Origin: a virus
Reading direction: 5' to 3' (one strand)
DNA length: 40,412 nucleotides
IMG/VR virus record: IMGVR_UViG_3300023284_000477
Span: 1 to 40,412 of that record
The translations under genes were made by a program, and so were the position numbers. Positions within the stretch are counted from its first letter, which is position 1. The number at the start of each line of letters is the position of its first letter. Below, piece after piece: positions 1 to 40,412 of this stretch. The notes under the pieces are model-generated. The model searched no databases and was not told the DNA's origin. It saw nothing but the letters and a program-made list of their open reading frames with translations.

Positions 1-144
1 CATAACAAAGAAAGCGACTTATACATGCGCCGGACTATCGATTTCAAAACGCAAGTGGTTACGCGAAAAGACGTTCCGCTTGAAGAAGCAACGACGTTTA
101 AATTCAAGTATTTGATGCGAGTGATCGATGAAGTGCCTGGTAGA
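1..144. repeat. Terminal direct repeat, copy 1 (identical to 40269-40412); probable circular-assembly overlap
   Basis: Bases 1-144 (cataacaaagaaagcgactt...gaagtgcctggtaga) recur exactly at 40269-40412. The repeat lies inside an ORF that reads across the junction. Confidence 0.9.
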
Positions 145-198
145 AATTTTGACTATTTTATGGTTAAGCGTAAATACGGAAAAAGAATTGTAATATGA
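1..198 (+). CDS. Hypothetical protein, 3' part of the junction-spanning ORF (starts at 40023)
   Basis: Frame 1 is open from base 1 (HNKESDLYMRRTIDFKTQVV...KRIVI*) with stop TGA at 196-198. It continues the frame open at 40023-40412. The joined ORF is 444 nt (147 aa). Confidence 0.7.
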   Translation, partial: HNKESDLYMRRTIDFKTQVVTRKDVPLEEATTFKFKYLMRVIDEVPGRNFDYFMVKRKYGKRIVI

Positions 199-275
199 AA
201 ATTATTCGTATATTAGATTCGGAGTTCAGGTTTAGCGGCCTGATGCAAAAAGTTTCTATATTCTTGCTTCGATTC

Positions 276-289
276 TTTTAACAATATAG
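276..289 (+). promoter_or_regulatory. Candidate promoter-like box TTTTAACAATATAG upstream of the HNH gene
   Basis: Near-identical box TTTTAACAAATATAG occurs at 7809-7823 upstream of the protease/capsid genes. Only two good copies, so this is weak. Confidence 0.25.
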
Positions 290-307
290 AGCAAAAATAT
301 ATCAAAA

Positions 308-823
308 ATGAGTAAAGAAACTTGGAAAGATGTAGTTGGTTATAGAGGATATTATCAAGTAAGTTCATACGGAAGAATCAAATCTTTTGACCGATTGGTT
401 GAAGAAAAATCTGGAACTAAAAGGATTCATCGCGGTAGAATTCTGAAAAATCAGACAAGCAAAGGGTATAAAACCGTTTGTTTATGTGTTAAAGGGAGTC
501 AGACTAACAAACAAATCCATGTTCTTGTCGCTGAATCTTTTTTAAATCATGTTTCTTCTGGCATGGACTTCGTTGTTGACCATGTTAATAACATTAAGTC
601 TGACAATAATTTGACGAATCTTCAAGTGATTACTCAGAGAGAAAATGTATCTAAAAATCAAAAAAATAGAGCTAGTAATTATACGGGCGTTTATCGTCAG
701 CGTTCGGGCAAAAAGTGGTATGCTTCTATTGGTATTGCTGGCAAATATATCTATTTGGGGAGCTTTGACACAGGGGTCGCGGCTTCAAACGCTTATAAAA
801 ATAAACTAAAATCTATATTATGA
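308..823 (+). CDS. NUMOD4/HNH homing endonuclease with AP2-like DNA-binding C-terminus
   Basis: The N-terminus WKDVVGYRGYYQVSSYGRIKS is NUMOD4-like. DHVNNIKSDNNLTNLQVITQRENVSKN is an HNH_3-type core. TGVYRQRSGKKWYASIGIAGKYIYLGSFDT is AP2-like. Confidence 0.85.
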   Translation: MSKETWKDVVGYRGYYQVSSYGRIKSFDRLVEEKSGTKRIHRGRILKNQTSKGYKTVCLCVKGSQTNKQIHVLVAESFLNHVSSGMDFVVDHVNNIKSDNNLTNLQVITQRENVSKNQKNRASNYTGVYRQRSGKKWYASIGIAGKYIYLGSFDTGVAASNAYKNKLKSIL

Positions 824-1164
824 AAATTGAAGAATTATACTATTTACTATTCGTTGCAATAATCATTTCATTTGCTTGTTTGGGATTTCGTGCTATTACT
901 GGAAAAAATATGATATTCTATTTTTTACGAAAACCAGTGGATGATATAGAACCAAATGTGTCTTGGTATGGGGATGCTGTTATATACATGTTTAAGCCGA
1001 TGATCCTTTGTAGCACCTGCATGAGCAGCATTCATACACTGGTTTGGTGGCCTTGTCTCGTCGGATCTTATTCGATAGACACAATCCTCGTTATACTTAT
1101 GGTCGCGTTCCTGAACACATTATTATACGGATTAATTGAACTAATACAAAAACATACATCATGA
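820..1164 (+). CDS. Hypothetical membrane protein (about 3 hydrophobic segments, Cys-containing)
   Basis: ATGA overlap with the upstream gene. Hydrophobic stretches are LLFVAIIISFACLGF, MILCSTCMSSIHTLVWWPCLV and ILVILMVAFLNTLLYGLI. Confidence 0.65.
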   Translation: MKIEELYYLLFVAIIISFACLGFRAITGKNMIFYFLRKPVDDIEPNVSWYGDAVIYMFKPMILCSTCMSSIHTLVWWPCLVGSYSIDTILVILMVAFLNTLLYGLIELIQKHTS

Positions 1165-1514
1165 ATTTAACAAAAGAGGATAAACAATTAATGAAGATGA
1201 TATTCAACCGATTGGATGAAATCACTTTCAAATCCGAAGAATTAGCGAAAATGTTCGGCAAGACCGGCGTTTCTTTTACTGGATTTAAGGCAATAATCGA
1301 ACAAGCTAAAATTATTACGACGCGGAAGATGCCTAAATTGATCAAGAGTTTTGCGCCTAAATTCAATCCGCTACTTAATACGATTTATTCAAGTGGTATT
1401 TCGTTTGCTAAAAACAACGATTCCGACATTGTTCCGATTGATTTTATCGAACTCATGATAACTAAGTCGAAAAATAATTTCGAAAAAGGGATGAAAAACC
1501 GTAAAAAATCATAA
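1161..1514 (+). CDS. Hypothetical protein
   Basis: 117-aa ORF with an ATGA overlap to the upstream gene, in a same-strand operon. Confidence 0.6.
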   Translation: MNLTKEDKQLMKMIFNRLDEITFKSEELAKMFGKTGVSFTGFKAIIEQAKIITTRKMPKLIKSFAPKFNPLLNTIYSSGISFAKNNDSDIVPIDFIELMITKSKNNFEKGMKNRKKS

Positions 1515-1516
1515 TT

Positions 1517-1663
1517 ATGTTTGAAAAAATGGAATGCTCAATGTGTGGCCTTATAAGCTGTGATGAAGATGACTTCACTACTTGTTTATATGGTGGGATT
1601 GACGACAACGAGATTGTTTGTGAAAATTGCTATGATAAAATGGATGAAGAAGGCATTATTTAA
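1517..1663 (+). CDS. Small zinc-ribbon-like protein (48 aa, CxxC...CxxC); not in the ORF track
   Basis: Manual translation gives MFEKMECSMCGLISCDEDDFTTCLYGGIDDNEIVCENCYDKMDEEGII*. The ATG lies 2 nt after the upstream stop, and the ORF fills an otherwise empty gap. Confidence 0.5.
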   Translation: MFEKMECSMCGLISCDEDDFTTCLYGGIDDNEIVCENCYDKMDEEGII

Positions 1664-1684
1664 TCAAATTAAAAAACAAGTATC

Positions 1685-1879
1685 ATGACTAAGAAATATC
1701 AAGTATCTGTAAGGGACAATATCGGGCTTCAAACAAGGGGCGGTAAAACAATAACGTGTTCTATAATGAGAATACATGATTCGGGTGAGTGCGTTTTATT
1801 TTATAATGAGGCTAAAGATCTTATAGCGTCTGTTCCTACGCGGGATTGTGTCGTTGTCTTAATTGACGAAGAAGAATAA
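1685..1879 (+). CDS. Hypothetical protein
   Basis: 64-aa ORF, non-overlapping, same-strand packing. Confidence 0.55.
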   Translation: MTKKYQVSVRDNIGLQTRGGKTITCSIMRIHDSGECVLFYNEAKDLIASVPTRDCVVVLIDEEE

Positions 1880-1898
1880 AAAGGCGTAATTTTACAAC

Positions 1899-2423
1899 AT
1901 GACGGATAAAGACGATCATCTATATAAAGTAGGGAATCAATTCTGGAAGCGAAGGTCTAAACATGGGCGGGATAAACTGTTTGGTACGCCTAAACTTTTG
2001 GGTGAAGCTGCTTTTGAGTATTTCGAATGGTGCGACAAAAACCCGTTTCAGGAAGCAAAGCTTGTTTCTTTCGAGGGCAGATCACATATTGAGAATGTGC
2101 CAAAAAAGCGGCCTTATACGCTGATTTCCTTGTGTTTATATCTTGGTTGTCATAGTGGGTATTTTAGAAAGTTCAATCAAAGGCTACGTGATAAAGGCAA
2201 AGAAAAGACCGATTTGGACAAGGATTTTGTCACGATCATAAGGCAAATTGAGGAAACTATACGCACTCAAAAGTTCGAAGGGGCTGCTGCTGGCTTCTTC
2301 AATTCGAACATAATTGCGCGCGATTTGGGGCTACGTGACGGTGCTGATTTGACGTCGGACGGCGATAAGATTGGCGGTACTTTTCATGTAGAAATTGTTA
2401 AACCTAAAGATGATGACGAATGA
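1899..2423 (+). CDS. terS: Terminase small subunit (Terminase_2-like)
   Basis: Motifs AAFEYFEWCDKNP, RPYTLISLCLYLGCHSGYFRKF and FFNSNIIARDLGLRD resemble small-terminase families. It lies in the same operon as terL. Confidence 0.75.
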   Translation: MTDKDDHLYKVGNQFWKRRSKHGRDKLFGTPKLLGEAAFEYFEWCDKNPFQEAKLVSFEGRSHIENVPKKRPYTLISLCLYLGCHSGYFRKFNQRLRDKGKEKTDLDKDFVTIIRQIEETIRTQKFEGAAAGFFNSNIIARDLGLRDGADLTSDGDKIGGTFHVEIVKPKDDDE

Positions 2424-2896
2424 ATAGTCAAGAATTCTCAGATAAATTAGTAACGTTAGAGCCTTATTTCTTTAAAATTGCGCTAATGTACACGACCGAC
2501 AGGGAGCGTTCAAAAGACTTGGTTCAAGAAGTTATGACTAGATGTCTCGAAAATAGATCCAAATGGAACAGCGACAAGGGTCATCTAAGGCATTGGGGCG
2601 GAATAATTCTTAAAAATTTATGGATAGATGAATGGCGCAAGAATAGTAAATATACGTTTATCGATAATCCTGGGCTATCCGAGATCGAAAGAGGGTGTCC
2701 TGAATCAGTGTTGTGTGCAAAAGAATTAAACGAATTACTTGAATCAATGAATCCTAAATATGGAATTCCTTTGAAGATTAGAAGTTATGGCTTCAGTTAT
2801 AGGGAAATATCCGAGCAATTAAACATATCTGAAGGGAATGTCAAAATACAAGTACATCGAGCGCGTAAAGACTTACGTCAGAAAATAGCGTCATAA
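2420..2896 (+). CDS. Sigma-70 family (ECF-like) RNA polymerase sigma factor
   Basis: Region-2-like LVQEVMTRCLEN...LWIDEWRKNSK. Region-4 HTH is YGFSYREISEQLNISEGNVKIQVHRARKDLRQKI. Size is 158 aa. Confidence 0.8.
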   Translation: MNSQEFSDKLVTLEPYFFKIALMYTTDRERSKDLVQEVMTRCLENRSKWNSDKGHLRHWGGIILKNLWIDEWRKNSKYTFIDNPGLSEIERGCPESVLCAKELNELLESMNPKYGIPLKIRSYGFSYREISEQLNISEGNVKIQVHRARKDLRQKIAS

Positions 2897-4302
2897 TGCA
2901 AGCAACCGTCGTGTTCGAACAGAATTGGGACGCTATTCATCTGATGGCGTTCAATGAAGACGGATCGCCAAAGCTTGATGAAAAAGGCGATCATGAGCGC
3001 CGTTATCGATACATAATCAATCGCGGATCATCAAGATCTAGCAAGACAATATCACTGATTGACTGCTATGACCTATACGCAAGGCAGAACATGTCAAAAC
3101 GATTAACTGTCTGGCGTGATACGAAATCAGATTGCAAGAAGACGGTGCTGAAGGATGCGTTCAAACACCTGAAGCGAACTGATCGGTACATGATCCGGCA
3201 GCGATTCAACATCACTGACAGTATATTCACCTACCTTGACACCGACAGCACGTTCGAAATACACGGCACAGACGATGAAGAAACTGTTCACGGCCTTGAA
3301 CAGGATGCAGCTTGGTTCAATGAGCCTTACAAGATAAGCCGCGAAACATTCGATCAGATAGATCAGCGAACATCTGACTTCATATTCATTGACTACAATC
3401 CAAAAAAGGGGCACTGGGTTGAAGATTTAATGAAGGATAAGCGCGCGATTGTGATCGATTCTACGTTCAGGGACAACCCGTTTTGCCCTGTCGAGCAGCG
3501 AACAAAGATACTTTCTTATCAACCGGTCAGCATGTGCCGCCTAATAATAGACGAAAAGCTGACAATTAATGAGGCATTCGAATACGATCTTGAAGGCAAT
3601 CCGAATGAATACACTGATAAAGAGATTAAAGAACTGCTTAGATGCCGCGAAAATGAAGACAAGAACAGCGCATCGGATTTCAACTGGTCGGTGTATGGTC
3701 TAGGCATCAAGTCAGAGCGTCCAAATCGAATCTTTAGCTGGAATCCTATTTCACTTATCGACTACCAAGCTATTGATGAAAAGATCTATATCGGCACAGA
3801 TTGGGGCAAAGTCGATCCCTGGGGTATTGCTGAAGTGAAATATTATGACGGGGCGCTCTATGTTCGTGAACTGAACTACCTATCTGAAAACGAAATCAGA
3901 TCCAAGATGTCACAGACAGAGCAGATTCAAGCATCCGGTGAAGAAGAAGGAATCGTGACGCACATGTTCTATAAGCTTGACATAGACAAAAGCAACACTA
4001 TAATCGCTGACAATAACAGGCCGCTAAAGATTTCGATGCTCAGGCGTCATGGCTGGGACGCTCACGCTGCCAATAAGCTAAAGGGATCTATCATCGACGG
4101 CATCGATTTGCTGCATAATCTTCAGGTATTTTACACAATAGATTCTGAGAATGTAGAATTCGAACAGGAAAACTATTCATATCGTGTAGATCGTCACGGC
4201 ATTGTCCTTGAAGAACCTGAAGATGCAAACAATCACATGATGGATCTGATCAGGTATGTTGCGCTCTATCTGCAAAGAATGGGTATCATCAGGCTTATTT
4301 AA
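2896..4302 (+). CDS. terL: Terminase large subunit
   Basis: P-loop-like INRGSSRSSKTIS and Walker-B-like DAAWFNEP. Nuclease-half motifs are IGTDWGKVDPWG, ADNNRP and NNHMMDLIRY. TAATG coupling to the sigma gene. Confidence 0.9.
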   Translation: MQATVVFEQNWDAIHLMAFNEDGSPKLDEKGDHERRYRYIINRGSSRSSKTISLIDCYDLYARQNMSKRLTVWRDTKSDCKKTVLKDAFKHLKRTDRYMIRQRFNITDSIFTYLDTDSTFEIHGTDDEETVHGLEQDAAWFNEPYKISRETFDQIDQRTSDFIFIDYNPKKGHWVEDLMKDKRAIVIDSTFRDNPFCPVEQRTKILSYQPVSMCRLIIDEKLTINEAFEYDLEGNPNEYTDKEIKELLRCRENEDKNSASDFNWSVYGLGIKSERPNRIFSWNPISLIDYQAIDEKIYIGTDWGKVDPWGIAEVKYYDGALYVRELNYLSENEIRSKMSQTEQIQASGEEEGIVTHMFYKLDIDKSNTIIADNNRPLKISMLRRHGWDAHAANKLKGSIIDGIDLLHNLQVFYTIDSENVEFEQENYSYRVDRHGIVLEEPEDANNHMMDLIRYVALYLQRMGIIRLI

Positions 4303-4396
4303 ACAAATGCCGGTAAATTTAATTAACTGTTCTCTTAATTAAGCTTTTAAGGAAAATTTTAACTAAGGAATAAAGAGTATAATAGAGTAGGGTTTT

Positions 4397-4475
4397 GTTA
4401 TACTTTTATACTTTGTTAAAAATTACACATCTTTTATTTGTCATTGTTATACTTTTATACTTATATTTGCTGTGA
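4397..4475 (+). promoter_or_regulatory. Early promoter/operator module: two GTTATACTTTTATAC boxes, a GTTAAAAATTACACATCTTTT box and a TATATTTG -7 box
   Basis: Boxes are at 4397-4411 and 4446-4460, the 21-mer at 4415-4435, and TATATTTG at 4462-4469. The same module recurs at 27369-27433, 29663-29718 and 33368-33440; a degenerate box copy is at 39783-39810. Confidence 0.6.
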
Positions 4476-4478
4476 ACT

Positions 4479-4493
4479 AAAACGATAGATATG
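4479..4493 (+). promoter_or_regulatory. Start-codon-fused box AAAACGATAGATATG (copy 1 of 6)
   Basis: Exact 15-mer ending in the ATG of the 4491 ORF. See the other copies on the minus strand. Confidence 0.7.
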
Positions 4494-4793
4494 GAACACA
4501 CAAAAGAAAAATGGAATTATAGATTCTATCCACTGTCAGCTTTGGGGGATTATGGTCAACTCACAATAAGGGCGGGTGAACATAATTTACCAATAGGACT
4601 GCTCATATTAAATGGAAATGAGAAGACCAAAGAAATGCAAGAAGCCAACGCCAAACTGATAGTAGCAGCACCCGAACTGTTAGAGGCGTTAACAATTGCA
4701 GAAAAGTATTTACATAATGCTGATAGAGAATTGAGAAGCGGGAAAACATTAAGGCAAATAGTAAGTATGGCAATCAAAAAAGCAACTGAATAA
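4491..4793 (+). CDS. Hypothetical protein (contains the ANAKLIVAAPELLEAL motif common in small phage proteins)
   Basis: 100-aa ORF, first gene downstream of the early promoter module. Confidence 0.7.
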   Translation: MEHTKEKWNYRFYPLSALGDYGQLTIRAGEHNLPIGLLILNGNEKTKEMQEANAKLIVAAPELLEALTIAEKYLHNADRELRSGKTLRQIVSMAIKKATE

Positions 4794-4841
4794 CAACATC
4801 TATCGACCTGAACGGCGTCAGCTTAGTAGGGTCGATAATAT

Positions 4842-4921
4842 TGGGGTGCTACGTATGGCGAACGTTATAAGCTGAAGTCTGGCATAAGAGACTATGCAAG
4901 GTTCGAATCCTTGCCGCTCCA
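4842..4921 (+). tRNA. tRNA-like element; canonical T-arm and acceptor-like 3' strand, isotype unresolved
   Basis: T-stem caagg/ccttg with loop ttcgaat lies at 4897-4913. A D-arm-like acgt-atggcga-acgt lies at 4851-4865. Acceptor pairing is tggggtg/cgctcca (5 Watson-Crick and 2 G-U pairs). No clean 5-bp/7-nt anticodon arm exists. The best helix, agtct/agact (4876-4880 / 4889-4893), encloses an 8-nt loop ggcataag. An alternative loop ctgaagt (GAA) at 4872-4878 has a weak stem. Confidence 0.4.
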
Positions 4922-4940
4922 CAAAATTAAGTTTATAGAT

Positions 4941-5228
4941 ATGTACGAAACAAAAGAAGAACGACACGAAGTTTACAAGGCAGCCTTAAAGCGTCTTGAA
5001 CAAGAAATCGAAAACGAACTGCCGAATTGGGTCGATGGCTTATGTCATCAGATTCATGATGTAATAGATTATGAATTAAAATATAGAGTCATCAAAAGTA
5101 CATTTGTAGAATTTGCATCATTTAAACCTGTTAACTGTTTGACTCCTTATTGGTGGAAAAAAGACGAAGAAGGCAATCAAGCCCGCGTTGAAGTTCTGAA
5201 GAAATGTATTAAAATGACAGCACCATGA
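4941..5228 (+). CDS. Hypothetical protein
   Basis: The ORF track starts at TTG 4911, inside the tRNA-like element. The first ATG (ttatagatATG, 4941) gives MYETKEERHEVYKA... and avoids that overlap. Confidence 0.6.
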   Translation: MYETKEERHEVYKAALKRLEQEIENELPNWVDGLCHQIHDVIDYELKYRVIKSTFVEFASFKPVNCLTPYWWKKDEEGNQARVEVLKKCIKMTAP

Positions 5229-5458
5229 TCGAACTGAAGAAACATTCAACAGCCTGGTATAATCAGAAGGCGCCTGAACTGATCAAGAAGCGTCATGAAG
5301 TTGCTGAAGCAATTGAGCCATTGTTAAGGGCGCAGCACAGTTCCGATTATGGAGTGTATGATTTTGATAATGAAACACAGTTTCGATGGTTTCAGATTCA
5401 CAGTTCATTACTTTTGCGTGGCGTGTTGAAAGACTACCATATATTTGATATACCATGA
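5225..5458 (+). CDS. Hypothetical protein
   Basis: 77-aa ORF with ATGA coupling. Confidence 0.6.
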   Translation: MIELKKHSTAWYNQKAPELIKKRHEVAEAIEPLLRAQHSSDYGVYDFDNETQFRWFQIHSSLLLRGVLKDYHIFDIP

Positions 5459-5604
5459 GCGACGAACACTACATCGAAGGACACAAGGCTGAACAGCGCG
5501 GCTTCTGGTTCTTATTCTGGCGCATCATTTTGTATGCGTCTGCGGTGTACATTCTTTTGTTCTGGGATGAATTAACTTTATATATTTACACTCTAATTGA
5601 CTAA
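5455..5604 (+). CDS. Small membrane protein (49 aa); not in the ORF track
   Basis: Manual translation gives MSDEHYIEGHKAEQRGFWFLFWRIILYASAVYILLFWDELTLYIYTLID*. It has an ATGA overlap with the upstream stop and fills a gap. Confidence 0.5.
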   Translation: MSDEHYIEGHKAEQRGFWFLFWRIILYASAVYILLFWDELTLYIYTLID

Positions 5605-5605
5605 T

Positions 5606-5821
5606 ATGATACATGAAGACATTTACCGGATTGTCGGAAAACACAACCCATCTATTGTAATTGAACACGTTTGTTCACGTGAAAATCCTAATAATATTTA
5701 TTACAACGTACACGTTGACGGAAGAACGTTGTCACCAAAGGCGGTGACTGAACTTATCAATTACAGAGCCGAAAGTAAGCACAGAATAAATCTACATATT
5801 GAATACGTTTCATTTAAATAA
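5606..5821 (+). CDS. Hypothetical protein
   Basis: The track start 5597 is TTG. The ATG at 5606 (MIHEDIYRIV...) follows the stop of the small membrane ORF. Confidence 0.55.
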   Translation: MIHEDIYRIVGKHNPSIVIEHVCSRENPNNIYYNVHVDGRTLSPKAVTELINYRAESKHRINLHIEYVSFK

Positions 5822-5829
5822 ACAACACT

Positions 5830-6066
5830 ATGTTAATAACAATTTTTTACGATCACAACCGGTTCGAATCAGCAGTAGAAGCCGCACAGCGAGGCGAAGC
5901 TTACGGTGTAGAATATACCGACACGCACATGATTGTCACCGATCCTGATGACAAGATGACGAAACTTGAACGATTGACCGTTGTCGAAGGCTATCTTGAA
6001 AAAGAAGATCATCGAACACTATACGGATTTCTTAACCCTGACATGGAAAAACGCGCGACGATATGA
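5830..6066 (+). CDS. Hypothetical protein
   Basis: 78-aa ORF, same-strand packing. Confidence 0.55.
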   Translation: MLITIFYDHNRFESAVEAAQRGEAYGVEYTDTHMIVTDPDDKMTKLERLTVVEGYLEKEDHRTLYGFLNPDMEKRATI

Positions 6067-6099
6067 GCAAATACAGAGTAAAAGAAGTGATCAACAATT

Positions 6100-6309
6100 A
6101 TGACTGAAAGATTACATAGACAATGTCCTCACTGCAAAAGTAAAAAAGGATTTACGCTTTATTATACAATACACGGAAACGGCCATGAAGGTCGGGATTT
6201 CAAAGGAAAAGTCATTGACTGCGAGAGGGAAGTTTTTGATTCTAATGAAAGATCTGTTGAATGTTTAAATTGTGGGAAACCAATTCAATACGAAAAGGTT
6301 GAGACTTAA
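6100..6309 (+). CDS. Zinc-ribbon protein (CPHC...CLNC)
   Basis: 69-aa ORF with two CxxC pairs (CPHCKSKK and CLNCGK). Confidence 0.6.
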   Translation: MTERLHRQCPHCKSKKGFTLYYTIHGNGHEGRDFKGKVIDCEREVFDSNERSVECLNCGKPIQYEKVET

Positions 6310-6546
6310 GGAATCTATGACCTATTACCTCAGCATTATAGTATCGGAGTTTCGCAAAAGCTCAACGGACTTAATGAAAATGCTTATGCCTCGGCTACGC
6401 ATTTAAATAATAATCACTACTTTAGACAAATGAATCCATCTCACGCCAAGCTAAGTAACATAATAGGCATTATTTGCAATAATATCTACTATGCTAAATA
6501 GCCCACACTCAGCCACACCCCAAATAAATATTATGATTAGAGTGCC

Positions 6547-7800
6547 CTAGTCTTCAGAACTAAGACCGACGATTTCAGCAATCTGATTTGAATCGAATCC
6601 CTCAATGCCGGCAAGAATAGAAGCGGCGCGTGCTTTCCTTTCAATGACTTGTGACTTGCGAACTTCATCTTCTTGCATGACAGGCAGATGATCGTAAGTC
6701 AGTTCAAGCTTTTCACCTTTATCTAGGATAAGCCATCGCTTAGCAAGTCCTGTCGCAAAGTCTTTTGCAACCGGAATGATCGTATCCTGATAGGCAATCT
6801 TTTCACCAGCCTGAACATTGTTGAATGTGCCGCCTTTTTCACGGCTGAACATGTTATCATTTGCGCCAAGCATATCAATTATTCGTTTCATGTTGGCGTC
6901 AAGTTGTTCCAGCAACAGCAGATCCTTTGTAGGAAATGTCGCCGGCGTGAACTTCATCGCCTTGTTTGATACCGCAACACTGGCTTGTCTGTCGCCGATT
7001 CCGTATGTCTCAAGTAGCTGTTTGGACATTTTCAATTCTTCATCTGGCGTCAATTGGATAGATCCGATATTGTCTTTTGCGTCTGTTGACCAGACACCAA
7101 GACCGCCCCTTTTTGCAAGTATAAGATTTAGATAACCATACGCAGCGCGAATGTTTGAGATTGGCATTCGTAAAGCTTCGAGTGGTGAAGTACCGATTAA
7201 CGGATCATCAACGTCTGGCATACTAAATTGAATGATTTCGTCAGTGTCAAACGTTTCATTCTGCTTGCCTTCACGGTCAAGCTTCAATATATATCCTGAA
7301 ATGATTTCATCAATTTCAGTCGCATTCCAAATTTTGCCCGTCCTTTTGATAGCCATCCTTGACGGCGGCAAATTCCATAAAGAAGTGGGCACTTCTTGCA
7401 GCGATGTTCCTAGTAATTGCCGGACATATACATTCGCGTAAACGGATCGTTGAACGAACCATTGAAACAAAAATTCATTCCTTGACTGGAATACATTTGG
7501 ATCTTCGAGCAGTTTAATAAATTCAGAATTTTCAATCGGTTCACCATTTTTGTCAAGATGCGCCCAAATCCCGTTAGAAAACATAAGCGAAAGCCTATCG
7601 ATGACAAGCTTTAGTTCAGGCGTGGTCAAATAAATTTCACGTTCTTGACCAGTGATTGTTGTCCACTGTGTTTTACGATTAAAGTCAAGCGGCATTCTTA
7701 AAAAACGGGGCTGCGATGTGTAGCGATCATTGTGTGATCTGCCTGAAATTAATGAACCCAAAAGTGTGTTTGAAAAGTAGTTGCCGAATTCGTGTGACAT
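6547..7800 (-). CDS. Portal protein (HK97-family-like), inverted relative to the surrounding packaging and head genes
   Basis: About 417 aa. The sequence reads as portal-like, for example GTSPLEALRMPISNIRAAYGYLNLILAKRGGLGVWS and the acidic C-terminus. The start is taken at M13 (MSHEFGNYF, ATG at 7800) rather than the track start 7836. Confidence 0.75.
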   Translation of the reverse strand: MSHEFGNYFSNTLLGSLISGRSHNDRYTSQPRFLRMPLDFNRKTQWTTITGQEREIYLTTPELKLVIDRLSLMFSNGIWAHLDKNGEPIENSEFIKLLEDPNVFQSRNEFLFQWFVQRSVYANVYVRQLLGTSLQEVPTSLWNLPPSRMAIKRTGKIWNATEIDEIISGYILKLDREGKQNETFDTDEIIQFSMPDVDDPLIGTSPLEALRMPISNIRAAYGYLNLILAKRGGLGVWSTDAKDNIGSIQLTPDEELKMSKQLLETYGIGDRQASVAVSNKAMKFTPATFPTKDLLLLEQLDANMKRIIDMLGANDNMFSREKGGTFNNVQAGEKIAYQDTIIPVAKDFATGLAKRWLILDKGEKLELTYDHLPVMQEDEVRKSQVIERKARAASILAGIEGFDSNQIAEIVGLSSED

Positions 7801-7808
7801 AGAAATAT

Positions 7809-7823
7809 TTTTAACAAATATAG
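7809..7823 (+). promoter_or_regulatory. Candidate promoter-like box TTTTAACAAATATAG in the portal/protease divergent region
   Basis: Matches the 276-289 box with one inserted A. It lies upstream of 7866/7960. Confidence 0.25.
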
Positions 7824-7865
7824 GACAATCGAACAAAAATTAATAAGTTTGTTGAAATTATACTT

Positions 7866-7973
7866 ATGTCTAAGAAGGGGAAAGTCGATTTAGAAAAGCT
7901 TGCTTTATCTAAAAAAGCAAAGGAAAAAGCACTTTCCAGTGATCAGAAAATTGACAAGAATGAAAAAAATTGA
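7866..7973 (+). CDS. Possible small Lys-rich ORF (35 aa)
   Basis: Manual translation gives MSKKGKVDLEKLALSKKAKEKALSSDQKIDKNEKN*. It fills the gap before the protease ATG. Coding status is uncertain. Confidence 0.3.
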   Translation: MSKKGKVDLEKLALSKKAKEKALSSDQKIDKNEKN

Positions 7974-8781
7974 GATACCAAAATTTGATGACAAGGACGA
8001 ATTGTTCGACTTCTTAGCGAAGAATGAAAGTGCTTTGATTGCTGAAAAAAAGCACAATGTCAAAGAGGCTGATCCACACTATATAATTTTACCAGGGACA
8101 AAAGATGCTGCTGATAAGGCGTCAACAACTGCCGCGCTTTTAGCGTCTAGTTCAATGCAAGTCAAGGTTGTGATCAATACGACAAACATTATGGATTCAC
8201 ATTCTGACGTTCATATCCCTGGACTATGGAAAAAGTCTATCAGAGACAACGGCGGAAGATTTAATCTGTTGCAAGAACACATAATGAAATTTGATCATAT
8301 CATATCAGACCCAGATCAAGTTAAAGCCTTCACTGAAATGTTAGCATGGAAGGCTCTTGGATTTGGAAAGTTCAAAGGCGATACTGAAGCGCTCATATTT
8401 GATGCGCTAATTGAAAAGTCTAGGAACGAATTCATGTTCAATCAGTATGCACAGGGCTTTGTCAAGAATCATTCTGTCGGAATGAGATATGTCAAACTGT
8501 TCCTTGCGATGAATAGTGAAAGCGTTGAACACTCAGCCAGAAAAGAAGTCTGGGATAAATTCATCGACGTGATCGTGAACAAAAAAGATGCAGAGAATCA
8601 GGGCTTCTTCTGGGCTGTAACTCAGGCGAAGATTGCTGAAGGATCTGCTGTTGTTAAAGGAAGTAATATCGTGACACCGACCATGTCGATGGAAGCGAAA
8701 TCACATAGTGCGCCGCCGAAAGGCACTCACGAAAATAACGGGCGCGAGCCGTCGAAAGACACCCGCAAAGCCTTATTGTAA
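7960..8781 (+). CDS. Prohead serine protease (HK97/S78-like)
   Basis: The track start 7900 is TTG; the ATG at 7960 gives MKKIEIPKFDD. Motifs are MDSHSDVHIPGLW, KNHSVGMRYV and AEGSAVVKGSNIVTP. It sits directly upstream of the capsid gene. Confidence 0.75.
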   Translation: MKKIEIPKFDDKDELFDFLAKNESALIAEKKHNVKEADPHYIILPGTKDAADKASTTAALLASSSMQVKVVINTTNIMDSHSDVHIPGLWKKSIRDNGGRFNLLQEHIMKFDHIISDPDQVKAFTEMLAWKALGFGKFKGDTEALIFDALIEKSRNEFMFNQYAQGFVKNHSVGMRYVKLFLAMNSESVEHSARKEVWDKFIDVIVNKKDAENQGFFWAVTQAKIAEGSAVVKGSNIVTPTMSMEAKSHSAPPKGTHENNGREPSKDTRKALL

Positions 8782-8834
8782 AATTTATTTATTAACAGTA
8801 CAGGGTTAAGAAGGTCCTGTCAAAAACATTTATT

Positions 8835-10322
8835 ATGAAAAAGATATTCAAATTATCTAAAGCCGTCGGAATTCTCTGCATGGTTTTCTTGCTTGTTGCC
8901 TCTACCGGCAATATTGATATGGCTTATGCTGCGACTGGCGGTGTTGTTGTGTTTAGCGTATTAGCGCACTTCAGCCCTGCACACAAAGGAGTGGCTTTCG
9001 ATGGCGCGATTGTTATTCCTGACTTTACTGAAAAGTCACTTGAAGATCAAGAAGAAATGACATTCGCAGAACTGAAGGAGTACCGAATGAAAGAAAATGA
9101 TTTTATTTCAAAAACATTGGAAAAACGGCTTCAAGATCAGCTTGATGAAATTAATGAAGGTCGCGAAGAAGGAAAAGATATGTCTGCTGAAATTGAGGCT
9201 ATCGAAACCAAGATGACCAAGATGATTGATGAAGTCAATAAGCACGGCTTACTGATGAAGAAAATTTCTGAAAAAGGATTTTCACACGGGCCTAATGAGG
9301 TTAAAACTATTAAAGGCGCATTGATAGAACGCAAAGATGAATTGGACAAATTCATCGAAGCTAAAGGCGGTACGTTCGAAATGGAAGTTGATATATCAAA
9401 AGCTTCTCAATCTGCTGCTGATATTGATGCTGGAACTGACTTCGCTCAGATCATACCTGGTGTTGGGCAAATCGCAAGAAAGAAAATCTATATCAAGGAA
9501 AGAATCAGAATTGTTCCTACTAACACGGAATTTATCAAATTTCTTGATCAAGAAACTGTTGTTCGTGACGCGAAGAATGTTGCCGGTTGTGCAGTATCAA
9601 CTTCGACTACTAAATTGACTTGGAAAACAAGAACGCTTCAACAACAAAAAATTCGTGACTTCATCGATGTATGTATTGACATGCTTGAAGACTATGACTT
9701 CGTTGAAGCTGAGATCAGAAACTTGATTGAAAGTTCTGTTCAGTTGAAAATTGACAATGACCTTCTTCTTGCTGACGGTATTGCGCCGAATCCGAATTCA
9801 ATTGATTCTGTATCTGCTACATTTGCTGCTGGCGATTATGCTTTGCTTGTGCCTACGCCGACTATCATTGATTTGATTGTTGTTGTCTCTGCTCAGATCA
9901 AAGCTAACGGTCAGGAGAACTTCTGGAATGCTGACACATGTTATATCAATCCTGTCAATCTGACGTTGTTGAAACTATTGAAAGACAACGAAGAAAATTA
10001 TATCAAAGGAAATTCAATTTCGCCTTCGATCATAATGGATAGAGCTGGAAACATAGTTGTTGACGGAATGGTTGATTTGATTCCAAATCCAAATGTTGTG
10101 ACTAATCAAATGTATGTGTTTGATTCAACACAGGCTGCAATCTATCAAAGAAAAACTGCTGTGATCGAAATGTCTTTTGAAAACAAAAGTAACTTCGAAA
10201 CAGAAACTGTGACTGTGAAAGCTTACGAACGATTAAATCTTTTAGTAAGAAATGTGAATGCGAATGCTTTCATTCATGTTCCAAACATCACGACCGCAAT
10301 TGCTGCTATTACAAAACCGTAG
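8835..10322 (+). CDS. Major capsid protein (HK97 fold) with a coiled-coil delta-like region and an unusual hydrophobic N-terminal extension
   Basis: Phage-capsid-family-like core, for example KIRDFIDVCIDMLEDYDFVEAEIRNLIESSVQLKIDNDLLLADG. Residues 75-190 are charged and coiled-coil. Residues 1-32 look like a signal peptide. An alternative ATG lies at 9057. Confidence 0.85.
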   Translation: MKKIFKLSKAVGILCMVFLLVASTGNIDMAYAATGGVVVFSVLAHFSPAHKGVAFDGAIVIPDFTEKSLEDQEEMTFAELKEYRMKENDFISKTLEKRLQDQLDEINEGREEGKDMSAEIEAIETKMTKMIDEVNKHGLLMKKISEKGFSHGPNEVKTIKGALIERKDELDKFIEAKGGTFEMEVDISKASQSAADIDAGTDFAQIIPGVGQIARKKIYIKERIRIVPTNTEFIKFLDQETVVRDAKNVAGCAVSTSTTKLTWKTRTLQQQKIRDFIDVCIDMLEDYDFVEAEIRNLIESSVQLKIDNDLLLADGIAPNPNSIDSVSATFAAGDYALLVPTPTIIDLIVVVSAQIKANGQENFWNADTCYINPVNLTLLKLLKDNEENYIKGNSISPSIIMDRAGNIVVDGMVDLIPNPNVVTNQMYVFDSTQAAIYQRKTAVIEMSFENKSNFETETVTVKAYERLNLLVRNVNANAFIHVPNITTAIAAITKP

Positions 10323-10345
10323 GTAGTTTTTGGTTAGTTAACCTT

Positions 10346-10372
10346 GCCGCACTCTTAACGGGGTGCGGCTTT
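10346..10372 (+). terminator. Stem-loop after the capsid gene (gccgcac/gtgcggc + TTT)
   Basis: 7-bp GC-rich stem at 10346-10352 / 10363-10369 followed by a short T run. Confidence 0.45.
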
Positions 10373-10403
10373 GGCGGTAAAAACAATTAAATAAAAAAAT
10401 ATT

Positions 10404-10802
10404 ATGAAACTATTCAAGGGTAAAACAGATGCCGAAAAATTGGAAGATGCTTCTGCTAAAATTGAGGCCGCAGAAGCCGCGCAATTGGAAGCCGAAACCA
10501 AAGCTGAAGCTGCTGAGTCGAAAGTTGTAGATTCTGAAAAAAAATTAACCGATGCAAATGTTGTGATTGAAAAGTCGCAAAAAGAATTGGATACAATTGC
10601 TGAAGCGAAAGCTGAAGCTGCCGTTGAAATTAAACCGGCTGGAAATTCCGCTCAAGAATCGGTGAAGCTAGCAAAAGCTAATCGAAAGATGGTGAAGTTT
10701 AAAGGCAACGGAAAGAACAAGGCGCTTGGAATTTCGACACATGAGGTTGAAGAATCTGAAGCGAAAATGTTCGCAAAGGTTGATTGGGGTGAAATTGTTT
10801 AA
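10404..10802 (+). CDS. Ala/Glu/Lys-rich coiled-coil head-module protein (scaffold- or decoration-like)
   Basis: 132 aa with an EAAEAAQLEAETKAEAAESK low-complexity helix. It follows the capsid gene. Confidence 0.6.
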   Translation: MKLFKGKTDAEKLEDASAKIEAAEAAQLEAETKAEAAESKVVDSEKKLTDANVVIEKSQKELDTIAEAKAEAAVEIKPAGNSAQESVKLAKANRKMVKFKGNGKNKALGISTHEVEESEAKMFAKVDWGEIV

Positions 10803-10804
10803 TA

Positions 10805-11341
10805 GTGCCTTTACCGATTACAAATATCACTGACTTCGTCGGAACGACACAGCTTCAAGAGGATGATAATACTGAAGATAAATTCAATGTCATTCGTGAC
10901 GAACGTGAGAATACTTATATATTCAAGTTGCTCGGTGCTGAACTGGGCAACTTGTTTATTGCTGATTTAGATGCAAACGGTGTTCCGCAGACGGCAAGAT
11001 TCACTGACATTTTTGAAGCCTTTGCTGAAGATGTATCGAGCGGATTTTGCTTCGAATGGATGACGATCAACGGACTAGTTGAAAGCAAAGGAATAAAACA
11101 ATATTTAATTGATACGGTTTGGTTCTATTTCGCCAGAAACAACCCAGTGCTTATAACAACCGGCGGAAACAAAATATCTGAAAGCGAGAATTCAAGCAAC
11201 AGCGCAGACGGTGCAACACTTGGAAGGATATACAACAAAGCTGTTGATACTGGGCTTGCGATTCAATGGTTCATTGAAGACAAGCCGACTATCTATCCTG
11301 AATACAACGGTCAAAAATTAAAGTACATAATCCCGAATTAA
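10805..11341 (+). CDS. Hypothetical structural protein (head-tail joining region)
   Basis: 178-aa ORF with a GTG start 2 nt after the upstream stop. The call rests on position only. Confidence 0.55.
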   Translation: MPLPITNITDFVGTTQLQEDDNTEDKFNVIRDERENTYIFKLLGAELGNLFIADLDANGVPQTARFTDIFEAFAEDVSSGFCFEWMTINGLVESKGIKQYLIDTVWFYFARNNPVLITTGGNKISESENSSNSADGATLGRIYNKAVDTGLAIQWFIEDKPTIYPEYNGQKLKYIIPN

Positions 11342-12808
11342 ATGATTAACGGATCGAAAAGCTTCATCACAATTATGACGGCGCTTGTCGAAGCGATGAC
11401 GCCGATCGTCGATATTGATTCGAATGTTGCTGAAGGAAACGCATTCAGGTTGACGATGTGCCGAACTTATTGGTTGATGGTTGGTCGTACAATCGTAATC
11501 GGTGGAGAAAATTTCAAAATCACAGAAGTTGTTGAAGATGTTTCTATTCTTGTTACTGGAACTGCGCAGCCGGTCGGTGCAACATTCCAACTTGATGCCC
11601 CTGGATTCTTTCACGGATCACACAGAAAGGTTGATGCTGAGAGGAATAAGATAAAAAATGCCAAAGCGCCTTTCGTTTACTTACCAATTTTTGAACTTGA
11701 CGAAGATCATGAAGAAGATTCTGACATCGCCTATACCGCGATAATCAGACCGTTGTTCTTAGCTGCATTCAATACTAGAAGAGACACAACCAAGCTGCAA
11801 CAGCCAGAAGTCATTGAGCCGATGAATCAGATGGCAACATTCTTCAATGAGCTTGTTGACAACCAGGATCAGATATTCAACGAACCTGAATCGATCAGGC
11901 GTGTTGAATGGATGAATTTTGGAAATAAAGTTATCTGGGGAAATGACGAATTAATATTCGATCAGCACTTATCCGGCGTTGAATTAAAGATGGATCTTGA
12001 AGTTCTTGATGAAGCACTTTGCCTTTGTGACGGAAAGCCTTTCAAGATTTGTGCAGACGTGACAGAAACATTCAACACTGCACCAATTAGTTCAATTGAG
12101 CAGGGCGGAACTAAAGCAATTATTGTTCAGACTGATGACGCGATACCCCTTCAAACGGGTACAATTAAAGTTGATACACCTTCGCAATTAATAATTGAGG
12201 TGGTAGTCGGCGCTGGCGCTTTGAATGTGAAGATGCTGACAGGACAGGAAGCCAAGTTTTTAGACACTGATGACGGTGATACTTTCTTGACGGGCGGTTA
12301 TGCTAATGGGCTACTTTCTGATAAGCTTACGCTGATAAACGATAATTCGTTCGGAAGCAAAAAAAGGAATACCGGTGAAGGCGGTGGCTATTTAGATGAA
12401 GCTTCAGGAGTTTTCTTTGATGTAAATGATGTGGTCACAACAAAAATACTTGCCTTTCCTAATAACAATCTGCTAGATCATCATACTAAATTAAAATGGA
12501 ATCTTCTAAGATCAGCCGCAATGGGATGGGTTCTTTTAGTTCCGTTTATAGCTGGTGCTACACAAGGCGGAGAAACCGGTTGGCGCCTTCCTAATATTTT
12601 AGAATTCGAAGGGCTTGTCAATCACGGTTCAAAAGTTCCGTCTTTTATTGATTCGAGACTTTTCAACTGGTCAACATTTAATATGTGGTCAAGCACTACA
12701 AATGATAAAAACAATTTACAGGCGTTCAGATTAAGTTCAGGAAGTGGAACAGATCTGCTGCAAGCCAAGACAGTTGCAAATGGTGGCGCGTTTGTTAAAA
12801 ACTTTTAG
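11342..12808 (+). CDS. Structural protein with a DUF1566/C-type-lectin-like C-terminal domain
   Basis: 488 aa. The C-terminal segment GWRLPNILEFEGLVNHG...WSSTTNDKNN...AF resembles the DUF1566 (Lcl C-terminal) signature. Confidence 0.6.
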   Translation: MINGSKSFITIMTALVEAMTPIVDIDSNVAEGNAFRLTMCRTYWLMVGRTIVIGGENFKITEVVEDVSILVTGTAQPVGATFQLDAPGFFHGSHRKVDAERNKIKNAKAPFVYLPIFELDEDHEEDSDIAYTAIIRPLFLAAFNTRRDTTKLQQPEVIEPMNQMATFFNELVDNQDQIFNEPESIRRVEWMNFGNKVIWGNDELIFDQHLSGVELKMDLEVLDEALCLCDGKPFKICADVTETFNTAPISSIEQGGTKAIIVQTDDAIPLQTGTIKVDTPSQLIIEVVVGAGALNVKMLTGQEAKFLDTDDGDTFLTGGYANGLLSDKLTLINDNSFGSKKRNTGEGGGYLDEASGVFFDVNDVVTTKILAFPNNNLLDHHTKLKWNLLRSAAMGWVLLVPFIAGATQGGETGWRLPNILEFEGLVNHGSKVPSFIDSRLFNWSTFNMWSSTTNDKNNLQAFRLSSGSGTDLLQAKTVANGGAFVKNF

Positions 12809-12810
12809 AT

Positions 12811-13044
12811 ATGCAATATAATATAGATGGTACAATATTTACAGATCCAACGATAAAGCTGCATGACGCGAGAACTGTATATGATGAAAACGGTGATGAA
12901 TCAGAAACTTTTGTCAGCTTCAATGTCGCTGATGCAAATGATAGTATTTCAATTGAATTAAGTGATGACAACATTCCGGCAACCCACAAAAAGCAACCTG
13001 TTATTGCTTGGGTAAATAACAGGATGAAAGAATACGAAATGTAA
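12811..13044 (+). CDS. Hypothetical protein
   Basis: 77-aa ORF, tight packing. Confidence 0.55.
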   Translation: MQYNIDGTIFTDPTIKLHDARTVYDENGDESETFVSFNVADANDSISIELSDDNIPATHKKQPVIAWVNNRMKEYEM

Positions 13045-13045
13045 A

Positions 13046-13273
13046 ATGACCGCAGAACTTGACATTATATCACACTTGATTACGGTCGCGCCGGTTGTCG
13101 CTGTGTTGGTTTGGGTTGTGATTTATTTCAGGGGTGAATTGAAAATCAAGAACAAAAGAATCGACGCGCTTAATGATGAACTTCGAGCCTCAGACAAAGA
13201 AAATATTACAATCATGAAAGACTTGAGTGTGACGTTAAAAGAATTAGTAACCGAAATAAAAATGAAATTATGA
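13046..13273 (+). CDS. Single-pass membrane protein with a coiled-coil tail
   Basis: TM segment ISHLITVAPVVAVLVWVVIYF followed by KIKNKRIDALNDELRASDKEN. Confidence 0.6.
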   Translation: MTAELDIISHLITVAPVVAVLVWVVIYFRGELKIKNKRIDALNDELRASDKENITIMKDLSVTLKELVTEIKMKL

Positions 13274-13407
13274 TGTTTAAGAAGAAACGAAAATGCAGCA
13301 ATAAGACAAGGGAAATACTTTCAGACGAAAAAAGAAAGGTCATGTCTAAAACTCGTGAATACTTGAAAGAACTTAGAGAAGCGTTCGATCAAAAACAAGT
13401 TGCTTGA
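13270..13407 (+). CDS. Small basic protein (45 aa); not in the ORF track
   Basis: Manual translation gives MMFKKKRKCSNKTREILSDEKRKVMSKTREYLKELREAFDQKQVA*. ATGA overlap with the upstream stop. Confidence 0.45.
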   Translation: MMFKKKRKCSNKTREILSDEKRKVMSKTREYLKELREAFDQKQVA

Positions 13408-13521
13408 ATTTTATATTTTGCTTAACATTAAATAATTAGTTACTTTTGAAAAAATTCCCTATTGCACACGGGGTGTCAGAATACGTGTCGCGCAAACTAA
13501 TATAAATTAAAATCAAATCTT

Positions 13522-14475
13522 ATGAGCCAATTTTTAATTGCTTGTGAATGCGCCGGTGCCCCGCTCAATCCTGGTCAACCTGGTTGCATGCCGCTAGTCG
13601 GAAGGGATAAGTTCCCGATTTTCATGGATCGAGTTGATTCATCTGGAAATTTAAACGGAATAACAGCCGGAACTGTTATCGATGAAGCTTTCGTTGTAGG
13701 AAAACTGAACGAAGCTGACGAACGTGATCGATGGACTGTTTTCCCTGAAATGAAAAATCTTGCTGCGCCGCCTGCCGAAAAAGAAACAGAGGACACTGAC
13801 GGGGTTCCTGTTCCAACCGGCGAGGAAATCAAACAACCTGTCACTTATGAACACAACAAGGAAGATGGAAATCCGGCTTTGAAAGCTGCTTATGATTCAC
13901 GTGCTTGTCGTGATATTGTTGTGATCTTTGCTACGTTCGCGGGTCAATTGAACGGAATAAATGACGGTAAAGGAAATTTGATCGGAATTAAGATTCAAGC
14001 TGGAACGCTTTCTGCGCAGTATGCGTCGCCAGTTAAAGGTGCAAACCAGAAAATGATGGTTTCTTATATTGTTGACGAATTGGAAAATGAAGCGAATCGT
14101 GATTATATCCCGATGGACAAAATTGTTTTCGCAACAAAAGATTGGTTTACCAAACAGCCTATTGAGGTTCTGACCACAGAAGTTTCAAACGCTGGTCAAA
14201 TCACAATTGTATTTAAGCTTAACAGCTTGTATGGTCAAGTTAGTCAAAAAAGTCCTACTGAAGGAATTCTTACGGCTGACATCAATGACGGTGCTTCTGG
14301 ATTTGTGTTCAACGAAACAACGCAGCTTTCTGTTGCCGAAACTTTAGTTGAAGATTCGCCTGGAAATTATACTATGTCGTTGGCACTTGCTCAGTCTGTA
14401 AATGATATTATCAAAATCGATCTTGTGAAGTCTGGCTTTCACATGGCATCGTTTAGAGTTAAATTAGTAGTCTAA
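13522..14475 (+). CDS. Putative major tail protein
   Basis: 317 aa. It is preceded by a 114-bp intergenic region and lies upstream of the chaperone-position genes and the tape measure. The call rests on position and size only. Confidence 0.5.
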   Translation: MSQFLIACECAGAPLNPGQPGCMPLVGRDKFPIFMDRVDSSGNLNGITAGTVIDEAFVVGKLNEADERDRWTVFPEMKNLAAPPAEKETEDTDGVPVPTGEEIKQPVTYEHNKEDGNPALKAAYDSRACRDIVVIFATFAGQLNGINDGKGNLIGIKIQAGTLSAQYASPVKGANQKMMVSYIVDELENEANRDYIPMDKIVFATKDWFTKQPIEVLTTEVSNAGQITIVFKLNSLYGQVSQKSPTEGILTADINDGASGFVFNETTQLSVAETLVEDSPGNYTMSLALAQSVNDIIKIDLVKSGFHMASFRVKLVV

Positions 14476-14484
14476 TTTAATTAT

Positions 14485-14703
14485 ATGAATAAAGACAAAA
14501 AAGCCAAAGTTGAAAACATGACAGTTGAAGCCAGAAAAAAAGCTGTGATGTATAATGACAAAGATAGCGGCGTGCAAATGCCTCTATCAATGATCACAAC
14601 TAAGGCAGCCTTTGAAAAAATTTGGGGTCGAAAATTTAGACAACCAAAGGATCTTGAAGAAGCTTGGAAAAAAGCTGAAAAGTTCAAAGAGAAAAACAGT
14701 TAA
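14485..14703 (+). CDS. Hypothetical protein
   Basis: 72-aa Lys-rich ORF followed by a strong terminator. Confidence 0.55.
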   Translation: MNKDKKAKVENMTVEARKKAVMYNDKDSGVQMPLSMITTKAAFEKIWGRKFRQPKDLEEAWKKAEKFKEKNS

Positions 14704-14711
14704 TTCACAAG

Positions 14712-14743
14712 CCCCTGTTGATAGTTTCTTCAGGGGTTTTTTT
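14712..14743 (+). terminator. Rho-independent terminator
   Basis: Stem cccctg (14712-14717) / cagggg (14731-14736) followed by a T7 run (14737-14743). Confidence 0.7.
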
Positions 14744-14748
14744 CTACT

Positions 14749-15240
14749 ATGTCAAATCTATTCACAAATACGCCAATAGGTCAAATGCTTCAGCGCGCAC
14801 AGAATATTCCGAAAGGACAATTCTTTGTTGACATAATGAACAATAAAGTTGTTCAAAAATTCACAGTTAAGTTGAACACGGATCAAATGAAAATTGAATT
14901 CATTAATGCCGACGGTGTTCCGCTTTCTAGTGTTGGCGGCGAATATTCAGATAGGACTATATTTGAATCTGCCAAGAAGGGACGACCCAAAAGCGGAAAG
15001 GGTGATGTCAATTTATTAGACAAAGGAGATTTCCATGATTCATTCAAAATTATGAATGTCACGGTTACCGGATTTAACATCGAATCAGATCCTGTAAAAG
15101 ATGACGGAACGAACCTTCTTGACGAGTGGGGCAAAGAAGTTGAAGGCTTGACTTTTGAGAGCCTTGACAAATTGGCTAATTTTTTGATACCTTTATATCA
15201 AGACAAACTTCTGAAATTTTTGCTAGGTGATACGGGTTAA
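14749..15240 (+). CDS. Putative tail assembly chaperone (by position)
   Basis: 163 aa, immediately upstream of the tape-measure region. Confidence 0.45.
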   Translation: MSNLFTNTPIGQMLQRAQNIPKGQFFVDIMNNKVVQKFTVKLNTDQMKIEFINADGVPLSSVGGEYSDRTIFESAKKGRPKSGKGDVNLLDKGDFHDSFKIMNVTVTGFNIESDPVKDDGTNLLDEWGKEVEGLTFESLDKLANFLIPLYQDKLLKFLLGDTG

Positions 15241-15715
15241 ATTGTTTGAACATATCAACGACATGTGGCTTCACAACTGGGAACAGCTAGCTATCACAGG
15301 GAATCCGAGATGGATGATTGCCAGCGATAGAGTTCGTCAAAGCAAAAGAAAAGTTAGTGCTGCCAGATTTGAAAGCAAATATTATGAACTCCATGATCAA
15401 CATTCAGAGCATTCGCCTGAAAGTCTTGAAATCATGGACAAGCTATTCACGCTTTTCAATGCTCGTCTTGATGCGCGGGCAAAACTTGCAGATGGTGATA
15501 GGGTTCAGATAAACTTTATAAGAATGTTCACGGCTATGATCGATAATTTGATGAAAGGATCTGGCGATGTTGACGTCATAAAGTCAAGAATGATTGTTCA
15601 ACAAGCCTATGGTCAGCCGATTAACCCAAAGATGATAAAGGTTCCAGAATACATGAAAATTGTTGAAGTTGTTCAGGATCAGGCAGCAATTCAGAATGAA
15701 TTAAATAGAAGATAA
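15227..15715 (+). CDS. Hypothetical tail-module protein (second chaperone-position ORF)
   Basis: 162 aa with a GTG start (an alternative ATG lies about 15260). It overlaps the upstream ORF by 14 nt in the +1 frame. Confidence 0.5.
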   Translation: MIRVKLFEHINDMWLHNWEQLAITGNPRWMIASDRVRQSKRKVSAARFESKYYELHDQHSEHSPESLEIMDKLFTLFNARLDARAKLADGDRVQINFIRMFTAMIDNLMKGSGDVDVIKSRMIVQQAYGQPINPKMIKVPEYMKIVEVVQDQAAIQNELNRR

Positions 15716-18700
15716 TGGCTAGAGTTGAAACAGGAAAAGTTGTAAATCCGAAATTATTCGATCCTGTTGGCGAATCAGCGCTTAGGGCCGAGAAGGATCT
15801 TAAAATCTTCTCGGACGGCTTGAAAGAAGTGATTAAACTTCAGGCTAAAATCGGAAAACAATTGAAGAAATCAGCGAAAGGATTTACACAACTTGCTGCT
15901 GCGGAAAGAAAATCGAAGAAGGCTTCATCTGAAAAAGAAAAAGTTGACAAGCGGATTCTTACGCTTCAGGAAAAGATGACGAAAGTTTCTAAAATCCAAC
16001 GTGATCGTGAGGCTGCTTTGCGTGTTGAACTTCAGCGACGAAACAAGGTGTCAAAGCAGCAGGCTATACTAGCAAATCAAAACATCGGTGCGTTCGATAA
16101 ATTGAATGTAAAGATTAAGCAATTGTCGGATCGTTATAGAAATTTATTAGTTGCTGAAGGAAAGGAAACCAAAGCGACGCGGATTCTGAAGAAGGAAATA
16201 CTTTCGCTGAATAAAATACGCGATCAGGCGAACCAAAAAATAGGTATTACTACGGGATCGATGAACCGAATGAATAAAACTGTCGGCGCATTGAAAACCG
16301 GATTTGCGCAGCTTGGCCTTGCGATTGGTGTTTTTCAAATATTTCGAAATATATTAGGGACAATAGTAAATGTAGATACCGCGCTGACTGATCTTGCTGC
16401 TATATCTGGCAAAACGTCGGCTGAACTTGAGCCATTAAAGAACCAGGCGTTCGAGCTTGGTGAAACTACGCAGAACACAGCCTCAGAAATTCTAGCCCTT
16501 CAATTAGAACTGGCAAAACTTGGATTCACTACTGACGAAATAATGAAGTCAACGGGCGGGATTCAAAAATTTGCATTAGCTACCGGCGCCGAAATTCCAG
16601 AAGCCGCTGCGCTTGCCGGATCTGCGCTTCGTGCGTTCGGTCTTGATGCTTCTGAAATGGATCGCGTTGTGTCTGTGTTGGCAGTTGCTACAACTAAGAC
16701 GGCGCTTAATTTCAACTTCCTTCAGACGGCGATGTCAACGATTGCGCCCGTTGCGGCTGCGTTCGGGTTTTCAATTGAAGACACGACGGCGCTGCTCGGT
16801 CAATTAGCGAATGCTGGATTTGATGCGTCATCTGCTGCAACTGCGACAAGGAATATATTATTAAATCTTGCCGATGCAAATGGTGAACTCGCGAAGGCGT
16901 TAGGGCGTCCGATTACTTCTGTTGATGAATTAGCTGGCGCATTTTCTGAACTTCAAGATAAGGGTGTTGATCTTGCGACAGCCCTAGAGCTTACTGACAA
17001 GCGATCAGTTGCGGCCTTTGAAACATTCTTGAAAGGATCTGATTCACTTGTTGAACTTCGTGATTCAATAACTGATGTAACTGGTGAGCTTGATGAAATG
17101 TCAGCGAAGAAGCTAGATTCAATATCAGGGGCAACATCATTGCTTGCGTCTGCGTGGGAAGGTCTTATATTAGAGTGGAACGAAGGTGCCGGAATTGGTG
17201 AAACACTAAAAAATGGATTGGTATTTCTGGCTAAGAATTTAAAAATAATTATCAAAGTTGCTATCGGTGCGGTAAAAGTTTGGGTGTTGTATCGAATTCA
17301 AATGAAGTTATTTAGATTTGAAACTGATAAAGCGGGTAGATCAATTGCAGTTGGATTGATTCCTAATTTGATAAAATCAACAAAAGCAGTATTTGCATCG
17401 GCTAAAGCGTTTAGAATAGGTGCTATTTCGGTTAAATCGTTTGGAAACGCTTTAAAAAGAATTCCTTTTTTAGCAATAATTTCAGGGTTATTTACGCTTG
17501 TTTCTCTTTTTTGGGATACTGACGAAGCGATTGAAGAAACAGCAGCGGATGCGGGTGATTTAGAAGATCAAATGAGTTCACTCGAAAGGGTTAATAAAAA
17601 TGTGACCGAAGGATTAGTTGAAGAAGAAGCCAAATTAAGACTAGTATTTGACCAATTAAAAGCGACAACAGCCGGAACAAAAGAACGAAAAGAAGCATTA
17701 GATAAAGTAAACGATATTTATGGATTAACGTTGCAAAATTTATCCGATGAAGGCGAATTTGTACGTCAATTAAACGCTGCTTATGATGTTTTGATAGCCA
17801 ATATTGAGCGTAGGATAAGGATCGAATTGGTAGGGCAGGAAGTGAATGAACTGACAAAACAAAAAATAATTCTTGAAAACGAACTTTTAAAAACTGAAGG
17901 CTCGAGAACAAAAAGTAAAGAAAAGAATCTAGCTCGTCAAATTGAATTGCAAAATGAACTAAGGGAATTAGAAAAGCAGGGGCTAATATTGACAGGCGAT
18001 CCTATACTTGACGAACAAGAAAACAGGAAAACGATAGCCCGGATAGAATTAATCAAATCGGAATTGTTGGACATCAATGACATCTTGAACGTAGGAGGCA
18101 CCCTGCAAGAGGCAAGAATTAGCAACATAGATGAAACAATTAAAAGATTATTTGCATCTATTGGGGGCATTCAAGAATTTTCGTTTATAGAAAAAACTCC
18201 CAGCGGCGTAGTTGGTGCTGAAGCTGAAAAACTTAACCGACTTGCTGCTCTTCGAAAAAAGCATAACACCGAATTACTGGAATTGGAAAACGAATTAATA
18301 AAGGCGGGCGTTGATAAAGAACTTCGGGATTTCATTATATCACAAAAGAGAATCGAATTTTTTAGAGAAGCGGGTGAGTTAATAATAGACCTAGATTTCA
18401 AGGATAAAGGTGTTTTGATAAAACATGAAAACGATTACCTAAAATTTATTGAAAAAAATCAGATAGAAAGGGTTGATGTTCATAAAAAAGCTGATGATAA
18501 GATTGTTGACAACAGCAAATTAATGTTTCAAGAATTAGAAGAAGATGAGCCGACCTTTCTTGAAAAGCTTGGCGAAGCTTTCGATGAATTAAGGAGTGAA
18601 ATTGCTGAGACTGCTAAATTTATAGCTAAGTTTTTTGAAAACAATATCAAACTTTTAGATAAACAAATTGAAGCTGAACAGCGAAACTTCAATGAAGCGA

Positions 18701-19377
18701 AGGATCGTGAAGAAGAATTCAAACAGCTTGCAAAAGAAAAAGGTCTTGATGCCACTGAATCAATACAGGCCGAACGTGATGCGCAAAAGAAAGCACTTGA
18801 AGAACAGCGAAAAATTGAGGCTAAAAAGGCGCAGATCGAAGCCCTTCTTGTTGCGCTCAGGTTGCTTGCCGCAAAAGTTGAACAGGGTGAAGGAAATCCT
18901 GTCACAAATATCAAGGCTGACATCTTGAATCTGAAGTCGTTTGTTGAAGGTGCGTTCTATGACGGAACGCCTTTCACTATTGCTGATGCGCTTGGTCACA
19001 CTTCAGGGCGTGACAGTCATGTTGTCGCTGTTGACAATGACGAATCAATAATGACAGGATCGCAGACCAAACAGATGGGAATTGGCAAAGGAAAGAAATC
19101 GACGCAAGATGTTGTTAATGAATTGTCAATGTATAGATCCGGTATTCTTGCAAACAAAGCCAGACATCAGCTTGATTCAAATAGGATCATGCAGCCGGCA
19201 GTTAAAGAATCAGATAATTCTATATTAAGCGGAAAGCTGGATCAAATAATTGACAACACTAACCCAAACAATCAGCCAGTTGATAAGACAACTTTTGACG
19301 TGGCGACTGGAATGCTTGAACATGAACATCGATCCAGAATGAAGCGATCAACTATAAAATATTACGTCAGAAAATAA
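15715..19377 (+). CDS. Tail tape measure protein
   Basis: 1220 aa, coiled-coil rich, with central hydrophobic segments and an Ala-rich TMP core (ALATGAEIPEAAALAGSALRAFGLDASEMDRVVSVLAV). Confidence 0.9.
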   Translation: MARVETGKVVNPKLFDPVGESALRAEKDLKIFSDGLKEVIKLQAKIGKQLKKSAKGFTQLAAAERKSKKASSEKEKVDKRILTLQEKMTKVSKIQRDREAALRVELQRRNKVSKQQAILANQNIGAFDKLNVKIKQLSDRYRNLLVAEGKETKATRILKKEILSLNKIRDQANQKIGITTGSMNRMNKTVGALKTGFAQLGLAIGVFQIFRNILGTIVNVDTALTDLAAISGKTSAELEPLKNQAFELGETTQNTASEILALQLELAKLGFTTDEIMKSTGGIQKFALATGAEIPEAAALAGSALRAFGLDASEMDRVVSVLAVATTKTALNFNFLQTAMSTIAPVAAAFGFSIEDTTALLGQLANAGFDASSAATATRNILLNLADANGELAKALGRPITSVDELAGAFSELQDKGVDLATALELTDKRSVAAFETFLKGSDSLVELRDSITDVTGELDEMSAKKLDSISGATSLLASAWEGLILEWNEGAGIGETLKNGLVFLAKNLKIIIKVAIGAVKVWVLYRIQMKLFRFETDKAGRSIAVGLIPNLIKSTKAVFASAKAFRIGAISVKSFGNALKRIPFLAIISGLFTLVSLFWDTDEAIEETAADAGDLEDQMSSLERVNKNVTEGLVEEEAKLRLVFDQLKATTAGTKERKEALDKVNDIYGLTLQNLSDEGEFVRQLNAAYDVLIANIERRIRIELVGQEVNELTKQKIILENELLKTEGSRTKSKEKNLARQIELQNELRELEKQGLILTGDPILDEQENRKTIARIELIKSELLDINDILNVGGTLQEARISNIDETIKRLFASIGGIQEFSFIEKTPSGVVGAEAEKLNRLAALRKKHNTELLELENELIKAGVDKELRDFIISQKRIEFFREAGELIIDLDFKDKGVLIKHENDYLKFIEKNQIERVDVHKKADDKIVDNSKLMFQELEEDEPTFLEKLGEAFDELRSEIAETAKFIAKFFENNIKLLDKQIEAEQRNFNEAKDREEEFKQLAKEKGLDATESIQAERDAQKKALEEQRKIEAKKAQIEALLVALRLLAAKVEQGEGNPVTNIKADILNLKSFVEGAFYDGTPFTIADALGHTSGRDSHVVAVDNDESIMTGSQTKQMGIGKGKKSTQDVVNELSMYRSGILANKARHQLDSNRIMQPAVKESDNSILSGKLDQIIDNTNPNNQPVDKTTFDVATGMLEHEHRSRMKRSTIKYYVRK

Positions 19378-21188
19378 TGAGCCAACAACATCTATACGGT
19401 CAGAACTATGACGAACTCAATCCGCCTGTTGATTGGCCAGGAATAGGAATTCAGGCCACTATAAATGACAACGCATTCGAGGCCGAAATAAACACAAATG
19501 AATTCGTTTGGGTTGGTGAAGCTGCTGAATTCATGGAAGCTTGGCGAACAACTTCGGGACTAGGGGTTTTTAACGGCGTGCCTTATAGGATTCAAGCTAC
19601 TTCAGATGTGACAGGCATCACTGAAATAATATTCGATGGTTATATTAATTTAGCAGAGCGTGAGATTTTAAGTGTGTCCGATCCGATAATGTTCCGTGCG
19701 CCCATTGTTGAACTGGACAACAACGTGACAGTGTTTAATAAGGTTTCAATCCTATCACAAAGGGTTCTTCAGAATCAAGGGTTCATCACGCTTGCTGATT
19801 CAATTGACGTTCCAGTGATTAAAGAATCAAAAAAGAATGTTGCTGAACGGGCTTTGATTCTTGGTCAATTACTTTTCCAAGTTGTTTCAACATTCATCGG
19901 AGTAATTCAAAACTTCATGTCAGCGATTTCTGACGTCATTGGAGTTTCAATTGCTTTAGGATTAGTTGAACTTTTCCTTTTATTCGTAAATACTGTCATC
20001 CAGTTTAATCTACTATTCCAGGACATCGCCAAGCATAAAGACTTATTCTTTCCGCTTATCACCTATTATAAAGGATTAGGTGTTAAAACTATACTTGAAA
20101 AGGCTTTTGAAAAATTGGGCTATACGGTTGATTTTGGCGAAATCGATTCGGTAATCAGCAAGATATTTCTTCTTGCATCACAAGATGGGTTTGACGGATT
20201 CCCATCGCCAGGATTCCCAGGTACAGGAGTGTTGAATAACCGTGATTGGGGCTATAGGATAGGTGAATTAATGCAAACAGTTGAAGACTTTTTCAATACA
20301 CGCCAAGACGTTCGCGACGGAGTTGTTCATATCAAGAACAGACTTGACCCGTTCTGGACAACTGCGCCAGCGTTCCAGCCAGTTGATGCACTTCTTGAAA
20401 CGACATTGCAATATCAGAACGGAACAAAAAAAGAAGACACTGATCGAGTTCATTCAACGTGGTATTTTGAATACATATTCGACCCAACTGACACGCACAC
20501 GCTAACACAGAATGCTGATGATTCTTACGAAATTCATCGTGAGCTGATCACAGAACTTGATCCAAAAATGAACACACTTGATGGAATAAAAGACATAAAG
20601 ATTCCTTATGCGCTGGCGGTTCGAAAAGAACCCTTTGATAATTTACTTGATCTATTCACTGGAATAAGTGATCAGTTTGACTTTTGGCTTGACGCTTTTC
20701 AAACACAAATAACAGATTTTGCTGCAAATATAGGTCCGTCAGCCGGCGCTGGAATTTCCATTTCCTCAATACTTGCTATGACGCCACTTTCACTGTTTTT
20801 TGAAAACAGAGCCGGTGTGTTGAAGATTGATGATAATGCTTTCGGCAAGCCTAAATGGCTTTACCTGGAAGACACTAATTTTGGAAAAAGAATTCCAGCA
20901 AACTTCAAAGAATTTGTCGGCGGAAAGGCTGTATATACTAAATATTATTTGCCGGACTCACCAGCAGATGTGAATGATTTCAAAGGTCAATATATATTTA
21001 GGCGCGGTTGGCGAATTCCGTTCAGCTTAGACAATTTTAATCAGACAAAAGATAATCCCTATTTTGATTTGAATAACATTAACGGTAAATTTACCAGCAT
21101 CAATTGGACGGAAGATGAACATGCTGCCGTAACTGACGCAGAACAGCAAGAAGTTTTTGATACAAACATCACCGAAACTGAAGTATGA
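19377..21188 (+). CDS. Tail protein (distal-tail position) with an internal roughly 60-aa hydrophobic segment
   Basis: 603 aa with TAATG coupling to the TMP gene. The hydrophobic block is RALILGQLLFQVVSTFIGVIQNFMSAISDVIGVSIALGLVELFLLFVNTVIQFNLLF. Confidence 0.6.
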   Translation: MSQQHLYGQNYDELNPPVDWPGIGIQATINDNAFEAEINTNEFVWVGEAAEFMEAWRTTSGLGVFNGVPYRIQATSDVTGITEIIFDGYINLAEREILSVSDPIMFRAPIVELDNNVTVFNKVSILSQRVLQNQGFITLADSIDVPVIKESKKNVAERALILGQLLFQVVSTFIGVIQNFMSAISDVIGVSIALGLVELFLLFVNTVIQFNLLFQDIAKHKDLFFPLITYYKGLGVKTILEKAFEKLGYTVDFGEIDSVISKIFLLASQDGFDGFPSPGFPGTGVLNNRDWGYRIGELMQTVEDFFNTRQDVRDGVVHIKNRLDPFWTTAPAFQPVDALLETTLQYQNGTKKEDTDRVHSTWYFEYIFDPTDTHTLTQNADDSYEIHRELITELDPKMNTLDGIKDIKIPYALAVRKEPFDNLLDLFTGISDQFDFWLDAFQTQITDFAANIGPSAGAGISISSILAMTPLSLFFENRAGVLKIDDNAFGKPKWLYLEDTNFGKRIPANFKEFVGGKAVYTKYYLPDSPADVNDFKGQYIFRRGWRIPFSLDNFNQTKDNPYFDLNNINGKFTSINWTEDEHAAVTDAEQQEVFDTNITETEV

Positions 21189-21445
21189 CTTTAGATGAAA
21201 TCAATAAAAAGACAGACGAAATCAACAAAAAAGTTGATGAAAAACTTGATGAACTTAAAAGACTTCAAGAAAAATCGAGCAAATTTGACATCGGTAAAAT
21301 GAATAAGAACCCAACTGAAGAAGACTTGAAGATTGCTGTTGAAGTCAAAAAAAAGTTTGGGCAATACATGAAAACGAATGATTTTGATGGCGCTCAAAGA
21401 TATTTAAACCACATGAAGAATGAACTTTGTCCTACCAATAGATAG
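21185..21445 (+). CDS. Small coiled-coil protein
   Basis: 86 aa with ATGA coupling. Confidence 0.5.
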   Translation: MTLDEINKKTDEINKKVDEKLDELKRLQEKSSKFDIGKMNKNPTEEDLKIAVEVKKKFGQYMKTNDFDGAQRYLNHMKNELCPTNR

Positions 21446-23759
21446 AAAATTCTTGTGTCAGCATAGAAACGGTGACGATTTCTTGACGCTTCCGGCGACA
21501 GATTTTGTGCCGTATGTTCAAGGCGAAATCATTGAAAAGCTAAAGGTTATTGCACAGTATGAAGTTTCAACAATCACTGAAGCTTCGCCTTCATCGCAAA
21601 TACTGGCTGAAACTGTTGGAGCTCAAGTGAAGATTACGCATCCTTTTAATGACTGGTCATCTGAAGGTTTTGTTGTTGGAAATTCGATCAGGATCGAAGT
21701 CGGCCCCTTAAGCGTTGATCAGACTGTTGAAAATATTGTCGGAACTGACATGTATGTCACAAGCACTTTGTTCTTTTCTACACTTGGAACTACTGACGGT
21801 GATGCTCGGCCTGATTATATCCTAAAAGTACTGACGCAGCCCACATCATTAATCTTCCAGTTCGGTATTATTCCGAATGCAGACGTTGCGAACACTTACG
21901 GATCGCTTCTTGATGGTCAAGAACAGGCTTATTCGGTTGATGGCATCGCTGGTGCTCTAACCGCGCTTGATTATCTTGCAACAACGTCATCGAATCTAGG
22001 TTCGGTTGAAACTAAATTTGATAGTGTTTCTGACGCCTATAAATTTACCTTTACAGTTGAACATATATTCCGTGTTCCGCACTTTATTGCAGAATGGCTG
22101 ACTAATTATGAAAATGGAACAAATCCTTTCCTATTTCAAGGCTCGAATTCTTATCGATATGTTTCGCGTCTTAATTTCGGAGTAAATTCGAACAATCCAA
22201 ATGACGGAAAAATATTCACCGACGATTATCAAGATGGATCAATAGGATTCAGAGGTCAAAATTTTAACACTGGCGTTTCTGATTATATTTTAAATGTTCC
22301 GACAACGTTCAGTATTTCAGGCGATGAAGCGCAAGCACCAGAAGCAACTCTTTCAACAATAGTGACTGCGCAAATAAAAAGATTAAGCGGCGCGTTTACT
22401 GCCGGCGTCAAAGGATATTTGTATCATTCAAAACTTCCGCAAGAATTTGAATATTCAAATAATGATGATGCTTATGAATCTAACTTTGTAATTGATCAGT
22501 TATTTAACGTTGATGGGGGCGGCGCAAAATCCAGCGTGATAATATCGAGCATGACGACAACAATAAACGGCGGCGATCCTTCGCTTCTTGACGTGGTTTT
22601 CACACTTACTTATCCGGCTGCTCAACTTGCTAAAATAAACGCTGGCGATGTTCTTTTCCTTGGTCTTATTGTTGAAAATGGTGCGTTATCAGCAACGCTT
22701 TCTGATCGTGCGCTTGTTGAATTTGATGTTGTTTCATGGTCAAAAGGCTCTGATATTAGTGGATTGATTACAAATTTTCAAGGTGATATCACAGAATATG
22801 GATCGACAGTTTCGAAAAGTAACATAAACAACTGGATAAATCAGACCTATGTTCTTGATTTTACCTTTGACATGAAAAAAGAAGTCAATAGTTCTGACGC
22901 AAGCCTTGTCAGGCTAGCACTTCAGCAAGTAGGATTCAATACCATAACAAACGAGGTCTTTATCAGCACGCCGTTCAATCTGCCAATTGGAAAAATAAGT
23001 ACAGTCGATGTTGACGGAACAGATTATCAACAAATCAATCTTGCTACTGAAAGATTTCTGTCAGTCCCTTCTGGTCAGGCGCTTCGTGAGATTAAACTTG
23101 ATTCGGTTGTTCCTAGTGCTTTTGCAGCAACGCAAAATTTTACAGGAAAAGTCGGATTTATTCTTGACTGGCAAGAATGGATTCAAAACACGAACGTTCC
23201 TTCAATATTTTATGACGGCGCTTTACCGGCTGAATTTTTCAACCTCAATAAAAGACTGTCGAACTATTCTGGCATCAATGGATTTGATATTTTCATCTTC
23301 CTTGTTGCTGATGTTTTGCATAGCGGAGTAATAACCAAATACGCGATGATTTCTGATAAGTGCTTGATCGCTGATTTCGACGTTGATCCGGCTGCTGTTC
23401 CGTGGACGGCTGTCACAAAATTATTTGACAATGACGGCGACGAAACTGATGATATTTATAATGAAGACATCAGAATTGAAATCAAATTTACTTCACCAAC
23501 AGCCGGTGGCCTTATACTTGGTGACGTGATGGGTGAAATTGTGTTCGAAGAAACTCTTAACAATGGTCGTCATTTCAGGCTTCACACTGCGTTTGATTTT
23601 TCTGAGGCCGTGAACCCATTGATCCCGCTTGCCGGTGAAACACGTGTGAAAATGACACAAGGCGCTGGTGATATTACGCTTGAATGTCTTATAAAAGGCG
23701 ATACGCTTGACCCTGCCAAAAAATATAATATTTACGGGCACTTAAAAGACAATAGATGA
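21420..23759 (+). CDS. Large tail tip / baseplate / receptor-binding candidate
   Basis: 779 aa in the tail module. The call rests on position only. Confidence 0.6.
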   Translation: MNFVLPIDRKFLCQHRNGDDFLTLPATDFVPYVQGEIIEKLKVIAQYEVSTITEASPSSQILAETVGAQVKITHPFNDWSSEGFVVGNSIRIEVGPLSVDQTVENIVGTDMYVTSTLFFSTLGTTDGDARPDYILKVLTQPTSLIFQFGIIPNADVANTYGSLLDGQEQAYSVDGIAGALTALDYLATTSSNLGSVETKFDSVSDAYKFTFTVEHIFRVPHFIAEWLTNYENGTNPFLFQGSNSYRYVSRLNFGVNSNNPNDGKIFTDDYQDGSIGFRGQNFNTGVSDYILNVPTTFSISGDEAQAPEATLSTIVTAQIKRLSGAFTAGVKGYLYHSKLPQEFEYSNNDDAYESNFVIDQLFNVDGGGAKSSVIISSMTTTINGGDPSLLDVVFTLTYPAAQLAKINAGDVLFLGLIVENGALSATLSDRALVEFDVVSWSKGSDISGLITNFQGDITEYGSTVSKSNINNWINQTYVLDFTFDMKKEVNSSDASLVRLALQQVGFNTITNEVFISTPFNLPIGKISTVDVDGTDYQQINLATERFLSVPSGQALREIKLDSVVPSAFAATQNFTGKVGFILDWQEWIQNTNVPSIFYDGALPAEFFNLNKRLSNYSGINGFDIFIFLVADVLHSGVITKYAMISDKCLIADFDVDPAAVPWTAVTKLFDNDGDETDDIYNEDIRIEIKFTSPTAGGLILGDVMGEIVFEETLNNGRHFRLHTAFDFSEAVNPLIPLAGETRVKMTQGAGDITLECLIKGDTLDPAKKYNIYGHLKDNR

Positions 23760-24712
23760 TTTTTATACCTCAAACCGTCACAGATCTCGATTCGCCGGCG
23801 CACTTTGCGACTAAGCGAACAGACATCGGCGTCATATTTTTGAATAAAATAGCACAACCGACGGGATTTTGCGCATGTATTGAGCAGTGCACGCCGTGCT
23901 TGCCGATGTTTACTGACAAAATTGGGTCTGATTTCTTTAAAAATGACACATTTCTTTCGTTTATCAATGTCGCTTCGTCTGGAACAACTGTAATCACGCT
24001 TATAAAAATTGCGCCAGACGGATCTGAAACTGAAATCATTGTCACCGATGGGACTTATGGATTCTTGACAGATGGATCTGCTTCAACACCAGCTTTTGTT
24101 TCTTATGTGTGGAATTTTTTCAAGATATTTACTATTGAAGGCTTTGGAAAGTATCAATTTAAGATTGAAAATAAAAATACTTCAGGGCGTGTTGTTTCAA
24201 CGGATCTGTCACCGGTATTTTGTTTACAATTTTTCACTGCAATTGCAGCAAATAGAACCGTTAGGATTGAAGCTGTAAAAACTGGGAAATTAAAGCACGG
24301 AAATGACTACGGTTCGTTCTTTTTCTTCCAGCAGATTCGGCTTCCTGGTCGTTTAGTCTATTTGAATGAGATTACAGAAAATGATGATCAACAACTTAGC
24401 AATTTTAAGCGGTCACTTGTTCAAATTAAGGATCAAGTATTTCCAGAATATCAACTTCAGATTCATTTGGTGTCAGCACCGCAAATTGTTCGAACCATGT
24501 TTGATTATTTATTTGCCGGCGACGTAAAGGTTTCTGATTATAACGTGAATAATTTCGTTCTTGATCCGGCTGACATGAACGCTTGTCAGTATAGAAGCAT
24601 TCCTTTGAAAAAAACAATCACTGAATTCAATCCTTCAGGAACGAATATCAGAAAGTCATTTAATTTCACGATGGAATACGCAAATAAAAACGTCTTTAAA
24701 ACCAATAACTGA
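23756..24712 (+). CDS. Tail-module hypothetical protein
   Basis: 318 aa with ATGA coupling. Confidence 0.6.
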   Translation: MIFIPQTVTDLDSPAHFATKRTDIGVIFLNKIAQPTGFCACIEQCTPCLPMFTDKIGSDFFKNDTFLSFINVASSGTTVITLIKIAPDGSETEIIVTDGTYGFLTDGSASTPAFVSYVWNFFKIFTIEGFGKYQFKIENKNTSGRVVSTDLSPVFCLQFFTAIAANRTVRIEAVKTGKLKHGNDYGSFFFFQQIRLPGRLVYLNEITENDDQQLSNFKRSLVQIKDQVFPEYQLQIHLVSAPQIVRTMFDYLFAGDVKVSDYNVNNFVLDPADMNACQYRSIPLKKTITEFNPSGTNIRKSFNFTMEYANKNVFKTNN

Positions 24713-25041
24713 TGGAATTTGTATTAACACTTTTAAACAGATTAAGACCTTCTGGAACATCTGCGGTCAGTATGTTTTCTCCACTAAAGGGGGAACAAGT
24801 CATTCTTCGAAAATTATACATTTCAAATGTTGGTGGAAATAAAGCAAAATATAGTGTTTTTATTACAGATGATTCGTCAACATACGATGAAACAACTGCA
24901 ATTTTTTTTGAAATAGAGATTGAAAAGGAAACGACTGTAGTAATTCTTCTCGATATTCCACTTCGTGATTCTGATGGAGACATAGGGGTTCAGACTGATA
25001 CTGGTGATGAGTTGAATTTCACTTTAACTGGGGATAAATAA
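24712..25041 (+). CDS. Tail-module hypothetical protein
   Basis: 109 aa with TGATG coupling. Confidence 0.55.
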   Translation: MEFVLTLLNRLRPSGTSAVSMFSPLKGEQVILRKLYISNVGGNKAKYSVFITDDSSTYDETTAIFFEIEIEKETTVVILLDIPLRDSDGDIGVQTDTGDELNFTLTGDK

Positions 25042-25508
25042 TGAAGGTTTACGGAAACAAAAAACAGCGGTCACTCATGTTTATGAACAATGATTGGATT
25101 CATTCAGGAACAACAAGCGGAGCAATAATCTACCAATCAAGCCCTGGGAAATTAGTTAATCGACAAACATCTGGAGGTTCGGCTGAAACGGGTGTTTGGA
25201 GAATGGCTTTAACATTGCCTGTAAATTTTATGTCATTTCCTGAAGACGCTATTCAAATAGATGTTAGAAAAAGTGCTAGTGTAACAGCTATGACTTTATT
25301 GCTAGAGGGCAACGATGGTACACACGATCCGGCAATCGATAGCGTGGATATTGAGCCAGTAGGATCAATAGACTGGGAAGTAATGAAGTTAACCCCTTCA
25401 GGAGTTTACCATCCAGGAGATATGATTACAATATCACAGGAAAACAACCTTCAGGCAGATAGAACCGTGTTTATAAATGCGTTTAAAATAAAATATAATT
25501 CGAAATGA
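25041..25508 (+). CDS. Tail-module hypothetical protein
   Basis: 155 aa with TAATG coupling. Confidence 0.55.
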   Translation: MKVYGNKKQRSLMFMNNDWIHSGTTSGAIIYQSSPGKLVNRQTSGGSAETGVWRMALTLPVNFMSFPEDAIQIDVRKSASVTAMTLLLEGNDGTHDPAIDSVDIEPVGSIDWEVMKLTPSGVYHPGDMITISQENNLQADRTVFINAFKIKYNSK

Positions 25509-26206
25509 CTAGACTAAAAAACGCCAGTTCGCGGGTTGGCAAAATTGGAAGGAAAGTTCAACCTAAAAAAGAAGAAGTGAAAGAAGAAGTTAAAAAAAAT
25601 TATCCAACTTGGTTATTCGATAACGGTCACGGCGGAATCATTAACGGATTATATCAAACAAGCGGAAAGCGTTCGCCGGTTTGGGATGATGGTCGCCAAC
25701 TGTTTGAAGGTGAATTTAATCGCGCAATTGTTAAAAGGTTGGTCAAGTTAATGAAGACTGCCGGCTATCCTTATAGGAATATCGTTGATACTGAAGAAGA
25801 CGTTCGTCTTGAAGATAGAACGAAAAAAGCTAATAAGTTTTATTCTAAAATCTCAAAGAATTGTATATTGATGTCGATTCATGCGAATGCTGGCGGCGGA
25901 ACAGGTCATGAAACTTACACTTCGCCAGGACAAACTGACGCTGATCCACATGCTGAAGTAATAATTCAAGAATTGGTTGCTGAATTTCCTGAATTAAGAC
26001 TTCGAGCCGATGACGATGACGGCGACAATGACAAAGAAGCTAAGTTCTGGATGGTGGTTAAAACAAAGATGCCGGCGATGCTGGTTGAAACCGCTTTCAT
26101 GGATACGCTATCGCCTGATTGTGAATTATTAATGTCTGAAGAAGGCCGTGACAGATTTGCCAAAGCAATATTTGACGGAATAATCAGAATAAACGAAGCG
26201 GCATGA
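25505..26206 (+). CDS. N-acetylmuramoyl-L-alanine amidase (Amidase_3) endolysin
   Basis: Motifs WLFDNGHGG, LMSIHANAGGGTGHETY and AMLVETAFMD. Confidence 0.9.
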   Translation: MTRLKNASSRVGKIGRKVQPKKEEVKEEVKKNYPTWLFDNGHGGIINGLYQTSGKRSPVWDDGRQLFEGEFNRAIVKRLVKLMKTAGYPYRNIVDTEEDVRLEDRTKKANKFYSKISKNCILMSIHANAGGGTGHETYTSPGQTDADPHAEVIIQELVAEFPELRLRADDDDGDNDKEAKFWMVVKTKMPAMLVETAFMDTLSPDCELLMSEEGRDRFAKAIFDGIIRINEAA

Positions 26207-26637
26207 AATACTTAATAATTATATTGATACTGACAGGCTGTTCTTCACAGTGGCATCTTCGAAGGGCTATCAAAAAAGACCCTTTGATTGTTCAGGTAGA
26301 TACATTGTCAATAATTGACACGGTGACATTCACTACTGAAACGATTCGAACTGATTCAACATTTTTTATATCAAAAGACACTGTGATAATTATCAAGGAT
26401 AAATTGACAATAAAGCACTTCATTCAAAACGATTCGGTTTATATTTGGGGTGAATGCGAAGGTGATACAATTGTTAAAATTCTTGAACGTGATGTCATTA
26501 TTGATAGGTGGATTTATCCCAAAAAGAAGTGGACTGAATATTTGCCGCCGACCTGGATTCTTGTCTGTGCGTTTATTTATTTAGCTTGGCGTCGATGGTT
26601 TAGAAAGGACAATCATCAGGCTGATGATCAAGACTAG
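26203..26637 (+). CDS. Unimolecular-spanin-like lipoprotein (lipobox plus C-terminal TM)
   Basis: The N-terminus MKYLIIILILTGC carries the lipobox LTGC. The middle is beta-strand-rich. The C-terminal TM is TWILVCAFIYLAW followed by RRWFRK. ATGA coupling to the amidase gene. Confidence 0.6.
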   Translation: MKYLIIILILTGCSSQWHLRRAIKKDPLIVQVDTLSIIDTVTFTTETIRTDSTFFISKDTVIIIKDKLTIKHFIQNDSVYIWGECEGDTIVKILERDVIIDRWIYPKKKWTEYLPPTWILVCAFIYLAWRRWFRKDNHQADDQD

Positions 26638-27016
26638 ATTCCGTTGATTCAAATGTAAAGTTTTCGGGCTTTCCTTTTTCATCGCGAACATATTGAAGAT
26701 GTTTCTTTTTATTTTTGGAATTACTAAGAACTTGAAGATTGTCTACGTGATAGCCTTCCCATTCTCTAATTCTGTCCACATGAAAACTATGTTTTTGCCT
26801 TCCCTTTCCGAACATATAATGTGTCTCAATAGCCCACTTTTTAAATTCTTCAAATGTTAGATTGAATTCTTTTCGACGTTTTTTGGCGTTACCTCTAAGA
26901 TTTTGATAAGCGTATTGAATAGGATTGTTTTCGGAATATCGTTTCTGTTTGCAACTAGGGCAAAGTGTTCTGTGTTTTTGTCTCTTTTTACGGCAATTTG
27001 GCGTTGAACATTTCAC
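26600..27016 (-). CDS. HNH endonuclease (zinc-ribbon N-terminus)
   Basis: CSTPNC...CPSC, then HVDRIREWEGYHVDNLQVLSNSKNKKKH as the HNH core. GTG start. The 3' end overlaps the spanin-like gene by 38 nt (convergent). Confidence 0.75.
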   Translation of the reverse strand: MKCSTPNCRKKRQKHRTLCPSCKQKRYSENNPIQYAYQNLRGNAKKRRKEFNLTFEEFKKWAIETHYMFGKGRQKHSFHVDRIREWEGYHVDNLQVLSNSKNKKKHLQYVRDEKGKPENFTFESTESSLDHQPDDCPF

Positions 27017-27028
27017 ATCTATCGTTTT
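27014..27028 (-). promoter_or_regulatory. Start-codon-fused box AAAACGATAGATGTG (copy 2 of 6)
   Basis: The reverse complement of cacatctatcgtttt ends in the GTG start of the HNH gene. Confidence 0.65.
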
Positions 27029-27036
27029 ACCACCAA

Positions 27037-27062
27037 AGCCCCACTACGTTAATAGTGAGGCT
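27037..27062 (-). other. 10-bp stem-loop between the 27090 gene and the HNH gene
   Basis: On the minus-strand RNA, agccucacua-uuaacg-uaguggggcu pairs with 9 Watson-Crick pairs and 1 G-U pair. No U-tract follows. Confidence 0.45.
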
Positions 27063-27089
27063 TAGTGTATCCGCAAGAATTTGCGAAAC

Positions 27090-27323
27090 TTACGAATGTT
27101 GGTTTAATTTTCCTACTAACCAATATCGAGACATCCAACTTGACCAAACAAAGACACCACCTTGCTCTGGATCGTAAGTTAATTGATTATCAAAAGCTGT
27201 AAATTCTTGTGTTTGTTCGGCGGTTCCGTCTTTTACTCTTTGTAAAAAATCTTCTTTTGAAATGATTTTACCGATTCTTTGAAGTCTATTGGTTAATGGA
27301 TTTGAAAATCTTGAAGTGTTCAT
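27090..27323 (-). CDS. Hypothetical protein
   Basis: 77-aa ORF, first gene after the early promoter module at 27369-27433. Confidence 0.6.
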   Translation of the reverse strand: MNTSRFSNPLTNRLQRIGKIISKEDFLQRVKDGTAEQTQEFTAFDNQLTYDPEQGGVFVWSSWMSRYWLVGKLNQHS

Positions 27324-27359
27324 GTTGCAAATTTTTAATTGTTCGTCTTATTGACATAA

Positions 27360-27433
27360 CAAATATAAGTATAAAAGTATAACAAACAAGTATTATTTGA
27401 AAAAACTTTCAAAAAAGATGTGTAAAATTTAAC
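27360..27433 (-). promoter_or_regulatory. Early promoter/operator module (minus strand)
   Basis: The minus strand reads GTTAAATTTTACACATCTTTT (27413-27433), GTTATACTTTTATAC (27369-27383) and TATATTTG (27360-27367). Confidence 0.6.
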
Positions 27434-27456
27434 ATAAATAGAGAATCGAATGATAG

Positions 27457-27666
27457 TTATTTAGTGATAAATTCAATTTTAAGACCACGGCGCAATTTTA
27501 TGACAGTTCTGTCTGTCAGGCTTGCTAAAACCTTCTTAAAGTGTCTCTGCTGAAGCTCAAGACCTAAATGTTTCTCATATTGCCCCGCGCCGATAAGCTG
27601 TGATTTTTCGCCGGCATAAGTCAGGCAAATAATGAAGTCTTTATTTATCCGATTAATGTCTGTCAT
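27457..27666 (-). CDS. Hypothetical protein
   Basis: 69-aa ORF with ATGA coupling. Confidence 0.55.
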   Translation of the reverse strand: MTDINRINKDFIICLTYAGEKSQLIGAGQYEKHLGLELQQRHFKKVLASLTDRTVIKLRRGLKIEFITK

Positions 27667-27884
27667 TTTCTAAACTTATTCATCAGGATTGTGAAGTGTT
27701 CTTTTGCAAATTCCAGTTGAATCCCAGGATATGATTTTGCTTCATCAAAAAGTTCGTTCAAAAAGAATTCGACTTCGTCAAAACTTTCAGCATTATCAGC
27801 ATCAATCAATATCGTTGAAAATGATCTAAGAATGTCACCTTCAATGCTGATAATAATTCGTGAACGACTAGCTATCAAATTCAT
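27663..27884 (-). CDS. Hypothetical acidic protein
   Basis: The track start 27968 overlaps the upstream ORF by 100 nt. The internal ATG at 27884 (MNLIASRS...) reduces the overlap to 17 nt. The ATG at 27905 is also possible. Confidence 0.5.
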   Translation of the reverse strand: MNLIASRSRIIISIEGDILRSFSTILIDADNAESFDEVEFFLNELFDEAKSYPGIQLEFAKEHFTILMNKFRK

Positions 27885-28050
27885 CAATGATGTCAATTTG
27901 ATCATTCTGAACAATCGCCTGAACGCCTTTTTTATCTTCGCATAGATAATGCAAAGAATGGACTTCAATAACCTTGACCGGCGTTCCTTTTTTATAGTTG
28001 TGAAGAATCCCTTGATCCTTGCTTCCGGTGTGCTTTATTTTTCCTTTCAT
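27868..28050 (-). CDS. Hypothetical protein
   Basis: 60-aa ORF with ATGA coupling to the upstream gene. Confidence 0.5.
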   Translation of the reverse strand: MKGKIKHTGSKDQGILHNYKKGTPVKVIEVHSLHYLCEDKKGVQAIVQNDQIDIIDEFDS

Positions 28051-28259
28051 GATTGTAAATTAATTGCTTTAGTTCGCCATTGGCTGACCTCTAATTCCAT
28101 CGATTTAACTTCTTGACTTAATCTTGTAATTAGCCAGGAGTCTTTAAATCGTTGCGAAGGATTTTGACCTTCAAAATGATCTGTCTGTTCTTGCCGGATC
28201 TTCGCAAGTCGTTCGTTAATGATTTCTGGATTTTGGTTGTCATTTTCTGATTCGCTCAT
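28047..28259 (-). CDS. Hypothetical protein
   Basis: 70-aa ORF with ATGA coupling. Confidence 0.55.
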   Translation of the reverse strand: MSESENDNQNPEIINERLAKIRQEQTDHFEGQNPSQRFKDSWLITRLSQEVKSMELEVSQWRTKAINLQS

Positions 28260-28546
28260 ATTTCGATTTTATCAATTAGAAAGTCATTTATTTCTTTGGT
28301 GACTTCGATTTCAGTTCCATCGACGTCTAATTTAATCAATTTAGTAATTTCCGTCAATACGTCATAATCGTATGCCTCATATTCACATTCATTTCCGCGA
28401 TCCGTTTGGATATAATTTGCCGGTTCGCGTTCTGTTGTGGATTTGGCTTCGACTTCATATTCCTGATTGTCAATATAAACGCATGTAGAATAGATTCCAT
28501 TGTGCTCATAGACTTTTTCGTGATGTTCAAAATTTATTAAGTTCAT
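28256..28546 (-). CDS. Hypothetical acidic protein
   Basis: 96-aa ORF whose ATG is fused to the AAAAACGATAGAC box. Confidence 0.6.
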   Translation of the reverse strand: MNLINFEHHEKVYEHNGIYSTCVYIDNQEYEVEAKSTTEREPANYIQTDRGNECEYEAYDYDVLTEITKLIKLDVDGTEIEVTKEINDFLIDKIEI

Positions 28547-28559
28547 GTCTATCGTTTTT
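28544..28559 (-). promoter_or_regulatory. Start-codon-fused box AAAAACGATAGACATG (copy 3 of 6)
   Basis: It lies in an 11-nt spacer and overlaps the TAA stop of the PP-loop gene. There is no room for a promoter. Confidence 0.65.
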
Positions 28560-29451
28560 AGTATTTAGATTGAACACAGTGACCGTGTGACATCTTATAT
28601 TCAATCAGGTCGTCATTAGTCATGTGGCCGTATTTTTTAGTAACTTCTTCAAGCTTGGCCGGAAGCAAAGTCGCGCCCCAAACACCAAGATTTTTTTCGC
28701 CTTTATGTTGGTTAGCCGCGATCTTGTTTGCTTCAAGTTGAACCCATTTGTCAAACCATGTTCTTTTCAATCTGTAAAGATAAAGCAGTTCAATATCATT
28801 CATAAACGGACAAAGGATGCAGACGCTAGGAATAGGCAATTCATGTCCGACAGATTTGATATAGTCCTGACAAGCTTGACGATCCATTTGTTCAATTATC
28901 AACGGATAAACTTTGTTAACACATTCTCGCATCCATTTTGATGGGCTTTCTTCATTGGTTGACGCTCTCTTTTCTTCGCCTTTAGCGATGCCTATGATTA
29001 CATCAATCTTTCCGTTTACTTCAGTGAATTCTTTAGTTGCCGCTTTGCGTCCGACTTTAGCTGTATTATATTTTTCGTGAATATAGATTTCAAGAAATTT
29101 ATAAATCGGCTGAATCTTCAGCTTATCAGTGCAAGTTTTCGGAAATGCTTTGCTTCCGATCCTGTTTCCTTTTTCGTAAAATTTAATCAATCCGCCTTTC
29201 CAGGAATCAGATGTATAGGTGTAATCTTCAAGAAAGAAGAAATCAATCTTATGATCAGCGCAAAGTTTTTCAATTTCTTTGACGTGATCAAGCGTTTCTT
29301 GATTTTCATTTCCGGTGTTTGCCATGATGATGACTAAATCGCCTTTAACATGCTTGGCTTTAAATGATGGATCATAAATTATTTTGTAAAGAATTGCAGT
29401 CGAATCTTGTCCGCCCCCGAAACTTAAAAGTGTTAAATTATTGGTTGGCAT
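28558..29451 (-). CDS. PP-loop ATP-pyrophosphatase / PAPS-reductase-like protein
   Basis: The N-terminus LLSFGGGQDSTAILYKI matches the SGGxDS PP-loop. Also present are a CxxC (CILCPF) and a C-terminal SHGHC. Size is 297 aa. Confidence 0.7.
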   Translation of the reverse strand: MPTNNLTLLSFGGGQDSTAILYKIIYDPSFKAKHVKGDLVIIMANTGNENQETLDHVKEIEKLCADHKIDFFFLEDYTYTSDSWKGGLIKFYEKGNRIGSKAFPKTCTDKLKIQPIYKFLEIYIHEKYNTAKVGRKAATKEFTEVNGKIDVIIGIAKGEEKRASTNEESPSKWMRECVNKVYPLIIEQMDRQACQDYIKSVGHELPIPSVCILCPFMNDIELLYLYRLKRTWFDKWVQLEANKIAANQHKGEKNLGVWGATLLPAKLEEVTKKYGHMTNDDLIEYKMSHGHCVQSKY

Positions 29452-29464
29452 ATCTATCGTTTTT
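29449..29464 (-). promoter_or_regulatory. Start-codon-fused box AAAAACGATAGATATG (copy 4 of 6)
   Basis: It ends in the ATG of the PP-loop gene and sits in the 22-nt spacer after the small 46-aa ORF. Confidence 0.65.
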
Positions 29465-29473
29465 ATATAAATT

Positions 29474-29614
29474 CTATTTATTAATACTATTTTGCATTTC
29501 TTCTAACTGATAAGTGAACTTCACTTGATCATCATCATTTAGAATTCCATCTTCATTCAAAAATTCTAGTACTTCAATTAGCTTTTCAATTGTTTTTTCT
29601 GCTTCTTCTTTCAT
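29474..29614 (-). CDS. Small acidic protein (46 aa); not in the ORF track
   Basis: Manual translation gives MKEEAEKTIEKLIEVLEFLNEDGILNDDDQVKFTYQLEEMQNSINK*. Its ATG is fused to the conserved box. Confidence 0.5.
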   Translation of the reverse strand: MKEEAEKTIEKLIEVLEFLNEDGILNDDDQVKFTYQLEEMQNSINK

Positions 29615-29628
29615 GTCTATCGTTTTTT
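29612..29628 (-). promoter_or_regulatory. Start-codon-fused box AAAAAACGATAGACATG (copy 5 of 6)
   Basis: Reverse complement of catgtctatcgtttttt. It lies downstream of the promoter module at 29663-29718. Confidence 0.65.
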
Positions 29629-29662
29629 GTTTGTTTCTATACTGTAAATATATAATAAATAT

Positions 29663-29718
29663 GTATAAAAGTATAAAAGTATAACAAAATAATTCAAAAA
29701 AGATGTGTAAAATTTAAC
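29663..29718 (-). promoter_or_regulatory. Early promoter/operator module (minus strand)
   Basis: The minus strand reads GTTAAATTTTACACATCTTTT (29698-29718) and GTTATACTTTTATACTTTTATAC (29663-29685). Confidence 0.6.
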
Positions 29719-29726
29719 ATAAATAC

Positions 29727-29749
29727 AAAAAGCCCCGTCAATAGGGGCC
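29727..29749 (-). terminator. Rho-independent terminator (minus strand)
   Basis: The minus strand reads GCCCC-tattgac-GGGGC followed by TTTTT, just downstream of the 29776 gene. Confidence 0.6.
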
Positions 29750-29775
29750 TTAAGTGAATTAAAAAAATTGATTGT

Positions 29776-30369
29776 TTAACCTCTAAAAGTTACAAAAACT
29801 GTAATAGTCCCTAGAGCTGCATCATTTGGTTCAAAATCAAGAAGCAAATAAGGAAGCGTAACGGCGCCCCCAGCGTTTGCGCTGTTTGGTACGCCTGGTG
29901 TCACTGAAATTGTTCCGCCGACTTGGATTCTTGGTGTTGTTCCAGCGCCGTCATTTATCGGAACTTCTGAAAAGTCAAGGTCTGAACCAGTTCCATTCAA
30001 TCCGACTGAGATTGCTGCGAAACTAACCCTGTTCACGTTTTCAAGAATGCCACTTGTATTAATCACAATAGTCTGAAATCCTAACGAAACATCGACATCA
30101 AATTGATAAGACTCATACGCTGGAGTGCTTGCCCCTGAACTATTTCGAAAGAATTGTATTAAAGTCGCTGTTGTGTACGCTGTTGTGCCTGGTGAATCAA
30201 ACCAAGTACCGGAATCTGCCTTTAATATTATGAGCCTTCCGCCGCGTTCCTCATTGAGGATTATTTCAGTCGCCGTTTCTGTGTAGGACGTTCTATTTTG
30301 GGCATATTCAGATATAGTGCCATCGTTATCTGCGATGATATAATTTCCTGATACAAATATTTTCTTCAT
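29776..30369 (-). CDS. Hypothetical beta-rich Gly/Thr/Ser-rich protein
   Basis: 197-aa ORF, last gene of the leftward recombination operon. No recognisable motif. Confidence 0.65.
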   Translation of the reverse strand: MKKIFVSGNYIIADNDGTISEYAQNRTSYTETATEIILNEERGGRLIILKADSGTWFDSPGTTAYTTATLIQFFRNSSGASTPAYESYQFDVDVSLGFQTIVINTSGILENVNRVSFAAISVGLNGTGSDLDFSEVPINDGAGTTPRIQVGGTISVTPGVPNSANAGGAVTLPYLLLDFEPNDAALGTITVFVTFRG

Positions 30370-30398
30370 GATGATTAATTTTCTTAAAGCAAATATAG

Positions 30399-30956
30399 TT
30401 AAATTTTGAACACGCCACGTTTTATGAGTTCGAACACAATGTCGGCTTCATGAAGGGCGTCGTCAGCGCCGCGATGCTTTTGAATATATCCTGTGGCGAT
30501 CCCGAAATAGAAGTCCCAAGCCTCTTTTGCACTAGGGTTTTTATTCCTTCCGTTTTTACCCCTAGCATCAACAATCTTTCTTGATAGTTTCATCGGACAT
30601 GGAAGTTTTTTAGGAAAAACAAGCCCGACACGCTCAAGGAATCGGAAGTCAAATTCATTATTAAACGCTGTTATTCCGTTTGAGTATTCAAAAAGAATGT
30701 TTTGAATCTTCATTACTTGATTGTCAATTAAGTCACCTTTAAAGATGTCGGCTGTCGTCATAAATCCTTTTTCAACTATCCAGCATTCATTCAGTTCTTC
30801 TTCCGTTATGAATTGAGGCTTGAAAATTTCATCATAAATGATGTTTTTTGCCCCGCTGTCAATGTTAAGTTCCACGATTCCAATTTCTACAATTTCGTCA
30901 TCAGGTCTAAATCCAGTCGTTTCGATGTCGATTATCAATATTTTGTCTTGATTCAT
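30399..30956 (-). CDS. DEDDh 3'-5' exonuclease (DnaQ-like)
   Basis: ExoI is ILIIDIETTG, ExoII is AFNNEFDFRFL and ExoIII is HRGADDALHEADI. Confidence 0.85.
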   Translation of the reverse strand: MNQDKILIIDIETTGFRPDDEIVEIGIVELNIDSGAKNIIYDEIFKPQFITEEELNECWIVEKGFMTTADIFKGDLIDNQVMKIQNILFEYSNGITAFNNEFDFRFLERVGLVFPKKLPCPMKLSRKIVDARGKNGRNKNPSAKEAWDFYFGIATGYIQKHRGADDALHEADIVFELIKRGVFKI

Positions 30957-31345
30957 TCTAGTAGGTGTTTGTCTTGATAAATATTTCCTATTACTTCAAT
31001 TGTTCCGCCATCAATAACTGTGCATAATGGAAGCCCGTGATCGCCTAATTTTAGCTGAAAAGCCCCATTTACAAAAATCACTTCTTGAATAGTTGGTGAT
31101 ATATGTGCGGGTGAATTTGTTTCAACAATGTGGCCTTCATATATTTCGGCTTCGTTCTTGTCTTTTAATCCGGTGTATTGGCAATTTGTTCCGGTTTTTA
31201 TTACATGATAAACATAATCACAAACTATATTAAAATCATTCCAAGATCTAATTCCGGCAATCCCAACGTCGCCATCGTGTAGCAAATCGCCATACACCCA
31301 CTTTCCTTCTTGGGTTAGCCCTCTAAATTTTACTTCCCTGCTCAT
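30953..31345 (-). CDS. YopX family protein
   Basis: Motifs KFRGLTQEGKWVYGDLL, QYTGLKDKNEAEIYEGHIV and IEVIGNIYQDKHLLE. Confidence 0.8.
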   Translation of the reverse strand: MSREVKFRGLTQEGKWVYGDLLHDGDVGIAGIRSWNDFNIVCDYVYHVIKTGTNCQYTGLKDKNEAEIYEGHIVETNSPAHISPTIQEVIFVNGAFQLKLGDHGLPLCTVIDGGTIEVIGNIYQDKHLLE

Positions 31346-32210
31346 TCCCTAAAAGTGTTAAAGTATTAAAAATAAATTCACGACATTCTTTGACTCGGAT
31401 TTCAATCTGATCAATCGCGCCTTTTTCGAATTCAATGTCAAAGGCTTTGATTCTGTGCTGTATTTTAACTTTACCGAATGTCATCTTATCGACAAACTTG
31501 TCATAAAGATCTTTATCAAGATCGCCGTATCCATTAAAAAATGCGTAGTTCCTGGCCTCACGTTCGATCAAATATTCTGGGGTGTCCATAAGACAATATA
31601 TGACGCGGTGCTTGGTTCTTTTAGTCAGGTGCATATATCCCTGGCCTTGCCAGTAATAATCCATATTAGGAAGGCCGGATTCAAACAGGGGAAAAGTTGA
31701 CTGATCCCAGTTGGCTTTTGTGTCAATAGTTTCGTCTGGCTGAACGTTGTCAGGTGTTCCGGTCATGAATTTATTCTTATAATTTCTTTCGTTCTTGGTC
31801 AATAATCCGTATCCCAAATTATCAGACACAAAATCAAGCGCATGATCTTCGACAACATTTCCTTTTTCGATGTACTTGCTTTTGATTTCCTTCCTTCTTC
31901 CGTAGAATTCAGGCTGCTCTTTAAGCCAGTCAAGACAATAAGTTTTTGCAGTGTCGCCTAAAATGACAACATCTTTCATTTTCTGCAACCCTGGTAATTC
32001 ATCACATTGCTTCTTTATTGATTCATATAGTTTCAATCCGCCGGCGCCGTCTTTTGTCTTCATTTCATCGTACCGTTTTTCGTCTTTCGCCAGTTTTTCA
32101 ACGGCTTCAGTATATTTAATCATGTTTGACTTTCCTCTAGGATTGGTCATTATTTTTCCGATTGCAGAACATCGGATCTTGAATCTTTCTGCGATTTCTT
32201 TAATGTTCAT
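31323..32210 (-). CDS. YqaJ/lambda-Exo-like recombination exonuclease (PD-(D/E)xK)
   Basis: The N-terminus has RCSAIGKIMT. The catalytic-like segment is MTGTPDNVQPDETIDTKANWD. It lies in an operon with an ERF annealase. Confidence 0.7.
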   Translation of the reverse strand: MNIKEIAERFKIRCSAIGKIMTNPRGKSNMIKYTEAVEKLAKDEKRYDEMKTKDGAGGLKLYESIKKQCDELPGLQKMKDVVILGDTAKTYCLDWLKEQPEFYGRRKEIKSKYIEKGNVVEDHALDFVSDNLGYGLLTKNERNYKNKFMTGTPDNVQPDETIDTKANWDQSTFPLFESGLPNMDYYWQGQGYMHLTKRTKHRVIYCLMDTPEYLIEREARNYAFFNGYGDLDKDLYDKFVDKMTFGKVKIQHRIKAFDIEFEKGAIDQIEIRVKECREFIFNTLTLLGNEQGSKI

Positions 32211-32401
32211 TATTTTAGTTTTTTGGTTAATCTTATTTCAAGTTCATATTTTGGTTCAGTATAAATCCCTGTTGAAACATCACTGATGGTTGATTTCAAA
32301 TTCATTTTCTCGCCGTCCTTCAGCATTGTTTTTTCAAATTCGTTTTCGGGAATAAGTCTAATTTTAGATATCCCGTTTTTTATAATTAATTCAGAAGTCA
32401 T
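32210..32401 (-). CDS. Hypothetical protein
   Basis: 63-aa ORF, coupled on both sides. Confidence 0.5.
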   Translation of the reverse strand: MTSELIIKNGISKIRLIPENEFEKTMLKDGEKMNLKSTISDVSTGIYTEPKYELEIRLTKKLK

Positions 32402-33069
32402 GATTTCAGTAGTTTTTCATTTTCCTTTGTTAGCTTATATTTCTTTTTAATCGCCGTAAGCGTTGCCGATTTATTCTTCAAAGACTTCTTTGCTGCATCC
32501 CATTTCTTGTGGTCTGGCGTCAGTTCTTCCTTTTTATTTTCTGACGGTTCATTTCCGTCAGTATCATCGTCAGCAGAAAGCCCGACGGCACCCTTTAATG
32601 TATATCGCTTCAGATAGCTAACGGTTGAACCTATTGACTGAATAGTGTTCTTGTTGCCAGAACCGTCTTTTGGTGCTGTCATAGAAGTTCTTTCTTCATG
32701 ACCGTCAATGTGTGAAACGACACAAGTGATGTTTATTTCGCCGAGTGCTTCTTTGGTTTCCCATCTATAAGAAAGGCCACATTTTGATAATATTGGATCA
32801 ATCGCTTTCTGTATGACAGAAAGCGGCATGAATTTATATTGAAATTTATCGTTGTAAAAAACTTTCTTCTCTTTTTTAAGTTCCGGCTTATTGCCTTGGA
32901 ATTCAACCATCGCGCGTTTAAATGATTTTGAAGCTTCATTTCTGTCGAAGCGTTCTTTTAGTTCCATTAGTTTTTCAAGTTTGCCGATGTCAGCGTCTTT
33001 TTCAACTGCTAATTCAAGCAACATTATATAGTTGTTTTTCGCTGGCAAATTATCTTTTTTCATTGTCAT
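32398..33069 (-). CDS. ERF-family single-strand annealing protein
   Basis: Motifs LSVIQKAIDPILSKCGLSYRWE, IQSIGSTVSYLKRYTLKGAVGLSADDDTDG and a Lys-rich tail. Confidence 0.75.
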   Translation of the reverse strand: MTMKKDNLPAKNNYIMLLELAVEKDADIGKLEKLMELKERFDRNEASKSFKRAMVEFQGNKPELKKEKKVFYNDKFQYKFMPLSVIQKAIDPILSKCGLSYRWETKEALGEINITCVVSHIDGHEERTSMTAPKDGSGNKNTIQSIGSTVSYLKRYTLKGAVGLSADDDTDGNEPSENKKEELTPDHKKWDAAKKSLKNKSATLTAIKKKYKLTKENEKLLKS

Positions 33070-33329
33070 GATCTTATGTTTTTTAAAATTTCTTTAAAGT
33101 GATTGTCGAAATCTATTTCAGTGATCATTTCGTGATCATTGCTGAGAGCTTCAACTGCGGATCTAAAACATGATTCGTTTCTTTCTATTTGATTAGCGTA
33201 ACCCCAAACACGAACAGCATCATTTACTCCTATTATTTTGAAAGACGACGACATGCTTCTTATATAGAAAGGGACTTCGATTTCAACTTTGTTTTGTACT
33301 GTTTCATTTTTTTTAACTATAATTTTCAT
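33066..33329 (-). CDS. Hypothetical protein (87 aa)
   Basis: The track start 33383 runs into the promoter region. The ATG at 33329 (MKIIVKKNE...) is fused to the conserved box. Confidence 0.6.
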   Translation of the reverse strand: MKIIVKKNETVQNKVEIEVPFYIRSMSSSFKIIGVNDAVRVWGYANQIERNESCFRSAVEALSNDHEMITEIDFDNHFKEILKNIRS

Positions 33330-33342
33330 ATCTATCGTTTTT
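33327..33342 (-). promoter_or_regulatory. Start-codon-fused box AAAAACGATAGATATG (copy 6 of 6)
   Basis: Reverse complement of catatctatcgttttt. Confidence 0.65.
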
Positions 33343-33351
33343 AGTTCGGTA

Positions 33352-33440
33352 CAAATATATATAAAAATATAAAAGTATAACAAATAAAAGACGTTAAATA
33401 TTTAACACATTTATATTTGTATAATGTTATACTTTTTTAC
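33352..33440. promoter_or_regulatory. Divergent early promoter region sharing the palindrome GTTAAATATTTAAC
   Basis: Leftward: TATATTTG (33352-33359, minus strand) and GTTATACTTTTATA (33368-33381, minus strand). The central palindrome is at 33393-33406. Rightward: GTTATACTTTTTTAC (33426-33440). Confidence 0.6.
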
Positions 33441-33463
33441 TATCTTAGCAAAAATTATTAATT

Positions 33464-33661
33464 ATGGATGCAGATAAAAACAACGATAGACTATTCCTAA
33501 ATCCAAGAATTGATGTCGATGAAAGAAATGAATTCGAACATCATATTCTTGACGCAAAACAAGGCGGAATGAAGCTTGATAAGTCAAAGTTGATTCGCGC
33601 TTTTGTGACCAAGTTTAACGATGATCCTTCAAAAATGTTGAAGTATATCGGCCTTAAATAA
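33464..33661 (+). CDS. Small protein, possible ribbon-helix-helix-type regulator
   Basis: 65 aa, first gene of the rightward early operon. The N-terminal beta-strand-then-helix pattern (RLFLNPRIDVDERNEFEHHIL) is only suggestive. Confidence 0.5.
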   Translation: MDADKNNDRLFLNPRIDVDERNEFEHHILDAKQGGMKLDKSKLIRAFVTKFNDDPSKMLKYIGLK

Positions 33662-33685
33662 GTAACCATTAACTAAATATATATT

Positions 33686-34036
33686 ATGATTTCAGGACAA
33701 ATCAATTTAACAAAGTTGACTTCTGCTTTGACGAGCAGAAAAGGAAAAGACGGTACGATGATCGAAGGGGTTTTTATCCCCATTGATCATAATTATTTAT
33801 TCAAATCTGATAAAGGAAATGTTTATATGAACATTATTGCCTTTGATTTGAAAGACCCAGATGATGGCGATACTCATTTAGTAAAAATATCATTACCTAA
33901 AGATGTTCGTGAAAAAATGAGCAAAGAAGAACAAAATGAAATGCCTATAATTGGAAATCTGAAGGTTTGGGGTGATAGCGAAGGTCGAGAAGAAACCGTC
34001 GAAACCCTTGAAGAAGATGACGATCTGCCTTTCTAG
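33686..34036 (+). CDS. Putative ssDNA-binding protein with an SSB-tip-like C-terminus (EEDDDLPF)
   Basis: 116 aa. The C-terminus LEEDDDLPF* mimics the bacterial SSB tip DDDIPF. It lies in the replication module. Confidence 0.5.
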   Translation: MISGQINLTKLTSALTSRKGKDGTMIEGVFIPIDHNYLFKSDKGNVYMNIIAFDLKDPDDGDTHLVKISLPKDVREKMSKEEQNEMPIIGNLKVWGDSEGREETVETLEEDDDLPF

Positions 34037-34335
34037 TGTATTCAAGATGTTATCCCCCGTTTCATGTTAATCAGGAAGTTCATCTTGTTAACTCTGATAT
34101 AGGAAGGACGCTAAGAACTGTTCGAATCGCCTATATACTTGATTACTATTTTAATAATGGCGAGAATTCGGCTGACATTCGCGGAAACAAAAAAGGCTGG
34201 GTTGCACTAATTAAATACTCGTATAATGGAAGGAAATATTTCATCAAAGAAGTCAATGAATCATGTTTCGACTTTAATAGTCGAGTCGATTTCAACGGGT
34301 CGTCGGTATTTGGCGCGTCCCTGCAAACAACGTGA
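34036..34335 (+). CDS. Hypothetical protein
   Basis: 99-aa ORF with a GTG start overlapping the upstream TAG (TAGTG). Confidence 0.45.
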   Translation: MYSRCYPPFHVNQEVHLVNSDIGRTLRTVRIAYILDYYFNNGENSADIRGNKKGWVALIKYSYNGRKYFIKEVNESCFDFNSRVDFNGSSVFGASLQTT

Positions 34336-34440
34336 TCGCATCGTTCTAAAGAATAGAATCACTCAATCGGGCAAGATAATGGATGCCAGGATTATGGAGT
34401 CCGTTGAACGTAAAGATTATTTGATTGAATGAATTGAGCG

Positions 34441-34596
34441 TGCTAGAAGATAAACGGTGAGTATGGTTCATCCAACGCCGCAGCCTTTGTAGGGCGTCGT
34501 TTATTGGAATGAGATTGCATTTAGACTAGTTCTGCACTTCTAAGACTACAAACTTAGACACTCTCAATAGGCTCGGCAGAAATGTCGGGCTTTTTT
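34441..34596 (+). ncRNA. Candidate structured non-coding transcript ending in a terminator
   Basis: Nested stems are ataaacg/cgtttat (34450-34456 / 34498-34504) and acgcc/ggcgt (34475-34479 / 34493-34497). Three TWAGAC repeats lie at 34521, 34541 and 34554. The terminator is at 34571-34596. No convincing ORF. Confidence 0.3.
34571..34596 (+). terminator. Rho-independent terminator
   Basis: Stem gctcggc/gtcgggc (5 Watson-Crick and 2 G-U pairs), loop agaaat, then T6 (34591-34596). Confidence 0.6.
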
Positions 34597-34597
34597 A

Positions 34598-34875
34598 TGA
34601 AGGTATTTTAAAAATAAATACCTTCAGATGAAGGTAAAATACCTTCTTTTTCTAAAAATCGTCAATTGTCTTTTTACTGTTTTTTACTTTCTGAAGGTAT
34701 TTATATTGTATTTATATCATATTTTAGAAGGTTTTTTACTCAGTATCAACAGGGCTTTGAAGGTATATAAGGTATTTTATCCTATTTTATTATGGGGGGG
34801 GTGTGATTCTTACTAAAAAAGAGTCTTTTTAAACATACCCTAAGTATATAGAGAAAAATACCTTATATACCTTCA
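34598..34875. repeat. Iteron array / putative origin of replication upstream of the primase-helicase
   Basis: The TGAAGGTAT(TT) core occurs at 34598-34608 (+), 34616-34626 (-), 34630-34646 (palindrome), 34692-34702 (+), 34725-34735 (degenerate) and 34758-34778 (+, double unit). The perfect 21-bp inverse of the double unit is at 34855-34875. A G8 tract lies at 34794-34801. The background is AT-rich. Confidence 0.6.
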
Positions 34876-34936
34876 GAGTTGTTTATTCAAAAAATATTCT
34901 TATGTTTGCAGTGTTAATTTTAATTTAATTTATTTA

Positions 34937-35161
34937 ATGAAACTATTCATAACCAACAAGGTTGAATTTGAAGATCAGTTTCCTGATACTTCTGGCGAAA
35001 TTCATAAAAAGGCATTTAATATTTTAAGGGAATCCGTTTCCGAGAATAATATACCAATAATATTATTGGCTGATTATTCAGACTTAAATTGTGCTTTATT
35101 CAATTTTAAGCGAATATTGGATGATGTTTATTTTTATGAATTCACAGGTTCAGCAGGATGA
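34937..35161 (+). CDS. Hypothetical protein
   Basis: 74-aa ORF with ATGA coupling to the primase-helicase gene. Confidence 0.55.
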   Translation: MKLFITNKVEFEDQFPDTSGEIHKKAFNILRESVSENNIPIILLADYSDLNCALFNFKRILDDVYFYEFTGSAG

Positions 35162-37701
35162 TTGAATCAGCTTTAAAATACATCAAGCAGGGTTATTCAG
35201 TAATCCCAACATTTAAAGATAAAAGCCCTTCGCTCGGAACTTGGGCTAAATATCAGAAGGACATAATGACACCAGAGGTTGCAAAAAATGTTTTTGTGAA
35301 CGCTCATAGTATTGCTATAATTAGCGGTGGTATTTCAAAGAATAGACTAGTTGTCGATGTTGATTGTAAATATGATATTACCGGGAAACTTTGGACAGAT
35401 CTTGTCCAATTAATAAAAGATAATGACGAAGACTTATTCGACAAGCTTGTCGTAGTAAAAACACCGTCTGGAGGGTATCATATAATTTTCAATACAAAAA
35501 AGCTCCCCTCAAGATCAACAAAATTAGCAAACAGACCTTTAACAGATAATGAAAAAGAGGAAAATCCTAAAGAAAAATGCAAAGTTCTCATTGAAACAAA
35601 AGGCGAAGGAGGGTATTGTTTAGCCCCTCCTTCAAAAGGGTATAAATACCTTTCCAAGCGAGAAAAACCAATAATTTTAACAGACAACGAGGTTGACTTA
35701 ATCTTGACTGCTTCCCGGTCATTTAATCAAGTTTTCGAAGAGAAGAAAGTAAACACAAAAAAAGCATTTGACAACAATATTTATACCGAAAATCCATTTG
35801 ATGATTACAATAACAGGGGGGATTGCATTGAGATACTAGAATCCTCTGGATGGAAAGTTGTGTCTCAAACAAATAGGAAGATTTATCTAAAACGCCCTGG
35901 GGATTCTTCAGCAAAAACAAGCGGTAACTTTTCCCTCGAACATAATAGATTTTACTGTTTTTCGACATCTACTGAATTTGAATCTGACATTTCTTATTCT
36001 CCTGTTGCAATTTATTGCCTAATAAAACACGGTAATGATTGGAAGAAATGTGTAAAAGATTTGATTGATTCGGGCTTCGGAAGGGAAAGAAAAAAGATAA
36101 GTTCGGCCTATTCAAAATTAATAAAGGAACTTGTTGAAGATGGGATTGAGGATGCCGATATAATAGACGAGATTAGAAAAGTTGGGGGGAAAAGTATTGA
36201 AGATTGCGAAATTATATTCGAGAATTTTAGGGCTAATCAAGGGAAGACAGTTCTTCAATTCTGGTATATAAAGGATGGAAGCCCGCCATCTATAAAAATA
36301 CATCTTACAAAGTTTGTCCGATTTATTTCAAATCACCTAAATATTTATAGATATAAATTATCAGGAGCTGAGACGATTTTCAGATATATCAGAATTACTG
36401 GGAATATAATTGAAGAAGTAAAACTGACCGATGTCAAAGATGAAATAAAAGATTATATCAATTCTCTTGAATCTGTTTTTGACGGAATTTACCGGGACAG
36501 CTTAATGGAGATTGTACAGAGGCAAAGTAACATATTGTTTTCTGACACCCAAATGGAATTCTTAGAATATACAGATGTTGAAGTGTTAAGGCCCGAAAAA
36601 GATTCGGCATTTTTCCCATTTAAAAACTGCATGGTTAAAATTTCCAAGGATAAGAAGATTGAATGTTTGGACTACAAGGCTTTGGGTAAAAAAGTGATAT
36701 GGAGATCAAGCATAATTAATCATGAATTTGATATTGATTTTGATTTTGAAGAGTTTTCATTCACTAAATTTTTGAGCAAAATAAACGATGATGATGACGA
36801 CAGAATTAATTATTGCAAGCAATTGGTTGGGTATTCTTTGCATGAATATAAAGATGAAATGAAGCCTTTTTCAGTGATATTTGGAGAGGAAAGTGCTGAT
36901 AGTTTACAAGGCGGCGGTACTGGGAAAGGGCTTTTAACCAAGGCTATTGACAGGGTGATCAAAACCATCACCATTGATGGAAAAGGATTTCAGGCTGACA
37001 AGCCTTTTGCCTTTCAACGAGTTACTTTGGACTGTAAATTAATACTTCTTCAAGACACTGAAAAAAACTTTAAATTTGAAAGCTTATTTAGCAAAATAAC
37101 TGACGGGCTTACCATTGAGAGAAAAAATAAAGATGAATTATTTCTTAATTATGAAGATTCTCCAAAATTTCTTATCACTACAAACTATAACATAGACAAT
37201 TCGTCTCAAGCGTCGAACAGACGTCAGATTTTGCTTGAATTCAGTAATTTCTTTAATGATAAAAATACACCTATTGATTATTTGGGTGAGTATTTATTCA
37301 TTGGATGGGAAAAAAAACAATGGGACAAATTTTATACCGTAATGTTTGATTGTATCATCAAATATTTAGACGAAGGAATTACCGAAGTAAAGGAAACAGA
37401 CACCTCAAGACAAAAGAAAGTAACCAACAGCTTTACAGAAATGTTTTATGAATGGTTTTCTTCGTATGTAAGCGTGTCATATACTTCAATTTCTGACTTA
37501 CATGACAATTTTTTAATACAAAGCGATATCAGTATAAAGGCTTATTCTAGGATAAGATTTTCCAAGGCGTTACAATTTTCATGCAACGTGTTTGATATCG
37601 AACTAAAAAGCCATAAAGCACCTGTAACTAATAAAAAACTTTATTTCTGGGGGAAAAACGAACCAAAACCCGAAGAACCGGATGGGGATTTACCTTTTTA
37701 A
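35158..37701 (+). CDS. Bifunctional primase-polymerase / SF3 (D5/P4-like) helicase with a DLPF C-terminus
   Basis: Prim-Pol motifs are GYSVIPTFKDKSP, VVDVDCK, VKTPSGGYHIIF and ETKGEGGYCLAPPS. Walker A is GGGTGKGLLTKA and Walker-B-like is LILLQDTE. The C-terminus is EEPDGDLPF*. Confidence 0.9.
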   Translation: MIESALKYIKQGYSVIPTFKDKSPSLGTWAKYQKDIMTPEVAKNVFVNAHSIAIISGGISKNRLVVDVDCKYDITGKLWTDLVQLIKDNDEDLFDKLVVVKTPSGGYHIIFNTKKLPSRSTKLANRPLTDNEKEENPKEKCKVLIETKGEGGYCLAPPSKGYKYLSKREKPIILTDNEVDLILTASRSFNQVFEEKKVNTKKAFDNNIYTENPFDDYNNRGDCIEILESSGWKVVSQTNRKIYLKRPGDSSAKTSGNFSLEHNRFYCFSTSTEFESDISYSPVAIYCLIKHGNDWKKCVKDLIDSGFGRERKKISSAYSKLIKELVEDGIEDADIIDEIRKVGGKSIEDCEIIFENFRANQGKTVLQFWYIKDGSPPSIKIHLTKFVRFISNHLNIYRYKLSGAETIFRYIRITGNIIEEVKLTDVKDEIKDYINSLESVFDGIYRDSLMEIVQRQSNILFSDTQMEFLEYTDVEVLRPEKDSAFFPFKNCMVKISKDKKIECLDYKALGKKVIWRSSIINHEFDIDFDFEEFSFTKFLSKINDDDDDRINYCKQLVGYSLHEYKDEMKPFSVIFGEESADSLQGGGTGKGLLTKAIDRVIKTITIDGKGFQADKPFAFQRVTLDCKLILLQDTEKNFKFESLFSKITDGLTIERKNKDELFLNYEDSPKFLITTNYNIDNSSQASNRRQILLEFSNFFNDKNTPIDYLGEYLFIGWEKKQWDKFYTVMFDCIIKYLDEGITEVKETDTSRQKKVTNSFTEMFYEWFSSYVSVSYTSISDLHDNFLIQSDISIKAYSRIRFSKALQFSCNVFDIELKSHKAPVTNKKLYFWGKNEPKPEEPDGDLPF

Positions 37702-37711
37702 AACTAAGATT

Positions 37712-38392
37712 ATGCAATATATGGGAAGTAAAAATAGGATAGCAAAACACTTGCTACCTATAATGTTGGAAAATAGAGGCAGCAAGACTTGGGTTGAGCC
37801 TTTTGTCGGTGGCGCTAACATGATTGACAAAGTTAATGGTAGGCGAATAGGCGCTGATAATCATAAACATTTGATCTCGCTGCTTATAGCCTTACAAAAT
37901 GGGTGGACGCCTCCAGTAAAAATAAGTAAAGAAATGTATTACGAAATTAAAAATAATCAAGACAAACATAGTGATGAACTTATCGGATTTGTAGGATTTC
38001 TCTGCAGCTTTGGTGGTAAATGGTGGGGCGGATACGCTGCAAATAAAAAGGGAGACAATTATGCAGATAGAGGCAGTAGGATGCTTGTAAAACAAGCGAA
38101 AAATTTTGACGGTATCGATTTTAAAAATAAATCTTATAAAGATTTGGACATTCCTGCCGATAGTTTGATTTATTGCGATCTGCCGTATAAGGGAACAACG
38201 GCATATAAGGGCGGCTTTAATCATGATGAATTCTGGGAGTGGTGCAAGCAAAAAGCAAAAGAAGGACATCAACTATTTATAAGCGAATATAATGCACCAA
38301 AAGATTTTAAATGTATAAAAGAGGTGATTCACAAAACGATACTTGATAAAAACAGTCAATATAAGAGGATTGAAAAGTTGTTCACAATATGA
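37712..38392 (+). CDS. DNA N6-adenine methyltransferase (Dam/D12 class)
   Basis: The start is taken at MQYMGSKNRIAKHLLP. Motif I is VEPFVGGANM and motif IV is the DPPY variant YCDLPYKGT. Confidence 0.85.
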   Translation: MQYMGSKNRIAKHLLPIMLENRGSKTWVEPFVGGANMIDKVNGRRIGADNHKHLISLLIALQNGWTPPVKISKEMYYEIKNNQDKHSDELIGFVGFLCSFGGKWWGGYAANKKGDNYADRGSRMLVKQAKNFDGIDFKNKSYKDLDIPADSLIYCDLPYKGTTAYKGGFNHDEFWEWCKQKAKEGHQLFISEYNAPKDFKCIKEVIHKTILDKNSQYKRIEKLFTI

Positions 38393-38874
38393 ATAAAGAG
38401 AACAAAAAACGATTAGTAGATCTATACGTCGCAGCGCATAAAACGAAATATCCGTCTGTGCCGGATTATGCGATTCCGATTCCGAAATATTCTGACAGTA
38501 AAACGAACGGATTGACAAAATGCGTCATTGCGTTTATCAATCTGTCTGGATTCCAGGCCGAACGAATTAGCAATTCGGGTCGATATATTGACAATAAGAA
38601 AACATTTGTAGATGTTGTTGGTCGGAATCGGACTGTCGGATCTGGTAAGTGGATTCCAGGATCAGGGACGCCAGGGACTGCCGACATCAGTTCAACGATA
38701 ATGGGTCGATCTGTGAAGATTGAAATCAAGTTCGGCAACGATAAGCAGTCACCGGCACAAAAGAGGTATCAAGAAATGATTGAATCAGCCGGCGGCATCT
38801 ATATAATAGTAAAAACGTTCGATCAGTTCATTCAGTGGTACGATGAATTTATCGCTAAAATAAGACAGTCATGA
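38389..38874 (+). CDS. VRR-NUC-like PD-(D/E)xK nuclease
   Basis: GTPGTADISSTIMGRSVKIEIKFGNDKQSPAQKRYQEMIESAGGIYIIV matches the D...ExK...Q pattern of VRR-NUC. Confidence 0.55.
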   Translation: MNKENKKRLVDLYVAAHKTKYPSVPDYAIPIPKYSDSKTNGLTKCVIAFINLSGFQAERISNSGRYIDNKKTFVDVVGRNRTVGSGKWIPGSGTPGTADISSTIMGRSVKIEIKFGNDKQSPAQKRYQEMIESAGGIYIIVKTFDQFIQWYDEFIAKIRQS

Positions 38875-39095
38875 ACATCGTATATCACAAAGGAATTCCA
38901 TCAATGGATCGATGCGATTTTCAAATCGACGGTGTTGATTTTCTGATTACCGGAACAGAAATCGATTCACACGGGAACTATATCTGTTCGGTCAAGAATG
39001 TAGAAACTAAAAAGACAAGCGAAATCGAACACGGGCGGCTGTGTGAAATTATTCTAAAGGATCAAGAAGACAATCCTGTTCAAATAAAAATATAG
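38871..39095 (+). CDS. Hypothetical protein
   Basis: 74-aa ORF with ATGA coupling. Confidence 0.55.
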   Translation: MNIVYHKGIPSMDRCDFQIDGVDFLITGTEIDSHGNYICSVKNVETKKTSEIEHGRLCEIILKDQEDNPVQIKI

Positions 39096-39139
39096 GGTGA
39101 AATAAAAGTGGAAATCGAAACTATACAAACAGAATTATT

Positions 39140-39778
39140 ATGAAGATATTAATTGCATGTGAAGAAAGCCAAGCGGTTTGCATTGAATTCAGGAAGAAAG
39201 GTCATGAAGCCTATTCGTGTGATATTCTGCCGTGTTCAGGCGGTCATCCTGAATGGCATATTCAAGGAGATGTTGTAAAACTACTAAATCAAGAATGGGA
39301 TATGATAATAGCTTTCCCTACTTGCACCTACTTGACAAATGCAGGAACTCGTCACTTTAGCAGAAGAATAAACACAGAAGAAAAAGTGGTGGCTAGAGAG
39401 AAAAAACGTGAAAAAGCAGCTGCATTCTTTATGCTATTTATTAATGCGAATTGTGATAAAATGGTAGTTGAAAACCCAGTAGGATATATGAATAGTTCGT
39501 ACAGAAAACCAGACCAAATAATTCATCCTTACTATTTTGGTGATAATTTTAAAAAAAGGACGTGTTTGTGGATTAAAGGTTTGCCAATATTGGAGCATAC
39601 AAACAGGCTTCCAGAACCAGAGCCGATGTATATCCTACAAGGTAAATTAGGAAAAGGAAAGAAAATAGGATGGTGCGAAGGAATCAAAGGAACGACTGGT
39701 GGTCAGGCCGGTAGAGCTAAAGCAAGAAGCAAAACATTCCCTGGAATAGCTAAAGCGATGGCTAGTCAATGGGGTTAA
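39140..39778 (+). CDS. Short C5-cytosine-methyltransferase-like protein (no obvious target-recognition domain)
   Basis: ILIACEESQAV occupies the motif-I position. FPTCTYLTNAG resembles motif IV (PC catalytic dipeptide). VVENPVG resembles motif VI (ENV). Only 212 aa. Confidence 0.5.
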   Translation: MKILIACEESQAVCIEFRKKGHEAYSCDILPCSGGHPEWHIQGDVVKLLNQEWDMIIAFPTCTYLTNAGTRHFSRRINTEEKVVAREKKREKAAAFFMLFINANCDKMVVENPVGYMNSSYRKPDQIIHPYYFGDNFKKRTCLWIKGLPILEHTNRLPEPEPMYILQGKLGKGKKIGWCEGIKGTTGGQAGRAKARSKTFPGIAKAMASQWG

Positions 39779-39782
39779 GTTT

Positions 39783-39810
39783 GTTATACTAATATATTTT
39801 TATACATTTG
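39783..39810 (+). promoter_or_regulatory. Promoter-like element GTTATACTAATATATTTTTATACATTTG
   Basis: Degenerate copy of the GTTATAC...TATAC box, with TACATTTG (39803-39810) matching TAnnTTTG only 4 nt before the ATG at 39815. Confidence 0.4.
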
Positions 39811-39814
39811 TAAG

Positions 39815-40048
39815 ATGAAAAAAGGAGCAAATTTTTATGAAATTCTTTGGCTGTTCGGTCTTTACTATTTAATGGATCATGAGCTTGAAACTTGGGCGTT
39901 CTGGACACTGTTCGGAATCCTGACGGCTATGTGTCCCAAATGGAAAGCGTTTCGAGACTGGTATGATGTGCAGCTTGAACATTATAGCAAGCAAAGAAGA
40001 GAAGAACGAAAACAACTTGAAGATGAAATCGAAGAAGAAGGAAACTAA
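39815..40048 (+). CDS. Small two-TM membrane protein with a charged C-terminus (holin-like topology)
   Basis: Hydrophobic segments are FYEILWLFGLYYLM and WAFWTLFGILTAMC. The tail is KQRREERKQLEDEIEEEGN. Confidence 0.55.
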   Translation: MKKGANFYEILWLFGLYYLMDHELETWAFWTLFGILTAMCPKWKAFRDWYDVQLEHYSKQRREERKQLEDEIEEEGN

Positions 40049-40412
40049 AGTCATCGATATAGCTGGATCTAAGCTGTCGAAAATGACGACGCAAATGACG
40101 ACGGGTGCAAAAAAGGCTCTGTTAGCTGCGCTTGGTCAAGAGGATGTCGAAGAAAAAGGCGGCGATCTTAGCTCGGTTATTCAGGATAAGACGCCGAAAG
40201 TTGTTCAGGAAAAGATTGACGTCACTAAATACAACCGGCATAATCGGCGTACACAGGCTTTTGTAATACATAACAAAGAAAGCGACTTATACATGCGCCG
40301 GACTATCGATTTCAAAACGCAAGTGGTTACGCGAAAAGACGTTCCGCTTGAAGAAGCAACGACGTTTAAATTCAAGTATTTGATGCGAGTGATCGATGAA
40401 GTGCCTGGTAGA
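40023..40412 (+). CDS. Hypothetical protein, 5' part of the junction-spanning ORF (continues at 1-198)
   Basis: The ATG at 40023 gives MKSKKKETKVIDIAGSKLSKMTTQ.... The frame is open to the window end and identical to bases 1-144 over the repeat. Confidence 0.7.
   Translation, partial: MKSKKKETKVIDIAGSKLSKMTTQMTTGAKKALLAALGQEDVEEKGGDLSSVIQDKTPKVVQEKIDVTKYNRHNRRTQAFVIHNKESDLYMRRTIDFKTQVVTRKDVPLEEATTFKFKYLMRVIDEVPGR
40269..40412. repeat. Terminal direct repeat, copy 2 (identical to 1-144)
   Basis: Exact 144-bp identity read by eye. Confidence 0.9.

Follow-up and report, generated by a model that had tools for sequence, protein, structure and literature searches.

An 11-base box fused to the start codons of six accessory genes in the genome of a Bacteroidota phage

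Six genes of this phage begin directly behind one and the same sequence, the 11-base box AAAACGATAGA, which is identical in all six copies and lies one base 5' of the start codon; it most likely marks a translation-initiation signal common to six accessory genes. The window, that is, the whole stretch of DNA analyzed (40,412 nt; IMG/VR record IMGVR_UViG_3300023284_000477), represents a complete circular phage genome of approximately 40.27 kb with Bacteroidota-type promoters, and the host is a Bacteroidota bacterium.

Results

Sequence, copy number and register of the box

We searched the window for AAAACGATAGA[Y][R]TG and obtained six exact occurrences. The pattern AAAACGATAGAYRTG gave exactly six matches, each with 0 mismatches, and the search with up to two mismatches that the preliminary description had proposed yielded no seventh match in the window. 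The six exact copies are far above the chance level, as 100 dinucleotide-preserving shuffles produced a mean of 0.56 matches and a maximum of 4. In a k-mer census of the genome, AAAACGATAGA was one of only two 6-copy repeat families, the other being the early-promoter module TTGTTATACTTTTATA. The pattern search and the predicted ORFs together confirm the earlier claim that the box is fused to the start codons of six genes, with all six copies exact and on the strand of the gene; the positions reported for the copies were right, while the end coordinates of four of them were 1-2 nt too long.

The box ends at -2 relative to an ATG or GTG start codon in every copy and is always on the same strand as the gene downstream (one copy on the plus strand, five on the minus strand). 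Its edges are sharp and common to all copies, at -12/-13 and at -2. The 11 inner positions show zero variation across the six copies; position -13 is A in four and T in two, position -1 is T in four and C in two, and position +1 is A in five and G in one. Perfect identity of the six copies also fits recent copying. Past the optional A at -13 the flanks show no similarity, and no common sequence was found upstream of it, except in the copies at 4479 and 33327, which have a promoter and GAACT in common; the remaining four copies have nothing in common outside 12-13 nt, with the same edges. No -35-like element common to the six copies was found upstream at any spacing. The box has no conserved secondary structure and its accessibility is average, so that we regard it as a linear motif.

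Individual copies and the genes behind them

Three copies lie behind host-type early promoters, where they form the greater part of a predicted 5'UTR of 17-26 nt, and the three others are junctions within operons. The copy at 4479-4493 (plus strand; AAAACGATAGATATG) ends in the ATG of a 100-aa gene (4491-4793, plus strand; phrog_1273, no assigned function). It follows the -7 element TATATTTG (4462-4469) by 9 nt, and the predicted transcription start at G4474 would give a 17-nt 5'UTR made up of GAACU and the box. The copy at 33327-33341 (minus strand; AAAACGATAGATATG) opens an 87-aa gene without assigned function (33066-33329, minus strand), the first of the Erf/exonuclease operon; with a -7 element at 33352-33359 and a predicted start at G33347, its predicted 5'UTR is GAACUA plus the box, 18 nt in total. 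By rule, transcription starts 4-5 nt after the -7 element (PMC6847099). The copy at 29612-29626 (minus strand; AAAACGATAGACATG) is at the start of a putative, acidic 46-aa ORF (29474-29614, minus strand), whose coding status is assigned from its position only and which has no known homologue. This ORF is the first gene behind a promoter module at about 29645-29690, itself located after a terminator (29729-29751).

The preliminary description had placed two copies in intercistronic spacers of 11 and 22 nt, one of them overlapping a stop codon, and both spacers were found as described. The copy at 29449-29463 (minus strand; AAAACGATAGATATG) lies within the 22-nt spacer and starts a 297-aa PAPS-reductase-like/PP-loop gene (phrog_424; 28558-29451, minus strand), a gene that is common among other phages but lacks the box there. 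The copy at 28544-28558 (minus strand; AAAACGATAGACATG), in the 11-nt spacer, starts an acidic 96-aa gene (28256-28546, minus strand), and its first A is the final base of the upstream TAA stop codon (28558-28560). The GTG of a 138-aa gene is preceded by the copy at 27014-27028 (minus strand; AAAACGATAGATGTG); the product is a small HNH/endonuclease VII-like protein with a basic N-terminal Cys4 motif (26600-27016, minus strand). A stem-loop had been noted upstream of this copy, and indeed the hairpin GCCUCACUAuuaacgUAGUGGGGC is present at 27037-27062 (minus strand), 8 nt upstream of the box. The hairpin is conserved in the related phage contig L125, where it is followed by a different sequence and gene, without the box.

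The six box-led products are unrelated proteins, one HNH-like, one PAPS-reductase-like and four small ones without assigned function. All box-led genes are small accessory genes and none is structural, as had been stated; the gene at 4491, although located between terminase and portal, has an early-type promoter of its own and belongs to these small accessory genes. Structure models for two of the products were of too poor a quality for use. The related partial copy noted near 4941 is also present, as a degenerate seventh copy at 4935-4943 (plus strand) that has only ATAGATATG in common with the box, at the start of a 95-aa gene (4941-5228).

Initiation context in the genome

Bacteroidota ribosomes ignore Shine-Dalgarno (SD) sequences. 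In line with the earlier remark that the genome has none, an SD-like sequence was found at 0 of the 58 other predicted starts in the genome. SD-independent initiation in Bacteroidia relies on 'Kozak-like' upstream adenines at -12/-13, -6 and -3 and on little structure (Baez et al. 2019, PMC6847099), and this generic rule is a composition bias with no fixed sequence (PMC6847099). The box fits the rule in part. It has the A-run at -13 to -9, the A at -6, no SD, an unstructured leader and no upstream AUG, as in Bacteroidia initiation regions. It differs in its fixed sequence and in having G at the key position -3 in all copies; in the other 58 genes, A is found there in 69%. Scored with the start-region matrix of this genome, it reaches 0.9-4.1, only at the level of the median (2.7). 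The G at -3 and the median score suggest that the box is more than the best version of a generic leader.

The box is also not a promoter, given the 11- and 22-nt operon spacers, the overlap with a stop codon and the lack of a common -35-like element. The earlier view that the signal is neither a promoter nor an SD sequence and acts at the RNA or translation level agrees with the 6/6 register, the location on the gene strand, the sharp edges and the copies inside operons.

Related phages and mosaic junctions

Conservation in related phages, the lack of which the preliminary description would have counted as a refutation, was not found: the four partial relatives recovered (L125, L129, L240 and L126) lack the box, and no copy with up to two mismatches was detected in L125, L129, L240 or L126-128, which are only partial relatives. 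The orthologous leaders in the relatives differ or are only box-like, the sole box-like one being AAAAACGGTTAGAAAATG in L129. Since the relatives lack the box and have such leaders, the box is either young or dispensable. An observation on the other side is that the unrelated phage L052 has almost the same box in 7-8 copies.

Three comparisons show homology to a relative ending at the box or no more than approximately 22 nt upstream of it, and those relatives lack the box-led genes or have others in their place. Homology to L129 extends as far as the upstream edge of the box (33340), and the gene after it is non-homologous; homology to L125 ends at 27022, inside the box. L125 and L240 lack the 87-aa gene at the corresponding position, and L129 has a non-homologous 88-aa gene instead. 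Of the box-led genes, only the 96-aa gene has a counterpart in a relative, a 95-aa homologue with 27% identity in L129. In L129 the post-terminator promoter drives this homologue directly via AAAAACGGTTAGAAAATG, and the window has two extra genes (the 46-aa ORF and the PAPS-reductase-like gene) between the promoter and the 96-aa gene, all three with the box. The homology ends near the box and the absent or replaced genes lend indirect, comparative support to the suggestion that the box may be a cassette boundary. Gene-boundary or linker sequences have been proposed to guide mosaic recombination in lambdoid phages and, as PeSL, in T4. The box resembles these in lying at mosaic junctions relative to L125 and L129; it differs in that 12-15 nt is very short for homologous exchange, and no partner phage pool with the box at homologous genes was found.

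Occurrence in unrelated phages

L052 is an IMG/VR contig of an unrelated phage that has no early genes in common with the window. It carries [A/T]AAACGATA[A/G]ACATG at the starts of 7-8 small genes that are not paralogs, some behind promoters and some within operons, and this box matches that of the window at 14 of 15 bases. In some of its copies the distance to the ATG is greater by 3 or 9 nt, and the box of one promoter module is decayed, indicating that the exact register is not obligatory in L052. Most of the copies in L052, and likewise in L425, are parts of promoter modules of 70-100 nt that are themselves repeated. Because the box itself served as the query that retrieved L052 and the other AAACGATA loci, the core that they have in common is partly a matter of ascertainment.

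A scrambled control pattern gave no locus with at least three copies among the matches listed. It did give one 2-copy family, and other SD-less phage contigs have start-fused repeats with different cores; together with the ascertainment, this family and these repeats weaken the case for one universal reader. Control viral loci showed no enrichment of AACGATA at starts, and in Bacteroidota genomes the sequence was not enriched at any recurrent gene.

Discussion

Comparison with known signals

Judged by its organization, the closest known analogue of the box is the Start-Associated Sequence (SAS) of Cluster K mycobacteriophages, described by Pope et al. 2011 (PMC3203893). The preliminary description did not mention SAS. 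A role of SAS in translation initiation has been proposed (PMC3203893) and was still untested in 2025 (PMC12699233). SAS (GGGATAGGAGCCC) includes an SD core that can pair with 16S rRNA. It is separated from the start by 3-7 nt, is found in 11-19 copies, shows conservation across subclusters and in many cases has an upstream partner, ESAS, which consists of 17-bp inverted repeats (PMC3203893). Like the box, SAS is a short asymmetric repeat (11-13 nt) present in multiple copies and a single orientation, directly before start codons that are mostly ATG. Neither is found at structural genes, and the genes behind each belong to different families; some copies of each overlap the stop codon of the preceding gene, the host has few copies or none, and translation initiation is the proposed role of both. 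The box differs in lacking an SD, which an SD-blind host would lead one to expect, and does not fit GGGATAGGAGCCC; a single base separates it from the start codon, and its 6 copies are 100% identical. It is missing from the relatives found, is not conserved at orthologous genes and has no ESAS-like partner, the hairpin at 27037-27062 existing without a box in L125.

The analogy to T4 RegA drawn earlier holds as a functional likeness only. RegA sites in T4 are A/U-rich and degenerate, and overlap the initiation regions of several early mRNAs. The box is likewise A/U-rich and overlaps the initiation regions of several early mRNAs, and by analogy group control of translation would be possible; unlike RegA sites, it is invariant. 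A relative of RegA or RegB is not in evidence: no RNA-binding, RegA-like or RegB-like family was matched in Pfam or PHROGs among the 56 ORFs scanned, a set without a few very small ORFs.

Alternative explanations

The main rival, possible though on the doubtful side, is that the box is a portable leader copied with gene acquisition and has no dedicated reader. A single early gene would have had it as its ordinary leader at first, and the box would then have spread within the genome with the insertion or conversion, at gene starts, of newly gained accessory genes or of promoter-leader modules, through the phage Erf/exonuclease recombination at short homology; any adequate A-rich leader would work, and the identity of the copies would reflect recency plus the need for a working start region. 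The junctions with L129 and L125 at or within the box, the two boxed genes added relative to L129, the repeated promoter modules of L052 and L425, the relatives that manage without the box and the start-fused repeats with other cores on other contigs all speak for such copying. The promoter, GAACT and box common to the copies at 4479 and 33327 suggest module duplication. Against this, recombination scars should be ragged, and four of the six copies are alike only in 12-13 nt with the same edges; an unrelated phage has 14 of the same 15 bases; and we know of no mechanism by which a 12-nt leader would be copied to every new ATG in exact register. Because substitutions occur only at -13, -1 and +1, with none in the 11 inner bases, and the flanks are unrelated, selection on a sharply bounded element fits better than drift after copying.

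It is unlikely that the box is a DNA site of the stoperator type, at which a phage or host DNA-binding protein would bind the 11-mer and block or modulate early transcription, the closeness to start codons being incidental to intergenic placement. The motif is asymmetric, of the 13-bp class and in one orientation relative to transcription, and is scattered through the short intergenic spaces of non-structural early operons, all properties also seen in the stoperators of L5-type Cluster A phages. A roadblock does not need exact start-codon register in 6/6 copies, however, and stoperators, which act on DNA via a repressor, are unphased with start codons. Six sites are also few against the roughly 24-30 stoperators of L5, and no repressor, HTH protein or integrase was detected in Pfam and PHROGs scans of the phage ORFs. 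L5 stoperators have themselves been contrasted with SAS (PMC3203893). We consider it quite improbable that the box is an endoribonuclease target with RegB-like logic, cut by a phage or host RNase for timed inactivation of initiation regions or for processing of polycistrons to 5' ends just before the start. Its location at early-type initiation regions and intercistronic junctions and its single-stranded state, with no stable structure, would suit such a target, but Pfam and PHROGs scans of the phage detected neither a RegB-like nor any other RNase family, and where the box is about 5-19 nt from the predicted 5' end little is left to remove. Finally, the phage encodes a sigma-70 family (ECF-like) protein (gene at 2420-2896), and the box would span -12 to -2 of a transcript beginning at the A of the ATG, so that it could in principle be a promoter element giving leaderless mRNAs from the fused start codon. 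This is very improbable. ECF sigma factors require a -35 element, and the six copies have none in common; one copy has a GTG start, poor for leaderless translation, and three are already 9-18 nt behind host-type promoters.

Proposed function of the box

Our tentative preference is for a cis-acting RNA-level initiation element that is read in register with the start codon. The best reading of the box is thus a start-associated sequence, a 12-13-nt strand-specific cis element of the mRNA extending from -13/-12 to -2, and the published SAS, which follows the same logic, supports it by analogy. An RNA- or translation-level signal in register with the start, the core of the preliminary interpretation, therefore stands as the best reading, with its RegA component confined to function. 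In other bacteria the SD helix forms in the mRNA stretch between the P site and the 30S platform, and the box would occupy this same stretch, as most of a short predicted 5'UTR in three cases and at an intercistronic junction in three. The invariant CGATAGA, including the non-preferred G at -3, would be read sequence-specifically, and the reader may be a phage protein, a host protein or the ribosome itself. Since the box is identical at all six genes, they would have one translational behavior in common. In the SD-blind Bacteroidota host, the box may thus provide six accessory genes with a portable initiation region, and the reader would enhance or repress their initiation as a group.

A start-codon-locked repeat in the window

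The preliminary description called for an exhaustive pattern search against shuffled sequence, and we carried this out on both strands of the window. The box, AAAACGATAGAYRTG, was recovered in six exact copies with no other copy at up to 2 mismatches, compared to shuffled sequence, which gave a mean of 0.56 matches and a maximum of 4. The same both-strand search led us to reject an in-window antisense partner of the box, since it returned the six copies alone. A census of all 10-13-mers yielded just two families with six copies, the box and the promoter module TTGTTATACTTTTATA. Each box copy (6/6) is closed by the start codon of an ORF on the same strand. The products of these genes are mutually unrelated and comprise a 100-aa protein (copy 4479; phrog_1273), a small HNH/EndoVII-like protein with a GTG start (27014), an acidic 96-aa protein (28544), a PAPS-reductase-like protein (29449), the product of a 46-aa ORF (29612) and an 87-aa protein (33327). 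The copies differ only at -13 (four A, two T), -1 (four T, two C) and +1 (five A, one G), and the eleven inner bases are invariant. Their flanks are unrelated, save for those of the pair 4479/33327, which also have a promoter and GAACT in common. The related motif previously claimed at 4941 is indeed there, as a partial copy ATAGATATG at the start of that gene. The box is therefore a real, statistically secure repeat locked to the start codon. A near copy with one mismatch, ACAACGATAGA, lies at 33480-33490 (+); it is not fused to a start, falling instead within the opening codons of a 65-aa gene, the first of the divergent early operon on the plus strand.

Positions 1-144 and 40269-40412 of the window are identical over 144 nt, which identifies it as a complete circular (or terminally redundant) phage contig of ~40.27 kb (~40,268 bp); its GC content is ~38%. 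The genes include those for the small and large terminase, portal, major head protein, amidase, primase-polymerase, Erf-like annealing protein, exonuclease, YopX and two DNA methyltransferases. No integrase or repressor was detected among them, and the closest protein matches, all distant, are from Cellulophaga and Polaribacter phages. Three HNH-type endonuclease genes are present (308-823, 26600-27016 and 38389-38874), one encoding a NUMOD4-HNH-AP2 protein and one led by the box; this number in a 40-kb genome is consistent with heavy mosaicism with respect to the relatives. The gene at 2420-2896 (+), immediately before that of the large terminase, encodes an ECF-like member of the sigma-70 family; regions 2 and 4 are present, and the factor probably has a role in late transcription. 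The 15-mer TTACGTCAGAAAATA occurs in two exact copies (2873-2887 and 19362-19376, +), each at a gene's 3' end, with 0-8 nt left to the start codon that follows (terminase 2896; gene 19377). It is not a shared peptide, because the upstream proteins end in ...LRQKIAS and ...YYVRK. Searches of the window for Rfam families and tRNAs found none. Just 3' of the 100-aa gene led by the box, at about 4843-4922 (+), lies a tRNA-like fragment with a T arm of canonical form (GCAAGGTTCGAATCCTTGC, 4896-4914), a D arm and a possible 7-bp acceptor stem (UGGGGUG/CGCUCCA); it was not called by ARAGORN or Rfam, and may be what is left of a tRNA gene or of an att-like site.

Promoters and leader anatomy

The promoter-like modules of the window have the Bacteroidota form, TTTG ... 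TAnnTTTG, by comparison with the published consensus (PMC6847099). The early-promoter module, TTTG-TTATACTTTTATAC-N-TATATTTG, is of the -33/-7 form and occurs in 5-6 copies, at 4398-4469 (+), 33412-33440 (+), 33352-33395 (-), 29645-29700 (-) and 27360-27395 (-). The box follows just three of these modules, and a scan of IMG/VR with the module gave single chance matches only. We predicted the 5'UTRs of the box copies by applying to the window the rule from F. johnsoniae, where transcription starts 4-5 nt past the -7 element (PMC6847099). Copies 4479 and 33327 form the body of predicted 17-18-nt 5'UTRs, GAACU(A)AAAACGAUAGAUAUG, the native box-bearing 5'UTR being predicted as GAACUAAAAACGAUAGAUAUG, and copy 29612 makes up the 3' half of a predicted ~26-nt UTR. 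The other three copies are not promoter-proximal: 28544 and 29449 occupy intercistronic spacers of 11 nt and 22 nt, the former sharing one base with the upstream TAA, and 27014 is preceded by a strong hairpin. The earlier placement of the copies outside operon spacers, behind promoter modules or, for 27014, a stem-loop, is thus borne out. We rejected the box as a promoter in its own right, given that the copies share no -35 element and some lie inside operons. No conserved RNA structure was found at the box copies, and the predicted accessibility of -15..+6 averaged 0.60 for the box genes versus 0.58 for other genes.

We compared the box with the generic start region of the window. The absence of Shine-Dalgarno (SD) sequences reported for this genome was upheld, none of the 58 box-less predicted starts (0/58) having an SD-like sequence. 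In these starts A makes up 60-66% at positions -14..-10 and 69% at -3, and A-enrichment at such upstream positions is the published Bacteroidia rule (PMC6847099). The box has the A-run and A-6 of the rule. At -3 it carries G in place of the A that is both the chief positive determinant at this position and the base most starts of this genome have. Scored on a matrix derived from the 58 box-less starts, the six box sites reach 0.9-4.1 versus a median of 2.7. The G at -3 and these scores suggest that the box is not simply the best generic leader. Inspection by eye for pairing to the 3' tail and the 1490s region of a generic 16S rRNA revealed no convincing complement.

Comparison with partial relatives

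No relevant match to 26-34 kb of the window was found in INPHARED by megablast, and none at all to the products of three box genes by tblastn; scanning IMG/VR proteins for the PAPS-like gene and the primase was equally negative. The relatives compared are partial; L125, from a metagenome scan, represents 16.6 kb of SDBU01000947.1 and is 90% identical to the window in the primase, 60% in the portal and 47% in Erf. These 16.6 kb hold no copy of the box. The hairpin before copy 27014 and the subsequent TTTGGTGG are conserved in L125, which then runs on as CAAAAAGAAGAAAATG into another gene. This hairpin (GCCTCACTA-loop-TAGTGGGGC, with TTTGGTGG; window 27037-27062 (-), L125 14340-14365) lies in otherwise mosaic surroundings: the gene that ends at it and the gene that follows it both differ between the two phages. 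A second relative, L129, is syntenic with the early operon of the window, and its Erf-operon promoter aligns nearly base for base as far as GAAC, past which it has AAAATCAGAATTATG and a non-homologous 88-aa gene; blastn homology stops at 33340, the edge of the box. A second L129 promoter drives the homologue of the 96-aa gene directly, via a box-like leader AAAAACGGTTAGAAAATG, compared to the window, which has two extra genes at this promoter and the box at all three. L240 and L126-128 have compact early operons with neither the box nor another repeated leader. The box, which the preliminary description proposed to look for at the starts of related phages, is absent from all of these partial relatives. 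The possibility that the box travels with its gene was rejected for the PAPS-like gene, whose 65-68% identical homologues in three contigs (L120-L122) have other leaders. As judged from these alignments, the lack of the box in the relatives and in PAPS-like homologues of other phages makes it lineage-specific, located at mosaic joints and leading genes that the relatives do not have.

Similar boxes in other contigs

Lone matches to the 15-mer box in IMG/VR mostly fall within genes or at some distance from an ORF start. The unrelated contig L052 (27.4 kb, GC 0.44), whose sole resemblance to the window beyond the box is a weak tape-measure match, has four starts in the fused form AAAACGATA[A/G]ACATG, one of them identical to the window box, and three further TAAACGATAAACAT copies that lie 3 or 9 nt ahead of their ATG. 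Each copy leads a different small protein. Three fused copies close a repeated 102-nt promoter module, present at 7604-7705, 8496-8597, 9508-9609 and 10732-10833, and one of the four modules has a decayed box; the copies outside the modules are intercistronic. The module consists, in order, of a perfect 9-bp inverted repeat (CCCTGGAAC..GTTCCAGGG), TATATTTG, the box and ATG, and the inverted repeat resembles an operator or a terminator set ahead of each early promoter.

AAACGAT-type start families were also found in L425/L391, L313, L284 and L456. Because the box itself served as the query for these loci, the core that they have in common with L052 is partly a matter of ascertainment. With AAAAGCATAGAYATG, a scramble matched in composition, as the query, no locus had three or more copies, and two copies occurred in one phage type. 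Neither the control (unrelated) viral loci nor the pooled set showed enrichment of AACGATA at starts. Four contigs of SD-less phages each have their own multi-copy start-fused motif: TTGATAGAATATG in L368 (5724-8590, four copies), ATAGTATAT(A)ATG in L231 (619-5900, four copies), AAACGAAATG in L429 (3357-6370, 4-5 copies) and ...ATCAAAAACAAAACGATATG in L425 (237-7155, minus strand, five copies). Repeated leader-start junctions may thus be common in Bacteroidota phages, and we found no description of them in the literature searched. Mimicry of a host leader was rejected after a search of 185,579 genomes with promoter plus AAAACGATA, in which only 29 of the 120 matches listed were start-linked, with no recurrent gene among them.

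How the box might be read

The fixed register, strand specificity and sharp edges of the box, the lack of substitutions in its inner eleven bases, the intra-operon copies and the non-optimal leader point to an RNA-level element read jointly with the start codon. That it is a sequence-specifically read initiation element is a proposal to which we give slightly less than an even chance. The main rival, which we regard as rather unlikely, is that the box is a portable leader, copied as genes were acquired and with no special factor to recognise it. Such copying accounts for the mosaic-joint positions, for the arrangement of extra genes relative to L129 and for the duplications of the promoter module, but leaves unexplained the clean edges of the box and its recurrence in L052. 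Readings as a DNA operator, an RNase site or a leaderless promoter are less probable and have less support.

A narrower form of the initiation-element proposal, which we consider improbable, is that AAACGAUA(G/A)A at -12..-2 substitutes sequence-specifically for the SD interaction in SD-blind Bacteroidota, via a defined factor. By recognising the box, the factor would bring the 30S subunit to a set of phage mRNAs or position it on them. Candidates would be an early protein of the phage, a host protein (bS1, for instance) and an exposed element of the ribosome, and the L052 box and the AAACGAT families (L425, L313, L284, L456) would then belong to one recognition system. The analogy to T4 RegA drawn in the preliminary description gained no support, as scans of 56 ORFs of the window found no relative of RegA or RegB and no other candidate factor. 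Modelled with AlphaFold from single sequences, the 100-aa and 87-aa box proteins reached a pLDDT of ~50, and PDB sequence searches for a candidate factor were empty or non-significant.

The published parallel is the Start-Associated Sequence (SAS) of Cluster K mycobacteriophages (PMC3203893). The box has the positional features of the SAS class but differs in sequence, SD content, conservation across relatives and partnership with an inverted-repeat element (ESAS). It is a start-associated sequence in kind, here in an SD-less phage-host system. An invariant 11-mer one base ahead of six starts, recurring almost unchanged in the unrelated phage L052, offers a compact natural test object for start choice without SD pairing.

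Start-codon choice by Bacteroidota ribosomes without SD pairing is only partly understood, and to our knowledge the literature on Bacteroidota starts holds composition rules (upstream adenines) and no sequence-specific element. The mycobacteriophage SAS has stayed uninterpreted since 2011 owing to the confounding effect of SD pairing. The box has no SD core, so effects of mutating CGATAGA could not be ascribed to classical rRNA pairing. The SD-substitute proposal, if true, would give some phages a private translation channel. Should the box have a dedicated factor, this would represent a translational regulator or enhancer of a new type, and Bacteroidota genetics would gain a useful expression part; if there is no such factor, the box documents the reuse of a portable leader by SD-less phages as they acquire genes.

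Follow-up and report, generated by a model that had tools for sequence, protein, structure and literature searches.

Acidic C-terminal tails ending in Phe are known from bacterial SSBs, whose C-terminal tip (SSB-Ct) acts as an interaction hub, and from phage T7. Gammaproteobacterial SSBs end in DIPF (PMC3991886), and those of F. psychrophilum and P. torquis, both Flavobacteriia, end in DLPF (PMC3991886 Table 1). The part of SSB that RecT/Redbeta annealases recognise is its last 7 residues (10.1101/2020.04.14.041095). In T7, gp2.5 (...EDGDF) and gp4 (...NDTDF) indeed have matched acidic tails whose last residue is Phe, as a sequence-only reading of the DNA studied here had stated, and these tails bind the phage polymerase (Richardson-lab literature, as cited). 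SSBs of the DUF669/phage N4 type were proposed partly on the basis of acidic C-terminal tails and of genomes without a known SSB (Kazlauskas et al. 2016). Fusions of an AEP primase with an SF3 helicase are represented by ASFV C962R PrimPol, poxvirus D5/E5, SaPI5 and the P4 alpha family; no SSB-type tip is recorded for these in the retrieved material.

The window, i.e. the whole stretch of 40,412 nt that was analysed, is a complete phage genome with a 144-bp exact terminal repeat. Its relatives are Cellulophaga and Polaribacter phages, which makes Flavobacteriia the likely host class. Translation of the ORFs gave exactly the three C-termini that had been read earlier, namely ...LEEDDDLPF for a 116-aa protein, ...PEEPDGDLPF for an 847-aa primase-helicase and ...HQPDDCPF for a 138-aa nuclease, each followed directly by the stop codon. 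The features concerned are:

26600..27016, minus strand: HNH/endonuclease-VII-like protein, 138 aa (PHROG 1035/3322/3118), tip DDCPF at codons 26603-26617
30399..30956, minus strand: DnaQ/DEDDh-type 3'-5' exonuclease (PF00929, PHROG 192)
31323..32210, minus strand: recombination exonuclease (PHROG 5715), part of the recombination module
32398..33069, minus strand: ERF-family single-strand annealing protein (PF04404 at 1.4e-22)
33686..34036, plus strand: 116-aa protein of the 'A1 family' (PHROG 36980/18029; ORF translation and PHROGs match)
33971..34015, plus strand: variable acidic linker, residues 96-110 of the 116-aa protein (alignment, pLDDT)
34016..34033, plus strand: tip DDDLPF of the 116-aa protein (family alignment)
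34599..34874, no strand assigned: nine GAAGGTATWT repeats in both orientations, AT-rich and non-coding, upstream of the primase-helicase operon
35158..37701, plus strand: AEP primase (Prim-Pol) fused to a D5/P4-type SF3 helicase, 847 aa (PF09250, TIGR01613)
37651..37698, plus strand: disordered tail of the primase-helicase, residues 832-847, NEPKPEEPDGDLPF (AF2)
37681-37698, plus strand: tip DGDLPF of the primase-helicase (translation)

As in T7, the small tipped protein and the primase-helicase of one phage both bear acidic tails with a terminal Phe. The T7 tails, however, lack the Pro (their last two residues are DF) and are unlike the host tip DIPF, and their receptor is T7's own polymerase-thioredoxin complex, whereas the present phage has no polymerase. 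Its helicase is of the AEP/SF3 and not of the SF4/Toprim type. The matched tails of a T7-type replisome are found here, but neither its polymerase nor its combination of a gp2.5-like OB fold with a Toprim+DnaB protein; the 116-aa protein showed no similarity to gp2.5. Three related loci (L003, L011 and L016) do bear the tip on a true T7-gp4-like Toprim+DnaB protein. The finding extends the known principle of the SSB-Ct hub and of the matched gp2.5/gp4 tails of T7.

Distribution and conservation of the tips

The three tips share the layout of SSB-Ct: they sit at the extreme C-terminus, the last residue is Phe, Pro precedes it (-2), position -3 is hydrophobic and the residues before that are acidic (at -4 to -6 in bacterial SSBs). 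In sequence they are the same as the bacterial tip or nearly so. DDDLPF is also the tip of S. aureus and Bacillus SsbA. The phage tip can be called host-type because published Flavobacteriia SSBs end in DLPF (PMC3991886), the host class being derived from the phage relatives and not from an identified host. Unlike in bacteria, the carriers are not SSB OB folds but a protein of unrecognised fold, an AEP-primase/SF3 helicase and an HNH-like nuclease.

Within the genome such ends are rare. Across all six frames, only 4 stop-to-stop ORFs (minimum 30 aa) have PF as their last two residues, and the tipped proteins make up 3 of the 4; among ORFs of at least 60 aa, these three are also the only ones with a terminal Phe and at least 3 acidic residues in the last 10. 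The background of 'acidic + PF' ends outside the three families is ~0.16% (2,117 ORFs from 83 related loci), from which the probability that at least 3 of 59 genes end in this way is ~1e-4. Conservation among homologues is far stronger evidence than this probability. In the A1 family, PF ends were found in 134/149 and DLPF ends in 96/149 mutually distant representatives (<=50% identity), and in the alignment D113 and F116 are invariant while D112, L114 and P115 are at least 90% conserved. Primase-helicase homologues end in F in 83/120 and in PF in 48/120 cases; the consensus is [DE][DE][DE][IVL]PF. In the position-specific composition over the 83, I/V/L occupies -3 and positions -4 to -8 are acidic; residue -3 varies (L, V, I, A, C, S, P) and is looser than in host SSB tips. 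All nuclease homologues found end in xPF (DLPF, DVPF, ETPF and MEPF in one set; SAPF, DVPF, NCPF and DQPF in a further set). The survey of C-termini thus found the tail retained, where its lack in homologues had been named as grounds for dismissing it, and the tip is under selection in each of the three families. That the tips are chance C-termini without function, for which nothing speaks except the shortness of the motif, is vanishingly improbable: this reading is already refuted by the homologue surveys, which found conservation in hundreds of distant homologues of three unrelated families, and by the exclusive association of the tip with helicases among large proteins. Because the D-L-P-F peptide is conserved across hundreds of relatives, it very likely is a real recruitment tag.

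The association with helicases was evident in loci carrying an A1 gene, where the tip also occurs on non-homologous replicative helicases (SF3 and SF4). Among 228 ORFs of at least 300 aa, it was present in 20/33 members of helicase/primase clusters vs 0/195 others (Fisher p=2e-20). The tipped architectures are Prim-Pol+VapE, BT4734-AEP+PriCT+VapE, BT4734+DnaB_C, Toprim+DnaB_C, DnaB and DUF5906. The sequence-only reading had singled out the tip on a Prim-Pol/SF3 helicase, but it is not peculiar to this type: it is a movable add-on, borne by at least five helicase/primase architectures. No polymerase was found among the large proteins near the tipped helicases.

The tipped proteins and the replication module

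The primase-helicase matches PF09250 at residues 5-161 (1.5e-11) and TIGR01613 at residues 515-704 (1.3e-8), the latter a domain-level match below the full-length cut-off. The catalytic DxD and His of Prim-Pol are present, as are the Walker A/B motifs, sensor Asn and Arg finger of SF3; D67, D69, H108, G586-K590 (GGxGK590), D633, N676 and R688/R689 are invariant. The AF2 model (pLDDT 86.7) retrieved ASFV PrimPol, MPXV E5 and SaPI5 primase-helicase by Foldseek at E 1e-13 to 1e-11. The protein matches the described AEP+SF3 fusions in its domain architecture, in its catalytic residues and in predicted fold. Secondary structure in the model ends at residue 831, after which pLDDT falls to 65 and then to 48. 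Tipless close homologues stop right at the last conserved motif; the tip is an appended tail of ~15 residues beyond the last conserved element. Because many integrated relatives, including the closest full-length ones from Chitinophagia, lack the tip, it is dispensable for the primase-helicase itself.

In the 116-aa protein a core rich in beta strands, covering about residues 1-95, leads into a variable, acidic linker and then into the tip. The A1 family is large and uncharacterised (searches gave 22 homologues, 80 IMG/VR loci and, at E<=1e-3, 976 representatives; the clusters at 50% identity number about 1,000), and all PHROGs matches, which extend to the last residue, are of unknown function. 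Throughout the family a conserved core is followed by a hypervariable linker, with unconserved alignment columns of varying length, and by a near-invariant DDxDLPF tip; the homologue of Cellulophaga phage phiSM ends in EEDDLPF. The AF2 model of the protein (pLDDT 83) has the topology b1-b2-b3-a-b4-b5-a-a-b6, and pLDDT falls to 67-76 in the linker. As in bacterial SSBs, a small folded domain is followed by a disordered, poorly conserved linker and a C-terminal D-D-D-[IL]-P-F; the PF00436 OB fold was not found in the protein. No match to Pfam was obtained at E<=0.01, nor for 22 family members at E<=10, DUF669 included, and Foldseek against PDB gave nothing below E=1.6. In hhalign with E. coli SSB only the tip aligned, end to end with DDDIPF, and searches with Pfam, PDB HMMs, Foldseek and hhalign gave no relation of the core to SSB or OB folds. 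The label "SSB-like" thus found no backing in fold or sequence, and, with a core that matches no recognised fold or family, the protein does not demonstrably belong to the SSBs. The argument made for DUF669/N4-type SSBs, an acidic tail in a genome without a known SSB, applies equally to this family, for whose core, however, no link to OB folds was found. No canonical SSB (PF00436) was found in the complete genome, and no E. coli-type or gp2.5-type SSB among 2,117 ORFs around A1 genes.

Most likely the 116-aa protein is the ssDNA-coating or hub protein of the phage. A basic family core (median pI 8.8), an acidic tail (pI 4.05) and the location between the ERF module and the primase-helicase fit the role of an SSB; the core in this phage, at pI 6.1, is not basic, unlike the family median. 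In the core F39, K67 and K72 are invariant and Y47, K19, K56 and H64 are conserved at >=90%; these aromatic and basic residues and the family median core pI of 8.8 have an indirect bearing on putative ssDNA binding.

The search for polymerase genes compared every ORF of at least 290 aa with PHROGs and several of these also with Pfam; in the replication module, the small ORFs too were compared with Pfam, some of them also with NCBIfam or PHROGs. The scanned ORFs of the complete genome contained no such gene, in agreement with the earlier view that the phage lacks one; the only polymerase-type matches were to the Prim-Pol domain and the DnaQ-like exonuclease, so that the latter is, beyond the Prim-Pol domain, indeed the sole polymerase-associated function. 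NCBIfam DEDD exonuclease and epsilon models match this exonuclease well below their cut-offs. A helicase, primase, annealase and exonucleases are present in the genome, but neither clamp nor clamp loader. That a phage of this size has no polymerase, which had been thought noteworthy, is ordinary, because only ~49% of dsDNA viruses encode one (PMC4889955).

Possible partners of the tip

On balance, we lean towards the view that the tips are functional docking peptides of the SSB-Ct type, copies of the host SSB tip that let the three phage proteins recruit host enzymes. A short acidic motif with a free Pro-Phe carboxyl terminus would be held out on a disordered linker, and because the tips copy the Flavobacteriia host SSB tip, the 116-aa protein, the hexameric AEP-primase/SF3 helicase and the HNH-like nuclease may plug into pockets normally taken by the host SSB tail, a function likened here to the SSB-Ct interaction hub. 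The most likely use would be to bring replisome and repair enzymes of the host to the phage fork and tether them there, because helicase, primase, annealase and exonucleases are encoded but polymerase, clamp and clamp loader are not. Counting against such a tether, no chi subunit, the link between SSB tail and Pol III in E. coli, is known outside Proteobacteria. Weighing against this reading too are the core of the 116-aa protein, for which no relation to SSB families was found and which is not basic in this phage, the tipless integrated relatives of the primase-helicase, the loose -3 position of helicase tips, and the Pro-less tips of two relatives described below. Host recruitment is what we infer; a receptor encoded by the phage, for instance the neighbouring ERF annealase, fits the data just as well. 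This annealase, whose gene is transcribed divergently from the 116-aa gene, is a candidate phage-side client and probably uses the tip as well, and the DnaQ-like exonuclease is a possible client. The order ERF gene, small ORF, A1 gene is conserved in two related loci (L001 and L002).

It is rather unlikely, if conceivable, that the tails form a closed phage circuit as in T7, binding a phage partner and coordinating a phage-only machine for recombination-dependent replication. Candidate partners would be the ERF annealase, the recombination exonuclease, the DnaQ-like exonuclease and a putative DNA-binding groove of the 116-aa protein itself. Precedents are the T7 tails that bind the phage polymerase (Richardson-lab literature, as cited) and the annealases that read the last 7 residues of SSB, the ERF gene being a conserved neighbour. 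Furthermore, two genomes (L165 and L166) have lost the Pro both from the helicase tip and from the tip of an adjacent ~220-aa protein (EIDF/DDLEF and DFIF/EELDF). This joint loss is expected if the tips co-evolve with a phage receptor, and points to a putative receptor that changes along with them and may be encoded by the phage; the covariation comes, however, from two genomes only. Moreover, the dominant tip is exactly that of the host-class SSB, and the polymerase must still come from somewhere. Improbable, too, is the idea that the 116-aa protein, instead of being an SSB, is a decoy, a small bearer of the SSB tip that titrates host SSB-interacting nucleases, helicases and restart proteins off host or phage DNA, in takeover or anti-defence, with the helicase and nuclease tips a separate matter. 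A core without a recognisable DNA-binding fold, nearly neutral in this phage, and a tip conserved far better than any other part of the family would suit a decoy. The core is well conserved too, however, and basic family-wide, its conserved position in the replication/recombination module and the failure to find another SSB fit a fork protein, and the same tip on helicases would be left unexplained.

That the tip is a proteolysis tag, a ClpXP degron setting the half-life, or a beta-clamp-binding peptide is very improbable. In some strains of Streptococcus mutans, ClpXP treats LPF at a C-terminus as a degron, and in UA159 LPF alone sends GFP to ClpXP (PMC5143411); this degron is active in certain strains only, not in E. 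coli or other streptococci (PMC5143411), and helicase tips accept many residues at -3, which the degron did not. The annotation of phage phiSM, one of those with an A1 homologue, includes a processivity factor, but the tips read D-[DG]-D-L-P-F and lack the clamp motif QL[SD]LF, having no Gln, no adjacent hydrophobic pair and a Pro between L and F.

Returning to host recruitment, a wider version is put forward tentatively, namely that Bacteroidota phages use a portable 'SSB-tip code', the tip having been acquired independently by a new SSB family, by SF3/SF4 helicases and by a nuclease to give a hybrid replisome. To host enzymes, the helicase and ssDNA coat of a polymerase-less phage would then look like host SSB; the new SSB family would be one without a recognisable OB fold, and the helicase tip would stand in for the contact between DnaB and tau, which a foreign helicase is unable to make. 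The coupling of forks to host polymerase in polymerase-less helicase-primase phages is poorly understood beyond a few models, and a conserved six-residue tag on the helicase, copied from host SSB, is a directly testable handle. The A1 family with its 976 representatives is flagged as a likely SSB or hub protein missed by current annotation. A rule suggested for unannotated Bacteroidota phages is that a terminal acidic-xPF behind a disordered linker marks replication-fork proteins. The tip might aid host prediction and, because annealases read the SSB tip, might help to port annealase-based recombineering to Bacteroidota.

All six exact genomic copies of GAAGGTATWT lie within the 34599..34874 cluster, a candidate origin or operator array.

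C-terminal tips and genome layout

Translation of all three ORFs agreed exactly with the C-termini noted in the sequence-only reading, which had likened them to the SSB-type C-terminal docking peptide, an acidic stretch followed by xPF (here called the tip):

26600-27016, minus strand, 138-aa HNH-like protein ending ...HQPDDCPF (stop)
33686-34036, plus strand, 116-aa protein ending ...LEEDDDLPF (stop)
35158-37701, plus strand, 847-aa primase-helicase ending ...PEEPDGDLPF (stop)

When all six frames are scanned for stop-to-stop ORFs of 30 aa or more, only four in the window end in PF, and three of these are the tipped proteins. A terminal Phe with at least 3 acidic residues in the last 10 aa is found solely in the three tipped proteins among ORFs of at least 60 aa. 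The background frequency of acidic xPF ends was ~0.16 % (2,117 ORFs of related loci, the three tipped families excluded), from which the probability of three such ends among 59 genes is ~1e-4.

The first 144 bp of the window are repeated exactly and in direct orientation at 40269-40412, and the window therefore represents a complete phage genome of ~40.3 kb, with the repeat reflecting either circular assembly or true terminal repeats. By protein similarity it is closest to Cellulophaga and Polaribacter phages, which probably places the host in the Flavobacteriia. Bases 1-26,000 are filled with packaging, head, tail and lysis genes (small terminase, ECF-type sigma factor, large terminase, portal, major head protein, tape measure, amidase). 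A recombination module is located in a minus-strand block at 27-33 kb:

28558-29451, minus strand, PAPS-reductase-like protein
30399-30956, minus strand, DnaQ-like exonuclease
31323-32210, minus strand, exonuclease
32398-33069, minus strand, ERF annealase
within 27-33 kb, minus strand, YopX

The plus-strand block from 33.4 kb starts with a 65-aa ORF, the 116-aa protein, a 99-aa ORF and an AT-rich repeat region, and continues with a 74-aa ORF, the primase-helicase and two DNA methyltransferases.

The claim that no DNA polymerase is encoded was confirmed by profile searches of the ORFs of at least 290 aa and of the small ORFs in the replication module, in which the Prim-Pol domain was the only polymerase match; no PF00436 SSB was found among these ORFs. 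Among the large ORFs of relatives no polymerase was found near tipped helicases, the candidates being structural proteins, SF2 helicases and SNF2-methyltransferase fusions. A missing polymerase is ordinary for such a phage. A global survey of dsDNA viruses found helicases in 73 %, primases in 62 %, SSBs in 50 % and polymerases in 49 %, and small genomes of these viruses depend on host components (PMC4889955).

Conservation of the tip in three protein families

The 116-aa protein belongs to a large family without annotation (A1 family), with 22 close homologues and with members on 102 IMG/VR contigs, 80 of which were fetched. In an exhaustive profile search, 976 representatives (50 % identity) reached E<=1e-3, and 521 of them E<=1e-10. 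The alignment shows a conserved core of ~95 residues, followed by ~20 residues varying in sequence and length and by a near-invariant terminus, D-D-x-D-L-P-F, a layout typical of bacterial SSB. In the best 149 representatives the end is PF in 134, LPF in 114 and DLPF in 96; several of the members without a PF end have conservative variants (DLPW, DLPY, DLQF) or are apparently truncated.

The identity of the core is less clear. Alignment of the 116-aa protein with E. coli SSB by hhalign was confined to the last 17 residues, which align end to end (DDDLPF/DDDIPF). The core found no match in Pfam (window protein and all 22 members, E<=10), NCBIfam, PDB profile searches, Foldseek against PDB or hhalign against T7 gp2.5, and Foldseek against BFVD viral models returned uncharacterised phage homologues only. 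The AF2 model, which is confident (pLDDT 83), has the order b1-b2-b3-helix-b4-b5, followed by two helices and a sixth strand, a predicted strand order compatible with, though not confirming, an OB fold. Across the family the core is basic (median pI 8.8) and the tail acidic (pI 4.05), whereas the core of the window protein is near neutral; aromatic and basic residues are conserved in the alignment. Synteny is conserved as well, the gene lying between ERF and the primase, and in Cellulophaga phage phiSM the homologue, ending EEDDLPF, adjoins the helicase. A search of 1.2 Mb around A1-family members revealed neither a canonical SSB nor one of the gp2.5 type. The earlier designation of the 116-aa protein as SSB-like is unproven, fold and profile searches matching no SSB family. 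It is a reasonable hypothesis, not a result, in view of the basic core and acidic tail, the conserved residues, the synteny and the lack of another SSB; DUF669 was put forward as an SSB family on the same grounds (PMC4889955).

The primase-helicase contains a Prim-Pol domain (residues 5-161) and matches a P4-family primase C-terminal/SF3 helicase model at residues 515-704. The AEP catalytic residues D67, D69 and H108 and the SF3 motifs GGxGK590, D633, N676 and R688/R689 are invariant in 40 homologues, and among solved structures the protein is closest to ASFV PrimPol, monkeypox E5 and the SaPI5 primase-helicase. Its AF2 model (pLDDT 86.7) is folded until about residue 831; the tip is located on the ~15-residue tail that follows, predicted with low confidence and without secondary structure. 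Of 120 homologues, with identities down to 26 %, 83 end in Phe, against a baseline of ~6 % for ORFs, and 48 in Pro-Phe. In these tails acidic residues are enriched at positions -4 to -8, with I, V or L at -3, while tails without terminal Phe are on balance basic rather than acidic. Close homologues lacking the tip end directly after the last conserved motif, which indicates that the helicase tail is an appended module.

In loci carrying an A1 gene, proteins without homology to the window helicase bear the tip too. The tipped architectures are Prim-Pol + VapE, BT4734-type AEP + PriCT + VapE, BT4734-type AEP + DnaB_C, Toprim + DnaB_C (the architecture of T7 gp4), stand-alone DnaB, and DUF5906-only and DnaB-like helicase proteins. 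When all 228 ORFs of 300 aa or longer in A1 loci were clustered, strict tips occurred in 20 of the 33 members of primase/helicase clusters versus 0 of the 195 other ORFs (Fisher p=2e-20), the latter including SF2 helicases, exonucleases, methyltransferases, terminases and tail proteins. Judged by this distribution, replicative helicases carry the tip as a portable module. The 777-aa BT4734-type primase of one related locus (L002:10839-13172) ends in ...APDIPFR (stop), an SSB-type tip plus one residue; either the tip is decaying or the extra residue is an artefact of sequencing or annotation.

Of the integrated helicase relatives in named bacterial genomes a minority carry the tip, most of them Bacteroidota (Pedobacter, Sphingobacterium, Mucilaginibacter, Flavobacterium, Saprospiraceae). 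Neither the closest Chitinophagia relatives of full length nor any relative from Planctomycetota, Acidobacteriota or Victivallales in the genomes scanned has it. As regards a link between tip variant and host phylum, position -3 of the tips is highly variable, and the tipped relatives from outside Bacteroidota are few: they end in EFPF (Legionellaceae), EPPF (Myxococcales) and NTPF (Syntrophomonadaceae). The tip is therefore gained and lost, and this speaks for an accessory role in recruitment and against a catalytic one.

The 138-aa protein matches endonuclease VII/HNH PHROGs, and all homologues found end in xPF, both in a large protein database (DLPF, DVPF, ETPF, MEPF) and in the fetched loci (SAPF, DVPF, NCPF, DQPF). 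A third, unrelated family of these phages thus conserves the terminal Pro-Phe. The survey of homologues shows the tip retained in all three families, though not universally in the helicase. A glutamine-amidotransferase-like protein of 206 aa in another related locus (L075:13185-13805, minus strand) ends in DDEQLPF; in the 83 loci no other protein of 150-300 aa carries a tip, and this one is not a member of the three main families.

Host SSB termini and possible receptors

In the two Flavobacteriia studied, Flavobacterium psychrophilum and Psychroflexus torquis, SSB ends in DLPF, and the SSB cloning primers decode to ...VENDLPF and ...EEDDLPF before the stop; elsewhere the terminus is DIPF (gammaproteobacteria) or DVPF (Desulfotalea) (PMC3991886). 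The phage tips therefore equal the SSB tip of the host class and are not just acidic residues with a Phe. The SsbA tip of S. aureus and Bacillus is DDDLPF as well. Three families of phage proteins carry a host-type SSB C-terminal tip (SSB-Ct) on a disordered tail. The peptide is under strong purifying selection, and among large ORFs it is associated exclusively with fork proteins. The observation of shared tips is confirmed and considerably strengthened, and its interpretation as host recruitment partly supported.

Host recruitment is plausible and the most economical reading. The tails would dock in SSB-Ct-binding pockets, by which the helicase, the putative ssDNA-coating or hub protein and the nuclease would offer host enzymes a docking peptide in the way SSB does; such mimicry would bring host enzymes of replication and repair to the phage fork. 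A foreign SF3 helicase is not expected to make the host DnaB-clamp-loader contact, which makes recruitment by the tip attractive. The main rival is a closed circuit as in T7, where gp2.5 ends in ...EDGDF and gp4 in ...NDTDF and both tails are reported to bind the phage polymerase. In the window phage the product of the neighbouring, conserved ERF gene could be the receptor, since RecT/Redbeta annealases read the last seven residues of SSB (10.1101/2020.04.14.041095). Two relatives that lack an A1 gene have Pro-less tips on both the helicase and an adjacent ~220-aa protein (EIDF/DDLEF in L165, DFIF/EELDF in L166), a covariation within genomes that hints at a shared receptor, possibly phage-encoded, but is seen in two genomes only; in a third such relative (L167) the helicase has no tail while the ~220-aa protein ends in DDDDVPF. 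A decoy function of the 116-aa protein is a minor alternative to recruitment, as is a role of the tip as ClpXP degron, although LPF acts as such in some S. mutans strains only (PMC5143411). A beta-clamp-binding motif was rejected because the tip does not fit the consensus.

The ~220-aa proteins with acidic, Phe-ending tails (L165:8658-9335, L166:7974-8624, L167:7751-8428), all beside the primase-helicase, match only PHROGs 6706 and 19605, which have no assigned function, with no PDB match, and possibly represent further unrecognised SSB-type families.

The principle itself is known from the SSB-Ct hub and the matched tails of T7. The searched literature, of incomplete coverage, contained no description of SSB-type tips on phage helicases beyond T7, of a host-identical SSB tip on AEP/SF3 primase-helicases or on several unrelated helicase architectures, of such a tip on an HNH-like nuclease, or of a very large uncharacterised 116-aa family defined by its tip; given this coverage, a prior description of the tipped helicases, the nuclease or the A1 family is possible.

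Other features of the genome

A transcription-factor gene is located between the two terminase genes, which is an unusual location:

1899-2423, small terminase (GP3_package)
2420-2896, ECF-type sigma factor (Sigma70 regions 2 and 4)
2896-4302, large terminase

Near the genome end a homing-endonuclease-like gene (308-823) encodes NUMOD4, HNH_3 and AP2 domains, and a related NUMOD4/HNH_3 gene is located between the A1 gene and the primase-helicase in a relative (L001, 3264-3713). The two DNA methyltransferases 3' of the helicase (37682-38392 and 39140-39778) are of the D12/Dam class and the PHROG 757 type and, together with the PAPS-reductase-like gene, possibly have DNA-modification functions. 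In relatives, SNF2-helicase/methyltransferase fusions occupy the slot after the helicase (L016:11191-13791, L046:3728-5977).

Nine copies of GAAGGTATWT, six of them exact, occur in both orientations within 276 bp at 34599-34874, in AT-rich (~25 % GC) non-coding DNA directly upstream of the operon of the 74-aa ORF and the primase-helicase. Every exact copy in the genome falls within this region. Allowing at most 1 mismatch, 15 copies were found genome-wide versus 6.6 expected, a number reached in 0 of 100 shuffles. The repeats are candidates for the iterons of a replication origin or for a set of operators.
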